A stretch of DNA of 54,499 nt, from positions 1-54,499 of the forward strand of contig JACQXN010000017.1 in the NCBI GenBank assembly GCA_016208745.1, in the 5' to 3' direction. Source of the stretch: Candidatus Portnoybacteria bacterium (GTDB taxonomy: Bacteria > Patescibacteriota > Minisyncoccia > Portnoybacterales > GWB1-42-6). The position numbers and the translations under genes were made by a program. The notes beneath the pieces were generated by a model. It did no database searches. It was not told where the DNA came from and saw only the letters and a program-made list of their open reading frames with translations. Shown here one piece after another: positions 1 through 54,499 of the stretch (its first letter is position 1; the number at the start of each line of letters is the position of its first letter).

Positions 1-241
1 TTGGACTATTTAACATCTTTTCTCGTTCTTTATCTAAAACGCCGGTGATACTAAAACCAACGCCATCAATTTCCTCCTGTCCAATCCCGTCTGTTAAATC
101 GCTGTATAATCTTTTTACTAAATCCAAAAGGCCCTCAAGATTATCCGGCGAATCTTTGACTTGCGACTTGATTATTTTTTTATCTTTGACCAGCGCGGCT
201 TTTGTGCTTGAACCGCCAATGTCAAAACCTAAATAATACAT
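1..241 (-). CDS. ROK-family sugar kinase (glucokinase-like), N-terminal fragment; gene continues beyond the left edge
   Basis: Own translation of the minus strand from ATG 241-239 gives MYYLGFDIGGSSTKAALVKDKKII...GVGFSITGVLD. The DIGG(S/T) phosphate-1 motif is typical of ROK/ASKHA kinases. It is absent from the ORF track because there is no stop in the window. Confidence 0.55.
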   Translation of the reverse strand, partial: MYYLGFDIGGSSTKAALVKDKKIIKSQVKDSPDNLEGLLDLVKRLYSDLTDGIGQEEIDGVGFSITGVLDKEREKMLNSP

Positions 242-327
242 GGTTTCTCTACGGATTACCGATTGTTTACGGATATACGGATTCAATTTATCTTCTGTAA
301 ATTGTGATTTTTATCTGTATATCTGTA

Positions 328-1317
328 TTAATCCGTATTCTGTAGCGCTTTTACGTATTCCCAATATTCCTCGTGCCCATTTTGTTTTAAATAATTCCAC
401 CACTCCACTCCCCATAAATAGTATTCTGAAAAACCGGTTTTTTTAGCGTAGTCAATTGTCTTTTGAAATTCATTTAAACTGAAAAGTTCTATCTGTTCAT
501 CTGGCGTCATCTCATAAATTTGTTTTTTGCCCCAGGGCTCGCCTTGCAATTCAATAACGATAAATGGTTTCTCTTGCCCGACAAAAAATCGCGCGATTCT
601 CTCTTTGGCCCGGAAAAATCCAGCTGGAATGGGATATTTATAAGAGCCGACCCAATCGTGCCAAACCCAGCGATACATTGTTGTGCCAAAAATATCCGCT
701 CTTTTAGCCGCTTTAATCCAAATGCTTAGCTCCCCGCTATCTGTTATTATTATAGGCCTTTTATCAAGGACGCGCACTTTTTCAATTTCTTTGTCCAAAA
801 AACTGGAATCATAAGCCGGGCAATCGCCAAATTTTAAAAATGGCTCATTCTCAACCTGCCAGGCAAAAATTGCGGAATTGTTTTTATAGCGATTGATAAC
901 CGCTTCAATATATGCTAACCGCTCTGAATTTGCGGCTTCGGTTTCTTGGTTTTTTGACCATTCGGGCACATGGCATTCGGGCCAACGCGGCAGTCTCAAG
1001 CCAACGGCTAAAATAATTTTTACATTGCGCTTTGCGGCTTCATTTATCTGCCAATCCAAATCATTAAAATCAAAAGTATCTTTTTGCGGTTCAACTTCCG
1101 GCCAATAAGCAACGAGGCGAATTTGCTTAATTTTTAAATCATCTAAAATTTCAGGATACGCTTTCTTCCAGTCTAAGTTTAATTTTTGGGCAAAGGGCTT
1201 GGAAAATGTCACTCCCCATTTAATTTCGCGATTAGGATCAGCTGTTTCGCGAGAAAGATAAAAAAGCGCGCCGACGATAATTCCTAGGATTATTAAAAGT
1301 GTAAAAAATTTTTTCAT
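328..1317 (-). CDS. Membrane-anchored glycoside hydrolase, GH-A clan TIM-barrel type (GH5/cellulase-like; family tentative)
   Basis: N-terminal hydrophobic anchor (FFTLLIILGIIVGALFYL) and a WQVENEP acid/base-type motif. The length fits a single (beta/alpha)8 domain. Confidence 0.55.
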   Translation of the reverse strand: MKKFFTLLIILGIIVGALFYLSRETADPNREIKWGVTFSKPFAQKLNLDWKKAYPEILDDLKIKQIRLVAYWPEVEPQKDTFDFNDLDWQINEAAKRNVKIILAVGLRLPRWPECHVPEWSKNQETEAANSERLAYIEAVINRYKNNSAIFAWQVENEPFLKFGDCPAYDSSFLDKEIEKVRVLDKRPIIITDSGELSIWIKAAKRADIFGTTMYRWVWHDWVGSYKYPIPAGFFRAKERIARFFVGQEKPFIVIELQGEPWGKKQIYEMTPDEQIELFSLNEFQKTIDYAKKTGFSEYYLWGVEWWNYLKQNGHEEYWEYVKALQNTD

Positions 1318-1331
1318 ATTAACACATTTAT

Positions 1332-1372
1332 CCCCTGAGCGAAGGTCGCCGTAGGCGGCCGCAGTCGAAGGG
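1332..1372. repeat. GC-rich hairpin module (cctgagcgaagg...cgcagtcgaagg), left copy flanking the GIY-YIG gene
   Basis: Its ends (cctgagcg.ag / gtcgaagg) are shared with the inverted copy at 1646-1688. It has an internal cgcc-gta-ggcg hairpin. Confidence 0.65.
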
Positions 1373-1705
1373 TTACCATTTTCCCCATTCGCCCCTAATA
1401 AGTTTTTCTTTCTTTTCGCGCGTCCAGCCTTTTATTTGTTTTTCACGCCTCCTCGCTTCTTCTAGATTATTAAATTCTTCCAGATAAACAACTTCTTCTG
1501 GTTTATGTTGTGATGTAAATTTTGAACCGAGGCCGGATAAATGCTGAATCCAACGAGTGTCTGGTTTCCAAGTTAAACCGGTATAATAGAGTTTATCTCT
1601 GCATCTTATTATATATAATATACCATCTCCACTCCATTTGATTAGCCTTCGACTACGCGTCCCGCAAAAGCGGGACGCTGCGCTCAGGCAATAAAATAGC
1701 TTCAA
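1373..1705 (-). CDS. GIY-YIG nuclease family protein (UPF0213-like)
   Basis: ILYIIRCRDKLYYTGLT ... LEEARRREKQIKGWTREKK matches the GIY-YIG small-nuclease pattern. The first ~20 codons are encoded by the hairpin repeat at 1646-1688, so the true start is uncertain. Confidence 0.65.
   Translation of the reverse strand: MKLFYCLSAASRFCGTRSRRLIKWSGDGILYIIRCRDKLYYTGLTWKPDTRWIQHLSGLGSKFTSQHKPEEVVYLEEFNNLEEARRREKQIKGWTREKKEKLIRGEWGKW
1646..1688. repeat. GC-rich hairpin module, inverted copy of 1332-1372 (inside the 5' end of the GIY-YIG ORF)
   Basis: The reverse complement reads cctgagcgcagc-gtcccgcttttgcgggac-gcgtagtcgaagg. Termini match the left copy, while the central hairpin sequence differs but still pairs. 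Confidence 0.65.
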
Positions 1706-2595
1706 GTCGCCAAAATCACCAACCCCGCCCCGATTAATAAAATTGCCAATAATTTCTGGATTATAATTTTTGTTGTTACTTTTTCATGAATAATCTGCGG
1801 GAATTTTTTTGAAAGCATCGCCGTTAAAATTAGCAAAAATACATATTGGACCCCCTGCAAGGCGTTAACCAAAGAAACGCTGCCAAGCGAAATAGCAAAG
1901 CTAACCATAACTGTTGCCCCGCCAGCCACCGCTTTATTTGAAATTAGAAGCAAGCTCATACCGCCTTTTGACTGCTTGCCGGAGCCAAAAATGGCGTGGC
2001 GCAATTCTTGTGGTATCAAGAAAAGCAGAGCTGTCAAAAAACTGCCGATTCTTGTCCAGATAAAACCGCTAATAAAATCCTGATGCATAAAGACATATTT
2101 TGTTAAAACCAGCGAAATTGCCGTTAAGATAACCGCTATAATAATAAACCTGAATCTTTTTTCTTTTTTTCTCTGCGGCTCTTTTTTAAACGAAACCAGA
2201 AAACCGCCAGCAACTAAAAGCAGAAAGGCTAAAATTTGCGTTGTTGACAGCCGTTCGCCCAGAAATAAAAATGATAAACCCAAAACCACAATCGGCGTTA
2301 GCCCCCCAAAAGTTAGGAAAACTCTCGAGGCCGAACCAATATCAACCGCCTCAAAAAGATACCAAAGACCAATCAAAAATGTCGCGCCAGCCAAAAGAGC
2401 GATTAGAACTTGCCCCAGCCCTGGCCAATAAAAGCCGAATGGCGCTAGAACAAAAGCAAAAATACTTAAAAAACCGATATAGAAAGTATAAACTGCCGGT
2501 CGGGTTGTCGCCCGCTGGCTCAATAAAAATTTATCAACCACCGATACGGCAGCGTTTAAAAAATAACCAAAAATGGCAAATAAAAACCAAGTCAT
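1702..2595 (-). CDS. EamA/DMT-family transporter
   Basis: Multi-pass hydrophobic protein with a two-halves organisation typical of EamA domains. It overlaps the downstream gene by 4 nt. Confidence 0.6.
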   Translation of the reverse strand: MTWFLFAIFGYFLNAAVSVVDKFLLSQRATTRPAVYTFYIGFLSIFAFVLAPFGFYWPGLGQVLIALLAGATFLIGLWYLFEAVDIGSASRVFLTFGGLTPIVVLGLSFLFLGERLSTTQILAFLLLVAGGFLVSFKKEPQRKKEKRFRFIIIAVILTAISLVLTKYVFMHQDFISGFIWTRIGSFLTALLFLIPQELRHAIFGSGKQSKGGMSLLLISNKAVAGGATVMVSFAISLGSVSLVNALQGVQYVFLLILTAMLSKKFPQIIHEKVTTKIIIQKLLAILLIGAGLVILAT

Positions 2596-2601
2596 AGGAA
2601 A

Positions 2602-3396
2602 TTAATACAGAAACTTATTAAAAAATATATGCTTTAATCTGTTTAATAACAGAATTATAAATCCTCTATTTTTAAAATGTTTTTCAAAAAAATATTTATC
2701 AGAAGCGTCAAAGAATTCGCTTTTTGCCGCGACCACAGAACCAAAATGGAAAACCTTTATCTGCGGGTTATAAAAAATCCTAAACCCTTCTTGTTTAATC
2801 CTCAAACACAGGTCTTCCTCTTCTTTATAGAGAAAAAACCCTTCATCAAAACCGCCAACTTTATTAAAAACATCTCTAGATACTAATAAAAAGGCGCCAG
2901 AAACCCAAGCGACTTCACTTATAGTATTAATATTCCTCCAATGGCTACCGCCAAATTTTTCGGAAAACCAGCCCCAAATCCCATTTAATTCTCCGTGATC
3001 CCAATGCTGACTCCCCTTATCATCAAGTAATTTCGGACCCACAACAGCAACTCTATTATCGCTCTCTTTTTCTATAAAATTATACAATCTTTTAATGGTT
3101 AATGGCTCTATGAATTTCAAATCTGGGTTAAGAATTAAAATATGTTTGCTTTCGTTTCTTTTTGCTAAAAAATTATGTCCCGCTCCAAAACCAAGATTTT
3201 TTTCGGATTTATAGAGTTCTAGGATATCCGCGTGTTCATTAGCTAAATCGCTTAAATCATCCCTTGAGTCATTATCTAAAACATGAATCTTATAGGAAAT
3301 GACGCATCCCTTTAAGCCATTAATAATATCATTAATGCAGTTAATAAGGTATTTTTTGGTATTATAATTAACAATCTGTATTGCTATATCGTTCAT
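2602..3396 (-). CDS. Glycosyltransferase family 2
   Basis: IQIVNYNTKKYL...VLDNDSRDD...GFGAGHNF...EDLCLR is the GT-A fold pattern with DxD-like motifs. Confidence 0.75.
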   Translation of the reverse strand: MNDIAIQIVNYNTKKYLINCINDIINGLKGCVISYKIHVLDNDSRDDLSDLANEHADILELYKSEKNLGFGAGHNFLAKRNESKHILILNPDLKFIEPLTIKRLYNFIEKESDNRVAVVGPKLLDDKGSQHWDHGELNGIWGWFSEKFGGSHWRNINTISEVAWVSGAFLLVSRDVFNKVGGFDEGFFLYKEEEDLCLRIKQEGFRIFYNPQIKVFHFGSVVAAKSEFFDASDKYFFEKHFKNRGFIILLLNRLKHIFFNKFLY

Positions 3397-3398
3397 TA

Positions 3399-4670
3399 TT
3401 AATTGTCGATTGAATTATTTTTGCAAATTTTTGCGTATTCCAAAGCGCTTGGTCTAATTTTGCGTTCTAGAGTTTTATAATCAACTTCTATTAGCCCAAA
3501 CCGCGGCCAGAAACCATCGCTCCATTCAAAATTATCCATAAAAGACCAATAAAAATGTCCCTTAATATCAACCCCCTCTTCTATCGCCTTATGAATCCAG
3601 CGACAATATTCTTTAATATACATCACTCTCTTTTCATCTTTGGCATCGGCGATGCCGTTTTCGGTTATAAAAACTGGCTTATCGTATTTTTTTAAAATCT
3701 TTAACATCTCATAAATCCCTTGCGGGTAAATCTCCCATCCCATATCGCTTACCCCTAGTTTATTTTCGTTATACTGAAACCATTTCCAAGAAATAAAAGG
3801 ATTGAGACGAATACGCGAATGAAAATAATAATTTAAACCGATAAAGTCGGTGTTTCTTATAACCATTGGAACAAATTGCTTATTCCGATACCAGTTTAAA
3901 ATCCTTTTAGCGAGTAAATTATGCGGCCAACGATTGTATGATTCAAAAAATACCAGACTTTCGGCAAACCCAACTATAGCTTTATCGCCGATAATTTTAT
4001 GAATTAATTGATAAGCGTTATTATGCGTTCGCGCAAGCACCTTTAAAGCCTTAAAAGCCTTAAAAATATTTCTTTCTTGAGGAATCCTTATCGCCTGTAT
4101 ATATCCGTGCCGAACAACCGTCTCCGGTTCGTTAAATGTAATCCAAAAGCTAATTTCATTTTTAAATTCCGAGACTATTTTTTGAACAAAATTTAAAAAT
4201 GACTTCTCTGCTTCAGGATGCAGCCAACCGCCCCGTTTTGTAAACCAAGAAGGATGCGTATAATGCCATAATGTCACAAACGGCTCAATGCCGCGCGATT
4301 TTAAAGCTTGAATTACTTTGCGGTAGTGCTCAATTTCCGCTTCGTCAAATTTCCCTTCTTCTGGCTCAATGCGGCTCCATTCAATTGAAAAACGATGGGC
4401 ATTTTGACCCAGTTGCTTGGCAATATCAAAATCCTGCTCATAGCGATTGTAATGGTCGCAGGCGCGGCCGGAAATATAATTTTCCGGTTGGAGAGGATTT
4501 GGGTAATTTCTTAGAATATAATCCGGCCATTTCTTGCTATCGGCTATGTGCGATAAGCTATTGGCCATTTTCTTCTCCCACTCTGTCCAATCGTTTAAAT
4601 TTCCTCCTTCAACCTGATGAGCCGAAGTGGCCGAACCCCATAAAAATCCGTTGGGAAATTTTAGTTCCAT
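3399..4670 (-). CDS. GH1 beta-glucosidase/beta-galactosidase
   Basis: FLWGSATSAHQVEG at the N-terminus, TFNEP (acid/base) and ITENG (nucleophile) motifs. Confidence 0.9.
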   Translation of the reverse strand: MELKFPNGFLWGSATSAHQVEGGNLNDWTEWEKKMANSLSHIADSKKWPDYILRNYPNPLQPENYISGRACDHYNRYEQDFDIAKQLGQNAHRFSIEWSRIEPEEGKFDEAEIEHYRKVIQALKSRGIEPFVTLWHYTHPSWFTKRGGWLHPEAEKSFLNFVQKIVSEFKNEISFWITFNEPETVVRHGYIQAIRIPQERNIFKAFKALKVLARTHNNAYQLIHKIIGDKAIVGFAESLVFFESYNRWPHNLLAKRILNWYRNKQFVPMVIRNTDFIGLNYYFHSRIRLNPFISWKWFQYNENKLGVSDMGWEIYPQGIYEMLKILKKYDKPVFITENGIADAKDEKRVMYIKEYCRWIHKAIEEGVDIKGHFYWSFMDNFEWSDGFWPRFGLIEVDYKTLERKIRPSALEYAKICKNNSIDN

Positions 4671-5009
4671 ATATTAATTATAAACTAAAATACAGCTTAA
4701 GGTTAATTTTTTATCCCCACACCTTTCCGGCTATTTTTTTAAACCCTGCTATGGGGCTCATTAGTATAATAAATCATCTTAGCGAAGTCAGATGTATAGC
4801 TATAAGGTATGAGGATCTATTCACAGGCATCATATAAATAAAATTGTGGATAACCTCACTTGTTGCTTTTCCCTGCTATGCGATAATAAAGGTAGCTAGA
4901 TTGCAAATAAAAATTAAACTAAAACTAAATAAAAAAATAATGTAGAATAAACAACGCGAATCAGAAAGATTTTCTGTTTTTGCGTAGTTTGTTATACGCA
5001 ATATAATAT

Positions 5010-5558
5010 ATGAAAAAGTTCTCAGAATCTCAGTGGTTTCTTCCGATAATAGCGGCAGCCCTTTCAATGGCTTTCTCAATTGTCGGATTAACCCAAGCCA
5101 CCACTATTGGCACCAACATTGATACTGGCGGCGAGCTAACTGTCAGCGGCGTAATCAATGCTACAAGCACTCTGCGCCTAGATGGAGCTGCCACCTTTAA
5201 TGGAGCCGTAACCTTGGGCGATGCTTATGCTGACACATTAACCTTAACCGGAAGAATCGGTAGCGCGGTTTATGCTTCAAGCACCCTTCAGGCAACAGGC
5301 GCGGCCAGATTATACAGCACCCTCCGGATAGATGGCACAACAACATTTGCTGGCGAGACTAGCCTAACCGCCACCTCCACGGCGACCGCTATCTTTATTC
5401 CTGCTAGCTACGCCACTCTCGGAGCTACCCCAAACTGCAGCGCGACCTCTGGCGCCACTGGCGGCATAATTTATAACTCAACTGGCAATTGGCTGTGCGT
5501 TTGCGATGGCACTTCTTGGAAAGTTGCTTCTTCTTCAACAGATGTTTGTTTTCATTAA
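5010..5558 (+). CDS. Secreted Thr/Gly/Ala-rich repeat protein (beta-helix or fibre-like), function unknown
   Basis: Signal-peptide-like N-terminus (...SIVGLTQA). Recurring STLRLDGAATFNGAVTL / STLRIDGTTTFAGETSL units and a Cys-containing C-terminal module (GGIIYNSTGNWLCVCDGTSWKV). Confidence 0.5.
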   Translation: MKKFSESQWFLPIIAAALSMAFSIVGLTQATTIGTNIDTGGELTVSGVINATSTLRLDGAATFNGAVTLGDAYADTLTLTGRIGSAVYASSTLQATGAARLYSTLRIDGTTTFAGETSLTATSTATAIFIPASYATLGATPNCSATSGATGGIIYNSTGNWLCVCDGTSWKVASSSTDVCFH

Positions 5559-5720
5559 ACACGGCTAATCGGATAAGCTAAAAACCTATGCCCAGTAATA
5601 CAACTTCCAGTAAATTTTTATAAATTTATAGAGAAGCACACATCTGGGCTTACGACTTTCAGAGGTATAAGCGTCGAATGTAAAAATCGGAGCCTGACTC
5701 TGGAAGTCGATATACCGGGT

Positions 5721-6833
5721 ATGAAAAAAAATATTATCTTTATCCTCCTGGGTTTTGTTCTCTCTGCCACGGCCGCTTTTGCCGCTTATAATAGCTTTAT
5801 TGCCAATGGCGATATTACAGTGCAAAACGTACAAGGAGACGGGCTGACAGCAGATTTCAAAATTTTTAATGGATCAACCGCAGAAAGCTGGACTATCAAT
5901 AGTTCCGGGCGATTTTCGGTTAGTATATTAGATGGCTCGTCTTTTATGACCGGCTCGGCTGATTCAGATGTGAAGGCCATTGTTTATGGCACAGGCGAAG
6001 GCGCAGACTCTTGCGCAGAAAACGCAACCCCGGGCACTACATATATAACTCTGGAAACTGCTGGGGGCTATACCATTACGCCAAAAAGCAGTGCTTGTTG
6101 TGCAACGGTCGCCCACGCCTTAACTTATCACGAATATCCAAGCTGCGGCGCGGCCACTTGCGAAACTGGTTACTATGTTAACGGTGGAGTGTGCTACACC
6201 ATAAGCGGTGGTGGTGGAGGCGGAGGCGGAAGCATCGCTCCAACACCGACAACAACAACATATCCTAACGGCACCCTGCTTCGGGCAAATAATTCCGATA
6301 AAGTTTATTTAATTGACGCTGGCCAAAAACGCTGGATACCAACAGGTGAAATTTTTACTGGCAATGGTTATTCCTGGTCAAGCATTAAGGTTGTTGAGCC
6401 AAGCGTGGTTTCTCAATATACCGAAGGCGTAAATGTTCAAATGGCAACGCAAGCCGATCAAACCTCAATTCCTGAAGGCGCTATCATTCGCGCCAATGGC
6501 GACATAGATGTCTATATTGTAAAATATGTAGGCGCCAAAAAGTTTAAACGGCTTGTCTTAAGCCCTTCTGTGTTTAATAGCTACGGCCACCTCAAATGGA
6601 GTGACATTAAAGACATTGATAAATCAGTCGCTGATTCATTTGTTGTTTCCGACCTTGTCCGGGCCGTTAATGATTCAAAGGTTTACAAACTTTATCCCTC
6701 TGGCGACACCGGAGAAAAACGCTGGGTTAAAACCGCCAATGTTTTCACGCAAATGAACCTTGATTGGGATTCAATCTATGAAATAAACCAAACCGACAGA
6801 AATTCATATAATGACGCTTCTGCATTAGAATAA
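5721..6833 (+). CDS. Secreted protein with a Cys-rich N-domain, poly-Gly/Thr linker and three ~55-aa C-terminal repeats
   Basis: Signal peptide (LSATAAFA) and linker SGGGGGGGGSIAPTPTTTT. There are three repeats of the type (R)AxNxxKVYLIxxGxKRWIxxxxVFxxxGYxWxxI. Confidence 0.55.
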   Translation: MKKNIIFILLGFVLSATAAFAAYNSFIANGDITVQNVQGDGLTADFKIFNGSTAESWTINSSGRFSVSILDGSSFMTGSADSDVKAIVYGTGEGADSCAENATPGTTYITLETAGGYTITPKSSACCATVAHALTYHEYPSCGAATCETGYYVNGGVCYTISGGGGGGGGSIAPTPTTTTYPNGTLLRANNSDKVYLIDAGQKRWIPTGEIFTGNGYSWSSIKVVEPSVVSQYTEGVNVQMATQADQTSIPEGAIIRANGDIDVYIVKYVGAKKFKRLVLSPSVFNSYGHLKWSDIKDIDKSVADSFVVSDLVRAVNDSKVYKLYPSGDTGEKRWVKTANVFTQMNLDWDSIYEINQTDRNSYNDASALE

Positions 6834-6855
6834 TGGATTCCTACACGAAAAACAC

Positions 6856-6887
6856 AAAAACACCCCGCAAAATGCGGGGTGTTTTTA
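6856..6887 (+). terminator. Rho-independent terminator of the 5721-6833 gene
   Basis: acaccccgc-aaaat-gcggggtgt followed by tttt. Confidence 0.75.
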
Positions 6888-6892
6888 ATTAA

Positions 6893-7055
6893 TTTGAATT
6901 ACAAAATTCGTTTTTCCCTCCCCTCAGACTTGCCCCGTTAACCGGGGCGAAGGAGGGGTAGGATGGGGTGTTGATTTTATGTTTAACACCACCCCCTCTT
7001 AATCTCCCCCTCAACTGAGGGGGAGAGGCAAAATGGGAGTTTCGTAATTAAGGAT
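6893..7055. mobile_element. MITE-like composite hairpin island E1 with termini tttgaattacaaaattcg ... gagtttcgtaattaaggat
   Basis: The same termini recur at 32274-32476. The interior consists of GC-rich hairpins (ccccgttaaccgggg; ggggtgttgattttatgtttaacaccacccc; ctccccctcaactgagggggag). Confidence 0.6.
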
Positions 7056-7062
7056 GTTTAAT

Positions 7063-7287
7063 CTATTTATTATCTTCTCTTTTAACAACCGTATAAACTC
7101 CGTCTTTATGCGTCACCGAATAATTCTTTCCTAGCTGCGTCTCAAACTGCGCCTCGCCACGCCTTTTAGCCTCGCTGAACAAAACTTTCGCCTCTTCTGG
7201 ATCGATCTTCTTGCTTATATACTCGTAACCCTTCTTGTCTTTATCGTCATATTTTGTTATATGACCATGAAAATCTGTTTTTGACAT
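7063..7287 (-). CDS. Hypothetical small charged protein (74 aa)
   Basis: Clean ORF in a gene-dense context, with no recognisable motif. Confidence 0.35.
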   Translation of the reverse strand: MSKTDFHGHITKYDDKDKKGYEYISKKIDPEEAKVLFSEAKRRGEAQFETQLGKNYSVTHKDGVYTVVKREDNK

Positions 7288-7386
7288 AGGTTTGATTATT
7301 AATAATTATAAGATTTCACAAATTATTATTTATCTTCCGGTCTAGAACCTACTCAGAGAAAAACCTAGAGCAATCTTAAAGCTATT

Positions 7387-8418
7387 TTACTGGCTCTCCC
7401 TCGAGCGAATCGTTAGAGTACTCGCGGTAGCCCTGATTAACGGCGTGCTACTATCAGTGGTAGTCGGTTCTACCCTCGTGTACATAATCGGATCAAAAAA
7501 CTCGACATCCTTAGATTCTAATGAAAAAGCGAAGTCTTTATTTAGAGCGGCTTCATTAATATCTACTAATAATTTAATTGTTCTGGTACCTGTATCAAAT
7601 TGTTTCGGCGTATCCGTAAGATCAAACTCGATAGCATCTAACTCCATCTTATTAACTGAGCTTCCAACTTGAACTCCATCTACAAAAAGGCGAAAATTAT
7701 ATAAATCGCCTGGGTTTATATTTCCAATTTGCCTAAAGACAATTTTTTCAAGGTTTACTTTTCTGTTATTTATAGTAACGGAATTGCGCCACGCCTCAAA
7801 GTTGTTTTGTGGAAAGACTACGCTATTTGAAGTCGGATATGTAGTGGTGGCGAATATAACCTCAGCTTCCATGAAATTAATGACGCCGAGCTTCTTTGTA
7901 TAACGCAAGACTGCCTGTAACGCACTGGCTCTCGCTTCAAGATTTTTGCTCCGACTTTTAAGACGTAAGTTCTCTCCATATAAAGTCTCGGCATACGACC
8001 TAATATCCTCTAAGCTAAGCTCTTGAAGCTTACGAGCCTCTTCCTCGCGTTTCTGCTCCTGCATCATCTTTTCGGCTTCTTCTTTTATCACTTCTTCTGG
8101 ATTTCGCAATATGCCTGCAAATCCAAAAAGATTAAATTTTCTCAAAGATAAGAAGGTGTAATTAAATACCTTACGAAAAGTCAGCAATAAAAAAAGTATC
8201 GTTAACGGCCAGATCAAGACCGTTAATATTTCTTTAAAGTCTCCGTATGTTTCCAATTGCCTTGCCCAATGTATAGCTAGCGGTAGAATTAAAAGGAGAG
8301 TCGCAAAGCCGATAATTGGAAGGGTGGGCGATATAATGCCTAGAAAATTTTTAATTTTTTTCATTGCGGTACTAAAAAGTAGAATGCCATTTATTGAATC
8401 TTCTAAATAGTGACTCAT
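7387..8418 (-). CDS. Hypothetical membrane protein: N-terminal TM helices, Glu/Lys coiled-coil, C-terminal beta-rich domain
   Basis: ORF translation only; no family recognised. An alternative start at the internal MKKIKNF is possible. Confidence 0.4.
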   Translation of the reverse strand: MSHYLEDSINGILLFSTAMKKIKNFLGIISPTLPIIGFATLLLILPLAIHWARQLETYGDFKEILTVLIWPLTILFLLLTFRKVFNYTFLSLRKFNLFGFAGILRNPEEVIKEEAEKMMQEQKREEEARKLQELSLEDIRSYAETLYGENLRLKSRSKNLEARASALQAVLRYTKKLGVINFMEAEVIFATTTYPTSNSVVFPQNNFEAWRNSVTINNRKVNLEKIVFRQIGNINPGDLYNFRLFVDGVQVGSSVNKMELDAIEFDLTDTPKQFDTGTRTIKLLVDINEAALNKDFAFSLESKDVEFFDPIMYTRVEPTTTDSSTPLIRATASTLTIRSRESQ

Positions 8419-8457
8419 AATAAGGGCTCACCAGCGTGGACGATGTTCGAACTCATT

Positions 8458-8877
8458 TTATAAAAAGCTCTTCAACAATCCACGTAATTCATTGATACTA
8501 GTTAAACATGAGTCTTGAAACTTAAATGATTTATATTGTTCTTCTTTACCGGTTATACTTTGCCCGTTTATTCTAATCACCGTATGACGCTTACTATAAT
8601 TAAAGGCAGTTAAAATAATCTTCGGACCAGAAAATAAATTATCATAAATATGAATATCGCGTCCCTTCACCGCTCCCTCTATATGATTTACATCCCAATC
8701 TGGTCTCAAAATCAAAAATTTAAAATAGAAGTCGGAAAATTTAGGTGGGTTTGAGCTAAAATTTAAATTAAAATCTTTCGCAAGATTTTTCATCATTATT
8801 TCCCGAATCTTATAACGGGTCGGCGCAATAGAAAAAATGACAAAAATTATTATTATTGCTATTAGCGCTTGCTCCAT
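8458..8877 (-). CDS. Hypothetical N-terminally anchored protein (139 aa)
   Basis: One N-terminal TM helix (LIAIIIIFVIFSIAP); no recognisable motif. Confidence 0.35.
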   Translation of the reverse strand: MEQALIAIIIIFVIFSIAPTRYKIREIMMKNLAKDFNLNFSSNPPKFSDFYFKFLILRPDWDVNHIEGAVKGRDIHIYDNLFSGPKIILTAFNYSKRHTVIRINGQSITGKEEQYKSFKFQDSCLTSINELRGLLKSFL

Positions 8878-8969
8878 AATTTTTCTTTTTAGTTTTTATC
8901 GGCTCCGGGACAGGGATTCCCGCCAGAGGCGGGCAGGCGAATCCCAATTTCCACGTCTCCCGCCCATAG

Positions 8970-9040
8970 CTGCCGGGCCTGGACTCGAACCAGGATTAAC
9001 AGATCCAGAGTCTGTCGTCCTACCATTAGACGACCCGGCA
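8970..9040 (-). tRNA. tRNA-Gln (anticodon CUG)
   Basis: Hand-folded. Acceptor TGCCGGG/CCCGGCA (U1-A72, as in bacterial tRNA-Gln), D arm GTCTAATGGTAGGAC, anticodon arm ACAGA-CTCTGGA-TCTGT, T arm CCTGG-TTCGAGT-CCAGG. No encoded CCA. Confidence 0.85.
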
Positions 9041-9082
9041 GCTATGGGCGGGACTGCGCCGCGTGGCGTCCGCCGGGAGGAC

Positions 9083-9994
9083 TTACGCTCTCAAATATCT
9101 CCTAATCGCTATTGCGCTGCTAATACAACCAAGCGCCACGCCAACAATAATTAAAAGCGCGATGATTTGCCAGATATTGGCCTCAAAAAAATACAGTAAA
9201 TCAACTTCCGGCAAGAAAGAAGTTATTTTTGGCGAAACAAGGTAAAGAAGCGGATAAGAAATTATTAAAGAAGCCAAAGCCGCTAAAAGGCCGTAAATCA
9301 CGCCTTCAACTAAAAATGGCCCCCTGATATACCAATTTCCAGCGCCAACCAACCGCATAACCGAAATTTCGTCCTTCCAGTTATACATTGTTAACCTGAT
9401 AGTGTTAAATGTTACAAAAATAGCCATCAAAGCCAGAATCAGGCTAGCCGCGATGCCGCCTGTTCCGATATTGGCGGCCAAGCTGGAAACTCTCTCAATC
9501 ACTTCTTTGTTTTGGTGATAATTAATTTTATCAACCATTGATTTATATTCATCCTTCTCCAAGAAGCTAACGATGCCTTGATATTGGGAAGCCGTATGTG
9601 ATTTTATATTTAAACTTGCCTGAAGCGGATTGTCGTTTAGCTCGGCAATGCTTTGCATCAATATTTCGTTATCGTCATGCTTTTCTCTAAAGCTTTCTAG
9701 AGCGTCCTCTCGAGAAATATAATTAACCGCTTCAACTTCGGGCAAGTCAACCAGATGTTTGCGTAAGTCCAAAATATCATCTTCTGGCGTTTGGGTATGA
9801 AAATAGGCGCTGATATCAACTTTGTTTTGTAAATTTGCGACGACTGACTGAGAAACCACATTTAAAAGCACTAAAGCCGTGATAACGGATAAGGTTAAGA
9901 ATATTACCGAAATCGTGGCAATTGAAAGCCATGAATTTCGCCAGAAATTCTGAAAGCCGGTTTTTAAAATACGGATTAGATTGGTTTTAAACAT
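9083..9994 (-). CDS. ftsX: Cell-division permease-like protein FtsX
   Basis: TM1, a large periplasmic domain and three C-terminal TM helices. It lies downstream of ftsE. Confidence 0.8.
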   Translation of the reverse strand: MFKTNLIRILKTGFQNFWRNSWLSIATISVIFLTLSVITALVLLNVVSQSVVANLQNKVDISAYFHTQTPEDDILDLRKHLVDLPEVEAVNYISREDALESFREKHDDNEILMQSIAELNDNPLQASLNIKSHTASQYQGIVSFLEKDEYKSMVDKINYHQNKEVIERVSSLAANIGTGGIAASLILALMAIFVTFNTIRLTMYNWKDEISVMRLVGAGNWYIRGPFLVEGVIYGLLAALASLIISYPLLYLVSPKITSFLPEVDLLYFFEANIWQIIALLIIVGVALGCISSAIAIRRYLRA

Positions 9995-10000
9995 AGACCT

Positions 10001-10164
10001 AGAAAATTTCTAATTAACCTAAATTCTAATTGATCTAAATAATTTCCAATACCCAATATCCAATTTCCAATGAAATGTCTAATGCCTAAATGTCCAATAT
10101 TTTATTTTTTTGACATTGGGCATTGGGATTTTTATTAGAAATTAGGGATTAGGAATTAGGAATT
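10001..10164. repeat. Long AT-rich 'word' hairpin (ctaatt/ccaat words on the left, attgg/aattagg words on the right) between ftsE and ftsX
   Basis: aaaatttctaattaacctaaattctaatt... pairs with ...attagaaattagggattaggaattaggaatttt. The inner tctaatgcctaaatgtc pairs with gacattgggcattggga. Confidence 0.7.
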
Positions 10165-10845
10165 TTAAAGTATGTATCTTCCTTTCTCTTCGTCTCTTAT
10201 CAACTTCCCTTTGTCTAAAGTTATCACCCTTCGGCCAAGATTGTTTATCACTTCGCGGTTATGAGTGGCTAAAATTATTGTTGTTCCAAGTTCGTTAATT
10301 TTTAATAACAGCTTAACAATATCCCAGGTGTTTAACAAATCCAGATTGCCTGTCGGCTCATCAGCTAAAATAACCGAGGGCCGATGAATTAAGGCGCGAG
10401 CTATGGCCACGCGCTGTTTTTCACCGCCAGAAAGATGATTAGGAAAATATTCAGCTTTATCGGCCAAACCGACAACGTCTAAAACTTGCGGCACATCCTG
10501 TTTTATCTCATCATTGGTGCCGCCAACCACCTCCATGGCAAAAGCCACGTTCTCATAGATGGTTCTATTGGCTAATAACCTAAAATCCTGAAAAACCATT
10601 CCGATTTTTCTTCTGATGGCCGGCAAGTCTTTAGGCTTAACCAAACTAAGATTCTGTTTATCTAAAAACACTTTTCCTTGCGTTGGTTTCTCTTCGCAGA
10701 TTAGAAGCTTAAGCAGGGTTGATTTTCCCGCGCCAGAAGGCCCGGCTAAAGAAATGAATTCTTTTGCCTTAATGCGCAAATTGATATCTTCTAAAGCCGC
10801 GCAGTTGCCGTTATAAATTTTTGAAACACTGTCAAAGTGAATCAT
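10165..10845 (-). CDS. ftsE: Cell-division ABC ATPase FtsE
   Basis: Walker A GPSGAGKST, signature LSGGEKQR, Walker B ILADEPTGNLD. Confidence 0.9.
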   Translation of the reverse strand: MIHFDSVSKIYNGNCAALEDINLRIKAKEFISLAGPSGAGKSTLLKLLICEEKPTQGKVFLDKQNLSLVKPKDLPAIRRKIGMVFQDFRLLANRTIYENVAFAMEVVGGTNDEIKQDVPQVLDVVGLADKAEYFPNHLSGGEKQRVAIARALIHRPSVILADEPTGNLDLLNTWDIVKLLLKINELGTTIILATHNREVINNLGRRVITLDKGKLIRDEEKGRYIL

Positions 10846-10904
10846 GCCAATGTTGTTAAAATTTTCAAGCTCAATGCGTAGAAAATTTTGCTACAACATT
10901 GAGC

Positions 10905-11004
10905 ACCCCGTTAGATAAAGACTAAGTTTTTTATGTTAATCTTCCTTGATTTTATATTTGAACTCTTTATCTTAAAAGATAGTTAGCCCTTATCTAACGG
11001 GGTA
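10905..11004. repeat. Stem accccgttagataa ... ttatctaacggggt enclosing ~70 nt (the 'ccccgttagata' family)
   Basis: 14-bp complementary arms. Related hairpins occur at 12763-12792 and 24417-24450. Confidence 0.6.
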
Positions 11005-11025
11005 GAGGTTTTGTTACAAAAATTC

Positions 11026-12184
11026 CTACGGCTTCGCCTTGTAATTTTTGACAAAACTCTCTATAAATTCATCTAATCCCCCGTCTAAAACTCTTTCTGG
11101 CTGACGGCTTTCAATCTCTGTTCTGTGATCTTTAACCATTTTATACGGATGCAAGACATAAGAACGGATTTGCGCGCCCCATTCAGCTGTTCCCTCGCTT
11201 ATTTTTACGTTTGAACGGATTTTTTGCTTCTCTTTTTCCTGCTTTTTTAATTCCAGCTGATAGAGCTTGCTATAAAGAATCTTCATTGCCTGCTCTTTGT
11301 TGGCTGCTTGTGAACGCTCGCTTTGGCAGGCAACCGCAATGCCGGTCGGCTCATGAGTTAAACGAACAGCTGATTCTGTTTTATTGACATATTGTCCGCC
11401 CGGGCCAGAAGAACGAAAAGTGTCAACTCTTAAATCTTTTGGGTCAATTGAGATTTCGGGCGCTTTATCAAATTCAGGCAGAACTTCGACCAAGGCAAAA
11501 GAGGTATGGCGTAAATTATTAGCATTAAATGGCGATAAACGAACCAGCCTATGAACGCCCGCCTCGCCTTTTAAATATCCATAGGCATACTGGCCTTTAA
11601 CTTCTATGGTCACGTTTTTTATACCCGCTTCCTGGCCGGCGTGAATATGTAAAACTTTAGCCAAAAAATTATGCGATTCAGCATAACGAAGATACATCCG
11701 CAAAAGCATTTCAGCCCAGTCCTGCGCTTCGGTCCCGCCCGCGCCGCTATAAATTGATAAAAGAGCACTGCCTGAATCGTATTTTTCGGGGAGAAAAGTG
11801 GCCAACTCTTCTCTGCTAACTATTTTTTCTAGTTCCAGGTATTTTTTTTCAATTTCTTTTTCTAGGTTCTGCTCCCCCCTTTTTAAAGGGGGGGTGAGGG
11901 GGATTTTCTCTTTAGATTCTTCGGTTTCCACTAACTCCGCCAACTCCGCTAAATCATTTAATTCCTTATCTATTTTTTCCCATCTCTCCCTTTCTTCTTT
12001 CAGAATGTTGACTTCCTGCGAGGCCTCTTTAGCTTTTTCTTGGTCTTGCCAAAAGTCTGGCTGCCCCATTAGACTCTCCAATTCCTTAATTTTACTCTCT
12101 TTTGACGTCAAATCAAAGAAAGTCCGCGATCTTTTGGAGGCGGTTTTTTAAATCTTCTAGTTTCTTTGGCAAATTCTCTATCAT
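11026..12184 (-). CDS. prfB: Peptide chain release factor 2 with a programmed +1 frameshift (ORF0 12184-12116; shift at CTT TGA T; ORF1 from 12114)
   Basis: ORF0 is MIENLPKKLEDLKNRLQKIADFL-stop. The +1 frame continues DLTSKESKIKELESLMGQPDFWQD, collinear with the E. coli RF2 junction (...GYL / [23 protein letters not shown]). The SPF tripeptide region and GGQ (SGPGGQYVNKTESAVR) are present. Confidence 0.9.
11871..11905. repeat. GGAGGG/CCCTCC hairpin repeat inserted in-frame in prfB
   Basis: gctcccccctttttaaagggggggtgagggggatttt is the same ~35-nt unit as at 20625-20660 and 25664-25700. It is translated as KIPLTPPLKRGEQ. Confidence 0.7.
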
Positions 12185-12223
12185 ATTACGCCCTAATTAT
12201 ATGATATCGGGCTAAAAAATACA

Positions 12224-12258
12224 ACAAAGAAAAACTCCCCAAATAATATCCGGGGAGC
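12224..12258 (-). terminator. Rho-independent terminator after the 12283-12690 gene
   Basis: Minus sense reads ctccccggatattatttggggag followed by tttttctttg. Confidence 0.65.
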
Positions 12259-12282
12259 TAATAGAAAATCAGAAATGGCGCG

Positions 12283-12690
12283 CTAGTCCAGTGAGTTAGC
12301 GAACGCGCAACGAGAATTCCAGGCTTCTATATGACCATCGAAGGTACTTTTTTCCATCGTGACTACTTTGAAAAAATTAAAGTCTTTTCGTCTTAAATCC
12401 TGGCCCTCACAAAGACTCCGGAAAAGATCTTTTAAAAATGGCCCGGGCAAATCTGATCCCTTGCCGTCTTCAAGAAGGATAATCAATTCAATCGGCCCTG
12501 CTTTGGGAAATTTGAATGCAATCTTACCGGCTAGACCGTGTTTTTCCGCAATTTTTACGCATAGATTTCTGGTTAGTCCTCCTGATAATTCCAATTCGTA
12601 CTCTTCTTTCAGCTTCTTCTCTTCTGCTTTTAGCCTTCTTTCTTCTGCCGCCTGTCTTGCCGCCGATAGCACTATTTTTAAAAAACCCAT
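12283..12690 (-). CDS. Hypothetical protein (135 aa from the internal ATG)
   Basis: The ATG at 12690 is preceded by aaaggaggtaacgag (strong SD). The longer ORF-track start at 12765 lacks one. No family recognised. Confidence 0.4.
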   Translation of the reverse strand: MGFLKIVLSAARQAAEERRLKAEEKKLKEEYELELSGGLTRNLCVKIAEKHGLAGKIAFKFPKAGPIELIILLEDGKGSDLPGPFLKDLFRSLCEGQDLRRKDFNFFKVVTMEKSTFDGHIEAWNSRCAFANSLD

Positions 12691-12842
12691 CTCGTTACCT
12701 CCTTTTTTTAATTGTATTATATCTCGGGACAAACAAAATACAAGAGCCAACGGTCGGAATTTCACCCCGCTAGATTAGATTATCTAACGGGACAAACCGA
12801 CGACTCGTTGTCGCAAAATGATAAGCTACTTCATCCCGCCAG

Positions 12843-12885
12843 AGCCGGAGGTGAGATTCGAACTCACGACCTATGCTTTACGAAA
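12843..12885 (-). pseudogene. Orphan 3' half of a tRNA-Thr(CGU)-like gene (anticodon loop to discriminator)
   Basis: TTCGTAA-AGCAT-AGGTC-GTGAG-TTCGAAT-CTCAC-CTCCGGC-T. No matching 5' acceptor, D arm or 5' anticodon-stem strand lies upstream. Confidence 0.5.
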
Positions 12886-12898
12886 TCCGCCAATTATG

Positions 12899-12970
12899 AG
12901 CCGGGAAGAGGATTTGAACCTCCAACCTATGGTTTACGATACCATTGCTCTACCATTGAGCTATCCCGGC
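12899..12970 (-). tRNA. tRNA-Thr (anticodon CGU)
   Basis: Hand-folded. GCCGGGA / GCTC-AATGGTA-GAGC / ATGGT-ATCGTAA-ACCAT / AGGTT / GGAGG-TTCAAAT-CCTCT / TCCCGGC-T. Confidence 0.85.
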
Positions 12971-13031
12971 GGATCTACCGACTGTCAGCCAAAGGCTGAT
13001 CCGCCTCTGGCGGAAGCTTACGCTGACGAAA

Positions 13032-13343
13032 CTAAATAATCACCTGTATTAAAAACACAATTATCGTCAAAATTAAGAGATAGCCAACCGTATAAGATAG
13101 CAATTTCACGGCGTCTGATTTTGAACCGCCCAAATACAAAAAAACTGGCCGGCCAAGAACTAAGGCACCAACAATTGTCGCTGATAAAACAAACAAAAGC
13201 AATAGAGCCACCGGTCCTAAAAAATTATTCATCTTGCCAAAGATTTTTTCGCCATTAAACATAATCCAGGCGACTATTAAAATGTAAACAAACGCGCCAA
13301 GAGAATTTATTGCCCCCCAAAGCGCAAGTTTTGAGTTTTTCAT
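13032..13343 (-). CDS. Small integral membrane protein (103 aa, about 3 TM helices)
   Basis: Hydrophobic ORF translation only. Confidence 0.45.
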   Translation of the reverse strand: MKNSKLALWGAINSLGAFVYILIVAWIMFNGEKIFGKMNNFLGPVALLLLFVLSATIVGALVLGRPVFLYLGGSKSDAVKLLSYTVGYLLILTIIVFLIQVII

Positions 13344-13366
13344 AGATTTTTATTTAAAAATTATAG

Positions 13367-13437
13367 AGCGGGATACCAGAATCGGACTGGCGGCTCTTCC
13401 TTGGGAAGGAAGCGTATTGCCACTATACTAATCCCGC
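13367..13437 (-). tRNA. tRNA-Gly (anticodon CCC)
   Basis: Hand-folded. GCGGGAT / GTAT-AGTGGCA-ATAC / CTTCC-TTCCCAA-GGAAG / AGCC / GCCAG-TCCGATT-CTGGT / ATCCCGC-T. The T loop is non-canonical (TCC instead of TTC). Confidence 0.75.
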
Positions 13438-13490
13438 ATTTTTTACTGAAATGAATTTTTTATCGCGCCTGTGAAAAATTTTTTATTTCC

Positions 13491-13705
13491 TCTCTTGTCT
13501 GGCAAAAATTTCGATTTTTAATTCCGTCTTGCATCTGAAAATTTTGCCAGAAAATAGGGACGAGCGAGTCCTAAGAAAATCGTCGACCGACCCGCCCAAG
13601 GCGGGGAGTTTAGGAGACGATTTTCTAGATGAGCGAGCCCATATTTTCTCAAAATTTTCAGTGCAAAGCGCTTTTTCCGCCGCTTTTTGGCGCCAAAAAA
13701 GCGGC
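13491..13705. repeat. ~190-nt composite structured repeat, copy A (core 13528-13705, preceded by a 5' fragment)
   Basis: Outer stem cttgcatctgaaaattttg..agaaaata / tattttctcaaaattttcagtgcaaag and inner stem aagaaaatcgtc / gacgattttct. The apex ends gagtttaggag. A trailing hairpin gccgctttttgg-cg-ccaaaaaagcggc follows. Confidence 0.75.
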
Positions 13706-13730
13706 TTTGGGTTACCGCCAAATGGCGGCA

Positions 13731-14177
13731 TTATCTAAAAAAATACTTAAACCACTTAACTATATTTAATTCTTTTTTCGTCTCTGATTCTGTCTGCGAT
13801 AAGTTTTTAGACTGATTTCTTTGCGCTTGCGCCAAATCCTGCGGGGAAATGGCGTCGCCTAAGGTTGTGGTTGCGTCTTTTAGCGGTTCAATTATCACCA
13901 CTTCTTCGCCTTCTTTTCTTAAATTAAGTTTTTCCCGCGCTTCTTTTTCCAAAAAACTTTGACTGCCAAAATATTCCAGCAATTTTGAAATTTCCTGATT
14001 ATTCTCTTGCGACTGCTCAATCTGCGCCTTTAGACTCTGTGTTTCTTTATTAAGTTCGTATTTTTTATAAAACACATTAACCAGATTAACAATCAACCAG
14101 ATAAAACCAAGCAACAGCAAAAAAAGCGTGATTTTTGAACTTAAAATCTTCTTGATATTCCCTTCTTGGTCTGGCAT
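13731..14177 (-). CDS. FtsB/DivIC-like septum formation initiator (tentative)
   Basis: Single N-terminal TM helix followed by a coiled-coil (KKYELNKETQSLKAQIEQSQENNQEI). Assigned from architecture only. Confidence 0.4.
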   Translation of the reverse strand: MPDQEGNIKKILSSKITLFLLLLGFIWLIVNLVNVFYKKYELNKETQSLKAQIEQSQENNQEISKLLEYFGSQSFLEKEAREKLNLRKEGEEVVIIEPLKDATTTLGDAISPQDLAQAQRNQSKNLSQTESETKKELNIVKWFKYFFR

Positions 14178-14310
14178 ATGATATGATTAATCTATTATGA
14201 AAAAATCTTTTGTTAAAACAATTTGGATAATTCTTATCAGCTTAGTTGTACTAAGCATGGTCTTTTTAACCCTCGCCCCGTTATTTGGATAATAATACAG
14301 AACGGCTCTA

Positions 14311-14646
14311 TTTGGCAAAAATCTCAATCAAGCGTGCTTGATTTTTAATTTATCCTCGCATCTGAAAATTTTGACTTCTTTTCTTCTTGCCTGACAAAAA
14401 TTTCGATTTTTAATTCCGTCTTGCATCTGAAATTTTTAACTCTTGATTTATTCTTGCATCGAAAAATTTTGTAAGAAAATTGAGATGAGCGAGGCGTAAA
14501 AAATTGGCGACGGAGGAGTGAAGCGACGAGTTTAGGAGCTAATTTTTAGATGAGCGAATCCCTGCCTGGCGGCAGACAGGCAATTTTTTCAAAATTTTAT
14601 CGCTGCAAGTAATCTTTTGGTTGCTTTTCTGTTAGCAGAAAAGCAA
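14311..14646. repeat. ~190-nt composite structured repeat, copy B (core 14453-14646) plus upstream partial units
   Basis: The core has the same architecture as copies A, C and D, and its apex cgacggaggagtgaagcgacgagtttaggag is identical to copy D. 14387-14436 is near-identical to 13494-13545. Confidence 0.75.
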
Positions 14647-14656
14647 CAAGAAAAAA

Positions 14657-16561
14657 TTATTTCTTCAAAATCTCCAGAAAAACATTCTGAGGGATTTTTA
14701 TTTTCCCAATAGATTTCATCTTTTTTTTGCCCCGCTTCTGCTTTTCCAATAGTTTCCTTTTGCGAGAATAATCTCCGCCGTAAAGATAGCCGGTCACATC
14801 TTTCCGCATCGCCGCGATAGTTTCGCGCGCGATGATTTTGCCGCCAAGAGCGGCCTGCAAACTCACAGCAAACATTTGTTTGGGCAAAACTTCCTTTAAC
14901 TTACTAACTAGAGCCCTGCCTTCTTGAAAAACTCTTTCTCTTGGGACAATACGGCTTAAAGAAGACTCCTTATCACCAGCCACTAAAACATCCATCTTAA
15001 CCAAATCGGCGCTGCGCCATTCCAAGATCTCATAGCTCATGGAAGCATAACCGGAACTGACGGATTTTAAACGATCGTAAAAATCAACTATAATCTCGCG
15101 CAAAGGCGCTTCGCAAGAGAAAATGAATCGCTCGCTACCAAGATATTGAGTGTTTTTATAAACCCCGCCAGAAGACTGAACTAGTTTCATTATTGCGCCA
15201 AGATAAACATTGGGACAAATAATTTCCAATTTAATCCACGGCTCTTTAATCTGCTCCAGCCGGCTTGGGTCTGGCATCTCTTCAGCTGAATAAATTGTTT
15301 TTTCTTTATGCCCTGATTTTTCAATAATTTGATAAGCAACGCTTGGCGTTGTGACGATAAGATCAAGACCATATTCCCTTTTTAGTCTTTCACTGATAAT
15401 TTCCAGATGCAGCATTCCCAAAAACCCGCATTTAAATCCGCGGCCTAACGCTTCTGAAGACTCGGGCTCAAAAACAAGCGCGGCATCATTTAGTTTTAAT
15501 TTATTTAACGAGTCTTTTAAGTGGTCGTATTCTGCATCAGCTGAAGGATAAAAGCTGGCAAAAACCATCGGCCTTGGCTCCTTATAACCAGCCAGTGGAT
15601 TTCTGGCTTGATGATGAAAATTAGTTATTGTGTCGCCAACGCGGCATAAACTTACATCTTTAAAACCAGTAGCAATATAGCCAATGTCGCCAGCGCCAAG
15701 CTCGTTTCTTTGCGTTAAAGCCGGCTTAAATATTCCGACTTCCAAAACTTCAGATTGAGCGTGCGAACCTATTAAAAATATTTTTTCACCAGCCTTAATC
15801 TGGCCGTCAACAATTCTGACATAAGCCAAAACGCCTTTATAGGCATCGTAAACTGAATCAAAAATCAAAGCGCGCAATGGCTGGTTTATATTAACTTGGG
15901 GCGCTGGAATTTTTTGAATGACCGCCTGCAATAATTCTTCAACTCCTTTTCCTTCTTTGGCGGAAATTTTATAGATCTCCGCGTTAGAATCTCCTAATAT
16001 CTCTCTTATCTGCTCTTCCGCTTCTTTGACTCTGGCGCCCGGCAAATCAATTTTATTAATCGCTGGGATAATTTTTAAATTTTGCTCTTTGGCTAAATAT
16101 AAATTAGCTAGAGTCTGTGCTTGCACGCCTTTGGTCGCGTCAACCAGTAATATCGCGCCCTCAACCGCAGCCAACGAACGGGAAACCTCGTAAGAAAAAT
16201 CTACATGGCCGGGGGTGTCTATTAAATTTAAAGTGTAAAAATCAAAATTTAAAATTTTGGTATCCCGCTCCGCGGGATTTATTTTTAATTTTTCATTGTC
16301 ATTTTGATTTTTGCCCGCCCCGCTTCGCTTGGCGAGGCCGGGGATATTTACATTTTGCATTTTATACGCCATCCTAACCGGCTGCAATTTTATCGTTATC
16401 CCTTTTTCTCTTTCCAAATCCATCTGATCCAAATACTGCTCTCGCATTTTTCTTTTCTCAACCGCGCCGGTCAATTCCAAAAGCCGGTCCGCTAAAGTGG
16501 ATTTTCCGTGGTCAATATGAGCCAAAATTGCAAAATTCCTAATGTTCTTTAGCTCGGTCAT
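14657..16561 (-). CDS. lepA: Elongation factor 4 (LepA), with a ~33-aa insertion in the G domain
   Basis: NFAILAHIDHGKSTL, DTPGHVDF, NKID, and the C-terminal LepA region (GGDYSRKRKLLEKQKRGKKKMK). Confidence 0.95.
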   Translation of the reverse strand: MTELKNIRNFAILAHIDHGKSTLADRLLELTGAVEKRKMREQYLDQMDLEREKGITIKLQPVRMAYKMQNVNIPGLAKRSGAGKNQNDNEKLKINPAERDTKILNFDFYTLNLIDTPGHVDFSYEVSRSLAAVEGAILLVDATKGVQAQTLANLYLAKEQNLKIIPAINKIDLPGARVKEAEEQIREILGDSNAEIYKISAKEGKGVEELLQAVIQKIPAPQVNINQPLRALIFDSVYDAYKGVLAYVRIVDGQIKAGEKIFLIGSHAQSEVLEVGIFKPALTQRNELGAGDIGYIATGFKDVSLCRVGDTITNFHHQARNPLAGYKEPRPMVFASFYPSADAEYDHLKDSLNKLKLNDAALVFEPESSEALGRGFKCGFLGMLHLEIISERLKREYGLDLIVTTPSVAYQIIEKSGHKEKTIYSAEEMPDPSRLEQIKEPWIKLEIICPNVYLGAIMKLVQSSGGVYKNTQYLGSERFIFSCEAPLREIIVDFYDRLKSVSSGYASMSYEILEWRSADLVKMDVLVAGDKESSLSRIVPRERVFQEGRALVSKLKEVLPKQMFAVSLQAALGGKIIARETIAAMRKDVTGYLYGGDYSRKRKLLEKQKRGKKKMKSIGKIKIPQNVFLEILKK

Positions 16562-17360
16562 ATAAATTTTTTATACATTTATTGAGATGCTCTAATCTTT
16601 TTCTATGTTTTAACAGAGGCCTAATAATACCGAATAATTTAGCAAGAGAGCTTTTATCACTTACCCTTAATCTCCATAAATCACCGTTATACTTATAATG
16701 GTGCTTTTTGTTATAAATCTGCCCCTTGCTACCGATTTTAATAGGAAATGGGCAACTAACATCATTCTTTAACAACCAGTTGTAAATCCAAAATATAATG
16801 TTTCTATCGTAAGAATCGATCTTAAATCTTGCCCTGCCGTCATACACTCCTATATTTCCTTCTGCATCGATATATCCAGCAGCAAAACTATTGGCACATT
16901 CCTTATTTCTAGTGATCCAACCAGCCACAGAGTCTATTTTCGGCAATAAAAATGAAAAGCTTTTATCTAAAAAACAATTTATATGTAGACTCATTTTGCC
17001 TCCGATTGTAACTTGTCCATACTTCACAAACAAATTTTTTATTAAATCTGCCTGCTCCTTTCTGGTTGTGTGACATCTTACAACAATTACATCCGAATGA
17101 CTGACGGTTTGATATACATTCAAATCACCTAATCTAAAACCAATCATATAAGCCTCTTCTTTGCAACTACCAGAAAAACTTTTTTTCTGGTATTTACTCT
17201 GTATTATCGAGCGAGAAAGAGGCTTCATTCCAAATTCTCTCATTCGATTTAAAATCGTCTTGAAGCTACAATCGTAAATTCTACCTATTTCATATTTGGA
17301 TTTATTCTGCTTATAATACAATCTTGATAGATCTTTTTTTGGAATTAATATCTTTGCCAT
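16539..17360 (-). CDS. Free-standing LAGLIDADG-family homing endonuclease with an N-terminal HTH-like region
   Basis: Two LAGLIDADG-type motifs: AYMIGFRLGDLNV and FAAGYIDAEGNIG. Its stop lies 23 nt inside the lepA start region. Confidence 0.7.
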   Translation of the reverse strand: MAKILIPKKDLSRLYYKQNKSKYEIGRIYDCSFKTILNRMREFGMKPLSRSIIQSKYQKKSFSGSCKEEAYMIGFRLGDLNVYQTVSHSDVIVVRCHTTRKEQADLIKNLFVKYGQVTIGGKMSLHINCFLDKSFSFLLPKIDSVAGWITRNKECANSFAAGYIDAEGNIGVYDGRARFKIDSYDRNIIFWIYNWLLKNDVSCPFPIKIGSKGQIYNKKHHYKYNGDLWRLRVSDKSSLAKLFGIIRPLLKHRKRLEHLNKCIKNLYDRAKEH

Positions 17361-17430
17361 ATAATCAAGTATGGCATGATTCTAAGAAATGCGCAACAAT
17401 GCAAAAGTTTCTGATATTGTTCATAAGAAA

Positions 17431-18252
17431 TTATTCCAGCGGACTCTTAATATTTTTTAAGTTCGGATTGGTGACTTTCGTATAAAGCTGGGTCGTCCTT
17501 ATATTGGCGTGCCCCAAAAGCTCCTGTACATATCGAATATCCACGCCGTTTTCCAAAAGATGGGTGGCAAATGAATGGCGAAGAGAATGAAAAGTAGCGT
17601 CTTTTTGAATTTTAGCATTATTTTTGGCGTTTTCAAAAATTTTCTGAGCGGTTCTTTCTGTTAGTTTCCCGCCTCGTTCACTGGAAAAAACAAAATCATC
17701 TTTATCGCGCAGCGCGGCAATCTCCCGCAAATCATGCTTTAGTTTTTCCGGAAATATTGTAATCCGATCCTTGCTTCCTTTCGCCCTTTTAATATGAATC
17801 GTCAATTCGTCCAAATCAATGTCTTTTATTTTTAAGTTTATTGCTTCGCTTACGCGTAGACCGGCTCCATATGAAAGAGAAATTAGTAATTTGTGTTTAG
17901 GATTTTTTATTGAATCAATTATTCTTTCAAGTTCAATTCTGGAAAGCACCACCGGCAATTTACTCGCGGTCTTAGCAAATTTTATATCAACAGCAATCTG
18001 ACTTTTCATTATTTCGCGATAAAAATATTTTATTGCTTGGAGATGCAGATTGATTGTTTGCGATGATTTTCCCCCGTCCTGCATTCCTAGAAGATAATTT
18101 TTTATTAAACTGGCATCCGGCTCTTTTTTGATGTTTTTAATGTGGTGAAAATAATTTTTCAGGCAAAACAAATAACTTTCAACGGTCCTAGGACTGAAAT
18201 TGCGCAATTTTAGCTCATTCTCAATTTTTTTAATCAGTTCTTCCAAGCGCAT
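17431..18252 (-). CDS. Tyrosine site-specific recombinase (XerC/XerD/integrase family)
   Basis: N-terminal SAM-like domain. Catalytic residues lie in GLRVSE (R), KGSKDR (K), HSLRHSFATHL (H-x-x-R), LGHANIRTTQLYTKV (H, Y). Confidence 0.85.
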   Translation of the reverse strand: MRLEELIKKIENELKLRNFSPRTVESYLFCLKNYFHHIKNIKKEPDASLIKNYLLGMQDGGKSSQTINLHLQAIKYFYREIMKSQIAVDIKFAKTASKLPVVLSRIELERIIDSIKNPKHKLLISLSYGAGLRVSEAINLKIKDIDLDELTIHIKRAKGSKDRITIFPEKLKHDLREIAALRDKDDFVFSSERGGKLTERTAQKIFENAKNNAKIQKDATFHSLRHSFATHLLENGVDIRYVQELLGHANIRTTQLYTKVTNPNLKNIKSPLE

Positions 18253-18360
18253 ACAAAAGATGCTATTATAAAAATATAAATGGATTTTTTTAATAATACC
18301 ACACTTCGCATAATATACAAATTTTAAAAACTATCAATCTTTTTATTCGCATAAAAACGA

Positions 18361-18407
18361 GTTATCGGAAATATTGCTCTTTAAAAACAAATACTTTTAG
18401 AGAATTG
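18361..18407. repeat. Left inverted repeat bracketing the zinc-ribbon gene
   Basis: The reverse complement of gttatcggaaatattgctctttaaaaacaaatacttttagagaattg matches 18670-18745 at about 45 of 47 positions, once a 29-nt hairpin insertion in the right copy is allowed for. Confidence 0.8.
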
Positions 18408-18433
18408 AAACTATCAACAAAAGGAGGTTCCCT

Positions 18434-18625
18434 ATGCATAGCATTAAACAATTATTGGACATGATAGCAACTGAAGCTCTTTCGTCGGACACTCATCAAT
18501 GCCATAGTTGCGGGCGCACTTTTTCACCCAATGAAGACGGCTGTCCATTCTGCGGTACAAACGCGCCCGTTTCACTAATTCCCGAACTGCAGAAAAAAAA
18601 CGAGCATGAAGTGGAAAACGATTGA
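18434..18625 (+). CDS. Small zinc-ribbon protein (63 aa), paralogue of 34145-34417
   Basis: Strong SD (aaaaggagg-N6-ATG). The CxxC...CxxC motif CHSCGRTFSPNEDGCPFCGTNAPV is shared with the paralogue. Confidence 0.6.
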   Translation: MHSIKQLLDMIATEALSSDTHQCHSCGRTFSPNEDGCPFCGTNAPVSLIPELQKKNEHEVEND

Positions 18626-18669
18626 TTCAATTCATTTTCTCTCATGGGGAAGTCAAAAAATGATTTCCC

Positions 18670-18745
18670 CAATTCTCTAAAAGTATTTGTTTTGCTGGTT
18701 TATCAGCCAGCAGGCTATCGCCTAAAGAGCAATACATCCGATAAC
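18670..18745. repeat. Right inverted repeat bracketing the zinc-ribbon gene (interrupted by the gctgg...ccagc hairpin at 18694-18722)
   Basis: caattctctaaaagtatttgtttt[29 nt]taaagagcaatacatccgataac. Confidence 0.8.
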
Positions 18746-18880
18746 ACGGCATATCCGGCTCGGACTTTTACGAAAGTCCCCGCGCAAATTGCCTTTTCGC
18801 TCCAGTGGTCGGTTAACGCCATATTATACCACTTACGCTTCAAGGCAACTTCGTATATTCGGATACGTTATACGCATAAT

Positions 18881-18911
18881 AAAAAACGGCTAGAAACTAT
18901 AGCCGTTTTTA
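18881..18911. terminator. Bidirectional rho-independent terminator (murJ on minus; zinc-ribbon gene region on plus)
   Basis: aaaaaa-cggcta-gaaacta-tagccg-ttttt. Confidence 0.7.
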
Positions 18912-18934
18912 TTTTCCAGTTTTTTTCCAAAAAT

Positions 18935-20620
18935 CTACATCTCCTCTGTCTCGCTAATTCCCAAAAACTTCACTGATTGCCACATTTTTCTTTTGACCGC
19001 AGCAACCAGACTAATCATTTCTTCAGATTTTAGAAGCAGCGAGATTGAAACAAAAATAACGCCGGCAAAAAATGTGGCAAAAATAAGTTGCAGTAAGATT
19101 CCCAAAAAAGTGAGGGTATTTAAAAACGGCTCAATAAAATAAAGACAGGCATAGCCGACAACGCCGGCGGCCAGACCAGCTAAAAGATATTTTAAAAAAG
19201 CGACAAAAATTTTTCCAAAATCAAGCGAGCCATAATATTTTCTTAAAATTATAAAAAGAGTTGCCGCGTAGAAAAAAGAGGCCAAGGAAAAACCAAATGG
19301 CAAAGCTAAAATTCTAACATCGGATAGCCCATCCAGTTTCAGAAAAGAAATCAGGCTTTGCGTGAAAACTTCATCGCGGCTTAATAAGTTTAAAAAAAGA
19401 TATGTCGACCCGATATTAACCACGATTGAAACTAGACTTATTATCAAAGGAATAACTGTGTTTTTTAAAGCAAAAAATGCCCGCGAAAGCAAGGGGGCGA
19501 TTCCTTGAAAAATAAAACTTGAAGCAAAAACTGCTAAAGTGGCAGCCGCCAGCCGCGTTTCATCCCAACTTAGGTTTCTGGCTCCGATAATCAAACGCAC
19601 AATCTGCGCTCTAAAAACAAAAGTTAAGATTGCCAGGGGCACAAGGAAAAACAGAATTTGGCGCGCGGTATAGGAAAAATCTTTTTTAAATTCTTCTTTA
19701 TCGTCTCTGGCCGCCGAATGGCTAAGGCTGGGAAAAACAGAGACCACAAAAGAAACCGCAAAAACTCCGATTGGCACATATTCAATATTTAAAACCAGAT
19801 TAAAAAGCGCCACACTTCCAATCATTAGCGTTGAACCAATGATTGTGCCGACCAGCTGACTAATTTGCGCTGTGTCAATCCCGATAATTCTTGGCAAAAT
19901 TAATTTAAAAATATTTCTTACACCCTGATTTTTTAAATCAATAGCTTTCTGCCAGACAAATCCAAATTTTTTGGCGCCCGGAATTTGAACCAAAAGGTGA
20001 AGCAACGCGCCAAAAACGACTCCGGCCGCCACGCCAAAAATTCCAAAAAATGGCGCCAGAAACAAAATGCCAAAAATAATCGCCAAATTATAGATTAAGG
20101 GCGCCAAGGCAACTAAAAAAAAGCTTCTAAAAGAGTTTAAAATTCCTGAGAAAACAGCGCTAATGGCAAAAAGCCACGGAGAAAGGAGTAAAATTCTTGT
20201 TAGATTCACAGTTAAAGAAAGTTTTTCGCCTGCAAATCCCGGGCTTATCAAATGCATAAGAAGCGGAGAAAAAACAAAAAAGACAGAAACCAAAACGCCC
20301 ATAACGACTATAGTTAAATTCAAAACAGAATTAGCAATCCGCCAGGCTTGAACTTTATCTTTATCTAAAAATTCACAGAAAACCGGAATAAAAGCCACCG
20401 ATAAGGTGGCTGAAATTAAAAGATTAAAAGCAAAATTGGGAATCTGAAAAGCGGCAAAATAAGCGTCCAGATTATTACCAACGCCAAATGTCCCAACGAG
20501 CAACCTTTCGCGAATCATTCCCAAAAAACGGCTAGCCAAAGAAGCCGCCGCCAGAAGCATGGCGGCCGAAGCGATATTTTGAGTATTGTTGTTAAAAATT
20601 CGGGAAAAAATTTTATTCAT
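18935..20620 (-). CDS. murJ: Lipid II flippase MurJ (MviN family)
   Basis: About 14 TM helices, with the N-terminal pattern ASRFLGMIRERLLVGTFG...LDAYFAAFQIPNFAFNLL typical of MurJ. Confidence 0.85.
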   Translation of the reverse strand: MNKIFSRIFNNNTQNIASAAMLLAAASLASRFLGMIRERLLVGTFGVGNNLDAYFAAFQIPNFAFNLLISATLSVAFIPVFCEFLDKDKVQAWRIANSVLNLTIVVMGVLVSVFFVFSPLLMHLISPGFAGEKLSLTVNLTRILLLSPWLFAISAVFSGILNSFRSFFLVALAPLIYNLAIIFGILFLAPFFGIFGVAAGVVFGALLHLLVQIPGAKKFGFVWQKAIDLKNQGVRNIFKLILPRIIGIDTAQISQLVGTIIGSTLMIGSVALFNLVLNIEYVPIGVFAVSFVVSVFPSLSHSAARDDKEEFKKDFSYTARQILFFLVPLAILTFVFRAQIVRLIIGARNLSWDETRLAAATLAVFASSFIFQGIAPLLSRAFFALKNTVIPLIISLVSIVVNIGSTYLFLNLLSRDEVFTQSLISFLKLDGLSDVRILALPFGFSLASFFYAATLFIILRKYYGSLDFGKIFVAFLKYLLAGLAAGVVGYACLYFIEPFLNTLTFLGILLQLIFATFFAGVIFVSISLLLKSEEMISLVAAVKRKMWQSVKFLGISETEEM

Positions 20621-20624
20621 GATT

Positions 20625-20660
20625 CTCCCCTCCTTTTTAAAGGAGGGCTGGGGTGGATTT
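20625..20660. repeat. GGAGGG/CCCTCC hairpin repeat directly upstream of the murJ start (contains its SD)
   Basis: ctcccctcctttttaaaggagggctggggtggatttt. Confidence 0.7.
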
Positions 20661-20721
20661 TTTAAAATTTAAATTCCCCTTTATTCTATTTTTAAAAAAG
20701 GGAAACGACTTTCTATAATTT

Positions 20722-23373
20722 TTACCTTTTAAAAACAAAGTTCAGCGATCTATCCATCGACAAATCTGTTTTTATATTATCGGAGCTTGATGAATCCATG
20801 CGCCAGCCCGAAGGCAAATCTAATTCTACTTCCAACCCGCTATTTGGCATACCTGATTGTTTCTGCGCCAGAAGCGAAAGAGAAGCTTCTTTTTTACTTG
20901 TATCCAGTTTAAATGGAAGTTTGTATTGATAGGTTAAAATTGTTGTTTCGCCGGGGCTGGTATAAACCCAGTTGCCAAAAACCGTTTTGCCTGATTCTTC
21001 AAAAATTTGCGTGCCAGATGCCAAATCCGTTTTCAGATTTGATTCTTGTGCCAAAACATCAGCGTCTTTTTTGAAGCCAGATTTTTCATAATCTATTGGC
21101 GGCTTATATTCTTCCAAAGTCTGGCCTTGCGCAGAAATTAATTCCGCGCCTTTTGGCAAATAAACTCTCAAATAATCCGCGTTAACATTGTTATACCATT
21201 CATATTGGGAACTGCCGCCTGTATGATGGCGGGAAATCTGCAAAGTGTCAATAATTGAACCGTCTTTCTCAATTGAAATCGTATGTTTAATATTTTGCTC
21301 AATCATCTTATCGGTTTTGAAACCATTAATATTTGAATTAACAACACTGAAATAATCTTGACTGGCTGACAAAACCTCGCCGCCCCAGCCCTGCTGACTG
21401 ATAAAATCTTGTAAACTGGGCTCGGTTAAATAAGCTAAAATCTGTTTTTCCTTCAAAGAGCCGAGAACTAATTTAATTAATTCTAGATTCCCCGCCTCTG
21501 ATTTTTCAACCACTTTATCAATTAATTTTGGCGCAAAATCAGCCAGAATCTTCTTGGGCTGGTTAAGCTCTTTATCATAATCTACTTCCACTTTATACTG
21601 CGTTATTTCGGCAAAATTTTCCGCGTTAAGGGAAATTCCATATTCTGGCATATCAATCGGCCCAGCTATTAAAAGCAGGCGCTCAATAACAGTTGGCGTA
21701 AAAGCAATTATGCCATCGGCTGTTTCTCCGCCGGCTTTTTCGTAAAACCACATAATTTTTTGGGCAGAAGTTGGAAAATCAGCAAACCAATTAGCATCAT
21801 GCGCGCTCCAGGCAGTTGAGATTTTCTGAATCGGCTGAGGCGGAACAACATTTTCTATTAATTGTCCGTCCAGATTAAAAATGCCGTCAATAAAAAGATT
21901 TTTAACCTTGGCTTGATCGATATCTAAAACTCCGTAAGTTCCGATAAATCCTCCGGTGGCGCGCATCTCGGCATTGTTTTGAAAAACCAAAAGATATTTT
22001 TTAGTTTTTTGGGCGCCAAGAATTTCGGCAAAATTATCCGCCCAGCCTATTGCGCTGCCAGCGGCCTGAACAACCTGCGGCAGCTTTTCTTTAAGCGCGG
22101 CAGACTGCTCTTGGATATTTTGCGGCAAAGAAGAAACTTTAATTTTTTGCAGGTGATTATTGGCCAAATAGAGACTGGCAAAGGCGGCTTCTAGATTTTT
22201 TCTGGCATCGTTAATAGAAAAACCATCACGACCGCTTTCATTGCTAAAAACAGCCAATATTTTGGTAAAATTCTGGCCGGCTTCGCTTAATTCTTCGCCG
22301 GCTTTAACAAGGTGGATTCGCGAAGAAAAATAAGAAAGACCGGGAATTTTATCTAAAACAAGAACCAGCCAACCGCCGATTTTATCAATTTGGGAACTAA
22401 CTGAAGCAAGAAGACGATTGGCGTTCTCAAAGTCTTTTTCTGCCTGCGTAAAATCTGCCTGAGATAAAGAATCTTTAGCCGAAAGCAGAGACTGATATGC
22501 TTCTAAACTTAACCCTAAGCCATTCGTTTTTACATCTAAAACGCCATTAAACCAGCTGGCTAAGGGGATTAAAGAAAAAATCAAAATCACTGCTATTGAA
22601 AAACCAATCAGCGGCTTTGGGATATTTAATCTTTTTATTTTCGGACGCAATTCTTTTGCCTGCCAGCTGCGTTCTGCTTTCCAGTCAAATTTCAACTCTG
22701 TTTCAGGAAAATAATTTCTTTCTGACTCGTCAATGAACCAGTCGTTTTCTGGCTTTGCTTGATCTTCTGATAAAACAGACAAAGGCGAATCAAATATATT
22801 TTCGCTCTGAAATTCCTGCACAGGTTCTGGCTTTTCAATATCTAGGCTGAGATCAACAGGCAAGTCGTAATTAATTTGCAATTCTTCCGGTTGGATTAAT
22901 TCGCTATTTTCAGCTTCTATCGGGGGGGATTCTGACTCGCCAATTTCTACTGGCTCTTCAATAATCGATGAGGACTCTTGAGTCGGCTCAATATTTTCCA
23001 CAGACACAGCTATTTCCTCTTCCTCGTCTGGCAAATTCTTTAAAAATTGATCGCCCGACTCCACCATTTCTAAAATAGAAATAATTTCCAAGGGATCAGG
23101 CAGGGCAATTTCCAGCGGCTCGCTAAACTGACTGTTTTTAAAGATCGGCCGCAAAGGTTTGATGCTGCCAATTTCTTCTGATTCTTCTTCTAAAATTTCT
23201 TCTGGCCGCGCCTTGGGACGTAAATTTATTGTTCTTCCGCCCAATTGTTCATCTATGGAATTTCTTAAATTGATTATTGCCTCAATTTGCTTAATTTTTT
23301 CCATGTCTAATTCCCCCGACCTTTTGCGCGGGCGAACATCAAACATCTGGCTGAAGATAAATCCTGAGCCCAT
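20722..23373 (-). CDS. Large membrane-anchored extracytoplasmic protein, DUF4012-like
   Basis: Acidic N-terminal region, one TM helix, and the motif RATGGFIGTYGVLDID that I recall as characteristic of DUF4012. The family call is from memory only. Confidence 0.55.
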   Translation of the reverse strand: MGSGFIFSQMFDVRPRKRSGELDMEKIKQIEAIINLRNSIDEQLGGRTINLRPKARPEEILEEESEEIGSIKPLRPIFKNSQFSEPLEIALPDPLEIISILEMVESGDQFLKNLPDEEEEIAVSVENIEPTQESSSIIEEPVEIGESESPPIEAENSELIQPEELQINYDLPVDLSLDIEKPEPVQEFQSENIFDSPLSVLSEDQAKPENDWFIDESERNYFPETELKFDWKAERSWQAKELRPKIKRLNIPKPLIGFSIAVILIFSLIPLASWFNGVLDVKTNGLGLSLEAYQSLLSAKDSLSQADFTQAEKDFENANRLLASVSSQIDKIGGWLVLVLDKIPGLSYFSSRIHLVKAGEELSEAGQNFTKILAVFSNESGRDGFSINDARKNLEAAFASLYLANNHLQKIKVSSLPQNIQEQSAALKEKLPQVVQAAGSAIGWADNFAEILGAQKTKKYLLVFQNNAEMRATGGFIGTYGVLDIDQAKVKNLFIDGIFNLDGQLIENVVPPQPIQKISTAWSAHDANWFADFPTSAQKIMWFYEKAGGETADGIIAFTPTVIERLLLIAGPIDMPEYGISLNAENFAEITQYKVEVDYDKELNQPKKILADFAPKLIDKVVEKSEAGNLELIKLVLGSLKEKQILAYLTEPSLQDFISQQGWGGEVLSASQDYFSVVNSNINGFKTDKMIEQNIKHTISIEKDGSIIDTLQISRHHTGGSSQYEWYNNVNADYLRVYLPKGAELISAQGQTLEEYKPPIDYEKSGFKKDADVLAQESNLKTDLASGTQIFEESGKTVFGNWVYTSPGETTILTYQYKLPFKLDTSKKEASLSLLAQKQSGMPNSGLEVELDLPSGWRMDSSSSDNIKTDLSMDRSLNFVFKR

Positions 23374-23583
23374 CTTATATCGAAATTATTTAATAAATCC
23401 GTTTCGTAGCGAAATTACAGAATTTCTGGCGAGCCAAGGACGGACGACAAAGGCGTATATGTAAATATCCGCCAAGGAGGACGGACGACGGCGCAGCCGA
23501 AATTCTGCAATTGCAGTAGAATAAGGATTTTTTAAATAATTTCTTATATTATAACATAATAAAAAAACTTGAGAATTCACAAG

Positions 23584-23610
23584 CAAAAAAGCCAAGAATA
23601 AATCTTGGCT
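23584..23610 (-). terminator. Rho-independent terminator after the 23642-23848 gene
   Basis: Minus sense reads agccaagatttattcttggct followed by tttttt. Confidence 0.7.
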
Positions 23611-23641
23611 TCTGTATTTTTTATAAAAAACTTATTTCCTA

Positions 23642-23848
23642 TTAAATTATCTCTATCCTTATTTCTCCCAACACCAGCTTATCGGCAAATTTCATCTCTG
23701 ACCTTTTAATCGACCGGTTAAATTCTATTCTTACTCCATCTTCCTCCGGATAGATCATGCCGATTAGAATATCTTGCTGATTCCATATTTCCACTACTGA
23801 TTTTTTGTCTTTATACCCAATCCTAAATCTTAATTTTTTATCACCCAC
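23642..23848 (-). CDS. Hypothetical small protein (68 aa)
   Basis: Overlaps the upstream gene by 8 nt, suggesting coupled translation. No motif recognised. Confidence 0.35.
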   Translation of the reverse strand: MGDKKLRFRIGYKDKKSVVEIWNQQDILIGMIYPEEDGVRIEFNRSIKRSEMKFADKLVLGEIRIEII

Positions 23849-24317
23849 TTTTACCTCCTTCTTTAAATAACTTGTTTCTTATTCTCTTGGGCCAACGCAG
23901 AAATTCCAACGGCGGAGCTCTATACTTCAACTTTTCCGGCCAAAATTGATTAAGGAACGCGGGCAATGATTCGCCAACCTGCGTTTTGCGGCCGCTATCA
24001 ATAATAATGTGGGTAGCATATGACAAAAGCGGCAAAGGATTCTTAAGAATCAAACTCGTGACAACCACCGCACCTAAGGCGTAAGGCGTATGCATCCGAT
24101 ATTCAGCCAACGCCATATTTTCAATATCGCCGCTTAAAATTTTTCCGGCTCTTTGAAGTGTTAAATGATCGGCAAAATCCATCAAAAATCCGCAAAAAAT
24201 CACCGAGAAGAGAATCAACGTGTTTTTGCTAAAAAAGGTGATAGGCTTATGAAAACGCCACGAATAAACCGCAATTGGCAAAGTCGCTGCCGCGTGAATT
24301 AAAGGCCCAGCCATCAC
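23841..24317 (-). CDS. Hypothetical multi-pass membrane protein (possibly a DUF457/YdjM-like metal-dependent hydrolase)
   Basis: Hydrophobic protein with conserved-looking His/Asp positions (DFADH, HIIIDS). The assignment is weak. Confidence 0.35.
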   Translation of the reverse strand: MMAGPLIHAAATLPIAVYSWRFHKPITFFSKNTLILFSVIFCGFLMDFADHLTLQRAGKILSGDIENMALAEYRMHTPYALGAVVVTSLILKNPLPLLSYATHIIIDSGRKTQVGESLPAFLNQFWPEKLKYRAPPLEFLRWPKRIRNKLFKEGGKSG

Positions 24318-24416
24318 AACCCTCCTTTTTTCTAATTGTCTTAAAACCGCAAGAAACTCATAGCTTCTTCCTGCTTCTCATGCAGGGACGCTGATGATTA
24401 TTTGGATGGGCGCACC

Positions 24417-24450
24417 CACCCCGTTAGATAATTTTATATCTAACGGGGTG
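24417..24450. repeat. Perfect 13-bp hairpin caccccgttagat / atctaacggggtg
   Basis: Member of the 'ccccgttagata' family. Confidence 0.7.
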
Positions 24451-24542
24451 AGGGTGAATTTACGCTATTTTAATGCCCTTATTTAGTTATCAAAGTTCAA
24501 AAACGTTAGAGTATTATAGAGCGCTTCTGCGCAAAAATCAAC

Positions 24543-25658
24543 TTATTTTAGATCTTCGTAAATTCCCGATATCTCCTTCCCCATCTTTTCCCAAGAATAT
24601 TTTTTTATCTGCTCATAGCCGGCCAATACTAATTTCTGCCGCAAAGACTCATCTTCTAGAACCTGCCTTATTTTTTGAGCTATATCTTGAGGATCTAAAG
24701 CGTCAAAATAAACCGCGGCTTCACCTAAAATTTCTGGCAGACAGCTGGCGCCAGAAGAAACCACCGGCACGCCGCAAGCCATTGCTTCAAGCGGCGGCAA
24801 ACCAAATCCCTCGCATAAAGACGGGAAAACATAAAGGCTGGCATTCTGAAAAAAAGGCATTAAATTTTTGTCTTCCACAAAATCAGCAAAAATAATTTTA
24901 TGCTTTATGGTTGGAAATTTGTCCGCCGCAAAATCTTTCAGCCGATGATAAAAATAGTCTATCTCTCCAACAAAAATCAAGCGCAATTCATCCGCTCTAT
25001 CCGCCAGAATTTGAAACGCCTCAATCAATCGTTCTAAGTTCTTGTGCGGATAAGCATTGCCCACATAAAGCAAATATGGTTTTTGAAACTTATCGCGGCT
25101 AACCTTTGATGGATTCGCTATGACAGCGGGGCTGCCTTCATAAATTACGTCTATTTTCCCTTGCTTAACTTTGTAAAATCTCAAAATATCTTCTTTGGTA
25201 TGATTTGAAACCGCGATAATCTTTTTTGCTTTCTTGATAGCAAAATAAATTACGAATCTGTAACTTAAATTTTTTACCCAATATTTAATCAACGACAGGG
25301 TGCTAGCCCGCCGCGTAGGAAACTGCCGTAAAATTAGATCATGAATTGTCACCACAAATCTGCCAAAATAAAAAATCGGCACATTAAAATGCGGAAAATG
25401 CATTAGATCAACTCGCGCCCAATAAAGCTTAAAGGGGAACAAAATCTGCTCAGCCAATGAATACCAAGGATAATCAGCCATAGTCTTTTTGAAATTAGGG
25501 AATTTGGGTTGGTATAAATCCCAATTTTCTTGGCGCAGAAAAACCACATACTGATTTTCCCGATCAATTTCTTCCAGCGCCTCAATTAATTTTTGAGTAT
25601 AACGGCCCAATCCTTTGTTCCTTAATCCAAAAAATCGGGCATCAATGCCAATCTTCAT
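24543..25658 (-). CDS. Glycosyltransferase family 4 (GT-B)
   Basis: The C-terminal EGFGLPPLEAMACGVPVV motif is typical of GT4/RfaB-like enzymes. Confidence 0.8.
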   Translation of the reverse strand: MKIGIDARFFGLRNKGLGRYTQKLIEALEEIDRENQYVVFLRQENWDLYQPKFPNFKKTMADYPWYSLAEQILFPFKLYWARVDLMHFPHFNVPIFYFGRFVVTIHDLILRQFPTRRASTLSLIKYWVKNLSYRFVIYFAIKKAKKIIAVSNHTKEDILRFYKVKQGKIDVIYEGSPAVIANPSKVSRDKFQKPYLLYVGNAYPHKNLERLIEAFQILADRADELRLIFVGEIDYFYHRLKDFAADKFPTIKHKIIFADFVEDKNLMPFFQNASLYVFPSLCEGFGLPPLEAMACGVPVVSSGASCLPEILGEAAVYFDALDPQDIAQKIRQVLEDESLRQKLVLAGYEQIKKYSWEKMGKEISGIYEDLK

Positions 25659-25663
25659 ATTAT

Positions 25664-25742
25664 TCCCTCCTTTTTAAAGGAGGGCTAGGGAGGATTTGTG
25701 TCTTTCTAAAAATCCTCCTTAATCCCCCTTTCAAAAAGGGCG
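25664..25742. repeat. GGAGGG/CCCTCC hairpin repeat plus a second hairpin, upstream of the GT4 start
   Basis: tccctcctttttaaaggagggctagggaggattt, then aaaaatcctcc...cccctttcaaaaaggg. Confidence 0.7.
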
Positions 25743-25748
25743 ATTTTA

Positions 25749-26900
25749 TTATGCGATCAAAAATTCAAGCGTCTCCTTTGCGCATTTGTCCCATGAAAAT
25801 AATTTAGCCCGATGAAACCCTCTTTCAATTAACTCTTCTTTTAATTCCGGATCTGCTAAAACTTCGTTTATCGCCCAAGCTAATTCCCCGATGTTATATG
25901 GGTCAATCATTAAAGCGGCGTCACCGACAACTTCGGGCAAAGAAGAAGTATTAGAAGTAATAACCGGCACACCGCAAGCCATCGCCTCAAGAGGTGAAAA
26001 ACCAAAACCCTCAAAAAAGCTCGGATAAACAAGAAGCGAAGCCAAATCATATAAATAGACCTTATCTTGGGTCTCAATAAAACCAGTAAAAATAATTTGC
26101 GAAGCGTATCGGCAATTTCTTGCCGCCTGGAAGATATCCTCGCAAAGCCAGCCTTTGGCGCCAGCGATCACCAGATAGAAATCTTCCAATTGACTATTTT
26201 TTCCCTTTGCTAACTCAAAGGCTCTAATCAAGCCCGCGATATTTTTCCTTGGCTCAATCGTGCCAAAATATAAAATAAATTTATCTGGCAAATTATATTT
26301 TTCTCTTATTTCCAAAACGCGCTCCTCGGGCATAGTATTATTTAAATCTTTAAGCTCTTTATCAACGCCCGAATAAACAACTTTGATTCTTTCCGGCGAA
26401 ATCCCGTATAAATCAACCAAATCCTGCTTAGTTGATTCTGAAACCGCAATAATTTTATCGGCTTTTTTTGCTTCGGCGCGAGCATTCATTAAAAACCTCT
26501 GCCAAAATCTTTTGCGCCAAGAAAAAAGCTCCGGATGATACTTAAAAGACAAGTCATGAAAAGTTACAACCTTTTTGCAATTTGAACCAACCGGCGCAGT
26601 GAAAAAATGAGGGCTAAAAAATATGTCCGCGCCATTAATCAGCTTATCGATTTTTGGATAATTAAGATACTTGGTTGAGATAAATAAAAAACGGTTCGGG
26701 ATTCCAAATTCATACAACTTAACATTAGGCAAAGAAATCCAATCATAATCCAATTTGATTTTATTGTATGCATTGAAAAAAAGCTTAAAATTTATATTCT
26801 GATCCAATCTTAAAAGCCGGGACAGAAGATTTATTGCATATTCTTCTACCCCGGTCCTTGTGCCGCGAGTTAAAACTCTGATATCAATTCCAATAGTCAT
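25749..26900 (-). CDS. Glycosyltransferase family 4 (GT-B)
   Basis: EGFGFSPLEAMACGVPVI motif. The start is set at the internal ATG (MTIGIDIR...), which overlaps the upstream Wzz-like gene by 17 nt. Confidence 0.8.
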   Translation of the reverse strand: MTIGIDIRVLTRGTRTGVEEYAINLLSRLLRLDQNINFKLFFNAYNKIKLDYDWISLPNVKLYEFGIPNRFLFISTKYLNYPKIDKLINGADIFFSPHFFTAPVGSNCKKVVTFHDLSFKYHPELFSWRKRFWQRFLMNARAEAKKADKIIAVSESTKQDLVDLYGISPERIKVVYSGVDKELKDLNNTMPEERVLEIREKYNLPDKFILYFGTIEPRKNIAGLIRAFELAKGKNSQLEDFYLVIAGAKGWLCEDIFQAARNCRYASQIIFTGFIETQDKVYLYDLASLLVYPSFFEGFGFSPLEAMACGVPVITSNTSSLPEVVGDAALMIDPYNIGELAWAINEVLADPELKEELIERGFHRAKLFSWDKCAKETLEFLIA

Positions 26901-27489
26901 TTTCTTTGAATAGAACAAGCGTGATGGCGACAAACGCCCCGCCAACAAAAGCAATAAAGCCATTAAAGATAAAATTCGCCTGATTTTTTGAAATTATCGG
27001 CTCGCCAACAATAATTGTAAAAGTTGTGTCAGAAAAACGACTGGCATTTTCAGTTTTTTCCTTTAAAACAGAATCCAAGGCTCTAGAGATTTTACTGGCA
27101 TCGTCAGCCTTGGAAACTTTAAAATTCACCTCAATATATTGGGGGGCCATTTTTTTAGCCTGCAAGGCTTTAGGTATTTTGCGCCAAGAATTATTATTCT
27201 CCCCAATATCGGCTTCCTTGTAAACTGAATTTGTAACTTCCGGACTTTTTATCCATTGCGAGAGAGTATCGCAAAAATCATTAGCTGCCTTGATGCTGTA
27301 ATAACCGTCATATTGATAATCTGCGGTTGCCTGACTAGATTTACTAAAAACAGAAATGGCCAGCGAAACATTATATCCTCCGCTTCTTAACCAAGAAAAT
27401 CCCAAAACCGCAATAATAACTAAAATCGTAAAAATTATTATAAACGCTGAACTTTTTTTAATAATGAAAAATAATTTTTTAAAATCCAT
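26884..27489 (-). CDS. Wzz-like polysaccharide chain-length determinant (two terminal TM helices)
   Basis: An N-terminal and a C-terminal TM helix flank a soluble domain, and the gene sits in a glycan locus. The assignment is by architecture. Confidence 0.5.
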   Translation of the reverse strand: MDFKKLFFIIKKSSAFIIIFTILVIIAVLGFSWLRSGGYNVSLAISVFSKSSQATADYQYDGYYSIKAANDFCDTLSQWIKSPEVTNSVYKEADIGENNNSWRKIPKALQAKKMAPQYIEVNFKVSKADDASKISRALDSVLKEKTENASRFSDTTFTIIVGEPIISKNQANFIFNGFIAFVGGAFVAITLVLFKENDYWN

Positions 27490-27526
27490 GATATTGTTTC
27501 TTGATTAATAATAACTATAACAATGA

Positions 27527-28633
27527 CTAATGAAAAGAGTTTTTATATTCTTTCCATTCCCCCTCCACAAAATCTTTAATCTTTCGTTTAAAGATTTCTT
27601 TATCAAACTGCAAAGCGTGCTCCCTAATTTTTTGAGGATTAAATTCCAAAGACTGAAAATGGATAAGCGCTTTAATTAAAAAATCGGTCTTCTGCTCTTT
27701 AAAAAATATTCCTGTTTCTCCCTCTTTGATTGTTTCCAGCGCCCCACCAGCTCCAAATGCGATAACTGGCCGGCCAGAAGCCATCGCCTCAATAGGAGTT
27801 ATGCCAAAATCCTCTTCCTGCGGAAAAATAAACGCCCGGCATTTGGCGTAGAGATCTCTTAAAACCGCATCAGAAACCAGTCCCAAAAATTCGATTGTTG
27901 GACCAGCAATGTTTTTTAATTTTCTAAATTCCGGCCCATCGCCGACAATTTTTAACGACCAACCTAAATGATTAAAGGCGGAAATAGCCAAATCGATTCT
28001 TTTATAAGAAAGGAGGCGGGAAACAATCAAAAAATAATTACCAGCAACAGGAGAAAGGTAAAAAAGATTTGTTTTAATCGGCGGATGGATAACAAATGAT
28101 TCCTGTTGATAATATTTTTTGATACGCGAAGCGACAAATCGAGAATTAGCAATATATTTATCCGGCCTGTCAGCTGCTGCCTGATCCCAAATCCGAAGAT
28201 AATTCATAAAAAATGGAATGATTTTTCTGATAAAAACCGGGTAGCCGAATTCTCTAACATATTTATGGCTATCATCCCAGGCATAGCGCGTGGGCGTATG
28301 ACAATAGCAAATATGCAAAGCTTCCGGCTTTGATATTATGCCTTTGGCGAAACTGGAAGAATCGGAAATAATTAAATCGTATTTTGAAAAGTCAAACGAT
28401 TCAACGCCAAGGGGCATCAACATTAAAAATGGCCGGTGATGCGACTTAACAAAAGGTATTTTTTGCAAAAAAGAAATCTTTATTTTCCGGCTTTCAAAAG
28501 CGCCGCCCGTACGTTTTTTATCATAGATCAAAGTAAAAATCGGCGCCTCTGGCCAAATTTCACAAAATGCCTCAAGAACCCTCTCCGCCCCTCCGTATTG
28601 GTTAAGATAATCGTGGACTAGTGCGACACGCAT
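27527..28633 (-). CDS. Glycosyltransferase family 4 (GT-B)
   Basis: EDFGITPIEAMASGRPVI motif. The start ATG at 28633 has no SD (see the 53-bp repeat finding). Confidence 0.8.
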   Translation of the reverse strand: MRVALVHDYLNQYGGAERVLEAFCEIWPEAPIFTLIYDKKRTGGAFESRKIKISFLQKIPFVKSHHRPFLMLMPLGVESFDFSKYDLIISDSSSFAKGIISKPEALHICYCHTPTRYAWDDSHKYVREFGYPVFIRKIIPFFMNYLRIWDQAAADRPDKYIANSRFVASRIKKYYQQESFVIHPPIKTNLFYLSPVAGNYFLIVSRLLSYKRIDLAISAFNHLGWSLKIVGDGPEFRKLKNIAGPTIEFLGLVSDAVLRDLYAKCRAFIFPQEEDFGITPIEAMASGRPVIAFGAGGALETIKEGETGIFFKEQKTDFLIKALIHFQSLEFNPQKIREHALQFDKEIFKRKIKDFVEGEWKEYKNSFH

Positions 28634-28635
28634 AA
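28583..28635. repeat. 53-bp perfect direct repeat, copy 1 (first 17 codons of the GT4 gene plus 2 nt)
   Basis: ctccgcccctccgtattggttaagataatcgtggactagtgcgacacgcataa is identical to 28766-28818. Confidence 0.9.
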
Positions 28636-28765
28636 GTTGATATTATATCTTACCACTCTTTGGGCGGAGACAGGAAGGGGTCGGGGAAACTGGGTTCCCC
28701 GTAGCGGGAATATTAAAACCGAGGGGTTTTAAGGAGCGCAGCCGACTGAAAAGGAGGCGGAGCGA

Positions 28766-28818
28766 CTCCGCCCCTCCGTATTGGTTAAGATAATCGTGGA
28801 CTAGTGCGACACGCATAA
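28766..28818. repeat. 53-bp perfect direct repeat, copy 2 (183 nt upstream, in frame, carries the SD)
   Basis: Identical to 28583-28635 and preceded (minus sense) by ggggaggggaagcgttattt-ATG. Confidence 0.9.
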
Positions 28819-28843
28819 ATAACGCTTCCCCTCCCCATAGCGA

Positions 28844-30232
28844 TTAACAAGCCGACTGATCAGTAAACATCACAAAAATTGTTTTAAAAAGAATTTTGAT
28901 GTCTAAATTTAGCGACCAGTTTTCAATATAATAAGTGTCTAATTTTACTTCCTCTTCAAATTGCAGATCTGAACTGCCGGAAACCTGTGCAAGTCCTGAC
29001 ATGCCCGGCTTTATGGCTAATAATTTTCTGTGATGCCGCTGGTATTGAGCAATCTCATCTGGTTGATGCGGCCTGGGACCAATAAGAGACATGTCCCCTT
29101 TAAAAACATTATAAAATTGAGGAAATTCGTCTAAACGATGTTTTCGTAAAGTCCTGCCCAATTTTGTTATGCGCGGATCGTCTTTCATCTTAAAAAGCGG
29201 GCCGTCTTTGCGCTCATTAAACTGCATCAAATCAACTTTTAACGTTTCTGCATTTTCAACCATTGATCTAAATTTAAAAAGATCAAACTCTTTTCCTTGC
29301 GATACTCTTTTTAATCTAACAAAAACTGGTCCCCTTGAATCTAGTTTGATTAAAATAGCAAGCAGCAAAAAAACCGGTGAAAGCAAAATCAAACCAATCG
29401 CCGAGCCTAAAATATCAATAGCCCTTTTATAAATTTTCCCCCAGCCATCAAGCGCTGTCCGCTTAAGCTCAATAATTGGCACTGCCGCCAATGTGTCAAT
29501 CTCAATATTAGTTGTCAGAGTTTGAAAAAGATTGGGAACAAATTTGAAATTTAAACGTTTGTCTTCACAAAAATTGACTAATTCCCAAACGTCTTCTCTG
29601 GGAAAATCCGGATTGGCTAAAATTATATCGTCAATCATTGGATTGCCAGTTGCTGCCTCTACCTCTGACATATTAATACCAGACAATTTTTTAACAATTC
29701 GATAGCCAAGGCCGGGCCGCTTCTCTATTTCTTCAATAATATCCTGCGCCACTTCATCATTCCCGATTACTAAAACACTATGGGCTCCAACGCCGTATTT
29801 AACAACTAAAAATCTTTTTATTTTCCTGACTGAATACCGGCCCAGCGATACAAATAAAATTGAAATCGCCCAAGCCGTTAAAATAATAAAGCGAGAATCA
29901 AAAAATTCGCCGCTGACAAAAATATAGACGATAATTATCATGACCCCGGCTGAAGAAGCAATGGCAATGCGCAAAAATTCTCCAACGCCTTTAAGCCGGC
30001 TTTTTATGGTATATAGGCCAGCCAGCGCAAAAACGGCCAGCCAAACTAATGCCACTATTAAAACCAACCCAAAATATCTTTCAAATGGAAGATTTATGGT
30101 GAAAAGCACTGGCCGCCATTGAGCCACAAAATCGCTGGTTCGCAAATAATAAGCTGCCAGACCAGCCAAACCAAGCATCAAATAATCCACCGGCACCAAT
30201 ATCCCCTTAAAAATAAGTTCCGAACGCTTCAT
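28844..30232 (-). CDS. Polyprenyl-phosphate sugar phosphotransferase (WbaP/EpsB-like initiating transferase)
   Basis: N-terminal TM helices and the C-terminal 'bacterial sugar transferase' domain (GPLFKMKDDPRITKLGRTLRKHRLDEFPQFYNVFKGDMSLIGPRP). The start is set at the internal ATG MKRSEL. Confidence 0.85.
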   Translation of the reverse strand: MKRSELIFKGILVPVDYLMLGLAGLAAYYLRTSDFVAQWRPVLFTINLPFERYFGLVLIVALVWLAVFALAGLYTIKSRLKGVGEFLRIAIASSAGVMIIIVYIFVSGEFFDSRFIILTAWAISILFVSLGRYSVRKIKRFLVVKYGVGAHSVLVIGNDEVAQDIIEEIEKRPGLGYRIVKKLSGINMSEVEAATGNPMIDDIILANPDFPREDVWELVNFCEDKRLNFKFVPNLFQTLTTNIEIDTLAAVPIIELKRTALDGWGKIYKRAIDILGSAIGLILLSPVFLLLAILIKLDSRGPVFVRLKRVSQGKEFDLFKFRSMVENAETLKVDLMQFNERKDGPLFKMKDDPRITKLGRTLRKHRLDEFPQFYNVFKGDMSLIGPRPHQPDEIAQYQRHHRKLLAIKPGMSGLAQVSGSSDLQFEEEVKLDTYYIENWSLNLDIKILFKTIFVMFTDQSAC

Positions 30233-30340
30233 ATATAAGCGTATTTTAATGCTTTTTAGCAAAAAATTCAAATAAAAAAGCGGCTGAACCAATCATTGTT
30301 GTACAAAAGATTCAACCGCTGTGTTGTGTTCTAAAAGAAA

Positions 30341-31594
30341 TCAGGGCCGGGTGATGAGCGTCCATCTTCGCTCAGGCCGGAGCCACTGAAGCGCGTTTCG
30401 AACATCATCCATCGTGACGCGTTCTTTGTCTTCGCCGATTTCCGCCAGCGAAATGATCCTATGATGATCAGCTAAATCGTCAAGCGCGCCATCGCAGACG
30501 CCTTTACCCGTTGGGTCAATCATGAAGTTGCTCGCAAGACGGCGCCGCTTAACCCGCTCAAACAAATCTTCACGATCTTCTATTGAAGCGATGCGGACCT
30601 CTATGACTTCCTCAATGTCGTCCAACGCCTTGAGCGCGAGCGCGCCGCAGTTAATTGAAAATTCGTAAAAGTGCCGGAAATTGTGTTGCGAACTATCAAT
30701 GGCATAGGCCCAAGCCCGCCGTTCTCGTACCTCTTCATTAAGAACCTTGTCAAACATTTCTCTTAAGATATGAATTACTTGATCGTTGATATTGCCGGGG
30801 ATTTTTGCAACGCTCCTGTAAGCACCGACTTCAAGCGGGGTATTAATATGCTTTGAAATTTCAAAGACATAACGAGTCTCTGAAGGCAAAGCCAGATCAG
30901 TTGCAGGAATTGGGAGCAAAGTCCTTAATCCTTTCTTGCTCTTCGCGAACGGACTTTCAGAAATAAGTTCGACAAGTTCTTGTAACTGCATACCGCCTAC
31001 GCCGACGATGCTCATGTTTGCAGGCGTGTAGTGCGTGTCGTAATGCGCCTGCAATTCTCTCTGTGTGATTCGCCTAACTGATTTAAGATTCCCGAGCGGC
31101 CGAACGAATCTTTCAAGCCAAAAGCCAGAGTAAAGCGCTTTGCGCTCGCGCATAGCCAAATCAAGCTTGGGCTTGACCGGATAATGACGGTGAAACTCGC
31201 CAATGATAACTTGGCGTTCGCGCTCAATGAATTTTTTAAGCTCGGCTGAAAGCAACATGTGCCCAAACATCGAAAAAGCTCTTGCGAGAATCGGTTTGTC
31301 TATTGGCACAAAAAATCGGTAGCGCGTGTATGAATAGTCAGTCGTGCCAAAGTCGACCATCCCGCCGCAGTCTTCAAAAAACGCGTCCATGTCCTTTTTT
31401 GGAACGGTAGCATTTTCCGAAACCGAATGTTCGATAAAGTGCGATAATCCTTCAAGCCCGACTGGATCTTGTTCGGCTCCAGTATGAACCAGAAATCCCA
31501 TAGCTTCCCATGGACGCCCTGGCCAATGAGCCGCATGAACCGTCAGACCATTCGGCAATATCGCCGATTGAAATTCAACATACGGATCCCACAT
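30341..31594 (-). CDS. M16-family (insulinase/pitrilysin-like) zinc peptidase
   Basis: Inverted zinc-binding motif HxxEH (HFIEH). The DNA is visibly more GC-rich than its surroundings. Confidence 0.7.
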   Translation of the reverse strand: MWDPYVEFQSAILPNGLTVHAAHWPGRPWEAMGFLVHTGAEQDPVGLEGLSHFIEHSVSENATVPKKDMDAFFEDCGGMVDFGTTDYSYTRYRFFVPIDKPILARAFSMFGHMLLSAELKKFIERERQVIIGEFHRHYPVKPKLDLAMRERKALYSGFWLERFVRPLGNLKSVRRITQRELQAHYDTHYTPANMSIVGVGGMQLQELVELISESPFAKSKKGLRTLLPIPATDLALPSETRYVFEISKHINTPLEVGAYRSVAKIPGNINDQVIHILREMFDKVLNEEVRERRAWAYAIDSSQHNFRHFYEFSINCGALALKALDDIEEVIEVRIASIEDREDLFERVKRRRLASNFMIDPTGKGVCDGALDDLADHHRIISLAEIGEDKERVTMDDVRNALQWLRPERRWTLITRP

Positions 31595-31676
31595 AGAAAA
31601 GCCCCCTTTCTTTCGATTTTTTAGTTTGGAAATAACTAATAATTCTATAACATAAAAATTTAATTATGTAAAGGAT

Positions 31677-32094
31677 TTGCTATTATAAGCCGGGTTCTGT
31701 ACTGGGAGTCATCTGTCTGGGCCTGACATTACTGCCAAGCTCGAGCGATCTACTTTTCTCTATGAGATCAAGCTTGTCGCCTCATAGGTTTGATCTTGCA
31801 TCCAGTAAGGATTTAGCCGTTTCATTCCGATGTTACCATCGGCCCTATCCGCCTTAACGACGGATACATCAGTCCTTTCGGACATCAGCGTTTCTGTTCG
31901 CACCTCGTCCCGCCGCCTGAAGGCGACGCGGAGACGGCTGTTAGCCGCTACTTTTTTATCCCGCATAATGCGGGAGGAAGCCCGGACTTTCCTCCCCTCA
32001 CCACTTTTATAAAAAGCGGTGGAGAGCGACTCCTGCCTACTTGCCCCCACGCCTTTTAAGGCGTGAGAAGCTTGGATTATTTATAGAATAGCAA
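31677..32094 (-). ncRNA. rnpB: RNase P RNA (bacterial type A); ends approximate
   Basis: The minus strand carries the universally conserved gaggaaagtccgggct (31979-31994) and acagaacccggcttat (31684-31700). P2-like pairing ggagtc/gactcc and candidate P1 ttgctatt/aatagcaa are present. Confidence 0.85.
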
Positions 32095-32127
32095 AAGTAT
32101 ATGAATAAGTCAAGCCCGGAACTTCCG

Positions 32128-32256
32128 TTATTCATTTTTCTCTTCCAAAAGCTCCATTGGCTGGCCACAACAAACTAGCTCGCCATCTCCTGCTTCCAAA
32201 ACCTTAACCACATTGCCGCAAATATTGCATTTATATATTTGTCCAACTTTAGTCAT
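32128..32256 (-). CDS. Desulforedoxin-like small iron-binding protein (42 aa)
   Basis: Own translation gives [42 protein letters not shown]. The CxxC...CC spacing and sequence match desulforedoxin / the desulfoferrodoxin N-domain. It is below the ORF-track size cutoff. Confidence 0.7.
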
Positions 32257-32273
32257 ATTTTTATTTTAATTAC

Positions 32274-32476
32274 TTTGAATTACAAAATTCGTCAAAACAC
32301 GCTTTTTTGTCATCCCGTTGAAAAACGGGATCCAGACGCCGTCCCCGCGAAAACGGGGATCTATACCAGCTTACTGGATTCCGGCTGGAGTTTACCCTCG
32401 GTCTAGATTCCTGCTTTCGCAGGAATGACAGAATCGGGGCCGGAATGACAGATGAATGAGTTTCGTAATTTAGGAT
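32274..32476. mobile_element. MITE-like composite hairpin island E2 with the same termini as E1
   Basis: tttgaattacaaaattcg ... gagtttcgtaatttaggat. The interior consists of hairpins tcccgttgaaaaacggga, ccccgcgaaaacgggg and attcctgctttcgcaggaat plus ggaatgaca words. Confidence 0.6.
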
Positions 32477-32493
32477 AATTATTAACCTACTGC

Positions 32494-33546
32494 TTATTCA
32501 TTTAATTTTAAAACTTTTCCTGAACCAGAAATTTTCTGATCTATCTGCGGATTGCCAATATAGGAAACTTCGCCGCTGCCGCTGATCGTTATATCTAATT
32601 TTTCCTGAACGCGAATCTGCGCCTTGCCCGCACCGCTGATTTTAATATCAGCCTTTTTGCTTTCTAAATTTTTTGCCTCATAGTTTCCTGAACCACTAAT
32701 GCTTATTTCCTGATTAGTTGCTTTGCCCGAAAGCGAAAAATCGCCCGAGCCAGAAATTGTTGATTTTAAATTTTCGGCTTCAACATTGAGATTGGCCTTG
32801 CCTGAACCGGTGATTAAAACTTCCAAAGAATTTGTTTTTAAATTAGCGGCGCTAACTGAGCCGGAACCTGAAATAGAAACCTTATTTATATCTTTGACTG
32901 TGATATAAAAATTAACCTGCTTTTGGGGCTTGATAAAAAACCACGGCCAGAATCTTTCGTATTTAATTTCTAGCGCTTTATCGCTAACACGAGTGCTGAT
33001 TTTTGGTATTATATTGTCTTCGGCCTCTATTTTCAAAGATTCTTTATCCCCTTGCTCAATAATAAGATTGCCTAATCCCGATAAATAAATTTTATCAAAA
33101 TCGGCCACCTCCCTTTCCTCGGTTATGACGTTTCCCGAACCAGAAATAAATTCTCCAAAAATTGGAGAGGCGCCTTGACTGCCAAAAACAAGAAAAATAA
33201 TAAGGGCCAAAACAACAAAAGTTGCCAGAATCCCAAAAAGCGCGCCCAACCAGCCTTTAAAGGAAATAAAAGAAAGGCCGATAATAATTATAAGCAACGG
33301 CCAAAAATAATCCCAATTCCATTTAACTTCGAAATCCACCCAGCCAGCCGCCGCTCCCAAATAAGCTAGGCCAATAAAAATAATAATCAAACCGATTAAA
33401 AATTTACCGAAATTAAATCCGTGCTTATCTTTATGATAATGATGGTGATGCACTTCCCTTATTGATTCTTTTTGCTCTGGCTTCTGCTCTTGTTTTTGCT
33501 CTTGGTTTTCGGTTTTTTGTTGGGGATTTTGTTCAGTGTTTTCCAT
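32494..33546 (-). CDS. Membrane protein with a GIN/DUF2807-type (putative auto-transporter adhesin head) repeat domain
   Basis: His-rich N-terminus, TM helices, then repeated ISGSGxxxx units (ISGSGSVS, ITGSGKAN, ISGSGDFS, ISGSGNYE, ISGAGKAQ, ISGSGEVS). Confidence 0.6.
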   Translation of the reverse strand: MENTEQNPQQKTENQEQKQEQKPEQKESIREVHHHHYHKDKHGFNFGKFLIGLIIIFIGLAYLGAAAGWVDFEVKWNWDYFWPLLIIIIGLSFISFKGWLGALFGILATFVVLALIIFLVFGSQGASPIFGEFISGSGNVITEEREVADFDKIYLSGLGNLIIEQGDKESLKIEAEDNIIPKISTRVSDKALEIKYERFWPWFFIKPQKQVNFYITVKDINKVSISGSGSVSAANLKTNSLEVLITGSGKANLNVEAENLKSTISGSGDFSLSGKATNQEISISGSGNYEAKNLESKKADIKISGAGKAQIRVQEKLDITISGSGEVSYIGNPQIDQKISGSGKVLKLNE

Positions 33547-33548
33547 AA

Positions 33549-34016
33549 TTAGTTAGACTTTTTGTTAAAAATTATGTAAAAACCGATAAAAACAAGCGCC
33601 AACGGCCAAAATATGCTCCAGCTAAACCAATGAACAGGGAACAATTGATTTAACAAAGCAATTATTCCGATGAAGACCACTATTAAACCGATAATATTTC
33701 TCTTTTCTTTAAGCCATGGTTTGTTTTCGCTAATTTCTCCGGCAAATTCTTGCGCCCGGTCTTTTAAGTCTTGAGCGAATTCCTTGATTTTTTCTTCACG
33801 ATTTATTGATGCTTCTTGGCCGCCCGGCTCTTTGGGAACGATAAAAATTAAAATTATATAAAGAATTATGCCCGCGCCATTAATCAAAGCCAGCAGAATA
33901 AACGCCGCCCTCATTAAAACCGGATCAATATCAAAATATCTTGCCAAGCCGCCGCAAACGCCGGCTATGATTTTGTCGGTCTGCGAACGATAAAGTTTTT
34001 TGGATTGGTTTTCCAT
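33549..34016 (-). CDS. PspC-domain membrane protein
   Basis: LYRSQTDKIIAGVCGGLARYFDIDPVLMRAAFILL is the PspC domain signature. Confidence 0.75.
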   Translation of the reverse strand: MENQSKKLYRSQTDKIIAGVCGGLARYFDIDPVLMRAAFILLALINGAGIILYIILIFIVPKEPGGQEASINREEKIKEFAQDLKDRAQEFAGEISENKPWLKEKRNIIGLIVVFIGIIALLNQLFPVHWFSWSIFWPLALVFIGFYIIFNKKSN

Positions 34017-34091
34017 ATATTTATACTTATTTAGTAATCAAAGCTATAATAGCAAGGCGCTAAATTATAAGCAAGTTTTGCGCAATATAAA

Positions 34092-34117
34092 TAAAAAGCC
34101 CACCTTAATGATGGGCC
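34092..34117 (-). terminator. Rho-independent terminator after the 34145-34417 gene
   Basis: Minus sense reads gcccatcattaaggtgggc followed by tttttattt. Confidence 0.65.
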
Positions 34118-34144
34118 AAATAGCTTAAGTTGCAAAAAGCGCCG

Positions 34145-34417
34145 TTATTCTTTTGGCTCCTCCCGAGGCCAAAGGCAGGAATCCCCCCAATTAACAATAC
34201 GAATCTCGCCTGTTTCTTGGTCAATCCACATCACACCAATTGACCTCCCCCTAATCTCTTTTTGCCGGTGAAGCGACTCAACTGGCGCACCTGCTCCGCA
34301 ATCGGGACAACCATCTTCGTGTTGTAGAAAAGTCCGACCGCATCCTAGACAACGATGGGAGTCCCCTAAAAACGATTCAAATGCGCGAATATCGCGCAAT
34401 GCTTCTGTGTTATGCAT
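34145..34417 (-). CDS. Zinc-ribbon protein (90 aa), paralogue of 18434-18625 with a C-terminal extension
   Basis: MHNTEALRD...CLGCGRTFLQHEDGCPDCGAGAPV aligns with the 63-aa protein. SD gggaggg is present, and the DNA is GC-richer than its neighbours. Confidence 0.55.
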   Translation of the reverse strand: MHNTEALRDIRAFESFLGDSHRCLGCGRTFLQHEDGCPDCGAGAPVESLHRQKEIRGRSIGVMWIDQETGEIRIVNWGDSCLWPREEPKE

Positions 34418-34451
34418 TTTTACCCTCCCGCATTTTAAATGGTTAAAAGAA

Positions 34452-34883
34452 CTAAAACATCGCCTCCTGTTTTTTGTCTAGCGCCTGATTGACTAATCTA
34501 TCCGCTTCTTTATTTTCCTCACGCGGAATAGAAATAAATTTAACCTCCCCAAAATTAATTATTAAATTCCAAACTTTTAAAAACAACTGCTGAATATTTG
34601 GCTCTTCAATTTTATATTCGTGATTAAGTTGCTTAACAACCAACTCCGAATCTATTCGCATTTCAATTTCTGATTCTTTGGTTTTTTCTTTGCCATAAAG
34701 CGCTTTGACTTTTTTTAACGCAAAAATAACCGCCTCATATTCGGCTTCGTTATTTGTTTTTTCACCAATCGCTTGAGAGTATTTTTTTAGCGGCTCATTT
34801 TTTTCATTGGCGATAACCACCCCTATTGCCGCTGGGCCAGGATTGCCTCTTGAACCACCGTCGGTATAAACTATGAATTTCAT
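34452..34883 (-). CDS. rnhA: Ribonuclease HI family protein
   Basis: YTDGGSRGNPGPAAIG (D), NNEAEYEA (E), DSELVVKQL (D), NKEADRLVNQA (D): the RNase H catalytic DEDD pattern. Confidence 0.8.
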   Translation of the reverse strand: MKFIVYTDGGSRGNPGPAAIGVVIANEKNEPLKKYSQAIGEKTNNEAEYEAVIFALKKVKALYGKEKTKESEIEMRIDSELVVKQLNHEYKIEEPNIQQLFLKVWNLIINFGEVKFISIPREENKEADRLVNQALDKKQEAMF

Positions 34884-34893
34884 TATATAAGTT

Positions 34894-35083
34894 CTTGCCT
34901 GGCAAAAATTTTATTAGAAAATCGAGATGAGTTTTGCGTAAAATTTGCGTGCTGTGGTGGGGCCCCGACCGTGAGGTTGGGGTGTTATGCATAGCAAATT
35001 TAGCAAAACGAATTCGATTTTCTTAAAATTTTATGCCCGGCAAAGCAGTTTTTTGGTTACTTTTTTGCTGTCAAAAAAGTAAC
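34894..35083. repeat. ~190-nt composite structured repeat, copy C
   Basis: Outer stem cttgcctggcaaaaattttattagaaaatcga / tcgattttcttaaaattttatgcccggcaaag. The apex is unrelated to the other copies. The trailing hairpin ggttacttttttg-ctgt-caaaaaagtaac abuts the recJ stop. Confidence 0.75.
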
Positions 35084-35084
35084 G

Positions 35085-36824
35085 TCATAAAGATTGCTTT
35101 ATGTCAATAATCCTTAGCTGTAAATCCCTGTTCCCATTCCATTCGTCAACTATCAACTCAAAAGCCAAATCAACCTTATCGCCTGCTTTTAAATTCTCAT
35201 TGCCGTTTTTTGCGAGCCTAAAACCAATAGCTTTAAAAATTTTATTATTTGGATTTCCCCCTTTTAGTTCTAGCTTCAAATGCTTGGAGCCGTTGCCAAC
35301 CAAGCGGGAGTTTACAATCTCCAAATCTTTTATCATAAAGACTGGGTCTCTATTGCCATTTCCAAAAGGCTCAAATTTCACCAAATTATCAAAAAGCTCC
35401 CAATTAATGTTTTTGGGCGCAATTTCTGTCTCAATTTCCAAAACAGGCGCCAGGTCTTCGGGCTTGATTTTTGCTCTCGCAAACTGATTTATTTTCTCTC
35501 TAAAAAGAGGCAAGTTCTCTTTCTTAAGAGAGAGTCCGGCAGCTACGGGATGGCCGCCAAAGTCTTTTAAAAATTCCGCAGAATCTTTCAACGCCTCAAT
35601 TATATTAAAAGCCGGCAGGCTTCGGGCTGAACCGCGGCTTAAGCCATTCTCGTGATTTAAAATAATTGTCGGCCGCTGATATTTATCGGATATTTTTCCC
35701 GCCACCAGACCGACAATGCCTGCTGACCAATTTTGGTCTCCTTCAATAATAATCGGGTAATTGGGGTCGTTAATATAGCTTTTTATTCTCTCCTCAACCT
35801 GCGCCACTATGTCATCAGTTATTTTTTGTCGCTGGCGGTTAAAATTATCTATTTCTTGAGCAAGCTCCCGTGCCTTTTCCCGTTCTTGTGACTCCAAAAG
35901 CCTAAACGCCAAATTAGCATGTTTTATGCGACCGGCAGCATTAAGCCGTGGCGCAAGCATAAAACCTAAAGCGTAAGAATTAAGATTCGTTGTCATAGTT
36001 TCTGCTTCAAAAACAGGATCAAGCCGGGCAATTTTCATTAATTCCTGCAAACCGATGCGTTGGGTCTGCGCTAAAACTATCAAGCCATAACGAACCAATG
36101 TTCTATTTTCTCCAATCAAAGGCACGCAATCAGCCACTGTTGCCAGGGCCACCAAATCAAGCAACCATTTTTCAAATCCTTCTTTAATTTTTTGACCACC
36201 TTCTTTAATCAAAGCCTGAACCAATTTGAAAGCCACACCCGCGCCAGCTAATGTCTTGAAAGGATATTTATCGCCTTTTTGGAAAGGGTCAATAATAACT
36301 TTGGCAGAAGGCAGCTTTTTGCCCAATTGATGATGATCGACAATAATGACTTCCATTTTTAAAGAATTGGCTAATTTAACTTCAGCTACATCGGTTATGC
36401 CGCAGTCAACTGTGACAATGAGTTTTGTGTTTTCCTTGGCTATTTTTTTTATCGCTGTGCTGTTTAATCCGTAGCCATCATTAATTCTGTCGGGAATCTG
36501 AACTTCTCCCAAGCAAGCGCCAAGCGCTTCAAGAGTGCTTTTTAGAATAAGTGCTCCGCAAACTCCATCAGCGTCATAGTCGCCAAAAATCGTTATTTTT
36601 TCCTGCTTTTTTACCGCCTTTAAAATTCTCTTAACCGCTTCTTTTACACCCAACATTAAAAAAGGATCATGCAGATCCTCCTTATAATCTGGGTTAAAGA
36701 ATTCGTCAATTTCTTTCTGTGTTTTAAGCCCTCGGCTGTACAGAAGCTGTAAAACCATCGGGCTGTATTCGGGAAACTGACCTATGAATTCTTTTGGTGC
36801 TTTTGGTTTAAGAAGCCAATTCAT
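35085..36824 (-). CDS. recJ: Single-stranded-DNA-specific exonuclease RecJ
   Basis: DHH-family motifs (IFGDYDADGV, VDCG, IIVDHH, GGH) and a C-terminal OB-like region. Confidence 0.9.
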   Translation of the reverse strand: MNWLLKPKAPKEFIGQFPEYSPMVLQLLYSRGLKTQKEIDEFFNPDYKEDLHDPFLMLGVKEAVKRILKAVKKQEKITIFGDYDADGVCGALILKSTLEALGACLGEVQIPDRINDGYGLNSTAIKKIAKENTKLIVTVDCGITDVAEVKLANSLKMEVIIVDHHQLGKKLPSAKVIIDPFQKGDKYPFKTLAGAGVAFKLVQALIKEGGQKIKEGFEKWLLDLVALATVADCVPLIGENRTLVRYGLIVLAQTQRIGLQELMKIARLDPVFEAETMTTNLNSYALGFMLAPRLNAAGRIKHANLAFRLLESQEREKARELAQEIDNFNRQRQKITDDIVAQVEERIKSYINDPNYPIIIEGDQNWSAGIVGLVAGKISDKYQRPTIILNHENGLSRGSARSLPAFNIIEALKDSAEFLKDFGGHPVAAGLSLKKENLPLFREKINQFARAKIKPEDLAPVLEIETEIAPKNINWELFDNLVKFEPFGNGNRDPVFMIKDLEIVNSRLVGNGSKHLKLELKGGNPNNKIFKAIGFRLAKNGNENLKAGDKVDLAFELIVDEWNGNRDLQLRIIDIKQSL

Positions 36825-36946
36825 TAAATTCGATCAACAAATCTCTATAAATTTCGCGAGGTCAAACGGAACTGACCGAGCATGTCTCTATGAGTTTCGG
36901 ATATTTACAGAAACTTGCGGCTTGAAAGCCGCGAAATATATTGAAA

Positions 36947-38119
36947 TTATTTTCCGTTGCTTAATGCGTCAATCCCCGGTAACTCGTCTCCTGCCAAAAA
37001 TTCCATCATTGCGCCGCCGCCGGTGGATACATGACTAAATTTATCAATTAAACCTAAATTTTCTATGAAACAGGTCGTTTCCCCGCCGCCAACAATAGAA
37101 AAAGCATTGCTTTGAGCGATTGATTTAGCCATCGCTTCTGTGCCATGGGCGAATTCGTTAACTTCAAAAAGACCCATTGGCCCATTCCAAACAACCATTT
37201 TTGATTCTTCTATAACCGCGCTAAATATTTTTTCTGTTTCCGGCCCAATATCTAAAATTAACTCGTTCTCGCTGATTTTCCCAACCGGCGCAATGCGATT
37301 TTCGCCTTTGCCAGTCCTGTCTTCAGAAACAATTGTGTCAACTGGAATATGAAGCTTGTTATCGGTGATTTCCAGTTTTTCAACGCCGGCTATTGCTTCC
37401 TTTTCAAACATTGATTTACCGATAGCCAGACCTTTGGCGTGCAAGACCGTGTTAGCCAGCGCTCCTCCTAAAATTACGTTATCGGCCTTTTTTAGATATT
37501 CCTCAATTAATTTTATTTTGGTAGAAATTTTTGCGCCGCCAATGACAACTGATAAGGGGCGGCTAGGGTTTTCTAAAACTTGAGAAAGAATTTTAACTTC
37601 CTTTTCAAGCAGAAAGCCGGCAAAAGAAGGCAAAAACTTGGGAATGCCGACAATTGAAGCGTGTGCCCGGTGAGAAACACCAAAAGCATCATTGACATAG
37701 ATTTCGCCAAGCGCGGCTAATTTTTTTGAAAACTCTTGGTCATTGGCTTCTTCTCCTTCGCAAAAACGCAAGTTTTCCAAGAATATAATTTCGCCATTGT
37801 TTAGGCTAGCTACCAAGCCTTCTACCTGCACTCCGATACAATCATCTGCTTTTTTAATTTTTGTATTTAAATATTCGGATAGCTTCTGCGCAACGGAAAC
37901 AAGACTCATTGATCCATCTTTTTTGCCATTCGGCCGGCCAAAATGCGACATTAAAATAATTTTGGCCTGATTTTTCAAAAGATATTTTATGGTTGGCAAA
38001 GCTGCTCTGATGCGAAAATCATCCATAATTTCCCCTGCCTTATCAATCGCCACATTAAAATCAACCCTCAATAAAACTTTTTTACCAGATAGATTGCCGG
38101 CATCCGAAATAACTCGCAT
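36947..38119 (-). CDS. pgk: Phosphoglycerate kinase
   Basis: RVDFNV, SHFGRP, FLENLRF, GGAKISTKI, STGGGA motifs. Confidence 0.95.
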   Translation of the reverse strand: MRVISDAGNLSGKKVLLRVDFNVAIDKAGEIMDDFRIRAALPTIKYLLKNQAKIILMSHFGRPNGKKDGSMSLVSVAQKLSEYLNTKIKKADDCIGVQVEGLVASLNNGEIIFLENLRFCEGEEANDQEFSKKLAALGEIYVNDAFGVSHRAHASIVGIPKFLPSFAGFLLEKEVKILSQVLENPSRPLSVVIGGAKISTKIKLIEEYLKKADNVILGGALANTVLHAKGLAIGKSMFEKEAIAGVEKLEITDNKLHIPVDTIVSEDRTGKGENRIAPVGKISENELILDIGPETEKIFSAVIEESKMVVWNGPMGLFEVNEFAHGTEAMAKSIAQSNAFSIVGGGETTCFIENLGLIDKFSHVSTGGGAMMEFLAGDELPGIDALSNGK

Positions 38120-38128
38120 ATGATTAAA

Positions 38129-38216
38129 TCTCCCCTAACCCCTCCTAAAGGAGGGGAATCACTCCCTCCCTTTAGAGCCTGCCCCGTACTTGATACGGGG
38201 GAGGGTTGGGAGGATT
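38129..38216. repeat. Cluster of GGAGGG/CCCTCC-type hairpins between tpiA and pgk
   Basis: cccctcc-taaa-ggagggg; ccccgta-cttga-tacgggg; ctccctccc...gggagggttgggagg. Confidence 0.7.
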
Positions 38217-38224
38217 TTTTAAAT

Positions 38225-38968
38225 TTACAGATTATTTATCGCTTGCCCGATCTTTGCAAACTCTTCTGCATCCAAACTCGCGCCACCAACTAAAAGCCCG
38301 GCCATTTGAGATTCTTTTATATAGTCTGCCGCGTTTCTGGCCTCAACGCTGCCGCCATAAATAATCGGAACTTTTTCTGCTAAAAATCGGCCATAGAGAT
38401 TGGTAAGAATTTTTTTGATGAAAAGCGCTGCGCTTAAAGCGTTATCGCTACTGCAAGCATTACCTGTGCCAATGGCCCAAACTGGCTCATAGGCGATAAT
38501 AATATTGCTAATTTGCGCTTTTGCAATATCGGTCAAACCAATTTTTAGTTGTCGCTCAACCACTTCCCCCATTTCTTGGCCTGTCTGTTCGCCCACGCAA
38601 AGAATCGGTTTTAAATCGCATTTTAAAGCCATTTTAAGCTTGAGATTGATAATTTCATCCGTTTCTCCTAAATATTGCCGCCGTTCTGAGTGGCCGACAA
38701 TAACATATTCGCAGCCCAAATCCGCCAGCATTCTTGCAGAAATTTCGCCAGTGTAGGCGCCCTGCAATTCCCAGAAAACATCCTGGCCGCCAAGTTTTGC
38801 GCTCTTGGATGGTTTAAGCGAAGACAAATAACAAAACGGCGGGCAAATTATTGTTTCAACATTCTTAAGTTTTTTTACATTATCGCTAACCGCGTCAAAT
38901 AAAACCCTTGCCTCTTTGGCGCTTTGAGGATTCATTTTCCAATTAGCGACTAATAATATTTTTTTCAT
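38225..38968 (-). CDS. tpiA: Triosephosphate isomerase
   Basis: ANWKMN, GHSERR, YEPVWAIGTG, GGASL motifs. The start is set at the internal ATG MKKILLVANWK. Confidence 0.9.
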   Translation of the reverse strand: MKKILLVANWKMNPQSAKEARVLFDAVSDNVKKLKNVETIICPPFCYLSSLKPSKSAKLGGQDVFWELQGAYTGEISARMLADLGCEYVIVGHSERRQYLGETDEIINLKLKMALKCDLKPILCVGEQTGQEMGEVVERQLKIGLTDIAKAQISNIIIAYEPVWAIGTGNACSSDNALSAALFIKKILTNLYGRFLAEKVPIIYGGSVEARNAADYIKESQMAGLLVGGASLDAEEFAKIGQAINNL

Positions 38969-38979
38969 TTTTTTATAAA

Positions 38980-39519
38980 TTACCACGGCCAATTAAATTT
39001 AATACAATACCAAGGGTCATTACAGCCACCATCAACTGCGGTTCTCCATCCACCGTCGGCATCGCTGGCAAGAACCGAATTGCCTGCTTCAAGCCGCGCC
39101 CGCAATATATAGTTCTGCCCGGTTCTCCCCTCCCATCCGGTATAATATGTCGGGTCGCTGTCGCTTTGAGTAGCTAGATCGTCCAAGGAATCTTGAGGCA
39201 CACTAGTCATTACTGGCACATAACCAGGGGGCATGGTCACTCCGCAAGTTGTTCCACTTTTTAAACAATTACTAAAATATGTCCAGTGGTCATCCCACGT
39301 TGGACCACCGGAACTAATCGGGTATTGCCCTACTTGATCATAAAATAACTCTAAAGCCGTAGAAATTGCTTTAAAATCAGTAATTCTTTTTGCGTCTCTT
39401 GCCTTTGCCCGTGCGCTATTAACGCTAACCACAATTATCGTAGACAAAACACCAATAATAGCGATTACGACCAGCAATTCTAAAAGGGTAAATCCTTTAT
39501 TCTTACCAAGAATTTCCAT
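38980..39519 (-). CDS. Type IV pilin / pseudopilin-like protein (prepilin N-terminal methylation domain)
   Basis: KGFTLLELLVVIAIIGVLSTI class III signal peptide. Confidence 0.75.
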   Translation of the reverse strand: MEILGKNKGFTLLELLVVIAIIGVLSTIIVVSVNSARAKARDAKRITDFKAISTALELFYDQVGQYPISSGGPTWDDHWTYFSNCLKSGTTCGVTMPPGYVPVMTSVPQDSLDDLATQSDSDPTYYTGWEGRTGQNYILRARLEAGNSVLASDADGGWRTAVDGGCNDPWYCIKFNWPW

Positions 39520-40139
39520 TAAATTTTATTTCTCATATTAAGGTGCCTAAAAATCCACCAACCCGCCCCTAAAATTATTAAAATTCCTATTAATAAATCA
39601 AATTTATGGAAATAAATCTTTAAAATATCCCAATTCTCGCCCAGGGCCACCCCCACATAAGTTAAGGCGAGAGACCAAGGCAGGGCGCCGGCAAAAGTAT
39701 AAAAACAGAATTTTTTAAAATCCATTTTGGCAATGCCAGCCGGCAAAGAAATAAAAGTGCGCACAATTGGCAGAAGCCGACTGAAAAAAACCGTAGCCTG
39801 GCCATATTTTTTAAACCATTTGTCAGCCAGCGCCAAATCATTATGCGAGACCAAAACATATTTTCCATATTTCTCCGCCAAGCGCCGGCCGCCATAAAAT
39901 CCAACAGCATAAGCGATAATTGAACCGATCAAATTTCCAATAGTCCCCCATAATACAACTTGCCATAAAACAAATTTTCCCTGGCTGACCAAAAAGCCGG
40001 AAAAAGGCATTATGACTTCCGAAGGAATCGGAATACAGGCGCTCTCCAAGGCCATTAGCAAGGTTACGCCAAAATAACCGCCAGCGTCAATAATATTTAT
40101 TACCAAAGAGGCAAGCCATGAAAGGATAACTGATACCAT
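39519..40139 (-). CDS. DedA-family membrane protein
   Basis: ESACIPIPSEVIMPFSGFL and the RLLPIVRTFISLPAG DedA/SNARE-associated pattern. Confidence 0.8.
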   Translation of the reverse strand: MVSVILSWLASLVINIIDAGGYFGVTLLMALESACIPIPSEVIMPFSGFLVSQGKFVLWQVVLWGTIGNLIGSIIAYAVGFYGGRRLAEKYGKYVLVSHNDLALADKWFKKYGQATVFFSRLLPIVRTFISLPAGIAKMDFKKFCFYTFAGALPWSLALTYVGVALGENWDILKIYFHKFDLLIGILIILGAGWWIFRHLNMRNKI

Positions 40140-40278
40140 CAGATAAAATTTCTAATTACTCTAATTAATCTAATTATTCTAAAGAAATCCCAAGCTCCAA
40201 ATCCTAGAATCTAAACATTTAGTTATCTATTCGCTGAAATTTAATTAGGGCAATTAGAGCAACTAGGTTAATTAGAAA
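40140..40278. repeat. AT-rich 'word' hairpin (aaatttctaatt... / ...aattagaaatt) upstream of the DedA gene
   Basis: aatttctaattactctaattaatctaatt pairs with aattagggcaattagagcaactaggttaattagaaatt. Confidence 0.65.
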
Positions 40279-41289
40279 TTATTCAATATTTCTCAAATAT
40301 TCCGCTGCTTTTTCTGGCTCAATCGTTGAAATCTGAATGCCTGTGCCAAGTTCAAACCCGGCCCAAATAGAGGTTTTAGGCATAATTTCCAGATGCCAAT
40401 GGTAGTGATCGTAATTTTTTCCGTCACAGGGCGCGGTATGAATAAAAAAATTGTAAGCCGGGTCAACCAAGCCTTTACAAATTTTATTTAAAGCAATTTG
40501 CACCGCTTGAGCCATCTCCTGCTTTTCATCTTCTTTAATTCTTTCAAAGTAAGCCCTATGCTCTTTTGGGTAAATCCTGACTTCAAAGGCAACCTTTGAA
40601 GCAAATGGCGCCAAAGCAACAAATTTGTTATTCTCAAAAATAATTCTTTGTTTGTCCTCTAAATCCCATTCAAGCATTGTGCAATGAACGCATTTGCCGT
40701 GCGTTTCAAAAAACTGGCGCGACCCATGAATGCTGCGCTGTAAATCAGGATCAGTTACTGGCATAGCGATAATTTGAGAATGAGGATGGGCGATTGAAGC
40801 GCCAGCTTCTTTGCCGTGATTATGAAAGATAGCAACATAATTCACAAGCTCCTCGTTCATTAATTCTAGATATCTTTCCTGATAAGCATCAATAACCTGT
40901 TTTATTTTTTCCACCTTAAAATGCGCCATATGCTGCTTATGGTCTCTGGTCACTAAAACTTCATGAAAACCAATGCCATCCATAACCTGATAAGGCCCGA
41001 TGCCTCTTTCACGAAGACTATTGCCGTGGGAAAAGGCCGGGTATTTATTGGGAAAAACAGCTACATCCCAATTCTTGGAATCTTGAGGCAAAAGCAACGT
41101 TGGTTTTTCTTGCCCTTTGAGGGTACAAAAAGGACATTCTTTTTCTAAAACGTCCTCTCTTTTCCGCTCTTCATTTTTAAAACTCTCTGGGCGTCTGGCG
41201 CGACCAGTCGCGATAACCACCCAGTCTTTTGATACCAGATCAAAACGAAGTTCTGAGGCGGATTTTTTATGAGACATCTCCTGACTCAT
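40279..41289 (-). CDS. galT: Galactose-1-phosphate uridylyltransferase (GalT / HIT-superfamily nucleotidyltransferase)
   Basis: CPFC zinc motif and the catalytic HPHSQI (HxHxQ). Confidence 0.75.
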   Translation of the reverse strand: MSQEMSHKKSASELRFDLVSKDWVVIATGRARRPESFKNEERKREDVLEKECPFCTLKGQEKPTLLLPQDSKNWDVAVFPNKYPAFSHGNSLRERGIGPYQVMDGIGFHEVLVTRDHKQHMAHFKVEKIKQVIDAYQERYLELMNEELVNYVAIFHNHGKEAGASIAHPHSQIIAMPVTDPDLQRSIHGSRQFFETHGKCVHCTMLEWDLEDKQRIIFENNKFVALAPFASKVAFEVRIYPKEHRAYFERIKEDEKQEMAQAVQIALNKICKGLVDPAYNFFIHTAPCDGKNYDHYHWHLEIMPKTSIWAGFELGTGIQISTIEPEKAAEYLRNIE

Positions 41290-42020
41290 AATTTCTTCCT
41301 TAAATCATATTTACCCCTAATCAAATTCCATTTTATTTTCAACAGCTCCCTTAAAGTATTAAAATAACTGCCCAAAGAAACCTTGCTTTCAGCCGGGTTA
41401 ATCCAAATAACAGGGAGCTCTTTAATTTTATAACCTAGTTTTTTTGCCAAAACAAGAATTTCTATATCAAATCCCCAACGCTCAATAGTCTGCCGAGAAA
41501 AAATCTCATTAACTGCGTTTTTAGGAAAAAGCTTAAAAGCTCTCTGGCTGTCATGAACTTCCCAAACAGTTAAGGCTCTTATTAAGTATTTGGCCATCTT
41601 GCCAAGTAATCTTCTATACCAAGCCGCGTGCTCCTCAATTTTTGAGCCTTCAACCTCAATTGAGCCGATAATTATATCGTATCCCTGCTTCAAATAAGGC
41701 CAGAAGTCTTCAATCTGGTCTAAAGAGATGGCATTGTCAGCGTCAATATACATGCAATATTCTCCCTGCGCCTCTAGCATCCCTTGCTTGACCACCCATC
41801 CTTTGCCGTGATTTTCTTTATTATCAATCAACTTTAAATTGCGCACTATTTTTTGAAAGTTGCTGACCACTTCCGCGGTTTTGTCTTTTGAGCCGTCATC
41901 AACCACAATAAGCTCGTAATCATAGCTCTGTTTTGACAAGTATTGGTCGTAAGCCAAAAGCGCTTTGGCAATTCTTTTTTCTTCATTGTAAGCGGGGATA
42001 ACAACTGATAAATAAGGCAT
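41286..42020 (-). CDS. Glycosyltransferase family 2 (polyprenol-phosphate glycosyltransferase-like)
   Basis: LSVVIPAYNEEKRI, VVDDGSKDKT, DADN motifs. Confidence 0.8.
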   Translation of the reverse strand: MPYLSVVIPAYNEEKRIAKALLAYDQYLSKQSYDYELIVVDDGSKDKTAEVVSNFQKIVRNLKLIDNKENHGKGWVVKQGMLEAQGEYCMYIDADNAISLDQIEDFWPYLKQGYDIIIGSIEVEGSKIEEHAAWYRRLLGKMAKYLIRALTVWEVHDSQRAFKLFPKNAVNEIFSRQTIERWGFDIEILVLAKKLGYKIKELPVIWINPAESKVSLGSYFNTLRELLKIKWNLIRGKYDLRKKL

Positions 42021-42125
42021 AGTATAAAATTTCTAATTCCTAATTTCTAATGTCTAATTCAATCCGCCCGCCGCGGCGGGCGGATATTATTGGAAATTGG
42101 TTATTGGGAATTGGGAATTATTTAC
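42021..42125. repeat. AT-rich 'word' hairpin with a central GC hairpin (ccgcccgcc-gc-ggcgggcgg)
   Basis: The left arm aaaatttctaattcctaatttctaatgtctaattcaat pairs with the right arm atattattggaaattggttattgggaattgggaatt. Five T-vs-G positions all point in one direction. Confidence 0.75.
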
Positions 42126-42181
42126 TCCTATCATATCATATCCCTCTTTAATTTCCCAATAAAAAATCCACAGACTATAAA

Positions 42182-42213
42182 AAACAAACCCAGCAGATTT
42201 TGCTGGGTTTTTG
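42182..42213. terminator. Bidirectional terminator-like hairpin after the map operon
   Basis: aaaacaa-acccagca-gattt-tgctgggt-ttttg. Confidence 0.65.
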
Positions 42214-42215
42214 TG

Positions 42216-42554
42216 TTAATTTAAATAATGATCTATAAAAGGCTGGGTTAATCTGGTGATATTCTTTAGGCCTCTCAGTGCAACGCCACGAAATAGAATA
42301 GAAACTTTTATTCCTGGATACCCTAAGTAGATTAGAACCCGACAAGGCTTTGGCCAATTTTTTATGAGGTCATTAAAACGGGGCGTCGGCCTTTTGTCGT
42401 CAAATATAAAATCAGACTCTCGGTGCGCATAGTCGACAATTGGTATGAATATTCCAAGGACAAATATAATTATAAGATTAGCTCCTGCCACCGCAGAGAT
42501 GAATACAATAAAGAATTGAACAGATAAAATCAAAATATCCAATCCCATAACCAT
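42216..42554 (-). CDS. Hypothetical membrane protein (112 aa, two TM helices)
   Basis: ORF translation only. Confidence 0.35.
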   Translation of the reverse strand: MVMGLDILILSVQFFIVFISAVAGANLIIIFVLGIFIPIVDYAHRESDFIFDDKRPTPRFNDLIKNWPKPCRVLIYLGYPGIKVSILFRGVALRGLKNITRLTQPFIDHYLN

Positions 42555-42634
42555 CTCCTTTTTGCTTTTGTATTTTAAAGAAGTGAAACCCGAAAGAACA
42601 GCATTGTTTCTTATTTGTTTACATTACAGCATCA

Positions 42635-43435
42635 TTAAATTCTTGTCAAAACTTCACATCCATCTTTTGTAACAGCCACCGTATGCTCAGAATGCGCGGC
42701 TAAAGATTTGTCCTGCGTTTCAAAGGCAAAACTATTTTTATTTTGTCTGACTTTCCAGTCGCCAGCCGCAATCATTGGCTCAATAGCTAAAGTCATTCCT
42801 TCTTTTAAAACCGGGCCTTCGCCAACCTGACCAAAATTTGGCACTTCCGGATCTTCATGAAGCTCATAACCAACCCCGTGGCCAACAAGATTTCTGATTA
42901 CAGAAAAACCTTCGCCTTCCACATATTTTTGAATCGCAAAACCAATATCGCCAAGATGCGCCCCGGGTTTTATTTTTTCAATCGCGACATCAAGCGCTCC
43001 TTTGGCAACTTTTATTAGTTTTTCCGCCTCATTGCTTATTTCCCCCACCGGCACGGTCAAAGCCGCGTCAACAAAAAATGGCTTGTTCTCCGGATTACAA
43101 GAAGCGCCCATTGGACAATGGCTGCATTTGGCAACCGGGTATAAAATTCCCAGATCCAACCCTATAATTTCCCCTTCTTTCAGCTTCCTTTCAGAAGGCA
43201 CGCCATGGACAATTTCTTCGTTAACAGAGGTGCATAAAGCCGCTGGGAATCCCTGATAACCTAAAAAGGCAGGGTTTCCGCCACAAGCAAAAACAAGGTC
43301 CGAAGCGGCCTTGTTTAATTCCATTGTGGTAATACCCGGTTTTACTTTTTCTGCTATTGCCTGCAAAATCTTAGCCAGAACTTTTCCGCCTTCGGCCATA
43401 ATATTTATTTCTTGTGGGGTTTTTATCCGAATCAT
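42635..43435 (-). CDS. map: Methionine aminopeptidase type I
   Basis: Metal ligands fall in the expected order (GLD, VDAA, HGVG, LAIEP, EHT). About 18 extra Cys-containing residues lie between the first two Asp ligands. Confidence 0.9.
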   Translation of the reverse strand: MIRIKTPQEINIMAEGGKVLAKILQAIAEKVKPGITTMELNKAASDLVFACGGNPAFLGYQGFPAALCTSVNEEIVHGVPSERKLKEGEIIGLDLGILYPVAKCSHCPMGASCNPENKPFFVDAALTVPVGEISNEAEKLIKVAKGALDVAIEKIKPGAHLGDIGFAIQKYVEGEGFSVIRNLVGHGVGYELHEDPEVPNFGQVGEGPVLKEGMTLAIEPMIAAGDWKVRQNKNSFAFETQDKSLAAHSEHTVAVTKDGCEVLTRI

Positions 43436-43526
43436 GCGCTTCGCTTAAATTAAAAGTTAAAAATGAAAAATGAAAAATTTAGGAATTCCGTCGAAATTTT
43501 CTCTGAAAATTTTGACTCCATAATTT
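43436..43526. repeat. Ribosomal-cluster intergenic repeat, family A (adk|map)
   Basis: aaattaaaagttaaaaatgaaaaatgaaaaatttaggaattcc-gtcgaaatttt-ctctg-aaaattttgac-tccataattttt. Confidence 0.8.
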
Positions 43527-44201
43527 TTATTTTTGCTCTAGCGCCCTAACAATGTCCTCATGAACTTCCTCTATTGGTCTGTTGCCGTCAATTTTTACTA
43601 ACAAACCATTGGCTGCGTAATGATCAATTACCGGCTGAATTTCTGTTTCAAAAACGTCTAAACGATGCCTGACAACTTCTGGATCATCATCCGCTCTTTT
43701 GACAAGCGGACCGCCGCATTTATCGCATTTCTCAAGTTTTTTAAATTCTCCAAAATATGGAATTATCCGGCCGCACTTTTCGCACATCCGGCGCTGGGTT
43801 AAGCGAGCATATGATTCATCAGCCGAAATATCAATCAGAATAACTTTTGCAAACTCAAGCCAGTCATACCATGCCAGAGCATCTTCCATTAATCGGGCTT
43901 CAATAAGTTTTCTTGGGCTGCCGTCAAAAACAACGCCTCCAAAATTTGGCTTATTTTTTAAAGCATCAATTTTATCCAACCAGAACTTAAAAATTAAAAA
44001 GGTCGGGATTAAATCGCCTCTTTCAAGAATTTCTTTAAGTTTCTTGGTGCTAAAATTATGATCCTCTTTGACGACTTCCCGCAACAGCTCTCCGCTGCCA
44101 ATATATGATAAACCAAACTTCTCCTGAAGCATTTTTGCCTGGGTGCCTTTGCCGCAACCAGGCCGACCGAGAATTATAAGGATTAGTGGATTACTTTGCA
44201 T
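43527..44201 (-). CDS. adk: Adenylate kinase (zinc-lid type)
   Basis: P-loop GRPGCGKGTQ and a lid with CEKCGR...CDKCGG. Confidence 0.9.
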   Translation of the reverse strand: MQSNPLILIILGRPGCGKGTQAKMLQEKFGLSYIGSGELLREVVKEDHNFSTKKLKEILERGDLIPTFLIFKFWLDKIDALKNKPNFGGVVFDGSPRKLIEARLMEDALAWYDWLEFAKVILIDISADESYARLTQRRMCEKCGRIIPYFGEFKKLEKCDKCGGPLVKRADDDPEVVRHRLDVFETEIQPVIDHYAANGLLVKIDGNRPIEEVHEDIVRALEQK

Positions 44202-44209
44202 TTTTTAAA

Positions 44210-44387
44210 CTTGCATGGCAAAAATTTTTTTATAAAATCGCAGCGAGCCAAACGTTGAAAAAATTGCCGACGGAGGAGTGAAGCGACGAGTTTAGGAGGC
44301 AATTTTTAGCGAGGCGAGCCCGATTTTATTAAAATTTTATGCCTGCAAGCAGTTTTTTCCGCCGCTTTTTTGCTGCCAAAAAAGCGG
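44210..44387. repeat. ~190-nt composite structured repeat, copy D (secY|adk)
   Basis: Outer stem cttgcatggcaaaaatttttttataaaatcg / cgattttattaaaattttatgcctgcaag and inner stem gaaaaaattgcc / ggcaattttt. The apex is identical to copy B. The trailing hairpin is ccgcttttttg-ctgc-caaaaaagcgg. Confidence 0.8.
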
Positions 44388-44393
44388 TAAAAT

Positions 44394-45668
44394 TTACAGC
44401 CCCTCATATTCCCTCATCGTCAACTGGGAATCAATTTGCCTAATAGTTTCCAAAACCACAGCCACCACGATTAGAATTGAAGTTCCGCCAACGGTGAAAG
44501 TGGTGATACCTGTGGCGCCTTGAACCACATTTGGCGCAATCGCGATAAGACCTAAAAATACCGCGCCGACTAAAAGCACGCGGTTAACGATAAAATTTAA
44601 AAAATCAGTAGTGGGTTTACCCGGTCTAATGCCGGGAATGAACCCTCCCATTTTTTGTAAGTTTTCAGAAATATTTTTTGGATCAAAGGTGACCGCTGTA
44701 TAAAAGTATGTGAAAAGAAGGACCAAAATAAAATAGGCAACGCTATATACAATGCTTTGAGGACTAAGCGCTGTGCTTAAGAATGTTGCGGCTTTTGCCA
44801 CCCAGGCTGTGCCGGAATTAGCAAAAAAGCTTCCCACCATGCCCGGCAACAGCATAATTGAAATAGCAAAAATAATTGGAATAACACCAGCTGGGTTAAC
44901 ATTCATTGGCAAATAAGTTGAGACGCCGCCATACATCTTGTTGCCGCGGACTCTTTTAGCATAAGAAACAGGAATATTGCGCCGGCCTTCGGTGATGATT
45001 ACGACTCCGACAATGACCACGACAGCAATCACAGCAAACCCAAGATATGAGGGGATTTTTGACGGATCCCAAACAGCCAATGTCTGCCTAAAAGAAGAGG
45101 GGAAACCAGCCACAATGCCGGCAAAAATTAAAAGAGAAACGCCATTGCCAATTCCTTTTTCTGAAATTAGCTCTCCCAACCACATCAAAAAAACTGTGCC
45201 AGCTGTTATGGTTAAGATGGTGATTGATAATTGAAAAGTGGTCAAAACGCCGATAACCTGCTGGCTTTTTAAAATACTAATCATAGCGTAAGACTGCAAA
45301 GCGGCTAAGGGAATAGTTAAAAGCCTGGCATATTGATTAAACTTCCGACGGCCTGCCTCTCCTTCTTCTTTATACATTGCCTCCAGGGCAGGAAAAATCA
45401 TAGTCAAAAGCTGCATAATAATCAAAGCGGTGATATAAGGACCAAGCCCCAACATAGCAATCGAAAAATTACTCATTGCGCCGCCGGTAAAAATATTCAA
45501 CAAACCAAATAACTGATTGCCTTCAAAAAATCCCCTTAAGCGCGAAACGTCAATTCCGGGAACCGGAATGTTGGCTAATATTCGCGAAACGACAAAAACG
45601 CCCAAGACAAAAATAACCTTCTTACGCAAATCAGCGATTTTAAATATTTGAATTACTTTCTGCCACAT
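44394..45668 (-). CDS. secY: Preprotein translocase subunit SecY
   Basis: Ten-TM protein with typical SecY motifs (LGLGPYITALIIMQLL, GEGGRRK-like loop) at the canonical position after rplO. Confidence 0.95.
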   Translation of the reverse strand: MWQKVIQIFKIADLRKKVIFVLGVFVVSRILANIPVPGIDVSRLRGFFEGNQLFGLLNIFTGGAMSNFSIAMLGLGPYITALIIMQLLTMIFPALEAMYKEEGEAGRRKFNQYARLLTIPLAALQSYAMISILKSQQVIGVLTTFQLSITILTITAGTVFLMWLGELISEKGIGNGVSLLIFAGIVAGFPSSFRQTLAVWDPSKIPSYLGFAVIAVVVIVGVVIITEGRRNIPVSYAKRVRGNKMYGGVSTYLPMNVNPAGVIPIIFAISIMLLPGMVGSFFANSGTAWVAKAATFLSTALSPQSIVYSVAYFILVLLFTYFYTAVTFDPKNISENLQKMGGFIPGIRPGKPTTDFLNFIVNRVLLVGAVFLGLIAIAPNVVQGATGITTFTVGGTSILIVVAVVLETIRQIDSQLTMREYEGL

Positions 45669-45779
45669 TGTTCTCCGCCAGCTGGCGGATCAATTTAAAA
45701 GTTAAAAATGAAAAGGTAAAAAGTTAATTTTTCGGTTTTTAATTTTTAAATGTCGTTTTTATATTTTATATTTTCCTTT
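45669..45779. repeat. Ribosomal-cluster intergenic repeat, family B (rplO|secY)
   Basis: ccgccagctggcgg hairpin followed by caatttaaaagttaaaaatgaaaaggtaaaaagttaatttttcggtttttaatttttaaatgtcgtttttatattttatattttccttttt. By my reading this is identical to the copy at 52947-53059 over about 90 nt. Confidence 0.85.
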
Positions 45780-46211
45780 TTAAATTATGTTTCCTCCTGC
45801 CTTCTCCACCTTCTCTTTTGCGCTCTGGGATATTTGAAGGCCCTTAAAACTTAACTTCTTTTTTATTTCTCCGTCTCCTAAAATCTTAACTTCCGGCATT
45901 CTCCCTTTTATTCTACTAATTAATTTTCTTTCTAGCAATGATTTTATAGACACTATCTCCCCTTCTTTAAAAAATTTGCCTAAAAAACCAAGGTTAATTA
46001 TGAGAGGCTTTGTCTGTGTTGATCTGAATTTATAGCCGCGCATCTTTGGCGTTTGCTTAACTAAATCGCGCCACTCTGGCCTGATTTTTGCACCGGCTCT
46101 TGATTTCTGCCCCTTAACTCCACGGCCAGAAAAAGTCCCGCGCTTACCGCCACGGCCAACGCGTTTCTTAGTTTTTTGTTTATTTGTCGATCTTATTTGA
46201 TGTAGCTGCAT
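45780..46211 (-). CDS. rplO: 50S ribosomal protein L15
   Basis: RVGRGGKRGTFSGRGVKGQKSR motif, at the canonical position. Confidence 0.9.
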   Translation of the reverse strand: MQLHQIRSTNKQKTKKRVGRGGKRGTFSGRGVKGQKSRAGAKIRPEWRDLVKQTPKMRGYKFRSTQTKPLIINLGFLGKFFKEGEIVSIKSLLERKLISRIKGRMPEVKILGDGEIKKKLSFKGLQISQSAKEKVEKAGGNII

Positions 46212-46345
46212 AATTCTCCGTCCCGCCTTGGCGGGCGGACTAAATTAAAAGTGAAAAATGAAAAGTGAAAAATTTATGAATTCCGTTAAAATTTTCAAAG
46301 AAAATTTTAACTCCATAATTTTTTCCGCCTGCCTGGACGGGCGGA
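46212..46345. repeat. Ribosomal-cluster intergenic repeat, family A flanked by two GC hairpins (rpsE|rplO); occupies the position where rpmD would be
   Basis: cccgccttggcggg; the family A core with stem gttaaaatttt/aaaattttaac; ccgcctgcctggacgggcgg. Confidence 0.8.
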
Positions 46346-46831
46346 TCAGCCTCGAGCTGAATTTTTTAATTTTTTTAGGGCTTCTATCGTTGCCCGAGCA
46401 TTATTCAATTTATTAGTTGAACGACTAACGACTTTACCGCTAATATTTTCAATTCCAGCCAAGGCACAAATTATTCTAAGCATTCCCCCTGCTACCAATC
46501 CTCTACCTCTCTTTGCCGGCTTTAAAATTACCTGCGCCGCGCCAAATTTCGCTGAAACCTCATGAGGAATAGTCCCTTCTTTTGTGGGTACTTCAATTAA
46601 ATTTTTTCTCGCTTTCAGCGCCGCCTTTTCAACTCCTAAAGTCACGTCCTGTCCTTTGGCTAATCCGATTCCAACTTTCCCTTTCATATTTCCTATGGCC
46701 ACGGTTATGCGGAAAGAAAATCTCCGTCCACCAGCCACCACACGCGTCACCCGCGCCACGTCCAAAAGCCTCTGCTCATATTCAGACTTTTCTCTCTCCC
46801 TGGCTCTTGGTCTTCTTGTTGATTCGGTCAT
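46346..46831 (-). CDS. rpsE: 30S ribosomal protein S5
   Basis: RVTRVVAGGRRFSFRITVAIGN...GIGLAKGQDV. Confidence 0.9.
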   Translation of the reverse strand: MTESTRRPRAREREKSEYEQRLLDVARVTRVVAGGRRFSFRITVAIGNMKGKVGIGLAKGQDVTLGVEKAALKARKNLIEVPTKEGTIPHEVSAKFGAAQVILKPAKRGRGLVAGGMLRIICALAGIENISGKVVSRSTNKLNNARATIEALKKLKNSARG

Positions 46832-46868
46832 ATTTTATAGGTCTTATGAGTCCTATCGGACCTATTTC

Positions 46869-47231
46869 TTAAAATTTTAATCCTCCTTCTCTGGCTCCCT
46901 CTGCCACCGCTTTTATTCGACCATGAAATTTAAAACCAGCTCTGTCAAAAACTATTTTTTCTATTTTTTTCTCTAATGCCTTTTTTGCCAAAAGCATCCC
47001 TATTTCTTTCGCCAAATCAATTTTCTTTTTACCCTTCGCCCTCTCAATATTTAAATCACTAATATTAATTAAGGTCGACATGCGTTGATCATCAATAAGC
47101 TGCCCATAAATATGCCGGTTACTTCGAAAAACAGCAAGCCGCGGACGGCTAGACGTGCCAAAAATCCTCGCTCTAATTTTGCGATGTCGCCTGGCTCTTT
47201 TCTGTCTTTTTGCTTTCATTTTATTTGGCAT
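46869..47231 (-). CDS. rplR: 50S ribosomal protein L18
   Basis: RRHRKIRARIFGTSSRPRLAVFRSNRHIYGQLIDD. Confidence 0.9.
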   Translation of the reverse strand: MPNKMKAKRQKRARRHRKIRARIFGTSSRPRLAVFRSNRHIYGQLIDDQRMSTLINISDLNIERAKGKKKIDLAKEIGMLLAKKALEKKIEKIVFDRAGFKFHGRIKAVAEGAREGGLKF

Positions 47232-47240
47232 ATATTTAGA

Positions 47241-47801
47241 TTACATTTCGGTTGAAGCAGTTTTCTTGCCGGCTTTGATTTTAACCACCTCATCCTGATA
47301 TCTTATCCCCTTGCCTTTATATGGCTCGGGTTTCTTTTTCGCCCTTAAAGCAGCTGCCACCTGACCAACTAATTGTTTGTCTGGACCAGAAACGCTAATA
47401 ATATTTTTTTCCAGCTTAAATTCAATTCCTTCGGGTGCCTCAAATTCAACCGGGTGAGAAAATCCCAAATTTAAAACAAGCTTATTGTTTCCCTGCGCCT
47501 GAGCGCGAAAACCAACACCCTGAATTTCCAGTTTTTTCTCAAAGCCATCTTTGACCCCTTTGACCATATTGGCAATAAGCGCCCTGCCCAATCCCCAAAA
47601 AGCCATTATTTTTTTATCAGCTAGGGCTGAATCAGAAGCAGGAGAAATCAAAATTTTATTATCTTCCAGCTTGATTTCCAAATCCTGCGGAAACTTATAT
47701 TGTAATTCGCCCTTGGGCCCCTTAACCATTATCAAATCGCCATCGATTTTTACTTCGACTTTTTCTGGAATTAAAATTGGTTGTTTTCCGATACGTGACA
47801 T
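47241..47801 (-). CDS. rplF: 50S ribosomal protein L6
   Basis: MSRIGKQPILIPEKVEV... with two L6 repeats. Confidence 0.9.
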   Translation of the reverse strand: MSRIGKQPILIPEKVEVKIDGDLIMVKGPKGELQYKFPQDLEIKLEDNKILISPASDSALADKKIMAFWGLGRALIANMVKGVKDGFEKKLEIQGVGFRAQAQGNNKLVLNLGFSHPVEFEAPEGIEFKLEKNIISVSGPDKQLVGQVAAALRAKKKPEPYKGKGIRYQDEVVKIKAGKKTASTEM

Positions 47802-47906
47802 ATGCGCTTCGCTAAATTAAAAGTTAAAAATGTAAAATGTAAAATTTAGGAATTCGTGAAAAATTTTTGAACAAAAATTTTTCACTCATTAATTATCAAT
47901 TATTTT
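47802..47906. repeat. Ribosomal-cluster intergenic repeat, family A (rpsH|rplF)
   Basis: The core stem gtgaaaaattttt/aaaaatttttcac is a compensated variant of the other copies. Confidence 0.8.
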
Positions 47907-48293
47907 CTACCATATTTCACACAAAATTTCTCCGCCTAGACCAGCCTTTTTTGCTTCCTTATTAGTCATTAGTCCTTTTGAGGTAGAAATAATCGCCCGG
48001 CCATAACCCTGTTTAACGGGCCAGATTTGTCCTTTTTTCAAATAGAGCCTTCGTCCCGGCTTGCTTTTCCTTAAAACGCCTTGGATCGCTCCTTGCCCTT
48101 CATCGTATCTTAAAGTAATTGAAATCTTATGATTAGCTTTTTTGCCCTTTTCTTCAATACCGCCAATAAAATTTTCTTTCTCTAAAATTTTAGCCAAAGC
48201 AAACTTTAGGTTAGAAAAAGGCATTTCCACATTTGGCCTGCCCGCTGCTTGGGCATTTTTGATTCTTATTAACATGTCAGAAATTGTATCCAT
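47907..48293 (-). CDS. rpsH: 30S ribosomal protein S8
   Basis: DTISDMLIRIKNAQAAGR. Confidence 0.9.
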   Translation of the reverse strand: MDTISDMLIRIKNAQAAGRPNVEMPFSNLKFALAKILEKENFIGGIEEKGKKANHKISITLRYDEGQGAIQGVLRKSKPGRRLYLKKGQIWPVKQGYGRAIISTSKGLMTNKEAKKAGLGGEILCEIW

Positions 48294-48418
48294 AGTTCTC
48301 CGCCCGCTGGCGGATCAATTTAAAAGTTAAAAATGAAAAAGTAAAAGTTAATTTTCCGGTTTTTAATTTTTAAATGTCGTTTTTATATTTTCTATTTTCC
48401 TTTTTAAATTTACCGCTT
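48294..48418. repeat. Ribosomal-cluster intergenic repeat, family B (rpsN|rpsH)
   Basis: ccgcccgctggcgg hairpin followed by the family B unit. Confidence 0.85.
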
Positions 48419-48604
48419 TTACCAGCTAGATTTCTTAATTCCCGGAATCATTCCTTGATTAGCTAATTCCCTAAAGCAAATTCGGCACAAATCAAAATCT
48501 CTCATATACCCACGCTTGCGCCCACAGCGAAAACAACGTCTAACAATTCTGGTTGTAAATTTGGGTTTTCTTTTTGATTTTGCAATTTGAGCTTTAGTCG
48601 CCAT
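48419..48604 (-). CDS. rpsN: 30S ribosomal protein S14, zinc-binding (type Z)
   Basis: 61 aa; [23 protein letters not shown]. Confidence 0.9.
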
Positions 48605-48696
48605 ATGCGCTTCGCTAAATTAAAAGTTAAAAATGAAAAGTGAAAAATTTATGAATTACGTCAAAATTTTCTTTGAAAATTTTGACTCCATAATTT
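48605..48696. repeat. Ribosomal-cluster intergenic repeat, family A (rplE|rpsN)
   Basis: Core stem gtcaaaatttt-ctttg-aaaattttgac. Confidence 0.8.
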
Positions 48697-49239
48697 TTAA
48701 TTTGTCTTTATTGGGAATCCCGTCATTCTAAATAATTCCATTCCTTCTTCTTGGGTTTTAGCAGTTGTCTTAACAGTTATTTCCAGACCAAAGATGTGAT
48801 GAATATTTTCATGAGAAATTTCGGGAAAAATGATATGTTCTTTCAAACCAATCGTTAAATTACCGTTCTGGTCAACTGATTTTTGATTAAGTCCGCGGAA
48901 ATCTCGACTTCGCGGCGAAGCAAGAGAGACCAACCTTTCTAGAAAATCAAACATCTTCTGTTTTCTCAATGTTGCCACCAAACCAACTTTCATTCCCTGC
49001 CTTGTTTTAAAAGCAGCAATGGCTTTTTTGGCTTTCGTAAAAACCGGTTTTTGTCCGACAATCATTGTTAAATCTCGAATAATTTCTTCTAGCGCCTTCT
49101 CGTCGCCGGAAAATTTTCCAATTCCAATATTAACCGTCACCTTTTCAAAGTGCGGAACCGCTAAGATGTTCCCATAACCAAACTTCTCTTTCATCGCCGG
49201 GATTACTTCTTTTTTGTATTTTTCCTGTAAACTTTTCAT
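48697..49239 (-). CDS. rplE: 50S ribosomal protein L5
   Basis: LQEKYKKEVIPAMKEKFGYGNILAVPHFEKVTVNIG. Confidence 0.9.
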   Translation of the reverse strand: MKSLQEKYKKEVIPAMKEKFGYGNILAVPHFEKVTVNIGIGKFSGDEKALEEIIRDLTMIVGQKPVFTKAKKAIAAFKTRQGMKVGLVATLRKQKMFDFLERLVSLASPRSRDFRGLNQKSVDQNGNLTIGLKEHIIFPEISHENIHHIFGLEITVKTTAKTQEEGMELFRMTGFPIKTN

Positions 49240-49245
49240 GTATTT

Positions 49246-49551
49246 TTAAACCTCCTGCCCGCACTTTTTACAAATCCTTATCTTTCCTGCGTCCGTTATC
49301 TTATAGCCAACCCGGGCCGCCTGATTGCATCTTTGGCAGATTAATTTAACATTGGCAACAGAAAAAGGCTTGGGGATTTCGATAACTTGCCCTTTTTCAT
49401 TCTGTTTTCTGGGTTTTCTGTGTTTTTTAACCAAATTCATGCCTTCAACCATAATCTTGGAAAGTTCCGGAAAAACTTTCAGCACTTTGCCCTTTTTGCC
49501 TTTATCCTTGCCCGCAATAACTAAAATTGTATCATTTTTCTTTATTTTCAT
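49246..49551 (-). CDS. rplX: 50S ribosomal protein L24 with a C-terminal CxxC...CxxC zinc-ribbon tail
   Basis: KOW motif KKNDTILVIAGKDKGKKGKV and tail CQRCNQ...CKKCGQ. Confidence 0.9.
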   Translation of the reverse strand: MKIKKNDTILVIAGKDKGKKGKVLKVFPELSKIMVEGMNLVKKHRKPRKQNEKGQVIEIPKPFSVANVKLICQRCNQAARVGYKITDAGKIRICKKCGQEV

Positions 49552-49742
49552 GCCAATTTTGTTTAAATTTATGAGCTCAATTTATTGTAGCGAAATAAAT
49601 TTAACTACAAAATTGAGCACCGAGCATATAATTTATTAATTTAAAAAAATGCCTTAGATTAATAAATTATGTGCTCGGTAAAGGTTTTGTAACCAAATTT
49701 TCTGCTCCGCCCTGGGCGGATCGAAAATTTGGACAAAGCCCT
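49552..49742. repeat. Intergenic hairpin cluster (rplN|rplX)
   Basis: gctcaatttattgtag...ctacaaaattgagc; caccgagcatataatttattaat...attaataaattatgtgctcggt; ccgccctgggcgg. Confidence 0.7.
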
Positions 49743-50108
49743 CTAAACTACTTCCGGCGCCAGCGACGCAATTTTATCAAATCCTCTTTCTTTTATTTCT
49801 TTAGCCACCGGACCAAATATTCTGCCGCCCTTTGGCTCTTTGCCATCTAAAATCACCGCCGCATTATCGCTGAATCTAATATAGGAGCCGTCAGAGCGCC
49901 GAAAAGCCTTTCTTTGACGAACAATAACTGCTTTAACTATATCGCCTTTTTTAACCATTTTACGCGGCTCAGCTTCTTTAACAGAAGCAACTACAATATC
50001 TCCCAATTGCGCATAGCGCCTTCTGGTCCCGCCTAAAACCTTAAAACACTGGATAATCTTTGCTCCGGTGTTGTCGGCGACTTTTAACATTGTTCTTGGT
50101 TGCACCAT
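49743..50108 (-). CDS. rplN: 50S ribosomal protein L14
   Basis: [17 protein letters not shown]. Confidence 0.9.
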
Positions 50109-50184
50109 ATCAAAAAATTTCTAATATCTAATATCTAATTTCTAATCCAATCCCGCGAAGCGGGATATTATTGGTAATTGGTAA
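50109..50184. repeat. AT-rich 'word' hairpin with a central cccgcgaagcggg (rpsQ|rplN)
   Basis: aaaatttctaatatctaatatctaatttctaatccaat ... atattattggtaattggtaatt. Confidence 0.7.
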
Positions 50185-50436
50185 TTATATCTTCCTTGCT
50201 ATTCTCCATCTTTTGCCTCTGCTAATCGGCCGGCATTCGTAAATTGTGACCTTATCGCCAATCTTTGCTTCGTTTTTTTCATCATGAACCTTATATCTTT
50301 CCGTTACCTTAAATCTTTTTTTGTATTTCGGATGTTCCTTTAATCTGGTCACCTGAACAATTGCGGTTTTCTGCATTCTATCAGAAACCACCACCCCTCT
50401 CAAGGCTCTTATGGTTTTTGTTTTATTTCTTGTCAT
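50185..50436 (-). CDS. rpsQ: 30S ribosomal protein S17
   Basis: LRGVVVSDRMQKTAIVQV...IYECRPISRGKRW. Confidence 0.9.
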   Translation of the reverse strand: MTRNKTKTIRALRGVVVSDRMQKTAIVQVTRLKEHPKYKKRFKVTERYKVHDEKNEAKIGDKVTIYECRPISRGKRWRIARKI

Positions 50437-50734
50437 GTTTTTTGTTTAAAATAGCTTGCCCTTCCGAAGTTTTTTTACGAAGGAGGGCTCGCCCCTCCAA
50501 AGCTTTTTCGCGTAGGGGGGTTTGCTCTTCTGGCTTGCCTTCGGAAGTTCTTTGACGCAAAAGAGTCAATATCCTAGCTATCGCTCTCTTAGTTTGAGAA
50601 ATTTCTCCGACATTCCTTAATTTCTTCTCTGCTAAACCAAAATTGAAAACTCTCGTTTTCTCTCTTAATTCTTTCAGCATTGTTCTTAGCTCTTCGTCTG
50701 TTTTGGAACGCAATTCCTTGATTTCTATTTCCAT
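50423..50734 (-). CDS. rpmC: 50S ribosomal protein L29 with a ~42-aa repeat-derived C-terminal extension
   Basis: The L29 core ELRSKTDEELRTMLKELREKTRVFNF...ARILTLLRQR is followed by TSEGKPEEQTPLREKALEGRALLRKKTSEGQAILNKKHDKK. It overlaps rpsQ by 14 nt. Confidence 0.85.
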   Translation of the reverse strand: MEIEIKELRSKTDEELRTMLKELREKTRVFNFGLAEKKLRNVGEISQTKRAIARILTLLRQRTSEGKPEEQTPLREKALEGRALLRKKTSEGQAILNKKHDKK

Positions 50735-50740
50735 AATGAA

Positions 50741-51151
50741 TTACTTACTTAAAAATTTAGTTTTGACCGATAATTTGTCAGCCGCGAGCCTCAAGGCCTC
50801 TTTAGCCACATCCGTTGTTATTCCGTCCATTTCAAATAGAATTCTACCAGGTTTTACCGGCACGACATAATGATCAACTGCTCCCTTGCCGCCGCCCATA
50901 GGCACTTCAGTCCCTTTTCTTGTCACCGGTTTATGAGGAAAAATTCTAATCCAGATTTTGCCGCCGCGCTGGACATACCGCGTCATTGCTCTTCTGGCCG
51001 CTTCAATTTCCCGGGCATTAAGCCAGCCTTCTTCTAAAGCCTTAAGGCCTGAAGAACCAAAAGCCAACTGCGTGCCCCTGGATTCTGCACCAGCGAATCT
51101 TCTTCTTCCTTTTTGCCATTTACGATGTTTTACTTTTTTAGGTAAAAGCAT
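50741..51151 (-). CDS. rplP: 50S ribosomal protein L16
   Basis: [16 protein letters not shown]. Confidence 0.9.
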
Positions 51152-51196
51152 AAATTCTCCTATAAGTCCTATAAGACCTATAGGTCTTATAGGCTA

Positions 51197-51847
51197 TTAG
51201 AATACATCTCCTTTATAAACCCAGACTTTAATCCCGACTGTTCCGTAGGTAGTGTAAGCTGTGGCTTGGGCGTAATCAATATTTGCCCTCAATGTCTGGA
51301 GGGGAATTTTGCCTTTGGCCATCTTCTCTTCCCGCGCGATTTCTGCTCCGTCAAGACGGCCTTTTGTTAAAATTTTTGCACCCTCTACTCCTTTTGATTG
51401 TAAAATTTTTGCCATCGCCTGTTTCATTGCCCGACGATAAGAAATTCTTTTTTCAATCTGTTCAGCGATTCCCTGAGCCATAATTGCCGCTCTGGATTCA
51501 GGAAATTTAACTTCTTCTATTTCCAGACGAACTTCCGCTTTTGCCAACGTCGTAGATTCTTTTTTGATAATTTTTTTAACATCTTCTCTTAATTGCTCAA
51601 CGCCGCTACCACCCCGACCAATGATTATCCCGGGCCTGGCTGTCTTTATAACAATATTTACCGCATTGGCTGATCTCTCAATATCTATTCTATCAACGCC
51701 AGCTCTTAAAAGTTTTTGCGTTAAAAAATCTCGGATTTTTACATCCTGTTTAAGAAAATTTTTATATGACTTTTTATTATACCAGCGCGATTTCCAATCA
51801 TCTGTATGCCCGATTCGGAAAACGACTGGATTAACTTTTTGTCCCAC
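51197..51847 (-). CDS. rpsC: 30S ribosomal protein S3 (GTG start)
   Basis: GQKVNPVVFRIG and a KH domain. Confidence 0.9.
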   Translation of the reverse strand: MGQKVNPVVFRIGHTDDWKSRWYNKKSYKNFLKQDVKIRDFLTQKLLRAGVDRIDIERSANAVNIVIKTARPGIIIGRGGSGVEQLREDVKKIIKKESTTLAKAEVRLEIEEVKFPESRAAIMAQGIAEQIEKRISYRRAMKQAMAKILQSKGVEGAKILTKGRLDGAEIAREEKMAKGKIPLQTLRANIDYAQATAYTTYGTVGIKVWVYKGDVF

Positions 51848-51953
51848 GTTCGCTTACGCTCAATTTAAAAGTTAAAAATGAAAAAGTAAAAGTTAATTTT
51901 TCGGTTTTTAATTTTTAAATGTCGTTTTTATATTTTCTGTTTTCCTTTTTCAA
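51848..51953. repeat. Ribosomal-cluster intergenic repeat, family B (rplV|rpsC)
   Basis: gttcgcttacgctc followed by the family B unit. Confidence 0.85.
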
Positions 51954-52523
51954 TTATATTGATTTTCTCCTAAATACTTTCTTCATATTGCCAAAAGTCT
52001 GTCTGCTGAAAAATCTTTTCTTTGATTGAGTTGACGCTCCATATGGCTTTGCCGGCACCGATGGTTTAGTTTTTGACTCCGCCTGCTCTGGAACAGCCAG
52101 TATTTTTTCTTCTTTTTCAACAATAGATTTTTCCCTTAATTCTTCTTTGCCTGTCGATTTTTTCTTTTTAATATCAGAAATTTTAGTAGGAACCTTTTCA
52201 TCCAAAATTAAATTTATCTTAGAAGTCCTTTTTAAAATAGGGGTCGCCCGACCCATAGCTCGCGGTAGCCAGCGTTTGAGGCTCAGGCCTGCTTCAACCG
52301 TTAATTTAGAAATAAACAAGTTATTTTCATCCAAGCTAAAATTGTGCTTAGCATTGCCGATCGCTGAACTTAATAATTTATACAATGGCTCGGCTGTCTT
52401 TTTGCTCATAAACCTAAGCTGAGCTTGAGCCTTTTTGGCATTCATCCCTTTTACTAAATTTGCCACCAATCTTACTTTCCTTGGCGACATTCTTAGATTG
52501 TCTAGTTTGGCTGTAACTTTCAT
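51954..52523 (-). CDS. rplV: 50S ribosomal protein L22 with a ~75-aa Lys/Glu-rich C-terminal extension
   Basis: MKVTAKLDNLRMSPRKVRLVANLVKG. The ATG at 52523 is preferred over the TTG at 52532. Confidence 0.9.
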   Translation of the reverse strand: MKVTAKLDNLRMSPRKVRLVANLVKGMNAKKAQAQLRFMSKKTAEPLYKLLSSAIGNAKHNFSLDENNLFISKLTVEAGLSLKRWLPRAMGRATPILKRTSKINLILDEKVPTKISDIKKKKSTGKEELREKSIVEKEEKILAVPEQAESKTKPSVPAKPYGASTQSKKRFFSRQTFGNMKKVFRRKSI

Positions 52524-52616
52524 ATACCCCAATTAATTATTAACGAATTAATAAATTAACGGATTTTAATTCCCAATGCGTTGATTCGTTAATCCGTTAA
52601 TAAACAATGGACTAAT

Positions 52617-52946
52617 TTATTTTTTTTCTGCCGGCGCCTTTGCCTGCGCCGTTGCATTTTGAGCAGCAGCCGCTTCAAGCTCTCTTTGCATTCGTCCGCC
52701 GTGCCTGACAAATTTTCTGGTTGGCGCAAATTCCCCTAATTTATGACCGACCATTTCTTCAATAATAAAAACCGGAGTGTGCTGGCGGCCGTTATGAACC
52801 CCAAAAGTAAAACCTACCATCTCTGGCGTAATCACGCAAGCTCGCGCCCAGGTCTTGATAATTGTTTTATCACCCGCCTTTAAATCTTTAATTTTCTTTA
52901 ATAATTTCTGGTCCACATAAGGACCTTTTTTTAGACTGCGAGACAC
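52617..52946 (-). CDS. rpsS: 30S ribosomal protein S19 (GTG start, Ala-rich C-terminal tail)
   Basis: [18 protein letters not shown]. Confidence 0.9.
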
Positions 52947-53059
52947 GTTCGCTTACGCTCAATTTAAAAGTTAAAAATGAAAAGGTAAAAAGTTAATTTT
53001 TCGGTTTTTAATTTTTAAATGTCGTTTTTATATTTTATATTTTCCTTTTTAATTAATCC
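52947..53059. repeat. Ribosomal-cluster intergenic repeat, family B (rplB|rpsS)
   Basis: gttcgcttacgctc followed by a family B unit identical to the 45669 copy. Confidence 0.85.
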
Positions 53060-53887
53060 TTACTTCCTTCTCTGCAAAATAAACCTATTTGACCATTTCT
53101 TTTTTCTTCTTGTTTTAACCCCTAGCGCCTGCTTGCCCCAAGGAGTTTTTGGCCCTCTCCTTAAACCAATCGGCGCTCGGCCTTCGCCTCCGCCATGAGG
53201 ATGGTCAACTGGATTCATGGCTGAACCTCTGACTGTCGGCCTTATCCCCATCCATCGCGCTCTTCCTGCTTTGCCAATGACCTCAATGCCGTGCTCAGGA
53301 TTGCTGACTTGGCCAATTGTAGCAAAACAAGTATCTCTAAACTTTCTAATTTCACCTGATGGAAATTTTATGTCTGTGTATCCGCCTTCGTTAGCCATAA
53401 CTTGGGCAAAAGACCCGGCCGAATGAACAAGTTTTCCGCCGCTGCCCGGGACAGTTTCAATATCATGAATTTGCGTGCCAACTAAAATATTTTTTAGCAA
53501 AAGACGATTGCCGATATTTGCCGGCGCGTTTTCTTGAGTTATAACTTCGCTGCCTGTTTTTAAATCATGCGGCGCAATAATATATCTTTTTTCGCCATCT
53601 TTGTAATTTAATAAAGCGATAAAGCAAGAACGATTAGGGTCGTATTCAATTGCGGAAACTTTAGCTGAGATTCCAAATTTGTCCCGTCTGAAATCTATTA
53701 AGCGATACTGCCTTTTGTGCCCGCCTCCTTTATGCCATACAGTTATACGGCCGCTGCGACCACGGCCTGCCTGTTTTTTTAACGGCGCCAGCAAGCTCTT
53801 TTCCGGTTCTTTGATAGTCAAAATCCCCTTCGTTTCAACACGAGTCATTTGCCTTCTTCCTGGGCTTGTTGGTCGATAATCTTTCAT
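53060..53887 (-). CDS. rplB: 50S ribosomal protein L2
   Basis: [29 protein letters not shown]. Confidence 0.95.
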
Positions 53888-54017
53888 AATTTTGCTAAAA
53901 GGTTTGATTAATTATGTGCGCTACAGAATACGAATGACTTACAGATATACAGATAAACATTCTGTTGCGATAAGTGTTTCTCAATCTGTATATCTGTACT
54001 TATCTGTATGCTGGTAG

Positions 54018-54479
54018 CTATCGGGGCATTATTTCAATCTTTTCTCCTTCTGCTAATTTGACCATTGCTTTTTTGAAACCGGGCTTAAAACCTTCGCTCT
54101 TGCCAATCCGACGGGCTTTTCTTGGAGTGTTTACAATATTGACTTTATCAACTGCCACGCCATACAAATCCTGAACCGCTTTCTTGATTTCCTGTTTATT
54201 AGCCGGGGAGTAAACATTAAAAACGTAGATATTTCTATCAGCCAGCATACCGGACTTCTCTGTCACGCGCGGGGATTCTAAAATTCTGTAGGCTTGGGAA
54301 AAATGTTTTTTCTCAACCCGCTTGGTGAGCTTGGCCGGCTTTTGCAAAATTTCATCTAAATTCTTCTTGAGCTTTGGCGCCTCTTTTGGCGCGGCTTTCG
54401 CTGACTTTTCCGAAACCTTTGCCTTTTTAGCTTCCGGCTCTATTTTTTTAGTTTTTTTAAATCGATCAAATAATGACAT
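54018..54479 (-). CDS. rplW: 50S ribosomal protein L23 with a ~55-aa Lys/Ala-rich N-terminal extension
   Basis: Core SPRVTEKSGMLADRNIYVFNVYSPANKQEIKKAVQDLYGV. Confidence 0.85.
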   Translation of the reverse strand: MSLFDRFKKTKKIEPEAKKAKVSEKSAKAAPKEAPKLKKNLDEILQKPAKLTKRVEKKHFSQAYRILESPRVTEKSGMLADRNIYVFNVYSPANKQEIKKAVQDLYGVAVDKVNIVNTPRKARRIGKSEGFKPGFKKAMVKLAEGEKIEIMPR

Positions 54480-54499
54480 ATGAGCTTCGCTAAATTAAA
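54480..54499. repeat. Start of another family A repeat (truncated by the window edge)
   Basis: atgagcttcgctaaattaaa matches the first 20 nt of the copies at 47802 and 48605. Confidence 0.6.

Follow-up and report, generated by a model that had tools for sequence, protein, structure and literature searches.

What is a non-coding element of about 190 nt doing when it recurs beside the housekeeping genes of a Candidatus Portnoybacteria bacterium? Four full copies, A to D, are all located on the + strand of contig JACQXN010000017.1 (assembly GCA_016208745.1; the whole stretch analysed, 54,499 nt long, is called the window), and an initial annotation, made from the letters alone, left the choice between a non-coding RNA and a structured mobile element. 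That choice stays unsettled, with the evidence leaning away from a dedicated RNA. The reading we prefer, at a probability of roughly 40%, is that selection acts on a folded single strand of DNA, the element being similar to a REPIN or to attC.

The four copies are located where the annotation had placed them. The pattern CTTGCN{5,6}AAAATTTTNNNNNAAAAT matches the window four times, against 0 matches expected, and a covariance model (R1) built from 19 copies recovers A at 13528-13707, B at 14453-14649, C at 34894-35085 and D at 44210-44390, all on the + strand; the opposite strand of these loci scores 26-39 bits. The supposed divergent relative at 23400-23520 reaches 10.3 bits (E=0.38) with R1 and is a different hairpin. 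The genes flanking the copies encode LepA, a DivIC/FtsB-like protein, tRNA-Gly(CCC), RecJ, RNase H, SecY and Adk. The features are as follows, with bit scores from R1.

13493..13527, + strand: degenerate piece of a 5' arm, directly before copy A; in repeat families D4 and D6, with no stable fold
13528..13705, + strand: copy A, full element, in the spacer between the DivIC/ftsB-like gene and tRNA-Gly; 137 bits
13528..13668, + strand: long hairpin of copy A, with an outer stem carrying AAAATTTT in each arm, an inner stem and a GC-rich tip
within 13528..13668, + strand: tandem G.A loops of copy A, CGAGCGAG / UGAGCGAG
13668..13705, + strand: 3' module of copy A, with linker GCGC (13668-13671), T5 run (13672-13676) and hairpin (13680-13705); the linker pairs with GCGC of the loop GGCGCC (13689-13694), and the runs are T5/T5/A6
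13706..13729, + strand: optional third hairpin of copy A, TTTGGGTTACCGCCAAATGGCGGCA, ending 1 base short of the DivIC stop codon
13731-13733: DivIC stop codon
14340..14452, + strand: truncated 5' arms in series before copy B (14340-14376, 14385-14437 and 14438-14452; families D4 and D6)
14453..14647, + strand: copy B, full element, downstream of lepA; 163 bits
14561..14580, + strand: insertion in the 3' arm of copy B, GC-rich and palindromic (CCTGCCTGGCGGCAGACAGG), forming an extra alignment block
14609..14647, + strand: 3' module of copy B, with linker GUAAU, pyrimidine run TCTTTT (14613-14618) and hairpin (14621-14647); UAAU of the linker pairs with GUUA of the loop GTTAGC (14631-14636), and the mirror is TCTTTT / TTTTCT / AGAAAA
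34894..35083, + strand: copy C, full element, in the recJ / rnhA spacer; 148 bits
35045..35083, + strand: 3' module of copy C, with linker GCAG, T6 (35049-35054) and hairpin (35057-35083), loop GCTGTC
44210..44388, + strand: copy D, full element, in the secY / adk spacer; 176 bits
44349..44388, + strand: 3' module of copy D, with linker GCAG, T6 (44353-44358) and hairpin (44362-44388), loop GCTGCC

A third-hairpin extension like that of copy A also follows the copies at loci L065, L133, L136, L137 and L236. The junction downstream of lepA is occupied by copies in L130, L134 and L125 as well, and inserts resembling that of copy B are present on the 5' side in L130 and L137, and also in L120. 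Copy C has a type-2 apex (GUAUGC...GCAUAGCAA); its 5' end lies 10 nt from the rnhA start codon, and its 3' end as modelled (35085) runs 1 nt into the recJ stop codon. The duplicated 5' fragment described before A and B was found (about 53 nt, family D6), 14385-14437 being 94% identical to 13493-13545. Searching the truncated arms at 14340..14452 with R1 gave no full-model match.

The foldable strand forms an imperfect hairpin of ~140 nt, followed by a 3' module. Its outer helix, the ~30-bp stem of the annotation, contains the self-complementary AAAATTTT in each arm, and pairs of this sequence also recur in other small intergenic hairpins of the window. The GAKGAGCGAG-like motifs form tandem G.A pairs in the internal loops, the inner stem does change its sequence while keeping its pairing, and the apex that B and D were said to share is 94% identical over 52 nt (repeat family D15). 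The GC-rich tip is variable, its hairpins often having triloops such as GCGAAGC. In a MAFFT alignment of the 19 copies, 96.0% of cells are paired, against 41-56% when the partners are slid; 21 of 51 pairs show changes on both sides, and none of 500 shuffles reached the observed pairing. Among 44 copies fitted to the model, 94.8% of cells are paired and 40 of 51 pairs are compensatory. Covariation thus strongly supports the selected fold proposed by the annotation, both on the independent MAFFT alignment and on the 44 copies. The foot sequences covary too (CTTGC/GCAAG, CGCGC/GCGCG and CCGCC/GGCGG, with GCCGC, GGCTAC and GGTTAC among further ones), and distant Patescibacteria keep both the internal-loop motifs (RCGAG...GCGU / UAGCGAG.CGAG) and the apex motif GAGUUUAGGAG. 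The arms of some copies also contain nested inserts, each a palindrome or close to one, with no loop. On inspection by eye the GAUGAG motif did not fit a hammerhead, a kink-turn or a C/D box, since CUGANGA is absent and the motif varies as RNYGAG. A promoter mimic in the 5' arm (TTGCAT-N15/16-GAAAAT) was likewise discarded, its boxes being lost in distant members with CGCGC or CCCGAC ends.

The T-run and small hairpin do abut the upstream stop codon (gaps of -1 to 23 nt), as had been noted, but they are not separate from each other: their covariation indicates one interacting module. In copy A the run has five Ts, not six. Four nucleotides that follow the long hairpin form pairs with the loop of the small one, in at least seven covarying linker/loop combinations (GCAG/CUGC, GCGC/GCGC, UAAU/GUUA, AACU/GGUU, GUGG/CCAU, GCGG/CCGC and CGGG/CCCG). 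This helix pairs in 83-90% of cells, with both-sided changes in three of its four pairs, and across 92 unique module-like hairpins (all loci in hand) the mean linker/loop complementarity was 3.41 paired bases, against 3.03 +/- 0.07 with shuffled linkers. Judged from this covariation, the linker-loop pairing makes a pseudoknot. The pyrimidine run, in turn, mirrors the purine run of the hairpin in 43 of 43 copies (TCTTTT with AGAAAA, T6 with A6). A linker C goes with a stem C-G in 18 copies and a linker T with T-A in 25, with 0 discordant cases; both states are found on identical stems (CTAC, TTAC, CCAC), and TCTTTT stands on exactly one side of nearly every TTTTCT...AGAAAA hairpin. Because the run mirrors the pyrimidine arm of the hairpin, the A/G run can accept it as a third strand, in T.A-T and C+.G-C triples. 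This mirror rule (C with G-C, T with A-T) is a triple-helix signature, and a triplex is predicted.

At the sequence level, both the loop-to-upstream covariation and the parallel third-strand register of an H-type triple-helix pseudoknot are present. Given that loop 1 has only 7 nt for an 11-bp stem in many copies, at most a partial triplex would be sterically possible. The mirror rule is not universal among look-alike hairpins of other phyla. Three-way covariation in 43/43 copies is unusually clean evidence of this kind for an intramolecular triple helix in bacteria. The T-run, given its covariation with the hairpin that follows, is unlikely to be just a terminator tail. The telomerase RNA pseudoknot and SAM-II are H-type pseudoknots in which a pyrimidine loop 1 faces an A-rich stem 2. 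Compared with these, preQ1-II and ENE, the module has the same order (stem 1 5' strand, pyrimidine loop 1, stem 2 5' strand, stem 1 3' strand, A-rich stem 2 3' strand) and a pyrimidine loop parallel to the purine strand, with C at G-C. It differs in that stem 1 has only 4 bp and lies inside a 6-nt loop, in that it gives no Rfam match to these families and is not tied to particular downstream genes, and in that the element may be DNA.

The search of related metagenome-assembled genomes suggested by the annotation gave about 40 further copies in contigs of Candidatus Portnoybacteria and other Patescibacteria, where the element is a family of non-coding intergenic repeats of ~180-210 nt. A look-alike is present in Elusimicrobium contigs, and searches of viral contigs, plasmids and phages returned no real copy. 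A genome-wide pattern for the 5' arm (18 fixed bases) was too loose, with at least 116 loci, nearly all of them chance; among the matches listed, only L040, L042, L065 and L116 were true. The copies are found in intergenic gaps next to the 3' ends of genes, and relative to these genes they may point either way. The statement that they always sit between co-directional genes holds within the window and fails elsewhere: of 37 copies, 27 have co-directional neighbours, 10 convergent and 0 divergent. Nineteen of the 37 start after the stop codon of a same-sense gene, where the gap is mostly 11-24 nt at co-directional sites and reaches a few hundred nt at others; the other 18 are antisense to both neighbours.

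Most junctions persist between species at flanking-protein identities of only 52-66%, as upstream of pth in three species, and copies at the same junction may have different apex types. A check of relatives for empty sites, also suggested at the outset, found one: the secY|adk site, occupied by copy D in the window, is vacant in a related species, Portnoybacteria STD1_185, which has members of the family at other places. In L252-L257 the orthologous spacer is empty, at 36-58 nt. The copies of a single genome share only ~60-70% similarity, which gives no hint of a recent burst. Density reaches 4 copies in the 54 kb of the window and 3 in 8 kb of L042, with regular spacing, and truncated arms and nested insertions are present. 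The elements break short-read assemblies: Logan contigs with neighbour genes are short and end near them. Exact-protein look-ups of DivIC and RNase H returned only Logan contigs of 914 and 2,657 nt, which end close to elements and so yield no empty sites; that of Adk gave no match. The rnhA contig begins 82 nt upstream of rnhA, within copy C. Patescibacteria have genomes of ~1 Mb under strong pressure towards DNA loss, and dozens of these 190-nt elements are still kept.

Every contig has one orientation, common to all its copies. The sense strand lies on the negative-GC-skew (C-rich) strand in 37 of 44 copies, and the rule holds in about 23 of 24 contigs with |skew| > 0.04, GC skew over 1-8-kb loci being a noisy proxy for replication direction. 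Orientation tracks skew over the coding strand by 12 to 3. In the window, skew is negative throughout and the ribosomal-protein operons are on the G-rich strand. Read through this proxy, the C-rich strand bearing the foldable form is the leading-strand template, and orientation follows the replication strand, independent of the direction of the neighbouring genes. A rule tied to replication rather than transcription, alongside the triplex evidence, is a reason for studying the family. In 37 of 41 copies it is the sense strand that folds more stably (copy A folded as RNA: -66.4 kcal/mol on + and -59.2 on -). The reverse-complement RNA was accordingly rejected as the selected form; in it the A-run would have to cross the minor groove, leaving the G/C-specific mirror rule without explanation.

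We suggest that selection maintains a folded single strand of DNA, as for REP/REPIN sequences, IS200/IS605 ends and integron attC sites, and not a dedicated RNA. A putative trans-acting, strand-specific enzyme would recognise this structure and then copy the element or recombine it, and modules might be swapped among copies by recombination. Orientation would then reflect survivorship, copies persisting where the foldable strand is the leading-strand template and rarely single-stranded. Transcription through the element, in either orientation, would be a by-product, although the plain hairpin may still punctuate operon mRNAs. The repeat-like behaviour of the family speaks for this reading: gene-end sites, truncated arms, nested inserts, apex differences, the empty secY|adk site and the assembly breaks. 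So do the covarying fold with its pseudoknot and mirror rule, the strand specificity (including the excess of G.U over A.C pairs) and the orientation that follows GC skew. If this reading is true, a new enzyme is predicted, and the module would be the first of its kind, a triplex-pseudoknot serving recognition in a new system of single-strand recombination, transposition or replication.

Known systems match parts of this picture. REP, BIME and REPIN sequences are likewise extragenic, multicopy and beside gene 3' ends. The element also fits, in outline, their long hairpin, in which two inverted conserved arms surround a variable spacer and change in a compensatory way, as in REPIN hairpins (PMC3116915). 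REP/REPIN sequences are thought to be handled as folded single-stranded DNA, and single-strand transposition is tied to the replication fork (PMC6006769). A REP is an imperfect palindrome of 20-40 nt with a conserved GT[AG]G immediately 5' of its hairpin foot. Unlike these sequences, the element has no GT[AG]G or other fixed tetranucleotide at its covarying foot, its arms are not themselves REP hairpins, it bears an extra asymmetric 3' pseudoknot/triplex module, and its copies on a contig are co-oriented and tied to GC skew. REP/REPIN sequences have a cognate single-copy RAYT gene, usually flanked by repeats, whereas no RAYT (TnpA-REP, Y1 HUH) gene was found near the copies: a Y1/HUH query sequence found no transposase in ~300 kb of scattered Patescibacteria loci, its sole match being in an unrelated Chitinophagales locus (L177).

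Integron attC sites resemble the element in conserving structure over sequence, in having one strand as the active folded form and in lying just after gene ends. However, the element lacks R/L boxes (RYYYAAC / GTTRRRY), ending in CTTGCA...TGCAAG or covarying variants; it has housekeeping neighbours and no integrase or cassette array, varies in orientation to genes, is about twice as long and contains a pseudoknot. With bacterial MITEs (Correia, ERIC, RUP) it shares a length of 100-200 nt, terminal inverted arms of ~30 nt, intergenic position, truncated and nested copies, and presence/absence between relatives. In contrast to MITEs, its arms covary instead of being conserved as terminal repeats, its ends are asymmetric (module on the 3' side only), no target-site duplication or conserved target is visible by eye at the boundaries of 44 copies, and the true matches listed in the 5'-arm pattern scan are all short, with no longer element having the same ends. 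IS200/IS605 ends and TnpB omega-RNA share strand-specific hairpins, guide-like 4-nt pairings, base triples in recognition and, for the omega-RNA scaffold, a terminal pseudoknotted hairpin; IS200/IS605 orientation is tied to replication (PMC6006769). No tnpA or tnpB adjoins any copy, however, and there is no conserved target tetranucleotide. Rfam holds the TnpB-associated RNA families IS605-orfB-I and -II, and neither is among the Rfam matches of the window, of region 13440-14700 or of 18 loci.

Several observations count against single-stranded DNA as the selected form. Neither a candidate enzyme (in ~300 kb) nor a target-site duplication was seen, and the retention of junctions across species suggests a host function that is maintained, or steady gene conversion, more than active mobility. 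Features such as conserved purine-rich internal loops, a pseudoknot and a triplex are typical of functional RNAs. The active strand of IS608, as of IS200/IS605 generally, is on the lagging-strand template, opposite to the element, leaving attC as the sole matching precedent. Leaving the choice of nucleic acid aside, we tentatively suggest an undescribed class of folded single-stranded elements across Patescibacteria, with a covarying triplex-pseudoknot as its hallmark, an orientation set by replication, and related modules in Elusimicrobiota and perhaps other phyla; we did not find the element described in the literature.

The main rival, which we consider somewhat unlikely, is a new class of structured non-coding RNA, expressed from the sense strand of many paralogous intergenic genes. 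It would be rod-like, with protein-binding G.A loops, and a U.A-U / C+.G-C major-groove triplex in the 3' pseudoknot would shield the 3' end from exonucleases or bind a partner. The strand-specific fold points this way: G.U pairs exceed A.C pairs (58 vs 21), and the sense-strand advantage is ~7 kcal/mol with an RNA energy model and only ~1 with a DNA model. So do the H-type topology with its pyrimidine loop 1 facing an A-rich stem 2, the loop and apex motifs kept in distant Patescibacteria, the Elusimicrobium look-alike and positions kept over long divergence. Yet G.U pairs make up only 2.7% of paired cells, and this low share, the loopless palindromic inserts, the triloop tips and the self-complementary AAAATTTT of each arm lean away from a dedicated RNA. 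No -10 box lies at a fixed distance upstream: TANNNT hexamers are evenly spread, 1-4 per position, and we discarded an upstream promoter. Only 8-10 nt separate the start of copies C and D from a start codon read divergently, and a promoter for them would therefore fall within adk or rnhA. The same strand folds better whichever strand the mRNA carries; it does so with antisense (16/17), sense (8/9) and convergent (8/10) neighbours alike. It is the replication strand that orientation follows, not these genes, and every such RNA gene would be transcribed head-on to the fork. Rfam 15 is silent on the element, in line with the annotation, which had matched it to no RNA family: the window gives three tRNAs only and no family match to the element at gathering score, the 18 loci with a 3' module give tRNAs only, and region 13440-14700 at E<=10 gives chance microRNA/sRNA matches far under threshold. 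Were this rival right, a discrete sense transcript would be expected, from a new family of large non-coding RNAs transcribed against the direction of replication.

A one-way transcription stop, which would end head-on genes, block antisense transcription in leading-strand operons and let co-directional transcription pass, seems improbable. On the sense strand, and not on the other, a hairpin of -45 to -71 kcal/mol has T5-6 or TCTTTT no more than 3-4 nt behind it, which partly resembles an intrinsic terminator (a GC-rich hairpin with a U-run directly after it, downstream of a same-strand gene). Every copy adjoins the 3' end of a gene, none being flanked by divergent genes; 19 of 37 come after a same-sense stop codon, and the sense direction is the head-on one. 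However, the covariation of the U-run with the downstream hairpin implies that the selected molecule extends through the supposed stop point, and 18 of 37 copies have no sense-strand gene to terminate. At sense-oriented operon sites, including that upstream of pth in three species, the next start codon follows 7-8 nt after the element, leaving no room for a promoter.

Least credible of all is a host element of replication, either a folded template-strand site for priming, pausing or marking or a nucleoid-protein site at bent AAAATTTT boxes: orientation locked to GC skew, dense regular spacing, long-kept junctions and the AAAATTTT pairs of other hairpins would suit it, but it has no precedent on the leading-strand template, priming signals are expected on the lagging-strand template, which bears the weaker-folding complement, and a double-stranded binding site would not need stem covariation.

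A Chitinophagales repeat was excluded from the family, being without linker-loop pairing and showing no skew bias. The elements also give rise to spurious ORF calls, such as that at 13483-13738.

Four full copies of the structured intergenic repeat (~180-210 nt) lie in the window, all on the + strand and where the initial annotation had placed them:

13528 (start), + strand, copy A
14453 (start), + strand, copy B
34894 (start), + strand, copy C
44210 (start), + strand, copy D

The pattern CTTGCN{5,6}AAAATTTTNNNNNAAAAT matches exactly these four loci and nothing in 100 shuffles. Model R1, a covariance model of 183 positions built from 19 copies, was run over every window position and recovered only these four full copies, at 137-176 bits on the + strand and 26-39 bits on the - strand. 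The proposed common architecture was recovered as well: the conserved blocks are present, with a mean column identity of 66% in an alignment of the four copies, the tips of copies B and D are 94% identical over 52 nt, and a 53-nt stretch before copy A recurs before copy B (94%). Truncated 5' arms accumulate ahead of these two copies. The neighbouring genes encode LepA, a DivIC/FtsB-like protein, tRNA-Gly(CCC), RecJ, RNase H, SecY and Adk, and window genes are almost all on the - strand. The stretch 23400-23520, suggested as a more divergent relative, reached 10.3 bits with R1 (E=0.38) and is a separate hairpin of ~120 nt (-46.7 kcal/mol), in which both arms carry a repeated GGACGGACGAC and a GGCGAGCC motif is also present.

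Pattern scanning of species-representative genomes (a set that excludes the window's own genome) and JGI metagenomes, with model searches afterwards, brought up at least ~40 additional full copies scoring >50 bits. Copies thus exist in related MAGs, where the initial annotation had proposed to search. Their sources include the Candidatus Portnoybacteria STD1_185, STC_33 (three copies within one 8-kb stretch) and CG08_land_8_20_14_0_20_40_83, as well as MAG JAZDMV and other Patescibacteria, Saccharibacteria contigs among them. No real copy was found in the viral contigs, plasmids and phages scanned. Neither the window nor 18 related loci matched any Rfam 15 family, whether curated thresholds or E<=10 were applied; the initial annotation, too, had matched the element to no RNA family.

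The ~140-nt 5' part of the element is a long hairpin with the following parts:

outer helix, both arms carrying AAAATTTT
internal loops, read as tandem G.A pairs between G-C pairs, e.g. CGAGCGAG opposite UGAGCGAG
inner helix, A/U-rich, its sequence varying among copies
tip, GC-rich and variable, of two types

In a subset of copies, an additional GC-rich palindrome or near-palindrome (e.g. CCTGCCTGCCGGCAGGCAGG) is inserted into one arm. For 19 copies aligned simply with MAFFT, RNAalifold predicted 48 pairs, and 18 of these show compensatory changes. With the pseudoknot of the 3' module included, 96.0% of cells in these copies pair, versus 41-56% with partners slid by 1-3 columns; both sides changed in 21 of 51 pairs, and the observed covariation was reached by none of 500 shuffles. 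Pairing is thus kept while sequence changes, as the initial annotation had argued in proposing a selected fold. Across 44 model-aligned copies, an alignment biased towards the model, 94.8% of cells are paired and 40 of 51 pairs are compensatory.

In the initial annotation the 3' module was a short T-run with a separate hairpin after it. Covariation between linker and loop, and between run and stem, indicates one interacting module instead. The small-hairpin loop is complementary to, and covaries with, the four bases directly 3' of the long hairpin (linker/loop GCGC/GCGC in copy A, UAAU/GUUA in copy B, and GCAG/CUGC, AACU/GGUU, GUGG/CCAU, GCGG/CCGC and CGGG/CCCG), which makes an H-type pseudoknot of linker and loop. 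The pyrimidine run mirrors the pyrimidine arm of the small hairpin and hence matches its purine arm in parallel. The combination TCTTTT...TTTTCT...AGAAAA occurs in 18 copies and T5-6...T5-6...A5-6 in 25, with no discordant run and stem in any copy after correct reading of two alignment register shifts. Given that both run states are found on the same stem types, the three-way change either arose repeatedly or was transferred by recombination. We know of no copying process that produces mirror repeats; a putative third strand in parallel with the purine strand (U.A-U, C+.G-C) accounts for them. The pseudoknot puts the pyrimidine run at the helix end suited to a third strand, and in copies with a 7-nt linker and an 11-bp stem, steric considerations suggest that loop-proximal triples at most can form. 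The topology of the 3' module corresponds to that of triple-helix pseudoknots such as the ones in telomerase RNA and SAM-II, without homology. Two retrieved loci hold rearranged copies: L183 6385-6664, with additional hairpins between long hairpin and 3' module, and L126 7679-7839, with a foreign GC-rich palindrome (CCCCGGCACC...GGTGCGGGG) inserted within the small hairpin.

Neighbouring genes were classed for 37 copies relative to the sense strand, that is, the foldable strand of the element:

antisense to both neighbours, 18 copies
sense to both neighbours, 9 copies
between convergent genes, 10 copies
between divergent genes, 0 copies

The rule that copies always sit between co-directional genes therefore applies in the window and fails elsewhere, given the convergent cases. 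The element typically spans the entire intergenic gap: its 3' end is separated from a stop codon by -1 to ~40 nt, or from a following start codon by 7-8 nt, and its 5' end is 8-50 nt from the next gene. It thus always abuts the 3' end of a gene and stays out of promoter-only regions, without a fixed gene orientation. Between the DivIC gene and copy B there is a small membrane-like ORF of 31 aa, MKKSFVKTIWIILISLVVLSMVFLTLAPLFG, at 14199-14294 (+); if it is real, copy B would follow a same-sense gene.

Several junctions are filled in 2-4 species:

upstream of pth, occupied in loci L116, L131 and L042, flanking proteins 36-66% identical
downstream of lepA, occupied in the window (copy B) and in loci L130, L134 and L125
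other junctions occupied in more than one species, four pairs

At the same junction and boundary, tip and pseudoknot type may differ between copies, which points to exchange between them. Empty sites in relatives, a check suggested in the initial annotation, do occur: secY|adk, which holds copy D in the window, is empty (36-58 nt) in Portnoybacteria STD1_185, where Adk and SecY segments are 79-84% identical and the element family is present elsewhere. This spacer is likewise empty in five more distant genomes.

Contigs with multiple copies carry them in one orientation each (window ++++, L042 ---, six others). After masking of the elements, 37 of 44 copies have their sense strand on the negative-GC-skew strand, and the same rule describes ~23 of 24 contigs with |skew| >0.04; where gene strand and skew conflict, orientation agrees with skew in 12 cases and with gene strand in 3. 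The skew of the window's + strand is -0.07 to -0.21 throughout, the elements being G-rich islands within this C-rich strand, and the ribosomal-protein operons occupy the G-rich - strand, the leading strand under the general bacterial rule. Skew and operon strand together make the foldable strand the leading-strand template, of the same sequence as the lagging strand. No comparable skew bias was seen in look-alike hairpins of Chitinophagales, Bacteroidota and others. G.U pairs number 58 versus 21 A.C mismatches. In 37 of 41 copies the sense strand folds more stably than its complement, the difference being ~7 kcal/mol under RNA parameters and ~1 under DNA parameters. The sense-strand advantage is seen alike in copies that are antisense, sense and convergent with respect to the adjoining genes. 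The established mutation biases of replication and transcription would act in the opposite direction, and the advantage therefore reflects selection on one strand, independent of the local mRNA strand.

The reading with the best support is a non-coding repeat akin to REPINs or attC sites, selected as folded single-stranded DNA. A putative enzyme would handle the folded single strand, the element would spread or be overwritten through recombination, and copies would be retained where the foldable strand is the leading-strand template. Such retention has a direct precedent in sedentary chromosomal integrons, where the attC recombining strand is carried by the leading-strand template for 25 of 30, which limits folding (PMC5371416). 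REPINs show the same type of compensatory hairpin evolution (PMC3116915), and single-strand transposition is coupled to the replication fork (PMC6006769). The element shares the lifestyle of REP, MITEs and attC, but lacks the GT[AG]G foot of the first, the conserved terminal repeats of the second, and the R/L boxes, integrase and cassette array of the third; of the target duplication and parent element expected for a MITE, none was seen at the copy boundaries or among the matches listed, respectively. We place it among dispersed intergenic palindromic repeats, and it has an appreciable chance of being something more distant. Against this reading, the copies are old and diverged, and junctions kept over long divergence hint at a host function; no candidate enzyme was found among the loci retrieved, and no target duplication is visible at the copies.

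Among the alternatives, most weight falls on a non-coding RNA of a new type whose 3' end forms a triplex pseudoknot; the element's rich set of conserved loops is RNA-like. Against a dedicated sense RNA, no -10-like box lies at a constant upstream distance, copies C and D start 8-10 nt from the oppositely read rnhA and adk start codons, and each gene of this kind would run head-on against replication. G.U makes up only 2.7% of cells, the optional arm inserts are loopless palindromes or near-palindromes, tip loops are frequently triloops (e.g. GCGAAGC), and each arm contains the self-complementary AAAATTTT. These traits suit a DNA hairpin over an evolved RNA, none of them decisively. Between the RNA and the structured mobile element originally offered for the selected fold, the evidence leans away from a dedicated RNA. 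Second in weight, a one-way stop for head-on transcription agrees with a hairpin that has a U-run after it and with the location at gene ends, yet the U-run covaries with downstream sequence. A replication-linked chromosome site ranks third.

The sequence AAAATTTT occurs 37 times in the window, frequently paired 13-24 nt apart. The following small intergenic hairpins share the AAAATTTT/AAAATTTT helix of the large element and in some cases have a GC-rich tip; they are possible minimal relatives of it:

10858-10889, small hairpin
46288-46308, small hairpin
47860-47881, small hairpin
48168-48191, small hairpin
48663-48683, small hairpin
49692-49738, small hairpin

The window also holds other repeats and hairpins:

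43446-43540, 46241-46335, 47813-47907, 48616-48710, family D2, 95 nt, four copies
45690-45795, 48314-48419, 51859-51964, 52959-53064, family D1, 106 nt, four copies
43428-43453, 47796-47821, 48599-48624, 54474-54499, family D9, at start codons of the ribosomal-protein region
28583-28635, 28766-28818, family D14, exact 53-nt direct repeat, 183 nt apart
11868-11906, 20622-20660, 25659-25697, family D10, CCCTCCTTTTTAAAGGAGGG-type hairpin, three copies
49619-49680, near-perfect 27-bp hairpin (CACCGAGCATATAATTTATTAATTTAA...), intergenic spacer of the ribosomal-protein region

Families D1 and D2 lie in ribosomal-protein operon spacers in a single orientation throughout. On the gene strand, D9 reads as a conserved TTTAGCGAAGCGCAT(ATG), including a GCGAAGC mini-hairpin, with no evident Shine-Dalgarno sequence at its sites.

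Outside Patescibacteria, Elusimicrobium sp. RUG13843 (L173, L174, L182, L249) carries a multi-copy element of the same plan, scoring 34-43 bits with R1, with a long hairpin with A5T5 arms and a GAAGUGAGUUUG tip, and a 3' part reading GCAC-TCTTTT-GCGAGC-TTTTCT-GGTGCC-AGAAAA. A different high-copy repeat of Chitinophagales bin74 (L142-L245, >20 loci) ends in GTAC-T6-GATGGC-A6-GTAC and shows neither linker-loop pairing nor skew bias; one locus of that genome (L177 3155-3481) codes for a homologue of Y1 (IS200-like) transposases, 28% identical over 114 aa (E=2e-8). Three gut MAGs of Clostridia (L010, L058, L064) share an unrelated hairpin element of ~80 nt starting CTTGC..TTAAAATTTT, a chance catch of the first search pattern. 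Two Logan contigs with the window's DivIC and RNase H genes (L258 and L259; SRR12113398 and SRR12113404) measure 914 and 2,657 nt. The RNase H contig begins inside copy C, 82 nt upstream of the gene, and repeats of this kind probably break short-read assemblies.

Follow-up and report, generated by a model that had tools for sequence, protein, structure and literature searches.

Integrons are defined by an integrase with an inserted domain, which is believed to enable the recombination of a folded single-stranded site (PMC4792948, PMC7790495), and this additional domain has been held necessary for attC recombination (PMC9668308, PMC7790495). Regarding CPR bacteria, their recombinases were grouped as Xer-related "Cand" enzymes, and class-specific enzymes were suggested to replace Xer (PMC8138268). 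In the literature on integrons in CPR, Patescibacteria, Saccharibacteria, and Parcubacteria, we found no description of a system such as the one reported here. XerCD need no I2 domain for CTX-phi, and the target site of XerS sits immediately upstream of its recombinase gene. The sites of XerS/difSL and XerA/dif are located in the termination region, and we know of no cassette arrays with hairpin sites for either. To our knowledge, CPR bacteria lack most of the known machinery of mobile elements.

In the present study, the window (the whole stretch of 54,499 nt that was analysed) contains a small zinc-ribbon gene between long inverted repeats, beside a divergent recombinase gene, and the three are supported as one functional unit. 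We consider this segment to be one mobile gene cassette, belonging to an integron-like platform and docked beside a recombinase of the Xer/IntI family, with a probability of roughly 0.78. The locus looks like an undescribed integron-like gene-capture system that is common in ultra-small CPR bacteria. CPR bacteria may well carry such unrecognised integron-type capture widely, comprising an enzyme of the Xer family without I2, a dif-like attI, and long, multi-hairpin attC-like sites. The features of the locus are as follows.

17431-18252, minus strand: 273-aa tyrosine recombinase, Xer/IntI-like, "Cand"-type (Pfam Phage_integrase, 5.8e-44)
18305-18326, plus strand: box 1, conserved accessory site TTCGCATAATATACAAATTTTA (family consensus TTCGYATAAYAYRCAARTTTTAG), at a fixed distance to the attI in related loci
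18346-18372, plus strand: attI-like, dif-like core, consisting of TTCGCATAA (18346-54), spacer AAACGAG (18355-61), and TTATCGGAAAT (18362-72)
18361-18407, plus strand: left inverted-repeat arm, consisting of R' box GTTATCG, GAAAT, and 35 nt that extend the outer stem, in this order
18362-18867, plus strand: gene cassette of 506 nt, beginning with the TT that follows the attI G and ending with the G of the subsequent G|TT
18434-18625, plus strand: cargo gene for a 63-aa zinc-ribbon protein (CxxC..CxxC), with SD AAAGGAGG at 18420-27
18670-18745, plus strand: right inverted-repeat arm, with extension 18670-93, insert 18694-18722, extension 18723-33, ACATC 18734-38, and R'' box CGATAAC 18739-45
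18734-18878, plus strand: attC-like site, the sole match of covariance model R1 in the window
18867-18880, plus strand: terminal R'-like remnant GTTATACGCATAAT at the array end (compare GTTATACGCAAT at cassette starts in related loci L001 and L020)
18882-18910, no strand assigned: hairpin bordered by runs of A and T, AAAAACGGCTAGAAACTATAGCCGTTTTT, recognised from the sequence, with weak terminator-type Rfam alignments
18935-20620, minus strand: murJ, to the right of the array end

The recombinase is encoded on the minus strand, divergent from the plus-strand ORF of the cassette, and related loci have the same layout. Candidate catalytic residues were assigned by motif position (R133, K158/161, H222, R225, H248, and Y257). 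The protein passed the cutoff of the NCBIfam model for XerA_Arch (NF040815; 230 bits, cutoff 220), while its match to the integron integrase model TIGR02249 fell into two stretches and remained under the cutoff (219.6 bits, cutoff 265). The top match among solved structures, VchIntIA (2a3v), was also in two stretches and skipped IntI residues 186-240, opposite which just 12 query residues (184-195) are present. Judged from these alignments, the recombinase lacks the IntI additional domain, i.e., the I2 helix around patch III, and this absence counts against an integron-like reading. In overall sequence matches, IntI4 scored higher than XerA (160.7 vs 147.9 bits), and models of DNA invertases were far under their cutoffs (NF007371, 73 bits against 222; NF007370, 68 bits against 221). 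The family is large and uniform, comprising 7777 or more clusters with a length of 272-273 aa, most of which are named XerD; in 7 loci, the gene shows synteny with lepA. Only two weak matches (31-33% identity) were obtained in a viral collection of 2.9 million contigs. The preliminary description had named a conserved Xer orthologue as a finding that would speak against its proposal; the enzyme does belong to a Xer-like family of CPR bacteria, but its association with cassette arrays is conserved as well.

By inspection, the attI was read as ATTCGCATAA-AAACGAG-TTATCGGAAAT, with two inverted arms of roughly 10-11 nt that match each other just partly, separated by a 7-nt spacer. A dif site is about 28 bp long, with two inverted arms of 11 bp around a spacer of 6-8 bp, and lies at the replication terminus; the attI core presumably resembles E. 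coli dif (GGTGCGCATAA-TGTATA-TTATGTTAAAT). Across 38 distinct loci, conservation was 0.85 at positions -16 to -1, 1.0 at GTT, 0.6 at +4 to +8, 0.9 at GAAAT, and 0.42 beyond, and the crossover would accordingly be placed by sequence conservation at G18361|T18362. Approximately 100 related CPR loci keep the recombinase and attI up to G|TT and then differ in their co-oriented cargo genes; the 11-nt right arm TTRnnnGAAAT is restored by every cassette. In at least one case (L127), an attI is accompanied by an array and not by a recombinase gene. The two TTCGCATAA words at 18305 and 18346, previously put forward as possible binding sites, are present, and both correspond to conserved sites in related loci. 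Box 1 overlaps the -10 element of the best candidate promoter of the recombinase, a promoter-like site that runs on the minus strand from 18337 to 18310. CGCATAA occurs for a third time at 18873, giving a weak direct repeat of 18307 (71% identity). Contigs break preferentially at the attI: their ends lie 60-250 nt upstream of it in 26 of 83 cases, vs 7 of 83 at an equal distance downstream. In the 54-kb window of this genome, no replication-terminus signature, i.e., no switch in GC skew or gene orientation, was found at the attI; GC skew was -0.12 to its left and -0.14 to its right, and cumulative skew was monotonic over the 54 kb. GC skew in the other loci is uninformative because the arrays there are oppositely oriented.

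The 47-nt arms pair at 45 of 47 positions, with the right arm being made up of 18670-18693 and 18723-18745. Their inner 24 nt are perfectly complementary and the outer 23 nt include 2 mismatches, in which AA at 18371-72 faces CA within ACATC (18734-38). The remaining elements of the initial account were also confirmed, namely, a 29-nt insert in the right arm alone (18694-18722), which contains a small hairpin (GCTGG..CCAGC), an arm-to-arm interior of 262 nt holding the SD and the 63-aa CxxC..CxxC ORF, and a minus-strand recombinase ORF 108 nt from the repeat. Copy number had been proposed as a check, and the 24-mer was found in the window at the two arm positions only, with up to 3 mismatches and 0.00 expected. 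The repeat greatly exceeds what chance would give, with folding z-scores of -8.7 as ssDNA and -8.5 as RNA. A MITE or dispersed repeat was rejected as an identity of the arms, the sequence of which is confined to this locus within the window. Searches of Rfam returned three tRNAs only for the whole window at gathering thresholds, and sub-threshold chance or terminator matches only for 18200-19000 under permissive settings; the region corresponds to no known RNA family.

The arms recur in related cassettes. R' is complementary to R'' in the window cassette and 16 others, and extended end-to-end pairing was present in 15 of the 17 cassettes examined, with the stem running 14-52 additional pairs beyond the R box. 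Arms of homologous cassettes stay paired through compensatory changes, and conservation reached 90-97% among cassettes with unrelated ORFs; the 29-nt insert is conserved in L071, cassette 2 of L013, L119, and L121. Without exception in the cassettes compared, GAAAT is on the left arm and ACATC on the right, forming a conserved 2x2 mismatch that is paired in 0 of 17. Cassettes without an ORF (L016, L010, and L088) retain the arms, and the arms and zinc-ribbon gene persist, compensatory changes included, where the attC has decayed or been lost (L119 and L124), L124 being a "fossil" copy with conserved arms and no attC. The 47-bp repeat is the outer stem of an attC-like site, presumably split by integration, with R' at the left end and R'' at the right end. 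A reading of the repeat as two adjacent canonical attC halves was tried and rejected; because pairing extends inward from GTT/AAC, the repeat represents the outer stem of one site and not L'/R' plus the R''/L'' of a neighbour.

The mobile unit exceeds the segment bounded by the repeats, continuing 122 nt further right to 18867, and its boundary motifs agree with those of 20 or more cassettes in related loci. Homologues of the cassette were located elsewhere, both at different positions and in different genomes: the exact window cassette was present on five contigs, in one orientation in 5 of 5, and a cassette of the window type occupies the second position in a Moranbacteria genome other than that of the window. 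The cargo protein gave only sub-threshold zinc-ribbon matches in Pfam, and has eight homologues at 72-81% identity, several of which are within other cassette arrays. Integron cassettes mostly lack promoters of their own and depend on a Pc promoter in or near intI/attI. Here, promoter scans gave no convincing candidate for the cassette, nor any on the plus strand before the left arm; the one promoter-like signal on that strand, a weak one at 18128-18155 within the recombinase gene, was not above chance. The hairpin at 18882-18910 lies between murJ and the end of the array and is probably a bidirectional terminator, although it was not flagged by a simple terminator scan. The flanks of the locus are the housekeeping genes lepA and murJ.

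Regarding the attC-like site of the window, R'' is followed by spacer A, L'' CGGCATATCCG (18747-57), hairpin 1 (18762-79), a GCGCAAAT motif (18782-89), hairpin 2 (18790-18847), ACTT, L' CGTATATTCGG (18852-62), ATAC, and G18867|TT. A strict pattern, AAC-N-X11...CTT-rcX11-N3-4-GTT, had 28 matches vs 0 in shuffles, and was replaced by a covariance model because it missed bulged sites and the window. This model, R1, was trained without the window and scored the window site at 39.9 bits (E=1.4e-6), good sites having 70-100 bits. The L box of the window pairs at 8 of 11 positions only, and this site may be decayed and the cassette no longer mobile. In related loci, R1 had 63 matches in 716 kb, 62 of which were on the array strand and all of which were upstream of the recombinase. 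No R1 matches were obtained in 13 loci with distant recombinases (DPANN and non-CPR; 27-43% identical), and an extension to archaea is therefore not established. An attI-like motif is present in L027 and L107 despite no R1 match.

The attC-like sites, of 88-209 nt with the order R''-L''-hairpins-L'-R', are conserved in structure with strong compensatory covariation. Variable R-box positions were paired in 97% vs 61% in shuffles, and the L box in 98% vs 70%, in sets that were chosen partly by pairing and thus carry an ascertainment bias, of which hairpin 1 and the R1 matches are free. In alignment A1, 92.6% of positions were paired, vs 74.3% in shuffles (0 of 500 as high) and 37-45% in slid registers; twelve pairs showed changes on both sides, including 4 of 4 in hairpin 1, which played no part in the selection of sites. 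The sites also have an asymmetric spacer (A facing NAAC), a TT bulge, and the 2x2 mismatch GAAAT/ACATC. The purine-pyrimidine pattern of integrons, RYYYAAC/GTTRRRY, is only partly kept, e.g., GTTATCG. SD-like words are present in the loops of attC hairpins.

Evidence for exchange was provided by the related loci. Their cargo includes SMR/EamA transporters, NUDIX, RibD_C, isochorismatase, radical SAM, and HD proteins, and a methylase with a MutH-like partner. ORFs of at least 90 aa point away from the recombinase in 38 of 38 intervals between sites, and ORFs overall in 43 of 47. Internal boundaries repeat AACTTCnnATAnnnnnNAC|GTTRnnnRAAAT in direct order, in arrays that reach at least 4 cassettes. 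Precise swaps of cassettes at G|TT distinguish platforms that are nearly identical (98-99.9% identity). L072 and L014, for example, are 98% identical through the recombinase and attI, have first cassettes of 451 and 592 nt, respectively, and regain identity at the next junction. In two further pairs, L071/L072 and L001/L041 (100% identity in the latter), the loci are identical as far as the end of cassette 1 and diverge afterwards. Conversely, the first cassettes of L001 and L102 share 88% identity, yet their recombinase genes barely align. In the genome contig collection, no empty attI (attI joined to post-cassette sequence, ...AAAAACGAG|TTATACGCATAAT...) was found, and no circular cassette (junction ...TATTCGGATACG|TTATCGGAAATATTGC..., GGATACG|TTATCGG) was found among the contigs.

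In the mechanism that we propose, the recombinase would be encoded beside its double-stranded docking site, attI, and site-specific exchange at G|TT would bring cassettes in and release them. Each of these would carry R''-A-L''-hairpin1-CCCAAAT-hairpin2-AACTT-L'-NAAC-G|TT-R', acting as a folded strand. Since the crossover falls between L' and R', integration would leave R' at the left end of the cassette and R''...L' at the right end. On excision, or in single-stranded DNA, the arms would re-pair, rebuild the R box, and close a long stem that would present the R and L boxes to the recombinase. Folding as a single strand, the identity of the exchanged strand, resolution by replication, and assistance of the extra stem in folding or synapsis are what we infer from this anatomy.

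The locus resembles integrons in the tyrosine recombinase divergent from an adjacent attI, the arrays of co-oriented accessory genes, among them an SMR transporter and R-M genes, and a G|TT crossover, which is inferred here from sequence conservation and swaps. Other shared properties are an imperfect palindrome at the cassette terminus, R''-L''...L'-R', with invariant AAC/GTT and a covarying structure, as well as cassettes without ORFs and the exchange of cassettes between genomes. The spacer of A vs NAAC, the TT bulge, and the 2x2 mismatch may be analogous to the extrahelical bases and central spacer of integron sites. In contrast to integrons, the CPR recombinase is without the additional domain of IntI (I2 helix), the attI is dif-like, and the hosts are CPR bacteria. 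The CPR sites are also longer (about 90-210 nt vs 57-141 nt), contain two internal hairpins along with the conserved motifs CCCAAAT and AACTTC, and have an R arm of 11 nt (TTRnnnGAAAT) instead of the 6-nt TTRRRY. Their stem runs 14-52 bp past the R box, and because it continues outside this box, integrated CPR cassettes are bracketed by long inverted repeats.

A tentative alternative, which we regard as possible and rather unlikely, is that CPR bacteria use the recombinase as their housekeeping Xer ("Cand"), that the adjoining site is the chromosomal dif, and that the cassettes are Xer-exploiting elements stacked at dif, with no dedicated integron integrase, in the manner of the folded single-stranded hairpin of CTX-phi and XerCD. 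It shares the anatomy and the role of the repeats with the integron-like reading, and differs in the primary job of the enzyme only. The passed XerA equivalog cutoff (230 vs 220 bits), the size, uniformity, and naming of the family, the "Cand" grouping with the suggested replacement of Xer (PMC8138268), and lepA synteny are consistent with a housekeeping role. The same applies to the geometry of the attI arms and spacer, with a presumed resemblance to E. coli dif, to the restoration of the right arm by each cassette, and to the absence of I2, which XerCD do without for CTX-phi as well. As in that phage system, a folded single-stranded hairpin would be joined to a double-stranded dif-like site by a Xer-type enzyme without I2; after integration, a site that looks functional is present again, and elements are stacked in tandem. 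A single Xer-like recombinase is also shared with XerS/difSL and archaeal XerA/dif, as is, for XerS, a target site directly upstream of its gene, and the CPR protein passes the XerA cutoff. However, the CPR site adjoins the recombinase gene, no switch in skew or gene orientation occurs there within the 54-kb window, and the overall match to IntI4 is better than that to XerA. CPR elements are bare gene cassettes, with cargo and no phage or replication genes, and keep a complete, reusable attC-like site with which excision and reshuffling seem possible; moreover, at least one attI with an array (L127) has no adjacent recombinase gene.

The arms could act at the RNA level, in addition to or instead of DNA folding, as a duplex between the 5'UTR and 3'UTR that stabilises or insulates the mRNA, or as an RNase III site that frees cassette messages. 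We consider this doubtful. The long terminal stem does form in plus-strand RNA (z = -8.5), compensating arms stay with the zinc-ribbon gene where the attC was decayed or lost, arms are highly conserved around unrelated ORFs, and SD-like words occupy hairpin loops; nevertheless, the R box and crossover mark the precise start of the stem, with which the R box covaries, no plus-strand promoter was found upstream of the left arm, cassettes without ORFs keep the arms, and cassette swaps would be left unexplained. The headline of the preliminary description, an inverton in which the recombinase flips the repeat-bounded gene and thereby couples it to or uncouples it from an outside promoter, was not sustained and is now very improbable. 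Like fimS/FimBE and the promoter switches of Bacteroides, the locus has a tyrosine recombinase beside long inverted repeats around a short segment, an archaeal locus (L027) has an ORF on the opposite strand, and an inverted attC copy is present at one contig end (L041). The CPR repeats are, however, much longer than those of invertons and part of a larger site, with cassette boundaries outside the repeat, and cargo varies among loci in a uniform orientation (38 of 38 for ORFs of at least 90 aa, 43 of 47 overall). Only one orientation was seen across the cassettes and contigs compared, including the five contigs that carry this cassette, the signatures of the two arms are fixed to their sides and never swapped, and the recombinase is not of the invertase type (73 vs 222 bits). 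The further suggestion of a tiny transposable cassette was partly upheld: a mobile cassette is supported, but it is not a terminal-repeat transposon, its right boundary being at the second G|TT, 122 nt past the repeat. A miniature transposon (MITE) or a prophage or island integrase with attachment sites is accordingly scarcely credible; terminal inverted repeats around a short segment and the CGCATAA at 18873 as a weak direct repeat of 18307 (71%) would fit, against which stand a repeat that is unique in the window, the absence of target-site duplications, a right boundary away from the repeat end, a recombinase family essentially absent from 2.9 million viral contigs, and the housekeeping neighbours lepA and murJ.

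If the integron-like reading is true, the recombination of hairpin cassettes would not require the IntI-specific domain, and the CPR system would be a surviving "proto-integron" between Xer/dif and integrons, or an independent invention. Such a system would be invisible to standard tools because these depend on the IntI domain and a canonical attC model; a covariance model for finding cassettes is now available. Recurrent assembly breaks at the locus would also be explained. With cassette arrays, covarying hairpins, and precise swaps together with a plain Xer-like enzyme, the transition from Xer to integron becomes directly testable. A role in gene capture, sole or additional, is suggested for the CPR "Xer", and a so-far unnoticed flow of accessory genes, including R-M systems, transporters, and small enzymes, in CPR bacteria, for the reduced genomes of which this would be a major route of gene exchange.

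The layout given in the preliminary description was exactly present in the sequence, with its arms, insert, interior, ORF, recombinase, and repeated words:

17431-18252, minus strand: tyrosine recombinase gene (273 aa), starting 108 nt left of the repeat
18305 and 18346, plus strand: two copies of the word TTCGCATAA
18361-18407, plus strand: left inverted-repeat arm, by sequence inspection
18420-27, plus strand: SD of the cargo gene, within the 262-nt interior between the arms
18434-18625, plus strand: 63-aa CxxC..CxxC (zinc-ribbon) ORF, within the same interior
18670-18693 and 18723-18745, plus strand: right inverted-repeat arm, by sequence inspection
18694-18722, plus strand: 29-nt insert splitting the right arm, by sequence inspection

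The inner 24 nt of the arms are fully complementary, and the outer 23 nt contain two neighbouring mismatches. The repeat occurs at this single locus within the window (chance expectation zero) and is the main element of the fold predicted for each strand (z ~ -8.6); no Rfam family matched the region. A second cassette boundary, AACTTCGTATATTCGGATAC/GTTATACGCATAAT, lies at 18848-18880, and the mobile unit is, therefore, 18362-18867 and not 18361-18745. In the window, the array is this one cassette; after it come an R' remnant (18867-80) and a hairpin resembling a terminator (18882-18910).

The comparison set came from scans of genomes (34 loci) and metagenomes (80 loci), the loci being numbered with the prefix L. 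The intergenic region upstream of the recombinase gene was conserved, and consisted of box 1 (TTCGYATAAYAYRCAARTTTTAG), a gap of approximately 20 nt, and TTCGYATAWAAACGA/GTT, the last being the dif-like docking site attI. Over 38 distinct loci, conservation relative to GTT was 0.85 from -16 to -1, 1.0 at GTT, 0.6 at the 4-5 nt after it, 0.9 at GAAAT, and 0.42, the background value, beyond GAAAT. Past attI, every locus had a different gene flanked by inverted repeats that began at GTT, and GTTRnnnRAAAT was repeated downstream in direct order, each copy directly after AACTTCnnATAnnnnnNAC. The cassettes so delimited were 164-1760 nt in length and stood alone or in series, the longest array having at least four. 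In a Moranbacteria MAG (L127, PEVT01000005.1, 4440-5617), box 1 and TTCGCATAAAAACGA/GTT make up a complete attI-like region that carries two or more cassettes and adjoins a gene resembling a kinase; no recombinase gene lies alongside.

The preliminary description had proposed an inverton, with a tiny mobile cassette as an alternative. The former reading is wrong because the boundary lies beyond the repeat and the ORF pointed away from the recombinase in all 38 of the intervals whose ORF was 90 aa or longer; the latter was supported by the boundaries and by the precise exchange of cassettes among related loci. The recombinase and attI are 98-99.9% identical among L014, L069, L070, L071, and L072. 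Between L072 and L014, divergence begins exactly after attI GTT(A), the first cassettes differ (451 vs 592 nt), and 98% identity resumes at the next junction. L071 and L072 have cassette 1 in common and differ thereafter, and L001 and L041 are 100% identical to the end of cassette 1 and then different. Cassette 1 of L001 is 88% identical to that of L102, though their recombinase genes hardly align. In L081, murJ and the 883-aa gene occur as in the window, separated by 3 kb of array. Of 83 loci, 26 had a contig end 60-250 nt upstream of the recombinase, compared with 7 that had one at the same distance downstream, and at least 4 kb of sequence was available upstream in only 16 loci vs 46 downstream, as expected if cassette content differs between populations. 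At the L041 contig end, two copies of one attC-like (cassette 3') site stand face to face (16-125, plus; 172-281, minus), a fold-back that may reflect either misassembly or a genuine inversion; the third cassette of L001 starts like its first, suggesting a cyclic assembly graph at that contig end.

The cargo is of an accessory type (SMR/EamA transporter, NUDIX, RibD_C, isochorismatase, radical SAM, and HD) and includes a methylase and MutH-like nuclease pair. Two-gene single cassettes occur, such as a complete restriction-modification pair (N6_N4 methylase and MutH-like nuclease). These observations come from L013/L064 (212-1656, array coordinates), L094, and L100, among which another cassette encodes an 878-aa ATPase; cargo of a defence type is, thus, present.

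All cassettes shared the 3' architecture (outer arm')-ACATC-R''(nnnTAAC)-A-L''(11 nt)-GTTC-hairpin1-CCCAAAT-hairpin2-AACTT-L'(11 nt)-NAAC-G/TT, in which L'' is complementary to L' and R'' to the R' at the left end of its own cassette (9-10 of 12 positions). In 17 distinct cassettes, with sites chosen partly by L-box pairing and left ends picked by best match, 97% of the variable R-box positions (61% in shuffles) and 98% of the L box (70%) were paired, with three or four pair types at each position. Two GAAAT/ACATC positions were paired in 0/17; this conserved 2x2 mismatch accounts for the two mismatches of the preliminary description. When 13 compact sites were aligned with MAFFT, this structure was 92.6% paired vs 74.3% in shuffles (0/500 as high) and 37-45% in slid registers, and 12 pairs had changes on both sides. 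Hairpin 1 (4/4 compensatory pairs) played no part in site selection, and the left ends fall at boundaries that had been defined independently. When a covariance model was built from these 13 sites, with the window left out, it had one match in the 54-kb window (18734-18878, 39.9 bits, E=1.4e-6) and 63 in 716 kb of related loci, all upstream of the recombinase and 62 on the opposite strand; it had none in the 13 loci whose recombinases were distant (27-43% identity, DPANN and non-CPR included). Two Woesearchaeota-labelled contigs (L027 and L107), which this CPR model did not match, carry recombinase relatives (40% identity), an attI-like TTCGCAAAAAGTTTGTTAGGTGAAAT, and inverted repeats flanking an ORF, and a related DPANN version of the system may exist. 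SD-like words (TAAGGAG, AAGGAA) were frequent in the hairpin 1/2 loops on the cassette strand, far from start codons (e.g., L024 296-429, L052 117-253, and L060 121-260).

In the window, L'' (CGGCATATCCG) pairs with L' (CGTATATTCGG) at only 8 of 11 positions. This L' is identical to that of L060, the L'' of which matches it perfectly; the L box is perfect in the homologous L071 cassette, and hairpin 2 of the window site is unusually long. Considering its L boxes and hairpin 2, the site is possibly decayed or of chimeric origin, and its cassette may have become immobile.

In canonical integrons, the only inverted repeat that integration leaves around a gene is 6-7 bp long, whereas the stem here runs on outside the R box. 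Since the crossover (G/TT) falls between L' and R', the R' of a cassette stands at its left end once it is integrated, and R''...L' at its right end. The outer stem added 14-52 matching positions in 15/17 cassettes, often with a right-arm-only insert of 29-59 nt. The 47-bp arms of the window are the outer stem of its attC-like site. Arms of this type, including the 29-nt insert, surround unrelated ORFs in L071/72 and L013 cassette 2 (90-97% identity), arms with compensatory changes flank zinc-ribbon homologues in other arrays (L119 and L121, both with model matches), the second array cassette of L127 is of the window type with window-type arms, and the ORF-less cassettes L016, L010, and L088 are arms and site alone. 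The window insert forms two mini-hairpins conserved with different cargo in L071, L013 cassette 2, L119, and L121; in 7/17 cassettes, a right-arm insert of 40-59 nt was absent from the left arm, an asymmetry that may indicate strand or direction. The arms may aid site folding or draw the ends of the cassette towards each other (as a single strand, cruciform, or excised circle). A further zinc-ribbon homologue (L124, 5930-6270), amid housekeeping genes (RtcB, archease, and PRPP synthase), retains its arms in decayed form, lacks an attC-like site, and looks like a fossil cassette; the persistence of arms there would fit an additional role at the RNA level, which is possible.

The recombinase has Phage_integrase and SAM-like domains and belongs to a family of at least 7777 clusters, uniformly 272-273 aa, named in the source XerD or 'site-specific tyrosine recombinase/integron integrase'. 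It scored 230 bits with the NCBIfam XerA model (cutoff 220) and 219.6 bits, just short of the cutoff of 265, with the integron-integrase subfamily model. Its top solved-structure match was VchIntIA, the integron integrase of Vibrio (160.7 bits; Pyrococcus XerA, 147.9 bits), in the alignment with which IntI residues 186-240 were skipped, indicating that it does not have the IntI-specific additional domain. It corresponds to the Xer-related 'Cand' subgroup (PMC8138268). It may be the housekeeping Xer of CPR bacteria; however, in the window genome (CPR/Patescibacteria, Moranbacteria-like judged by relatives) the site does not coincide with a skew switch, GC skew being negative throughout and nearly all genes lying on the minus strand. 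In the best promoter-like site of the recombinase gene (minus strand, TTGATA-16-TATTAT), the -10 is overlapped by the conserved box 1 (region 18305-18337), which suggests that the recombinase may be self-regulated. Between the recombinase and lepA, a 273-aa ORF (16539-17360, minus) with a weak LAGLIDADG-like match shares 23 nt with the beginning of lepA; it was seen only in the window and L046 (75% identity), lepA directly follows the recombinase in 7 other loci, and the ORF may be a free-standing homing-endonuclease-like insertion.

The comparison of loci shows how the sites are built, where the cassettes begin and end, and that cassettes have been exchanged. By analogy with integrons and CTX-phi (PMC4792948, PMC7790495), the recombinase would bind the double-stranded dif-like attI (TTCGCATAA-AAACGAG-TTATCGGAAAT) and also the folded cassette site (R box and L box), one strand would be exchanged at G/TT, and the product would be resolved by replication. 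The 11-nt R arm (TTRnnnGAAAT) on every cassette would restore a full-length attI right arm after each insertion. The minus strand of the window is G-rich and gene-rich; should this be the leading strand, the cassette bottom strand would lie on the lagging-strand template, where folding is easier.

The IntI of archaeal integrons carries the additional domain (PMC9668308), and no description of integron-like platforms in CPR bacteria was found in the literature searched, the coverage of which was incomplete, such that one may exist elsewhere. The present sites differ from integron attC in size, internal hairpins, conserved motifs, and extended stem, and the system also resembles Xer-exploiting elements. 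Taken together, the feature is a cassette of an integron-like system that is probably undescribed and that would work like an integron without the defining protein feature of that family.

Follow-up and report, generated by a model that had tools for sequence, protein, structure and literature searches.

Rickettsia palindromic elements (RPEs) are reportedly hairpin repeats of ~100-150 bp with several families in one small, reduced genome. Their sites are intergenic or, for in-frame copies, in surface loops of conserved proteins, and no transposase is known for them. The intervening sequences (IVSs) of 23S rRNA in Salmonella, Leptospira and Coxiella are extended AT-rich stem-loops that occur sporadically at helix tips of an essential, highly expressed transcript. 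Self-folding makes them tolerable, and some carry in the loop an ORF for a four-helix-bundle protein (PF05635). MITEs and the Correia, REP and ERIC elements are short, non-autonomous, multi-copy palindromic repeats of intergenic regions, co-transcribed with their neighbours; those of the Correia type are RNase III substrates and can also act as a source of expression signals. The intercistronic RNase III sites of phage T7 lie between the cistrons of one long transcript, each a hairpin with internal loops and some two helical turns in length.

The repeats analysed here come from a 54,499-nt stretch of the genome of a tiny, uncultured Candidatus Portnoybacteria bacterium (the window) and belong to a class of "word hairpins", whose arms are built of tandem 7-8-nt words. 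Word hairpins multiply within a genome and undergo turnover among relatives. They nest in the loops of one another, and their landing sites are intercistronic junctions or, with the reading frame kept, permissive loops of proteins. Two families, A and B, interrupt the ribosomal-protein cluster. We consider it probable, at about 0.6, that they are an A/T-rich dialect of non-coding, duplicating palindromic repeats, resembling selfish insertions, in Portnoybacteria. They are best read as tolerated, or co-opted as leaders lacking a Shine-Dalgarno (SD) sequence, in an organism that rarely uses SD.

Like RPEs, these are hairpin repeats found between genes and in-frame in a conserved protein gene; no sequence relationship is expected. 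Unlike RPEs, they have arms of tandem words in many dialects, cluster at operon junctions and there give the start codon its context, and exist in versions with small-nuclease ORFs. The likeness to IVSs extends to PF05635 ORFs, which were found between word arms of like kind in L015 and L125. Unlike IVSs, the present elements occupy mRNA junctions and coding sequence rather than rRNA, the copy in lepA must be translated through, and RNase III excision is putative. They also depart from MITEs, since neither target-site duplication nor cognate transposase was found and family A is one arm short; word-array arms, loop nesting and in-frame coding insertions are atypical of MITEs as well. Unlike the T7 sites, the hairpins here are almost pure A-U and vary between relatives.

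Repeat copies in the rplW–map cluster

The window holds four full copies of family A, a fifth at its edge, and four copies of family B, with the coordinates, sequences and four family A stems that the initial annotation had given:

43436-43526, minus strand: family A, adk/map; 12-bp AU inner hairpin (43490-43516) with one A·C mismatch, shared 23-mer in the U-rich word tract (43447-43469), and GC mini-hairpin GCGAAGCGC (43436-43444) followed at once by the map start codon
46212-46345, minus strand: family A, rpsE/rplO; inside a GC-rich outer hairpin, TCCGCCCGTCC...GGCGGGACGGA
47802-47906, minus strand: family A, rpsH/rplF; most diverged A copy, with a 14-bp stem GTGAAAAATTTTTG/CAAAAATTTTTCAC and a mini-hairpin at 47804-47812
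48605-48696, minus strand: family A, rplE/rpsN; perfect 12-bp stem, mini-hairpin at 48607-48615
54480-54499, minus strand: family A, fifth copy, cut by the window edge to its 3' end, TTTAATTTAGCGAAGCTCAT-ATG, upstream of rplW
45669-45779, minus strand: family B, rplO/secY; in mRNA order A-word arm, U-word arm, GC hairpin and secY start; 23-mer at 45692-45714, GC hairpin TCCGCCAGCTGGCGGA at 45674-45689 overlapping GGAG
48294-48418, minus strand: family B, rpsN/rpsH; GC hairpin at 48299-48314
51848-51953, minus strand: family B, rplV/rpsC; ends in GAGCGTAAGCGAAC-GTG (51848-51861), a GUAA-loop mini-hairpin
52947-53059, minus strand: family B, rplB/rpsS; ends in GAGCGTAAGCGAAC-GTG (52947-52960)

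When the whole window was searched, nhmmer profiles recovered these copies at E values of 1e-21 to 1e-30, and nothing comparable was found in the remaining 43 kb. The copies fill 9 of the 20 junctions of the rplW–map cluster and none of the 41 other junctions in the window (Fisher p ~1e-5). Every copy lies on the minus strand, as do all cluster genes; the nine sense orientations do not count as nine independent events because all fall in one co-directional cluster. The word tract, originally described as A-rich, is for the same reason of gene strand U-rich in the mRNA, just upstream of the start codon. Copies of family B are 96-99% alike, and those at 45669 and 52947 have cores identical across ~90 nt, as first noticed. 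Despite having five copies, family A is seen only truncated at its 5' side, with the inner hairpin and the right arm retained.

The 23-mer shared by both families occurs eight times, on the minus strand only, and shuffled sequences are expected to contain none. An independent Logan contig (SRR12113398) matches window positions 44358-45710 without a mismatch, so the repeats are no assembly artefact; it terminates within the repeats, and contigs of independent assemblies are broken there.

The further palindromes that had been listed are likewise present in the cluster, and the window contains two more elements of interest:

53888-54017, minus strand: word hairpin in another dialect (TACAGAT/ATCTGTA), rplW/rplB
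52533-52616, minus strand: word hairpin (TTAACGRAT/ATYCGTTAA), rpsS/rplV
51152-51196, minus strand: short palindrome of TATAAGACC/GGTCTTATA words, rpsC/rplP; a related one at 46832-46868
50109-50184, minus strand: rpsQ/rplN element, a GC hairpin between ACCAAT words and ATTAGAW words
49552-49742, minus strand: "family C", a third, GC-richer structured repeat, rplN/rplX; second copy at 10846-11025
16238-16360, minus strand: A/T-word palindromic element, in-frame in lepA, ~41 codons with two nested GC hairpins
1334-1688, minus strand: ORF-bearing hairpin element with arms CCTGAGCG..TCGAAGG and CCTTCGA..CGCTCAGG

A single genome contains at least eight word dialects with no relation to one another, and these swap between junctions. 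The TACAGAT/ATCTGTA dialect is present at four junctions of one relative (L125). The rpsQ/rplN element has non-complementary arms and relatives at 42021-42215 and 9995-10164.

Turnover between relatives and related insertions

The 20 junctions were tabulated in four genomes, those of the window and three relatives. In the relatives these junctions either are compact or contain hairpins made from other 7-8-nt words, the dialect at a given junction is not constant between genomes, and most junctions expanded in one genome measure 17 nt or less in another. For example, adk/map spans 91 nt in the window against 5 and -4 in relatives, rplO/secY 111 against 13, rpsH/rplF 105 against 6, and rplE/rpsN 92 against 4 and 2. 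Seven of the nine A/B junctions are compact in at least one relative; rplV/rpsC and rpsN/rpsH are expanded throughout. Six junctions (L23/L2, S19/L22, L22/S3, S3/L16, S14/S8 and SecY/Adk) are 45 nt or longer in each of the four genomes, a hint that some element may be needed there.

Relative L122 carries a B-like element at its own rpsN/rpsH junction, and its rplV/rpsC junction has the same GAGCGTAAGCGAAC ending and GTG start as the window. Copies at these two orthologous junctions are 82-92% identical between the genomes, and fourfold-degenerate sites are saturated at 39% identity, which speaks for elements younger than their surroundings. Conservation so far above the synonymous level, together with the common ending and junctions, is explained equally well by purifying selection on the host. 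Nesting is also seen: a family A copy sits within a GC hairpin, and the L122 family B element is interrupted by a GC insert.

The lepA element is matched by the family B profile at E 7e-4; it stands outside A and B proper and shares their word dialect. Solved LepA structures do not contain it, and it is missing from five close relatives; others have different inserts in the same loop, and one has a whole PF13366 PD-(D/E)XK nuclease domain at the site. Between the window and L146 the insert is 97% identical in nucleotides (91% at third positions), as compared with 74% (52% at third positions) for the rest of the gene, which argues that the gene is the older of the two. The two copies contain different nested hairpins.

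In the ORF-bearing element at 1334-1688, the inverted arms flank an ORF for a GIY-YIG nuclease (1373-1705). Arms of like kind accompany PDDEXK_3 and 23S_rRNA_IVP ORFs in L125, and an Omnitrophota locus has A-words, an IVP ORF and U-words that contain the exact 23-mer. The link to nucleases remains anecdotal because an IVP ORF lies between the arms in only 1 of ~120 loci carrying the 23-mer. Near-identical copies, variable junction occupancy, nesting and the related in-frame copy together bear out the original suggestion of a recently active element.

Folding and start-codon context

That part of the original interpretation stands; selection on an RNA structure, deduced from covariation, was not established. 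In a hand-made structural alignment of the four family A copies, just two pair positions vary in both partners, and another two pairs are present in one copy; the B copies are too alike to be informative. The G-T pair assigned to the 43436 copy exists on the antisense strand only, the mRNA having an A·C mismatch. For 55 junction elements, predicted folding is slightly more stable on the antisense strand than in the mRNA (by a mean of 2.6 kcal/mol, p 0.002), and no r-protein leader or other family was matched in Rfam. Symmetry as such does not imply selection at the RNA level because a DNA palindrome stays symmetric without it. At 19-31 bp, the predicted helices have sufficient length for RNase III, and the rpsE/rplO element has a minimum free energy of -48.6 kcal/mol (z -5.2).

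Families A and B are not independent, since in the mRNA both end in a common U-rich word tract (TTTWCATTTTTMACTTTTAAWTT), followed by a small GC hairpin that adjoins the start codon. The tract is almost free of ATG and GTG, and in the last 45 nt before starts ATG is rarer (12) than CAT (36). The lack of a free SD that had been noted at several of these starts is a genome-wide trait, an SD-like motif of any kind preceding only ~12 of 60 genes. The sole SD-like GGAG ahead of rplO lies within the 3' arm of the GC-rich outer hairpin. Of 19 metagenome matches to a 21-mer of the module, 17 adjoin a start codon (~6 distinct genes), including those of rpsT, rpmF, rnpA and rpsH in other CPR genomes; the module lies directly upstream of rpsT and rnpA and in the 5'UTR upstream of rpmF. 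In L133/L142 a good sigma-70 promoter match (TTGTCA-17-TAATAT) is found ~45 nt upstream of the module, which places it in the 5'UTR there. The presence of the element class in lepA and upstream of rpmF, rpsT and rnpA contradicts confinement to operon-internal junctions.

The functions suggested at first, namely mRNA processing, stability and translational coupling, are possible ones. From its placement, the U-rich tract with its GC mini-hairpin looks tied to expression. The UUUUCAUUUUUAACUUUUAAUUU module contains UUAACUUUUAA, which we take to resemble A/U-rich translational enhancers such as the T7 gene 10 epsilon (UUAACUUUA) and the atpE leader; like these, it lies just 5' of start codons, here SD-less ones. 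Unlike these, it has a GC mini-hairpin in the position of the SD helix, and the family B tract is predicted to be paired.

Origin of the elements and competing explanations

Host-selected intercistronic expression modules, copied as a cassette between junctions by gene conversion, are a possible though distinctly less favoured explanation. The AU hairpin would be a processing site, a 3'-end stabiliser of the RNase III type (as in phage T7) or an insulator, the unstructured U-words would recruit the 30S subunit without SD, possibly via protein S1, and the GC mini-hairpin would position or protect the start. The common 3' module indeed always stands at starts of essential genes devoid of any other signal for ribosome binding, and truncated family A retains exactly this start-proximal part. 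The 17 of 19 matches at starts elsewhere in CPR, the 5'UTR location, the six constantly expanded junctions, the conservation of B against saturated neutral sites and the helix lengths all agree with such a role. However, the module is not required at the seven junctions that are compact in some relative, an intercistronic role is senseless within lepA, and the better folding of the antisense strand, which also holds family A's single wobble pair, is not expected of it. Family B U-words, being predicted to pair with the A-words, would not be free, and the U-tract upstream of the 21-mer is conserved no better than third codon positions at six orthologous loci.

Internal promoters are improbable. 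The A/T words would be an UP element, the U-words would contain -35 and -10 boxes (TTcACt-N16-TAAtTT), and the GC hairpin would stand for the GC-rich discriminator known from promoters under stringent control, giving near-leaderless mRNAs. TTCACT/TTTACC-N16-17-TAATTT/TAAATT can be read by eye in both families, and a candidate -10 at 10-13 nt from the AUG fits the missing SD. Against this, a consensus scan gave no consistent sigma-70-like site in the U-words, its single match being the hairpin loop of one A copy; the L133/L142 match is far better and leaves the module inside the 5'UTR, and the same words occur within lepA. No known promoter or terminator fitting the elements was found. Arrays of binding sites, with the words as recognition units for a nucleoid protein, an r-protein autoregulator or an RNA chaperone, seem just as improbable. 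Near-identical words separated by non-complementary spacers, and the non-complementary ACCAAT and ATTAGA arms, indicate conservation of words rather than of a helix, but one protein would not suffice for the many unrelated dialects that swap junctions, the elements are dispensable at most junctions, and no candidate protein was identified. Chance AT-rich sequence or misassembly can be set aside: the words are of low complexity and the 23-mer matches unrelated genomes, where it can be coding (KNEKLK repeats in Alkaliphilus), but its count against shuffles, the profile scores, the identical independent assembly and the related copies in relatives refute this.

Duplicating, selfish-like repeats remain the preferred reading. 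No transposase, target-site duplication or within-population empty-site polymorphism was found, and classical terminal-inverted-repeat mobilisation does not explain a truncated family with five copies. Recombination or a homing-like copying process may account for the spread of the elements, with possible help in trans from small GIY-YIG or PD-(D/E)XK "GxxExxY" nucleases or from the four-helix-bundle protein of 23S IVSs. Those in the r-protein cluster would be transcribed within the operon and, by folding onto themselves, would leave neighbouring messages undisturbed; RNase III may trim the long AU hairpins, as it does rRNA intervening sequences. Survival would be restricted to the sense orientation and to forms with the module at the start, and the element end would serve as translation-initiation leader for the essential rpsH, rplF, rpsN, rplO, secY, rpsC, rpsS and map. 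As selfish-like repeats of this kind, small DNA insertions would now provide the sequence just upstream of the start codons of essential genes.

Two related repeat families amplified in the ribosomal protein cluster

The r-protein/secY/adk/map cluster occupies the minus strand between 54479 (rplW) and 42635 (map). By its SecY homologues, the nearest relatives being 86% and 83% identical, the host belongs to Candidatus Portnoybacteria (Parcubacteria, CPR). The initial annotation had placed two families of AT-rich hairpin repeats at the junctions of this cluster, and their positions were confirmed: nhmmer recovers four full copies of family A and four of family B at E-values of 1e-21 to 1e-30. 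Every copy is on the gene strand.

Family A, minus strand: junctions adk-map, rpsE-rplO, rpsH-rplF and rplE-rpsN, and a copy at the window edge upstream of rplW
Family B, minus strand: junctions rplO-secY, rpsN-rpsH, rplV-rpsC and rplB-rpsS

Nine of the 20 junctions in the cluster carry an A or B copy, as against 0 of 41 elsewhere in the window (p about 1e-5). Profile searches with nhmmer found no comparable copy in the remaining 43 kb; one weak match lies inside lepA. The B copies within the window are 96-99% identical. An independent Logan contig agrees exactly with window 44358-45710, and both its ends fall inside repeats; the repeat sequence is thus real and multi-copy. A and B are two related families that have been amplified locally.

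The hairpin arms are built of "words", tandem units of 7-8 nt. In the mRNA orientation, both families end in a common module, TTTWCATTTTTMACTTTTAAWTT, which has eight matches, all on the minus strand, where 0 are expected. A small GC hairpin follows this module and adjoins the start codon in both families. It occurs in three variants:

GCGAAGCGC: followed by 0-2 nt and then ATG
GAGCGTAAGCGAAC: followed directly by GTG
TCCGCCnnnnGGCGGA: overlaps a GGAG

The putative leader in mRNA form is UUUUCAUUUUUAACUUUUAAUUUAGCGAAGCGCAU-AUG. Family A consists of an inner AU hairpin of 12-14 bp and a U-rich word tract. A symmetric full form, with A-words, hairpin and U-words, turned up only in L064, another Patescibacteria genome; thus the five A copies of the window are a 5'-truncated derivative in which the left arm is missing. 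The rpsE-rplO copy is nested within a GC-rich outer hairpin. Family B has a long A-word arm followed by a U-word arm. The arms are long and complementary, the ends are imperfect, AATTTAAAAAG...CTTTTAAATT, and by predicted folding each of two A-word blocks is a possible partner for the U-words.

Several other repeats were observed in the window:

44202-44393, 34884-35084, 13344-13730 and 14178-14656: composite repeat, a stem with U/A runs (e.g. CCGCTTTTTTGGCAGCAAAAAAGCGG) followed by two inverted, inward-facing copies of a promoter-like word, CTTGCAnGGCAAAAATTTT..TAAAATCG, around a GC-rich core
49552-49742 and 10846-11025: family C
8958-9053 and 12880-12990: tRNA genes within extended hairpins; the acceptor stem of tRNA 8970-9040 is prolonged by a perfect 20-nt inverted repeat (TCCCGCCCATAGCTGCCGGG / CCCGGCAGCTATGGGCGGGA), and tRNA 12899-12970 is flanked by ATCCGCC/GGCGGAT
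11868-11906, 20622-20660, 25659-25743 and 38120-38224: GC-rich hairpins of the type CCCTCCTTTAAAAAGGAGGG, at gene ends
28583-28635 and 28766-28818: direct repeat of 53 nt, its two identical copies 183 nt apart, one ending ORF 27527-28633 and the other just downstream

The composite repeat has a counterpart at the syntenic site in L146, a locus of another genome. Family C is also present in three related Portnoybacteria clusters, L122 (4730-4875 and 8643-8842), L124 (5187-5442) and L125 (7644-7818). Its flanks are conserved, ACAAAACCTTTACC ... GGTGCTCAAT ... AACAACATTGGC-ATG, and it too adjoins start codons. The central hairpin is always paired, with a wholly different sequence in each copy, and 14 of 24 RNAalifold pairs have compensatory changes. 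Among SecY homologues, many contigs are only 1.3-2 kb, suggesting that assemblies break at repeats. In one contig (L123, ENA NODE_208, about 4937-5808) the r-protein cluster is mirror-duplicated and joined at the S17-L14 junction element; the hairpin repeat most likely gave rise to a foldback chimera during assembly.

Turnover among relatives, the lepA insert and ORF-bearing hairpins

The clusters of L122, L124 and L125 were compared with the window; a further cluster, L121, is full of N gaps. The junctions of these three relatives likewise hold hairpins, of 80-250 nt, built from vocabularies different from that of the window. The words of the 5' arm include TACGAAT, TACAGAT, CACGAAT and AAAATGC, with complementary words in the 3' arm and spacers between words that are often non-complementary. 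In some window elements (ACCAAT words versus ATTAGA words) the arms have no complementarity at all. The "dialect", or word vocabulary, at a given junction varies from genome to genome. Spacer lengths vary as well:

Spacer length at junctions carrying A or B
adk-map: window 91 nt; relatives 5 and -4 nt
rplO-secY: window 111 nt; relative 13 nt
rpsH-rplF: window 105 nt; relative 6 nt
rplE-rpsN: window 92 nt; relatives 4 and 2 nt

The majority of junctions are compact in at least one of the four genomes, so that most A- and B-carrying junctions can do without an element. Six junctions remain expanded, measuring 45 nt or more in every one of the four: L23-L2, S19-L22, L22-S3, S3-L16, S14-S8 and SecY-Adk. 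Two B junctions, rplV-rpsC and rpsN-rpsH, are among them. At these two junctions, the B copies of the window and L122 are 82-92% identical, with 4-fold sites saturated at 39% identity. The B copies may therefore be younger than the host genes, an argument that is weaker than the one for the lepA insert described below.

Coding density does not differ between the cluster (86%) and the rest (84.5%). Expanded spacers filled with repeats characterize the 54-kb window as a whole. The intergenic share, about 15% of the DNA, is alike in the window and in the r-protein operon, the cell's most conserved operon, and the spacer of the operon is mostly hairpin repeats. CPR/Patescibacteria genomes are considered streamlined.

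One element that shares the dialect, and is related to A and B without being a copy of either, lies in a coding sequence:

16238-16360, minus strand, within lepA (14657-16561): in-frame A/T-word palindrome of about 41 codons with two nested GC hairpins

The insert is located in the G domain of LepA, immediately before the DTPGH motif, and residues 73-107 of the window LepA have no counterpart in solved (PDB) LepA structures. The loop is hypervariable: of 18 related LepA proteins, five lack an insert there, and in the remainder the inserts differ and measure about 5-60 residues. At this very position one relative carries, in-frame, a whole PD-(D/E)XK domain (PF13366, PDDEXK_3, "GxxExxY"). Insertion hot spots number at least two more in LepA, and at the second some relatives have an in-frame PPL..LKGG insert that looks like a translated CCCTCCTTTAAAAAGGAGGG-type repeat. 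The window insert is shared with L146 at 97% nucleotide identity (91% at third positions), versus 74% and 52% for the rest of lepA, and each of the two has gained its own nested GC hairpin. By these identities the element is much younger than the divergence of the host genes, which points to lateral or homing-like spread. Word hairpins can thus be far younger than the gene that carries them. A and B are members of a wider class of word hairpins, which turns over between relatives, nests, and enters coding sequence in-frame.

Some hairpins of this kind carry ORFs. The element in the window is an ORF-bearing hairpin at a gene junction:

1334-1705, minus strand: GIY-YIG nuclease ORF (1373-1705), 110 aa, whose TTG start overlaps the preceding gene's stop; flanked by perfect inverted arms (1334-1688), CCTGAGCG..TCGAAGG and CCTTCGA..CGCTCAGG, with a small GC hairpin within each

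Small ORFs lie in the loops of word hairpins at L125 12053-12527 and 15689-16100: a PDDEXK_3 (GxxExxY) gene between adk and map, with the flanks CCTCACGAATTACGAAT / ATTCGTAATTCGAGAGG, and a gene for a PF05635 23S intervening sequence (IVS) protein with inverted AACTTGAAAC words on its flanks. An Omnitrophota junction (L015) consists of A-words, a PF05635 IVS-protein ORF (E 4.6e-20), and U-words including an exact 23-mer of the U-rich word tract common to A and B. The ORFs between word arms of other dialects are only small nuclease or IVS-protein ORFs. In about 1 Mb of loci, there are three IVS-protein-like and two PDDEXK_3 ORFs, and none of the former lies inside A or B. At these numbers a general association with either kind of ORF was rejected, and the tie of word hairpins to small nuclease or IVS-protein ORFs is confined to few cases.

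The 23-mer matches more than 119 loci from many phyla, about a third of them 5-28 nt upstream of a long ORF; no match was found in 2.9 million viral contigs. The cross-phylum matches are mixed: sense-strand A-words or antisense, probable Lys-rich coding repeats, and some with doubtful taxonomic labels. They were taken as leads only. Deep homology across phyla was rejected, as the matches are heterogeneous and similarity extends further among CPR matches only.

Start codons, putative leaders and folding

The initial annotation had noted that several starts behind the repeats lack a free Shine-Dalgarno (SD) sequence. This holds for the A-type starts, but it is no oddity: only about 12 of 60 window genes have an SD-like motif within 20 nt of the start, so that its absence at A-type starts is the rule here. 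Upstream regions are A/T-rich, and initiation in the host appears to be mostly SD-independent. The essential genes downstream of A and B have no other initiation signal, which suggests that the U-rich word tract and the mini-hairpin function as their leader.

A metagenome scan with the last 21 nt of A, ACTTTTAATTTA[N]GCGAAGCGC, yielded 19 loci, with a start codon within 0-3 nt, in the sense orientation, in 17 of them. The genes that follow are rpsT, rpmF, rnpA, rpsH, a methyltransferase-like gene (six orthologues) and one unknown gene. Upstream of rpmF, in the loci L133 and L142, a good match to a sigma-70 promoter is present about 45 nt further upstream of the module; the module there is therefore 5'UTR, not promoter. 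In the 45 nt that precede starts, ATG is only a third as frequent as CAT. This leader pattern could reflect either selection for a good leader or a mere filter that removes harmful orientations. At the six orthologous methyltransferase-like loci, the U-tract is conserved no better than third codon positions or synonymous sites; the 21-mer itself was selected by the search, and conservation was judged on the U-tract upstream of it.

Covariation in the stems of family A had also been reported. The pairs were counted on a hand-made structural alignment because MAFFT misplaces the 3' arm of the diverged copy. In the four A stems, two pair positions vary on both sides (C-G / T-A / G-C and C-G / G-C), two additional pairs occur in a single copy, and an A·C mismatch in the mRNA of one copy is a G·T wobble on the antisense strand only. 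The palindrome is clearly kept, but selection on RNA does not follow, as four copies provide no statistical power and the B copies are too alike; a DNA palindrome can be kept without such selection. Across 55 junction elements of four genomes, folding favors the antisense over the mRNA strand by a mean of 2.6 kcal/mol (p 0.002). The mRNA strand thus shows no sign of tolerating wobble pairs, and selection on the sense-strand RNA is not supported.

The suggested comparison with r-protein leaders yielded no match in Rfam scans: three tRNAs are the only hits above the gathering score, and relaxing the cut-off to E 1 brings up nothing plausible in 43000-54499. A and B fit no Rfam family. The scan found no rRNA in the window. 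A small peptide in A was also discarded: an ATGGAG... opens an ORF of 11-23 codons, and both frame and peptide differ between copies. The minus strand of A and B has nothing like an intrinsic terminator; the A stem is rich in AU, and about 13 nt separate it from the U-tract.

Known element classes, origin and significance

In behaviour A and B come closest to three kinds of known elements: MITE or Correia-type repeats, Rickettsia palindromic elements and 23S rRNA IVS. MITEs share with them several near-identical copies (96-99% in B) and an occupancy that varies among the four genomes. Target-site duplication is absent here: the flanks of all eight full copies have no consistent direct repeat, and a candidate, ACGAG, surrounds the L015 element only. 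No cognate transposase was seen in the window (ten small ORFs scanned). With these two features lacking and family A one-armed, a classical MITE was rejected. Rickettsia palindromic elements insert in-frame into conserved protein genes of a reduced genome; the lepA insert matches this and folds as a palindrome. Across phyla, sequence homology to the Rickettsia families would not be expected. The 23S rRNA IVS is a self-folding insert in an essential transcript; it sits in 23S rRNA helices, is excised by RNase III and can carry a PF05635 ORF in its loop. Such ORFs lie between word arms in L015 and L125, but in no A or B copy. The A and B copies are in mRNA junctions, with a related one in lepA and none in rRNA, and are thus not such sequences. 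TIGR arrays, in which two repeats of 8-12 nt alternate and the spacers are 9 nt, have units of ~36 nt that recur 5-15 times beside a Nop-domain tas gene (PMC12045711); they were rejected on architecture. The words described here have a period of 7-8 nt and form the two inverted arms of single dispersed hairpins, with no fixed spacers and no tas nearby. No description of these elements emerged from literature searches covering the word sequences and intergenic repeats of CPR genomes.

We favor, with a probability of about 0.6, the reading that these are selfish elements, filtered or co-opted. They would spread via recombination or homing-like copying, perhaps aided by small nucleases, and would be transcribed together with the operon. 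They may be tolerated because they are self-folding and offer a U-rich leader nearly free of ATG/GTG, and RNase III may cut them, as with rRNA intervening sequences. That the elements are primarily a host-selected expression module seems unlikely to us, with most A/B-carrying junctions compact in some relative; in its favor are the B copies at orthologous junctions, the six junctions that are long in every genome compared, and the fact that the A form which spread is a truncated one retaining precisely the start-proximal part. The small remaining probability goes to promoters, protein-binding arrays or chance; a consensus scan for sigma-70 promoters (-35/-10, 16-18 nt spacing) shows no recurrent site in the word tracts.

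A more speculative proposal, which we regard as unlikely, is a portable SD-independent expression cassette for operon-internal genes, copied between junctions and genomes because it works. The self-folding AU hairpin would insulate and be processed, the start-codon-free U-rich tract would load the 30S subunit, and the tiny GC hairpin 0-2 nt from the AUG would take the place of the SD/anti-SD helix. If true, it would be a mobile ribosome-binding site in bacteria largely without Shine-Dalgarno pairing.

The hairpin repeats would explain assembly breaks around ribosomal genes, which bears on marker-gene phylogeny and completeness estimates. As selfish elements they offer a tractable case of selfish DNA inside essential transcripts, and a possible bridge from ORF-less hairpins to the enigmatic small GIY-YIG, GxxExxY and 23S-IVS proteins. 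The U-rich words with the GC mini-hairpin are candidate natural SD-less leaders that can be tested as translation signals.
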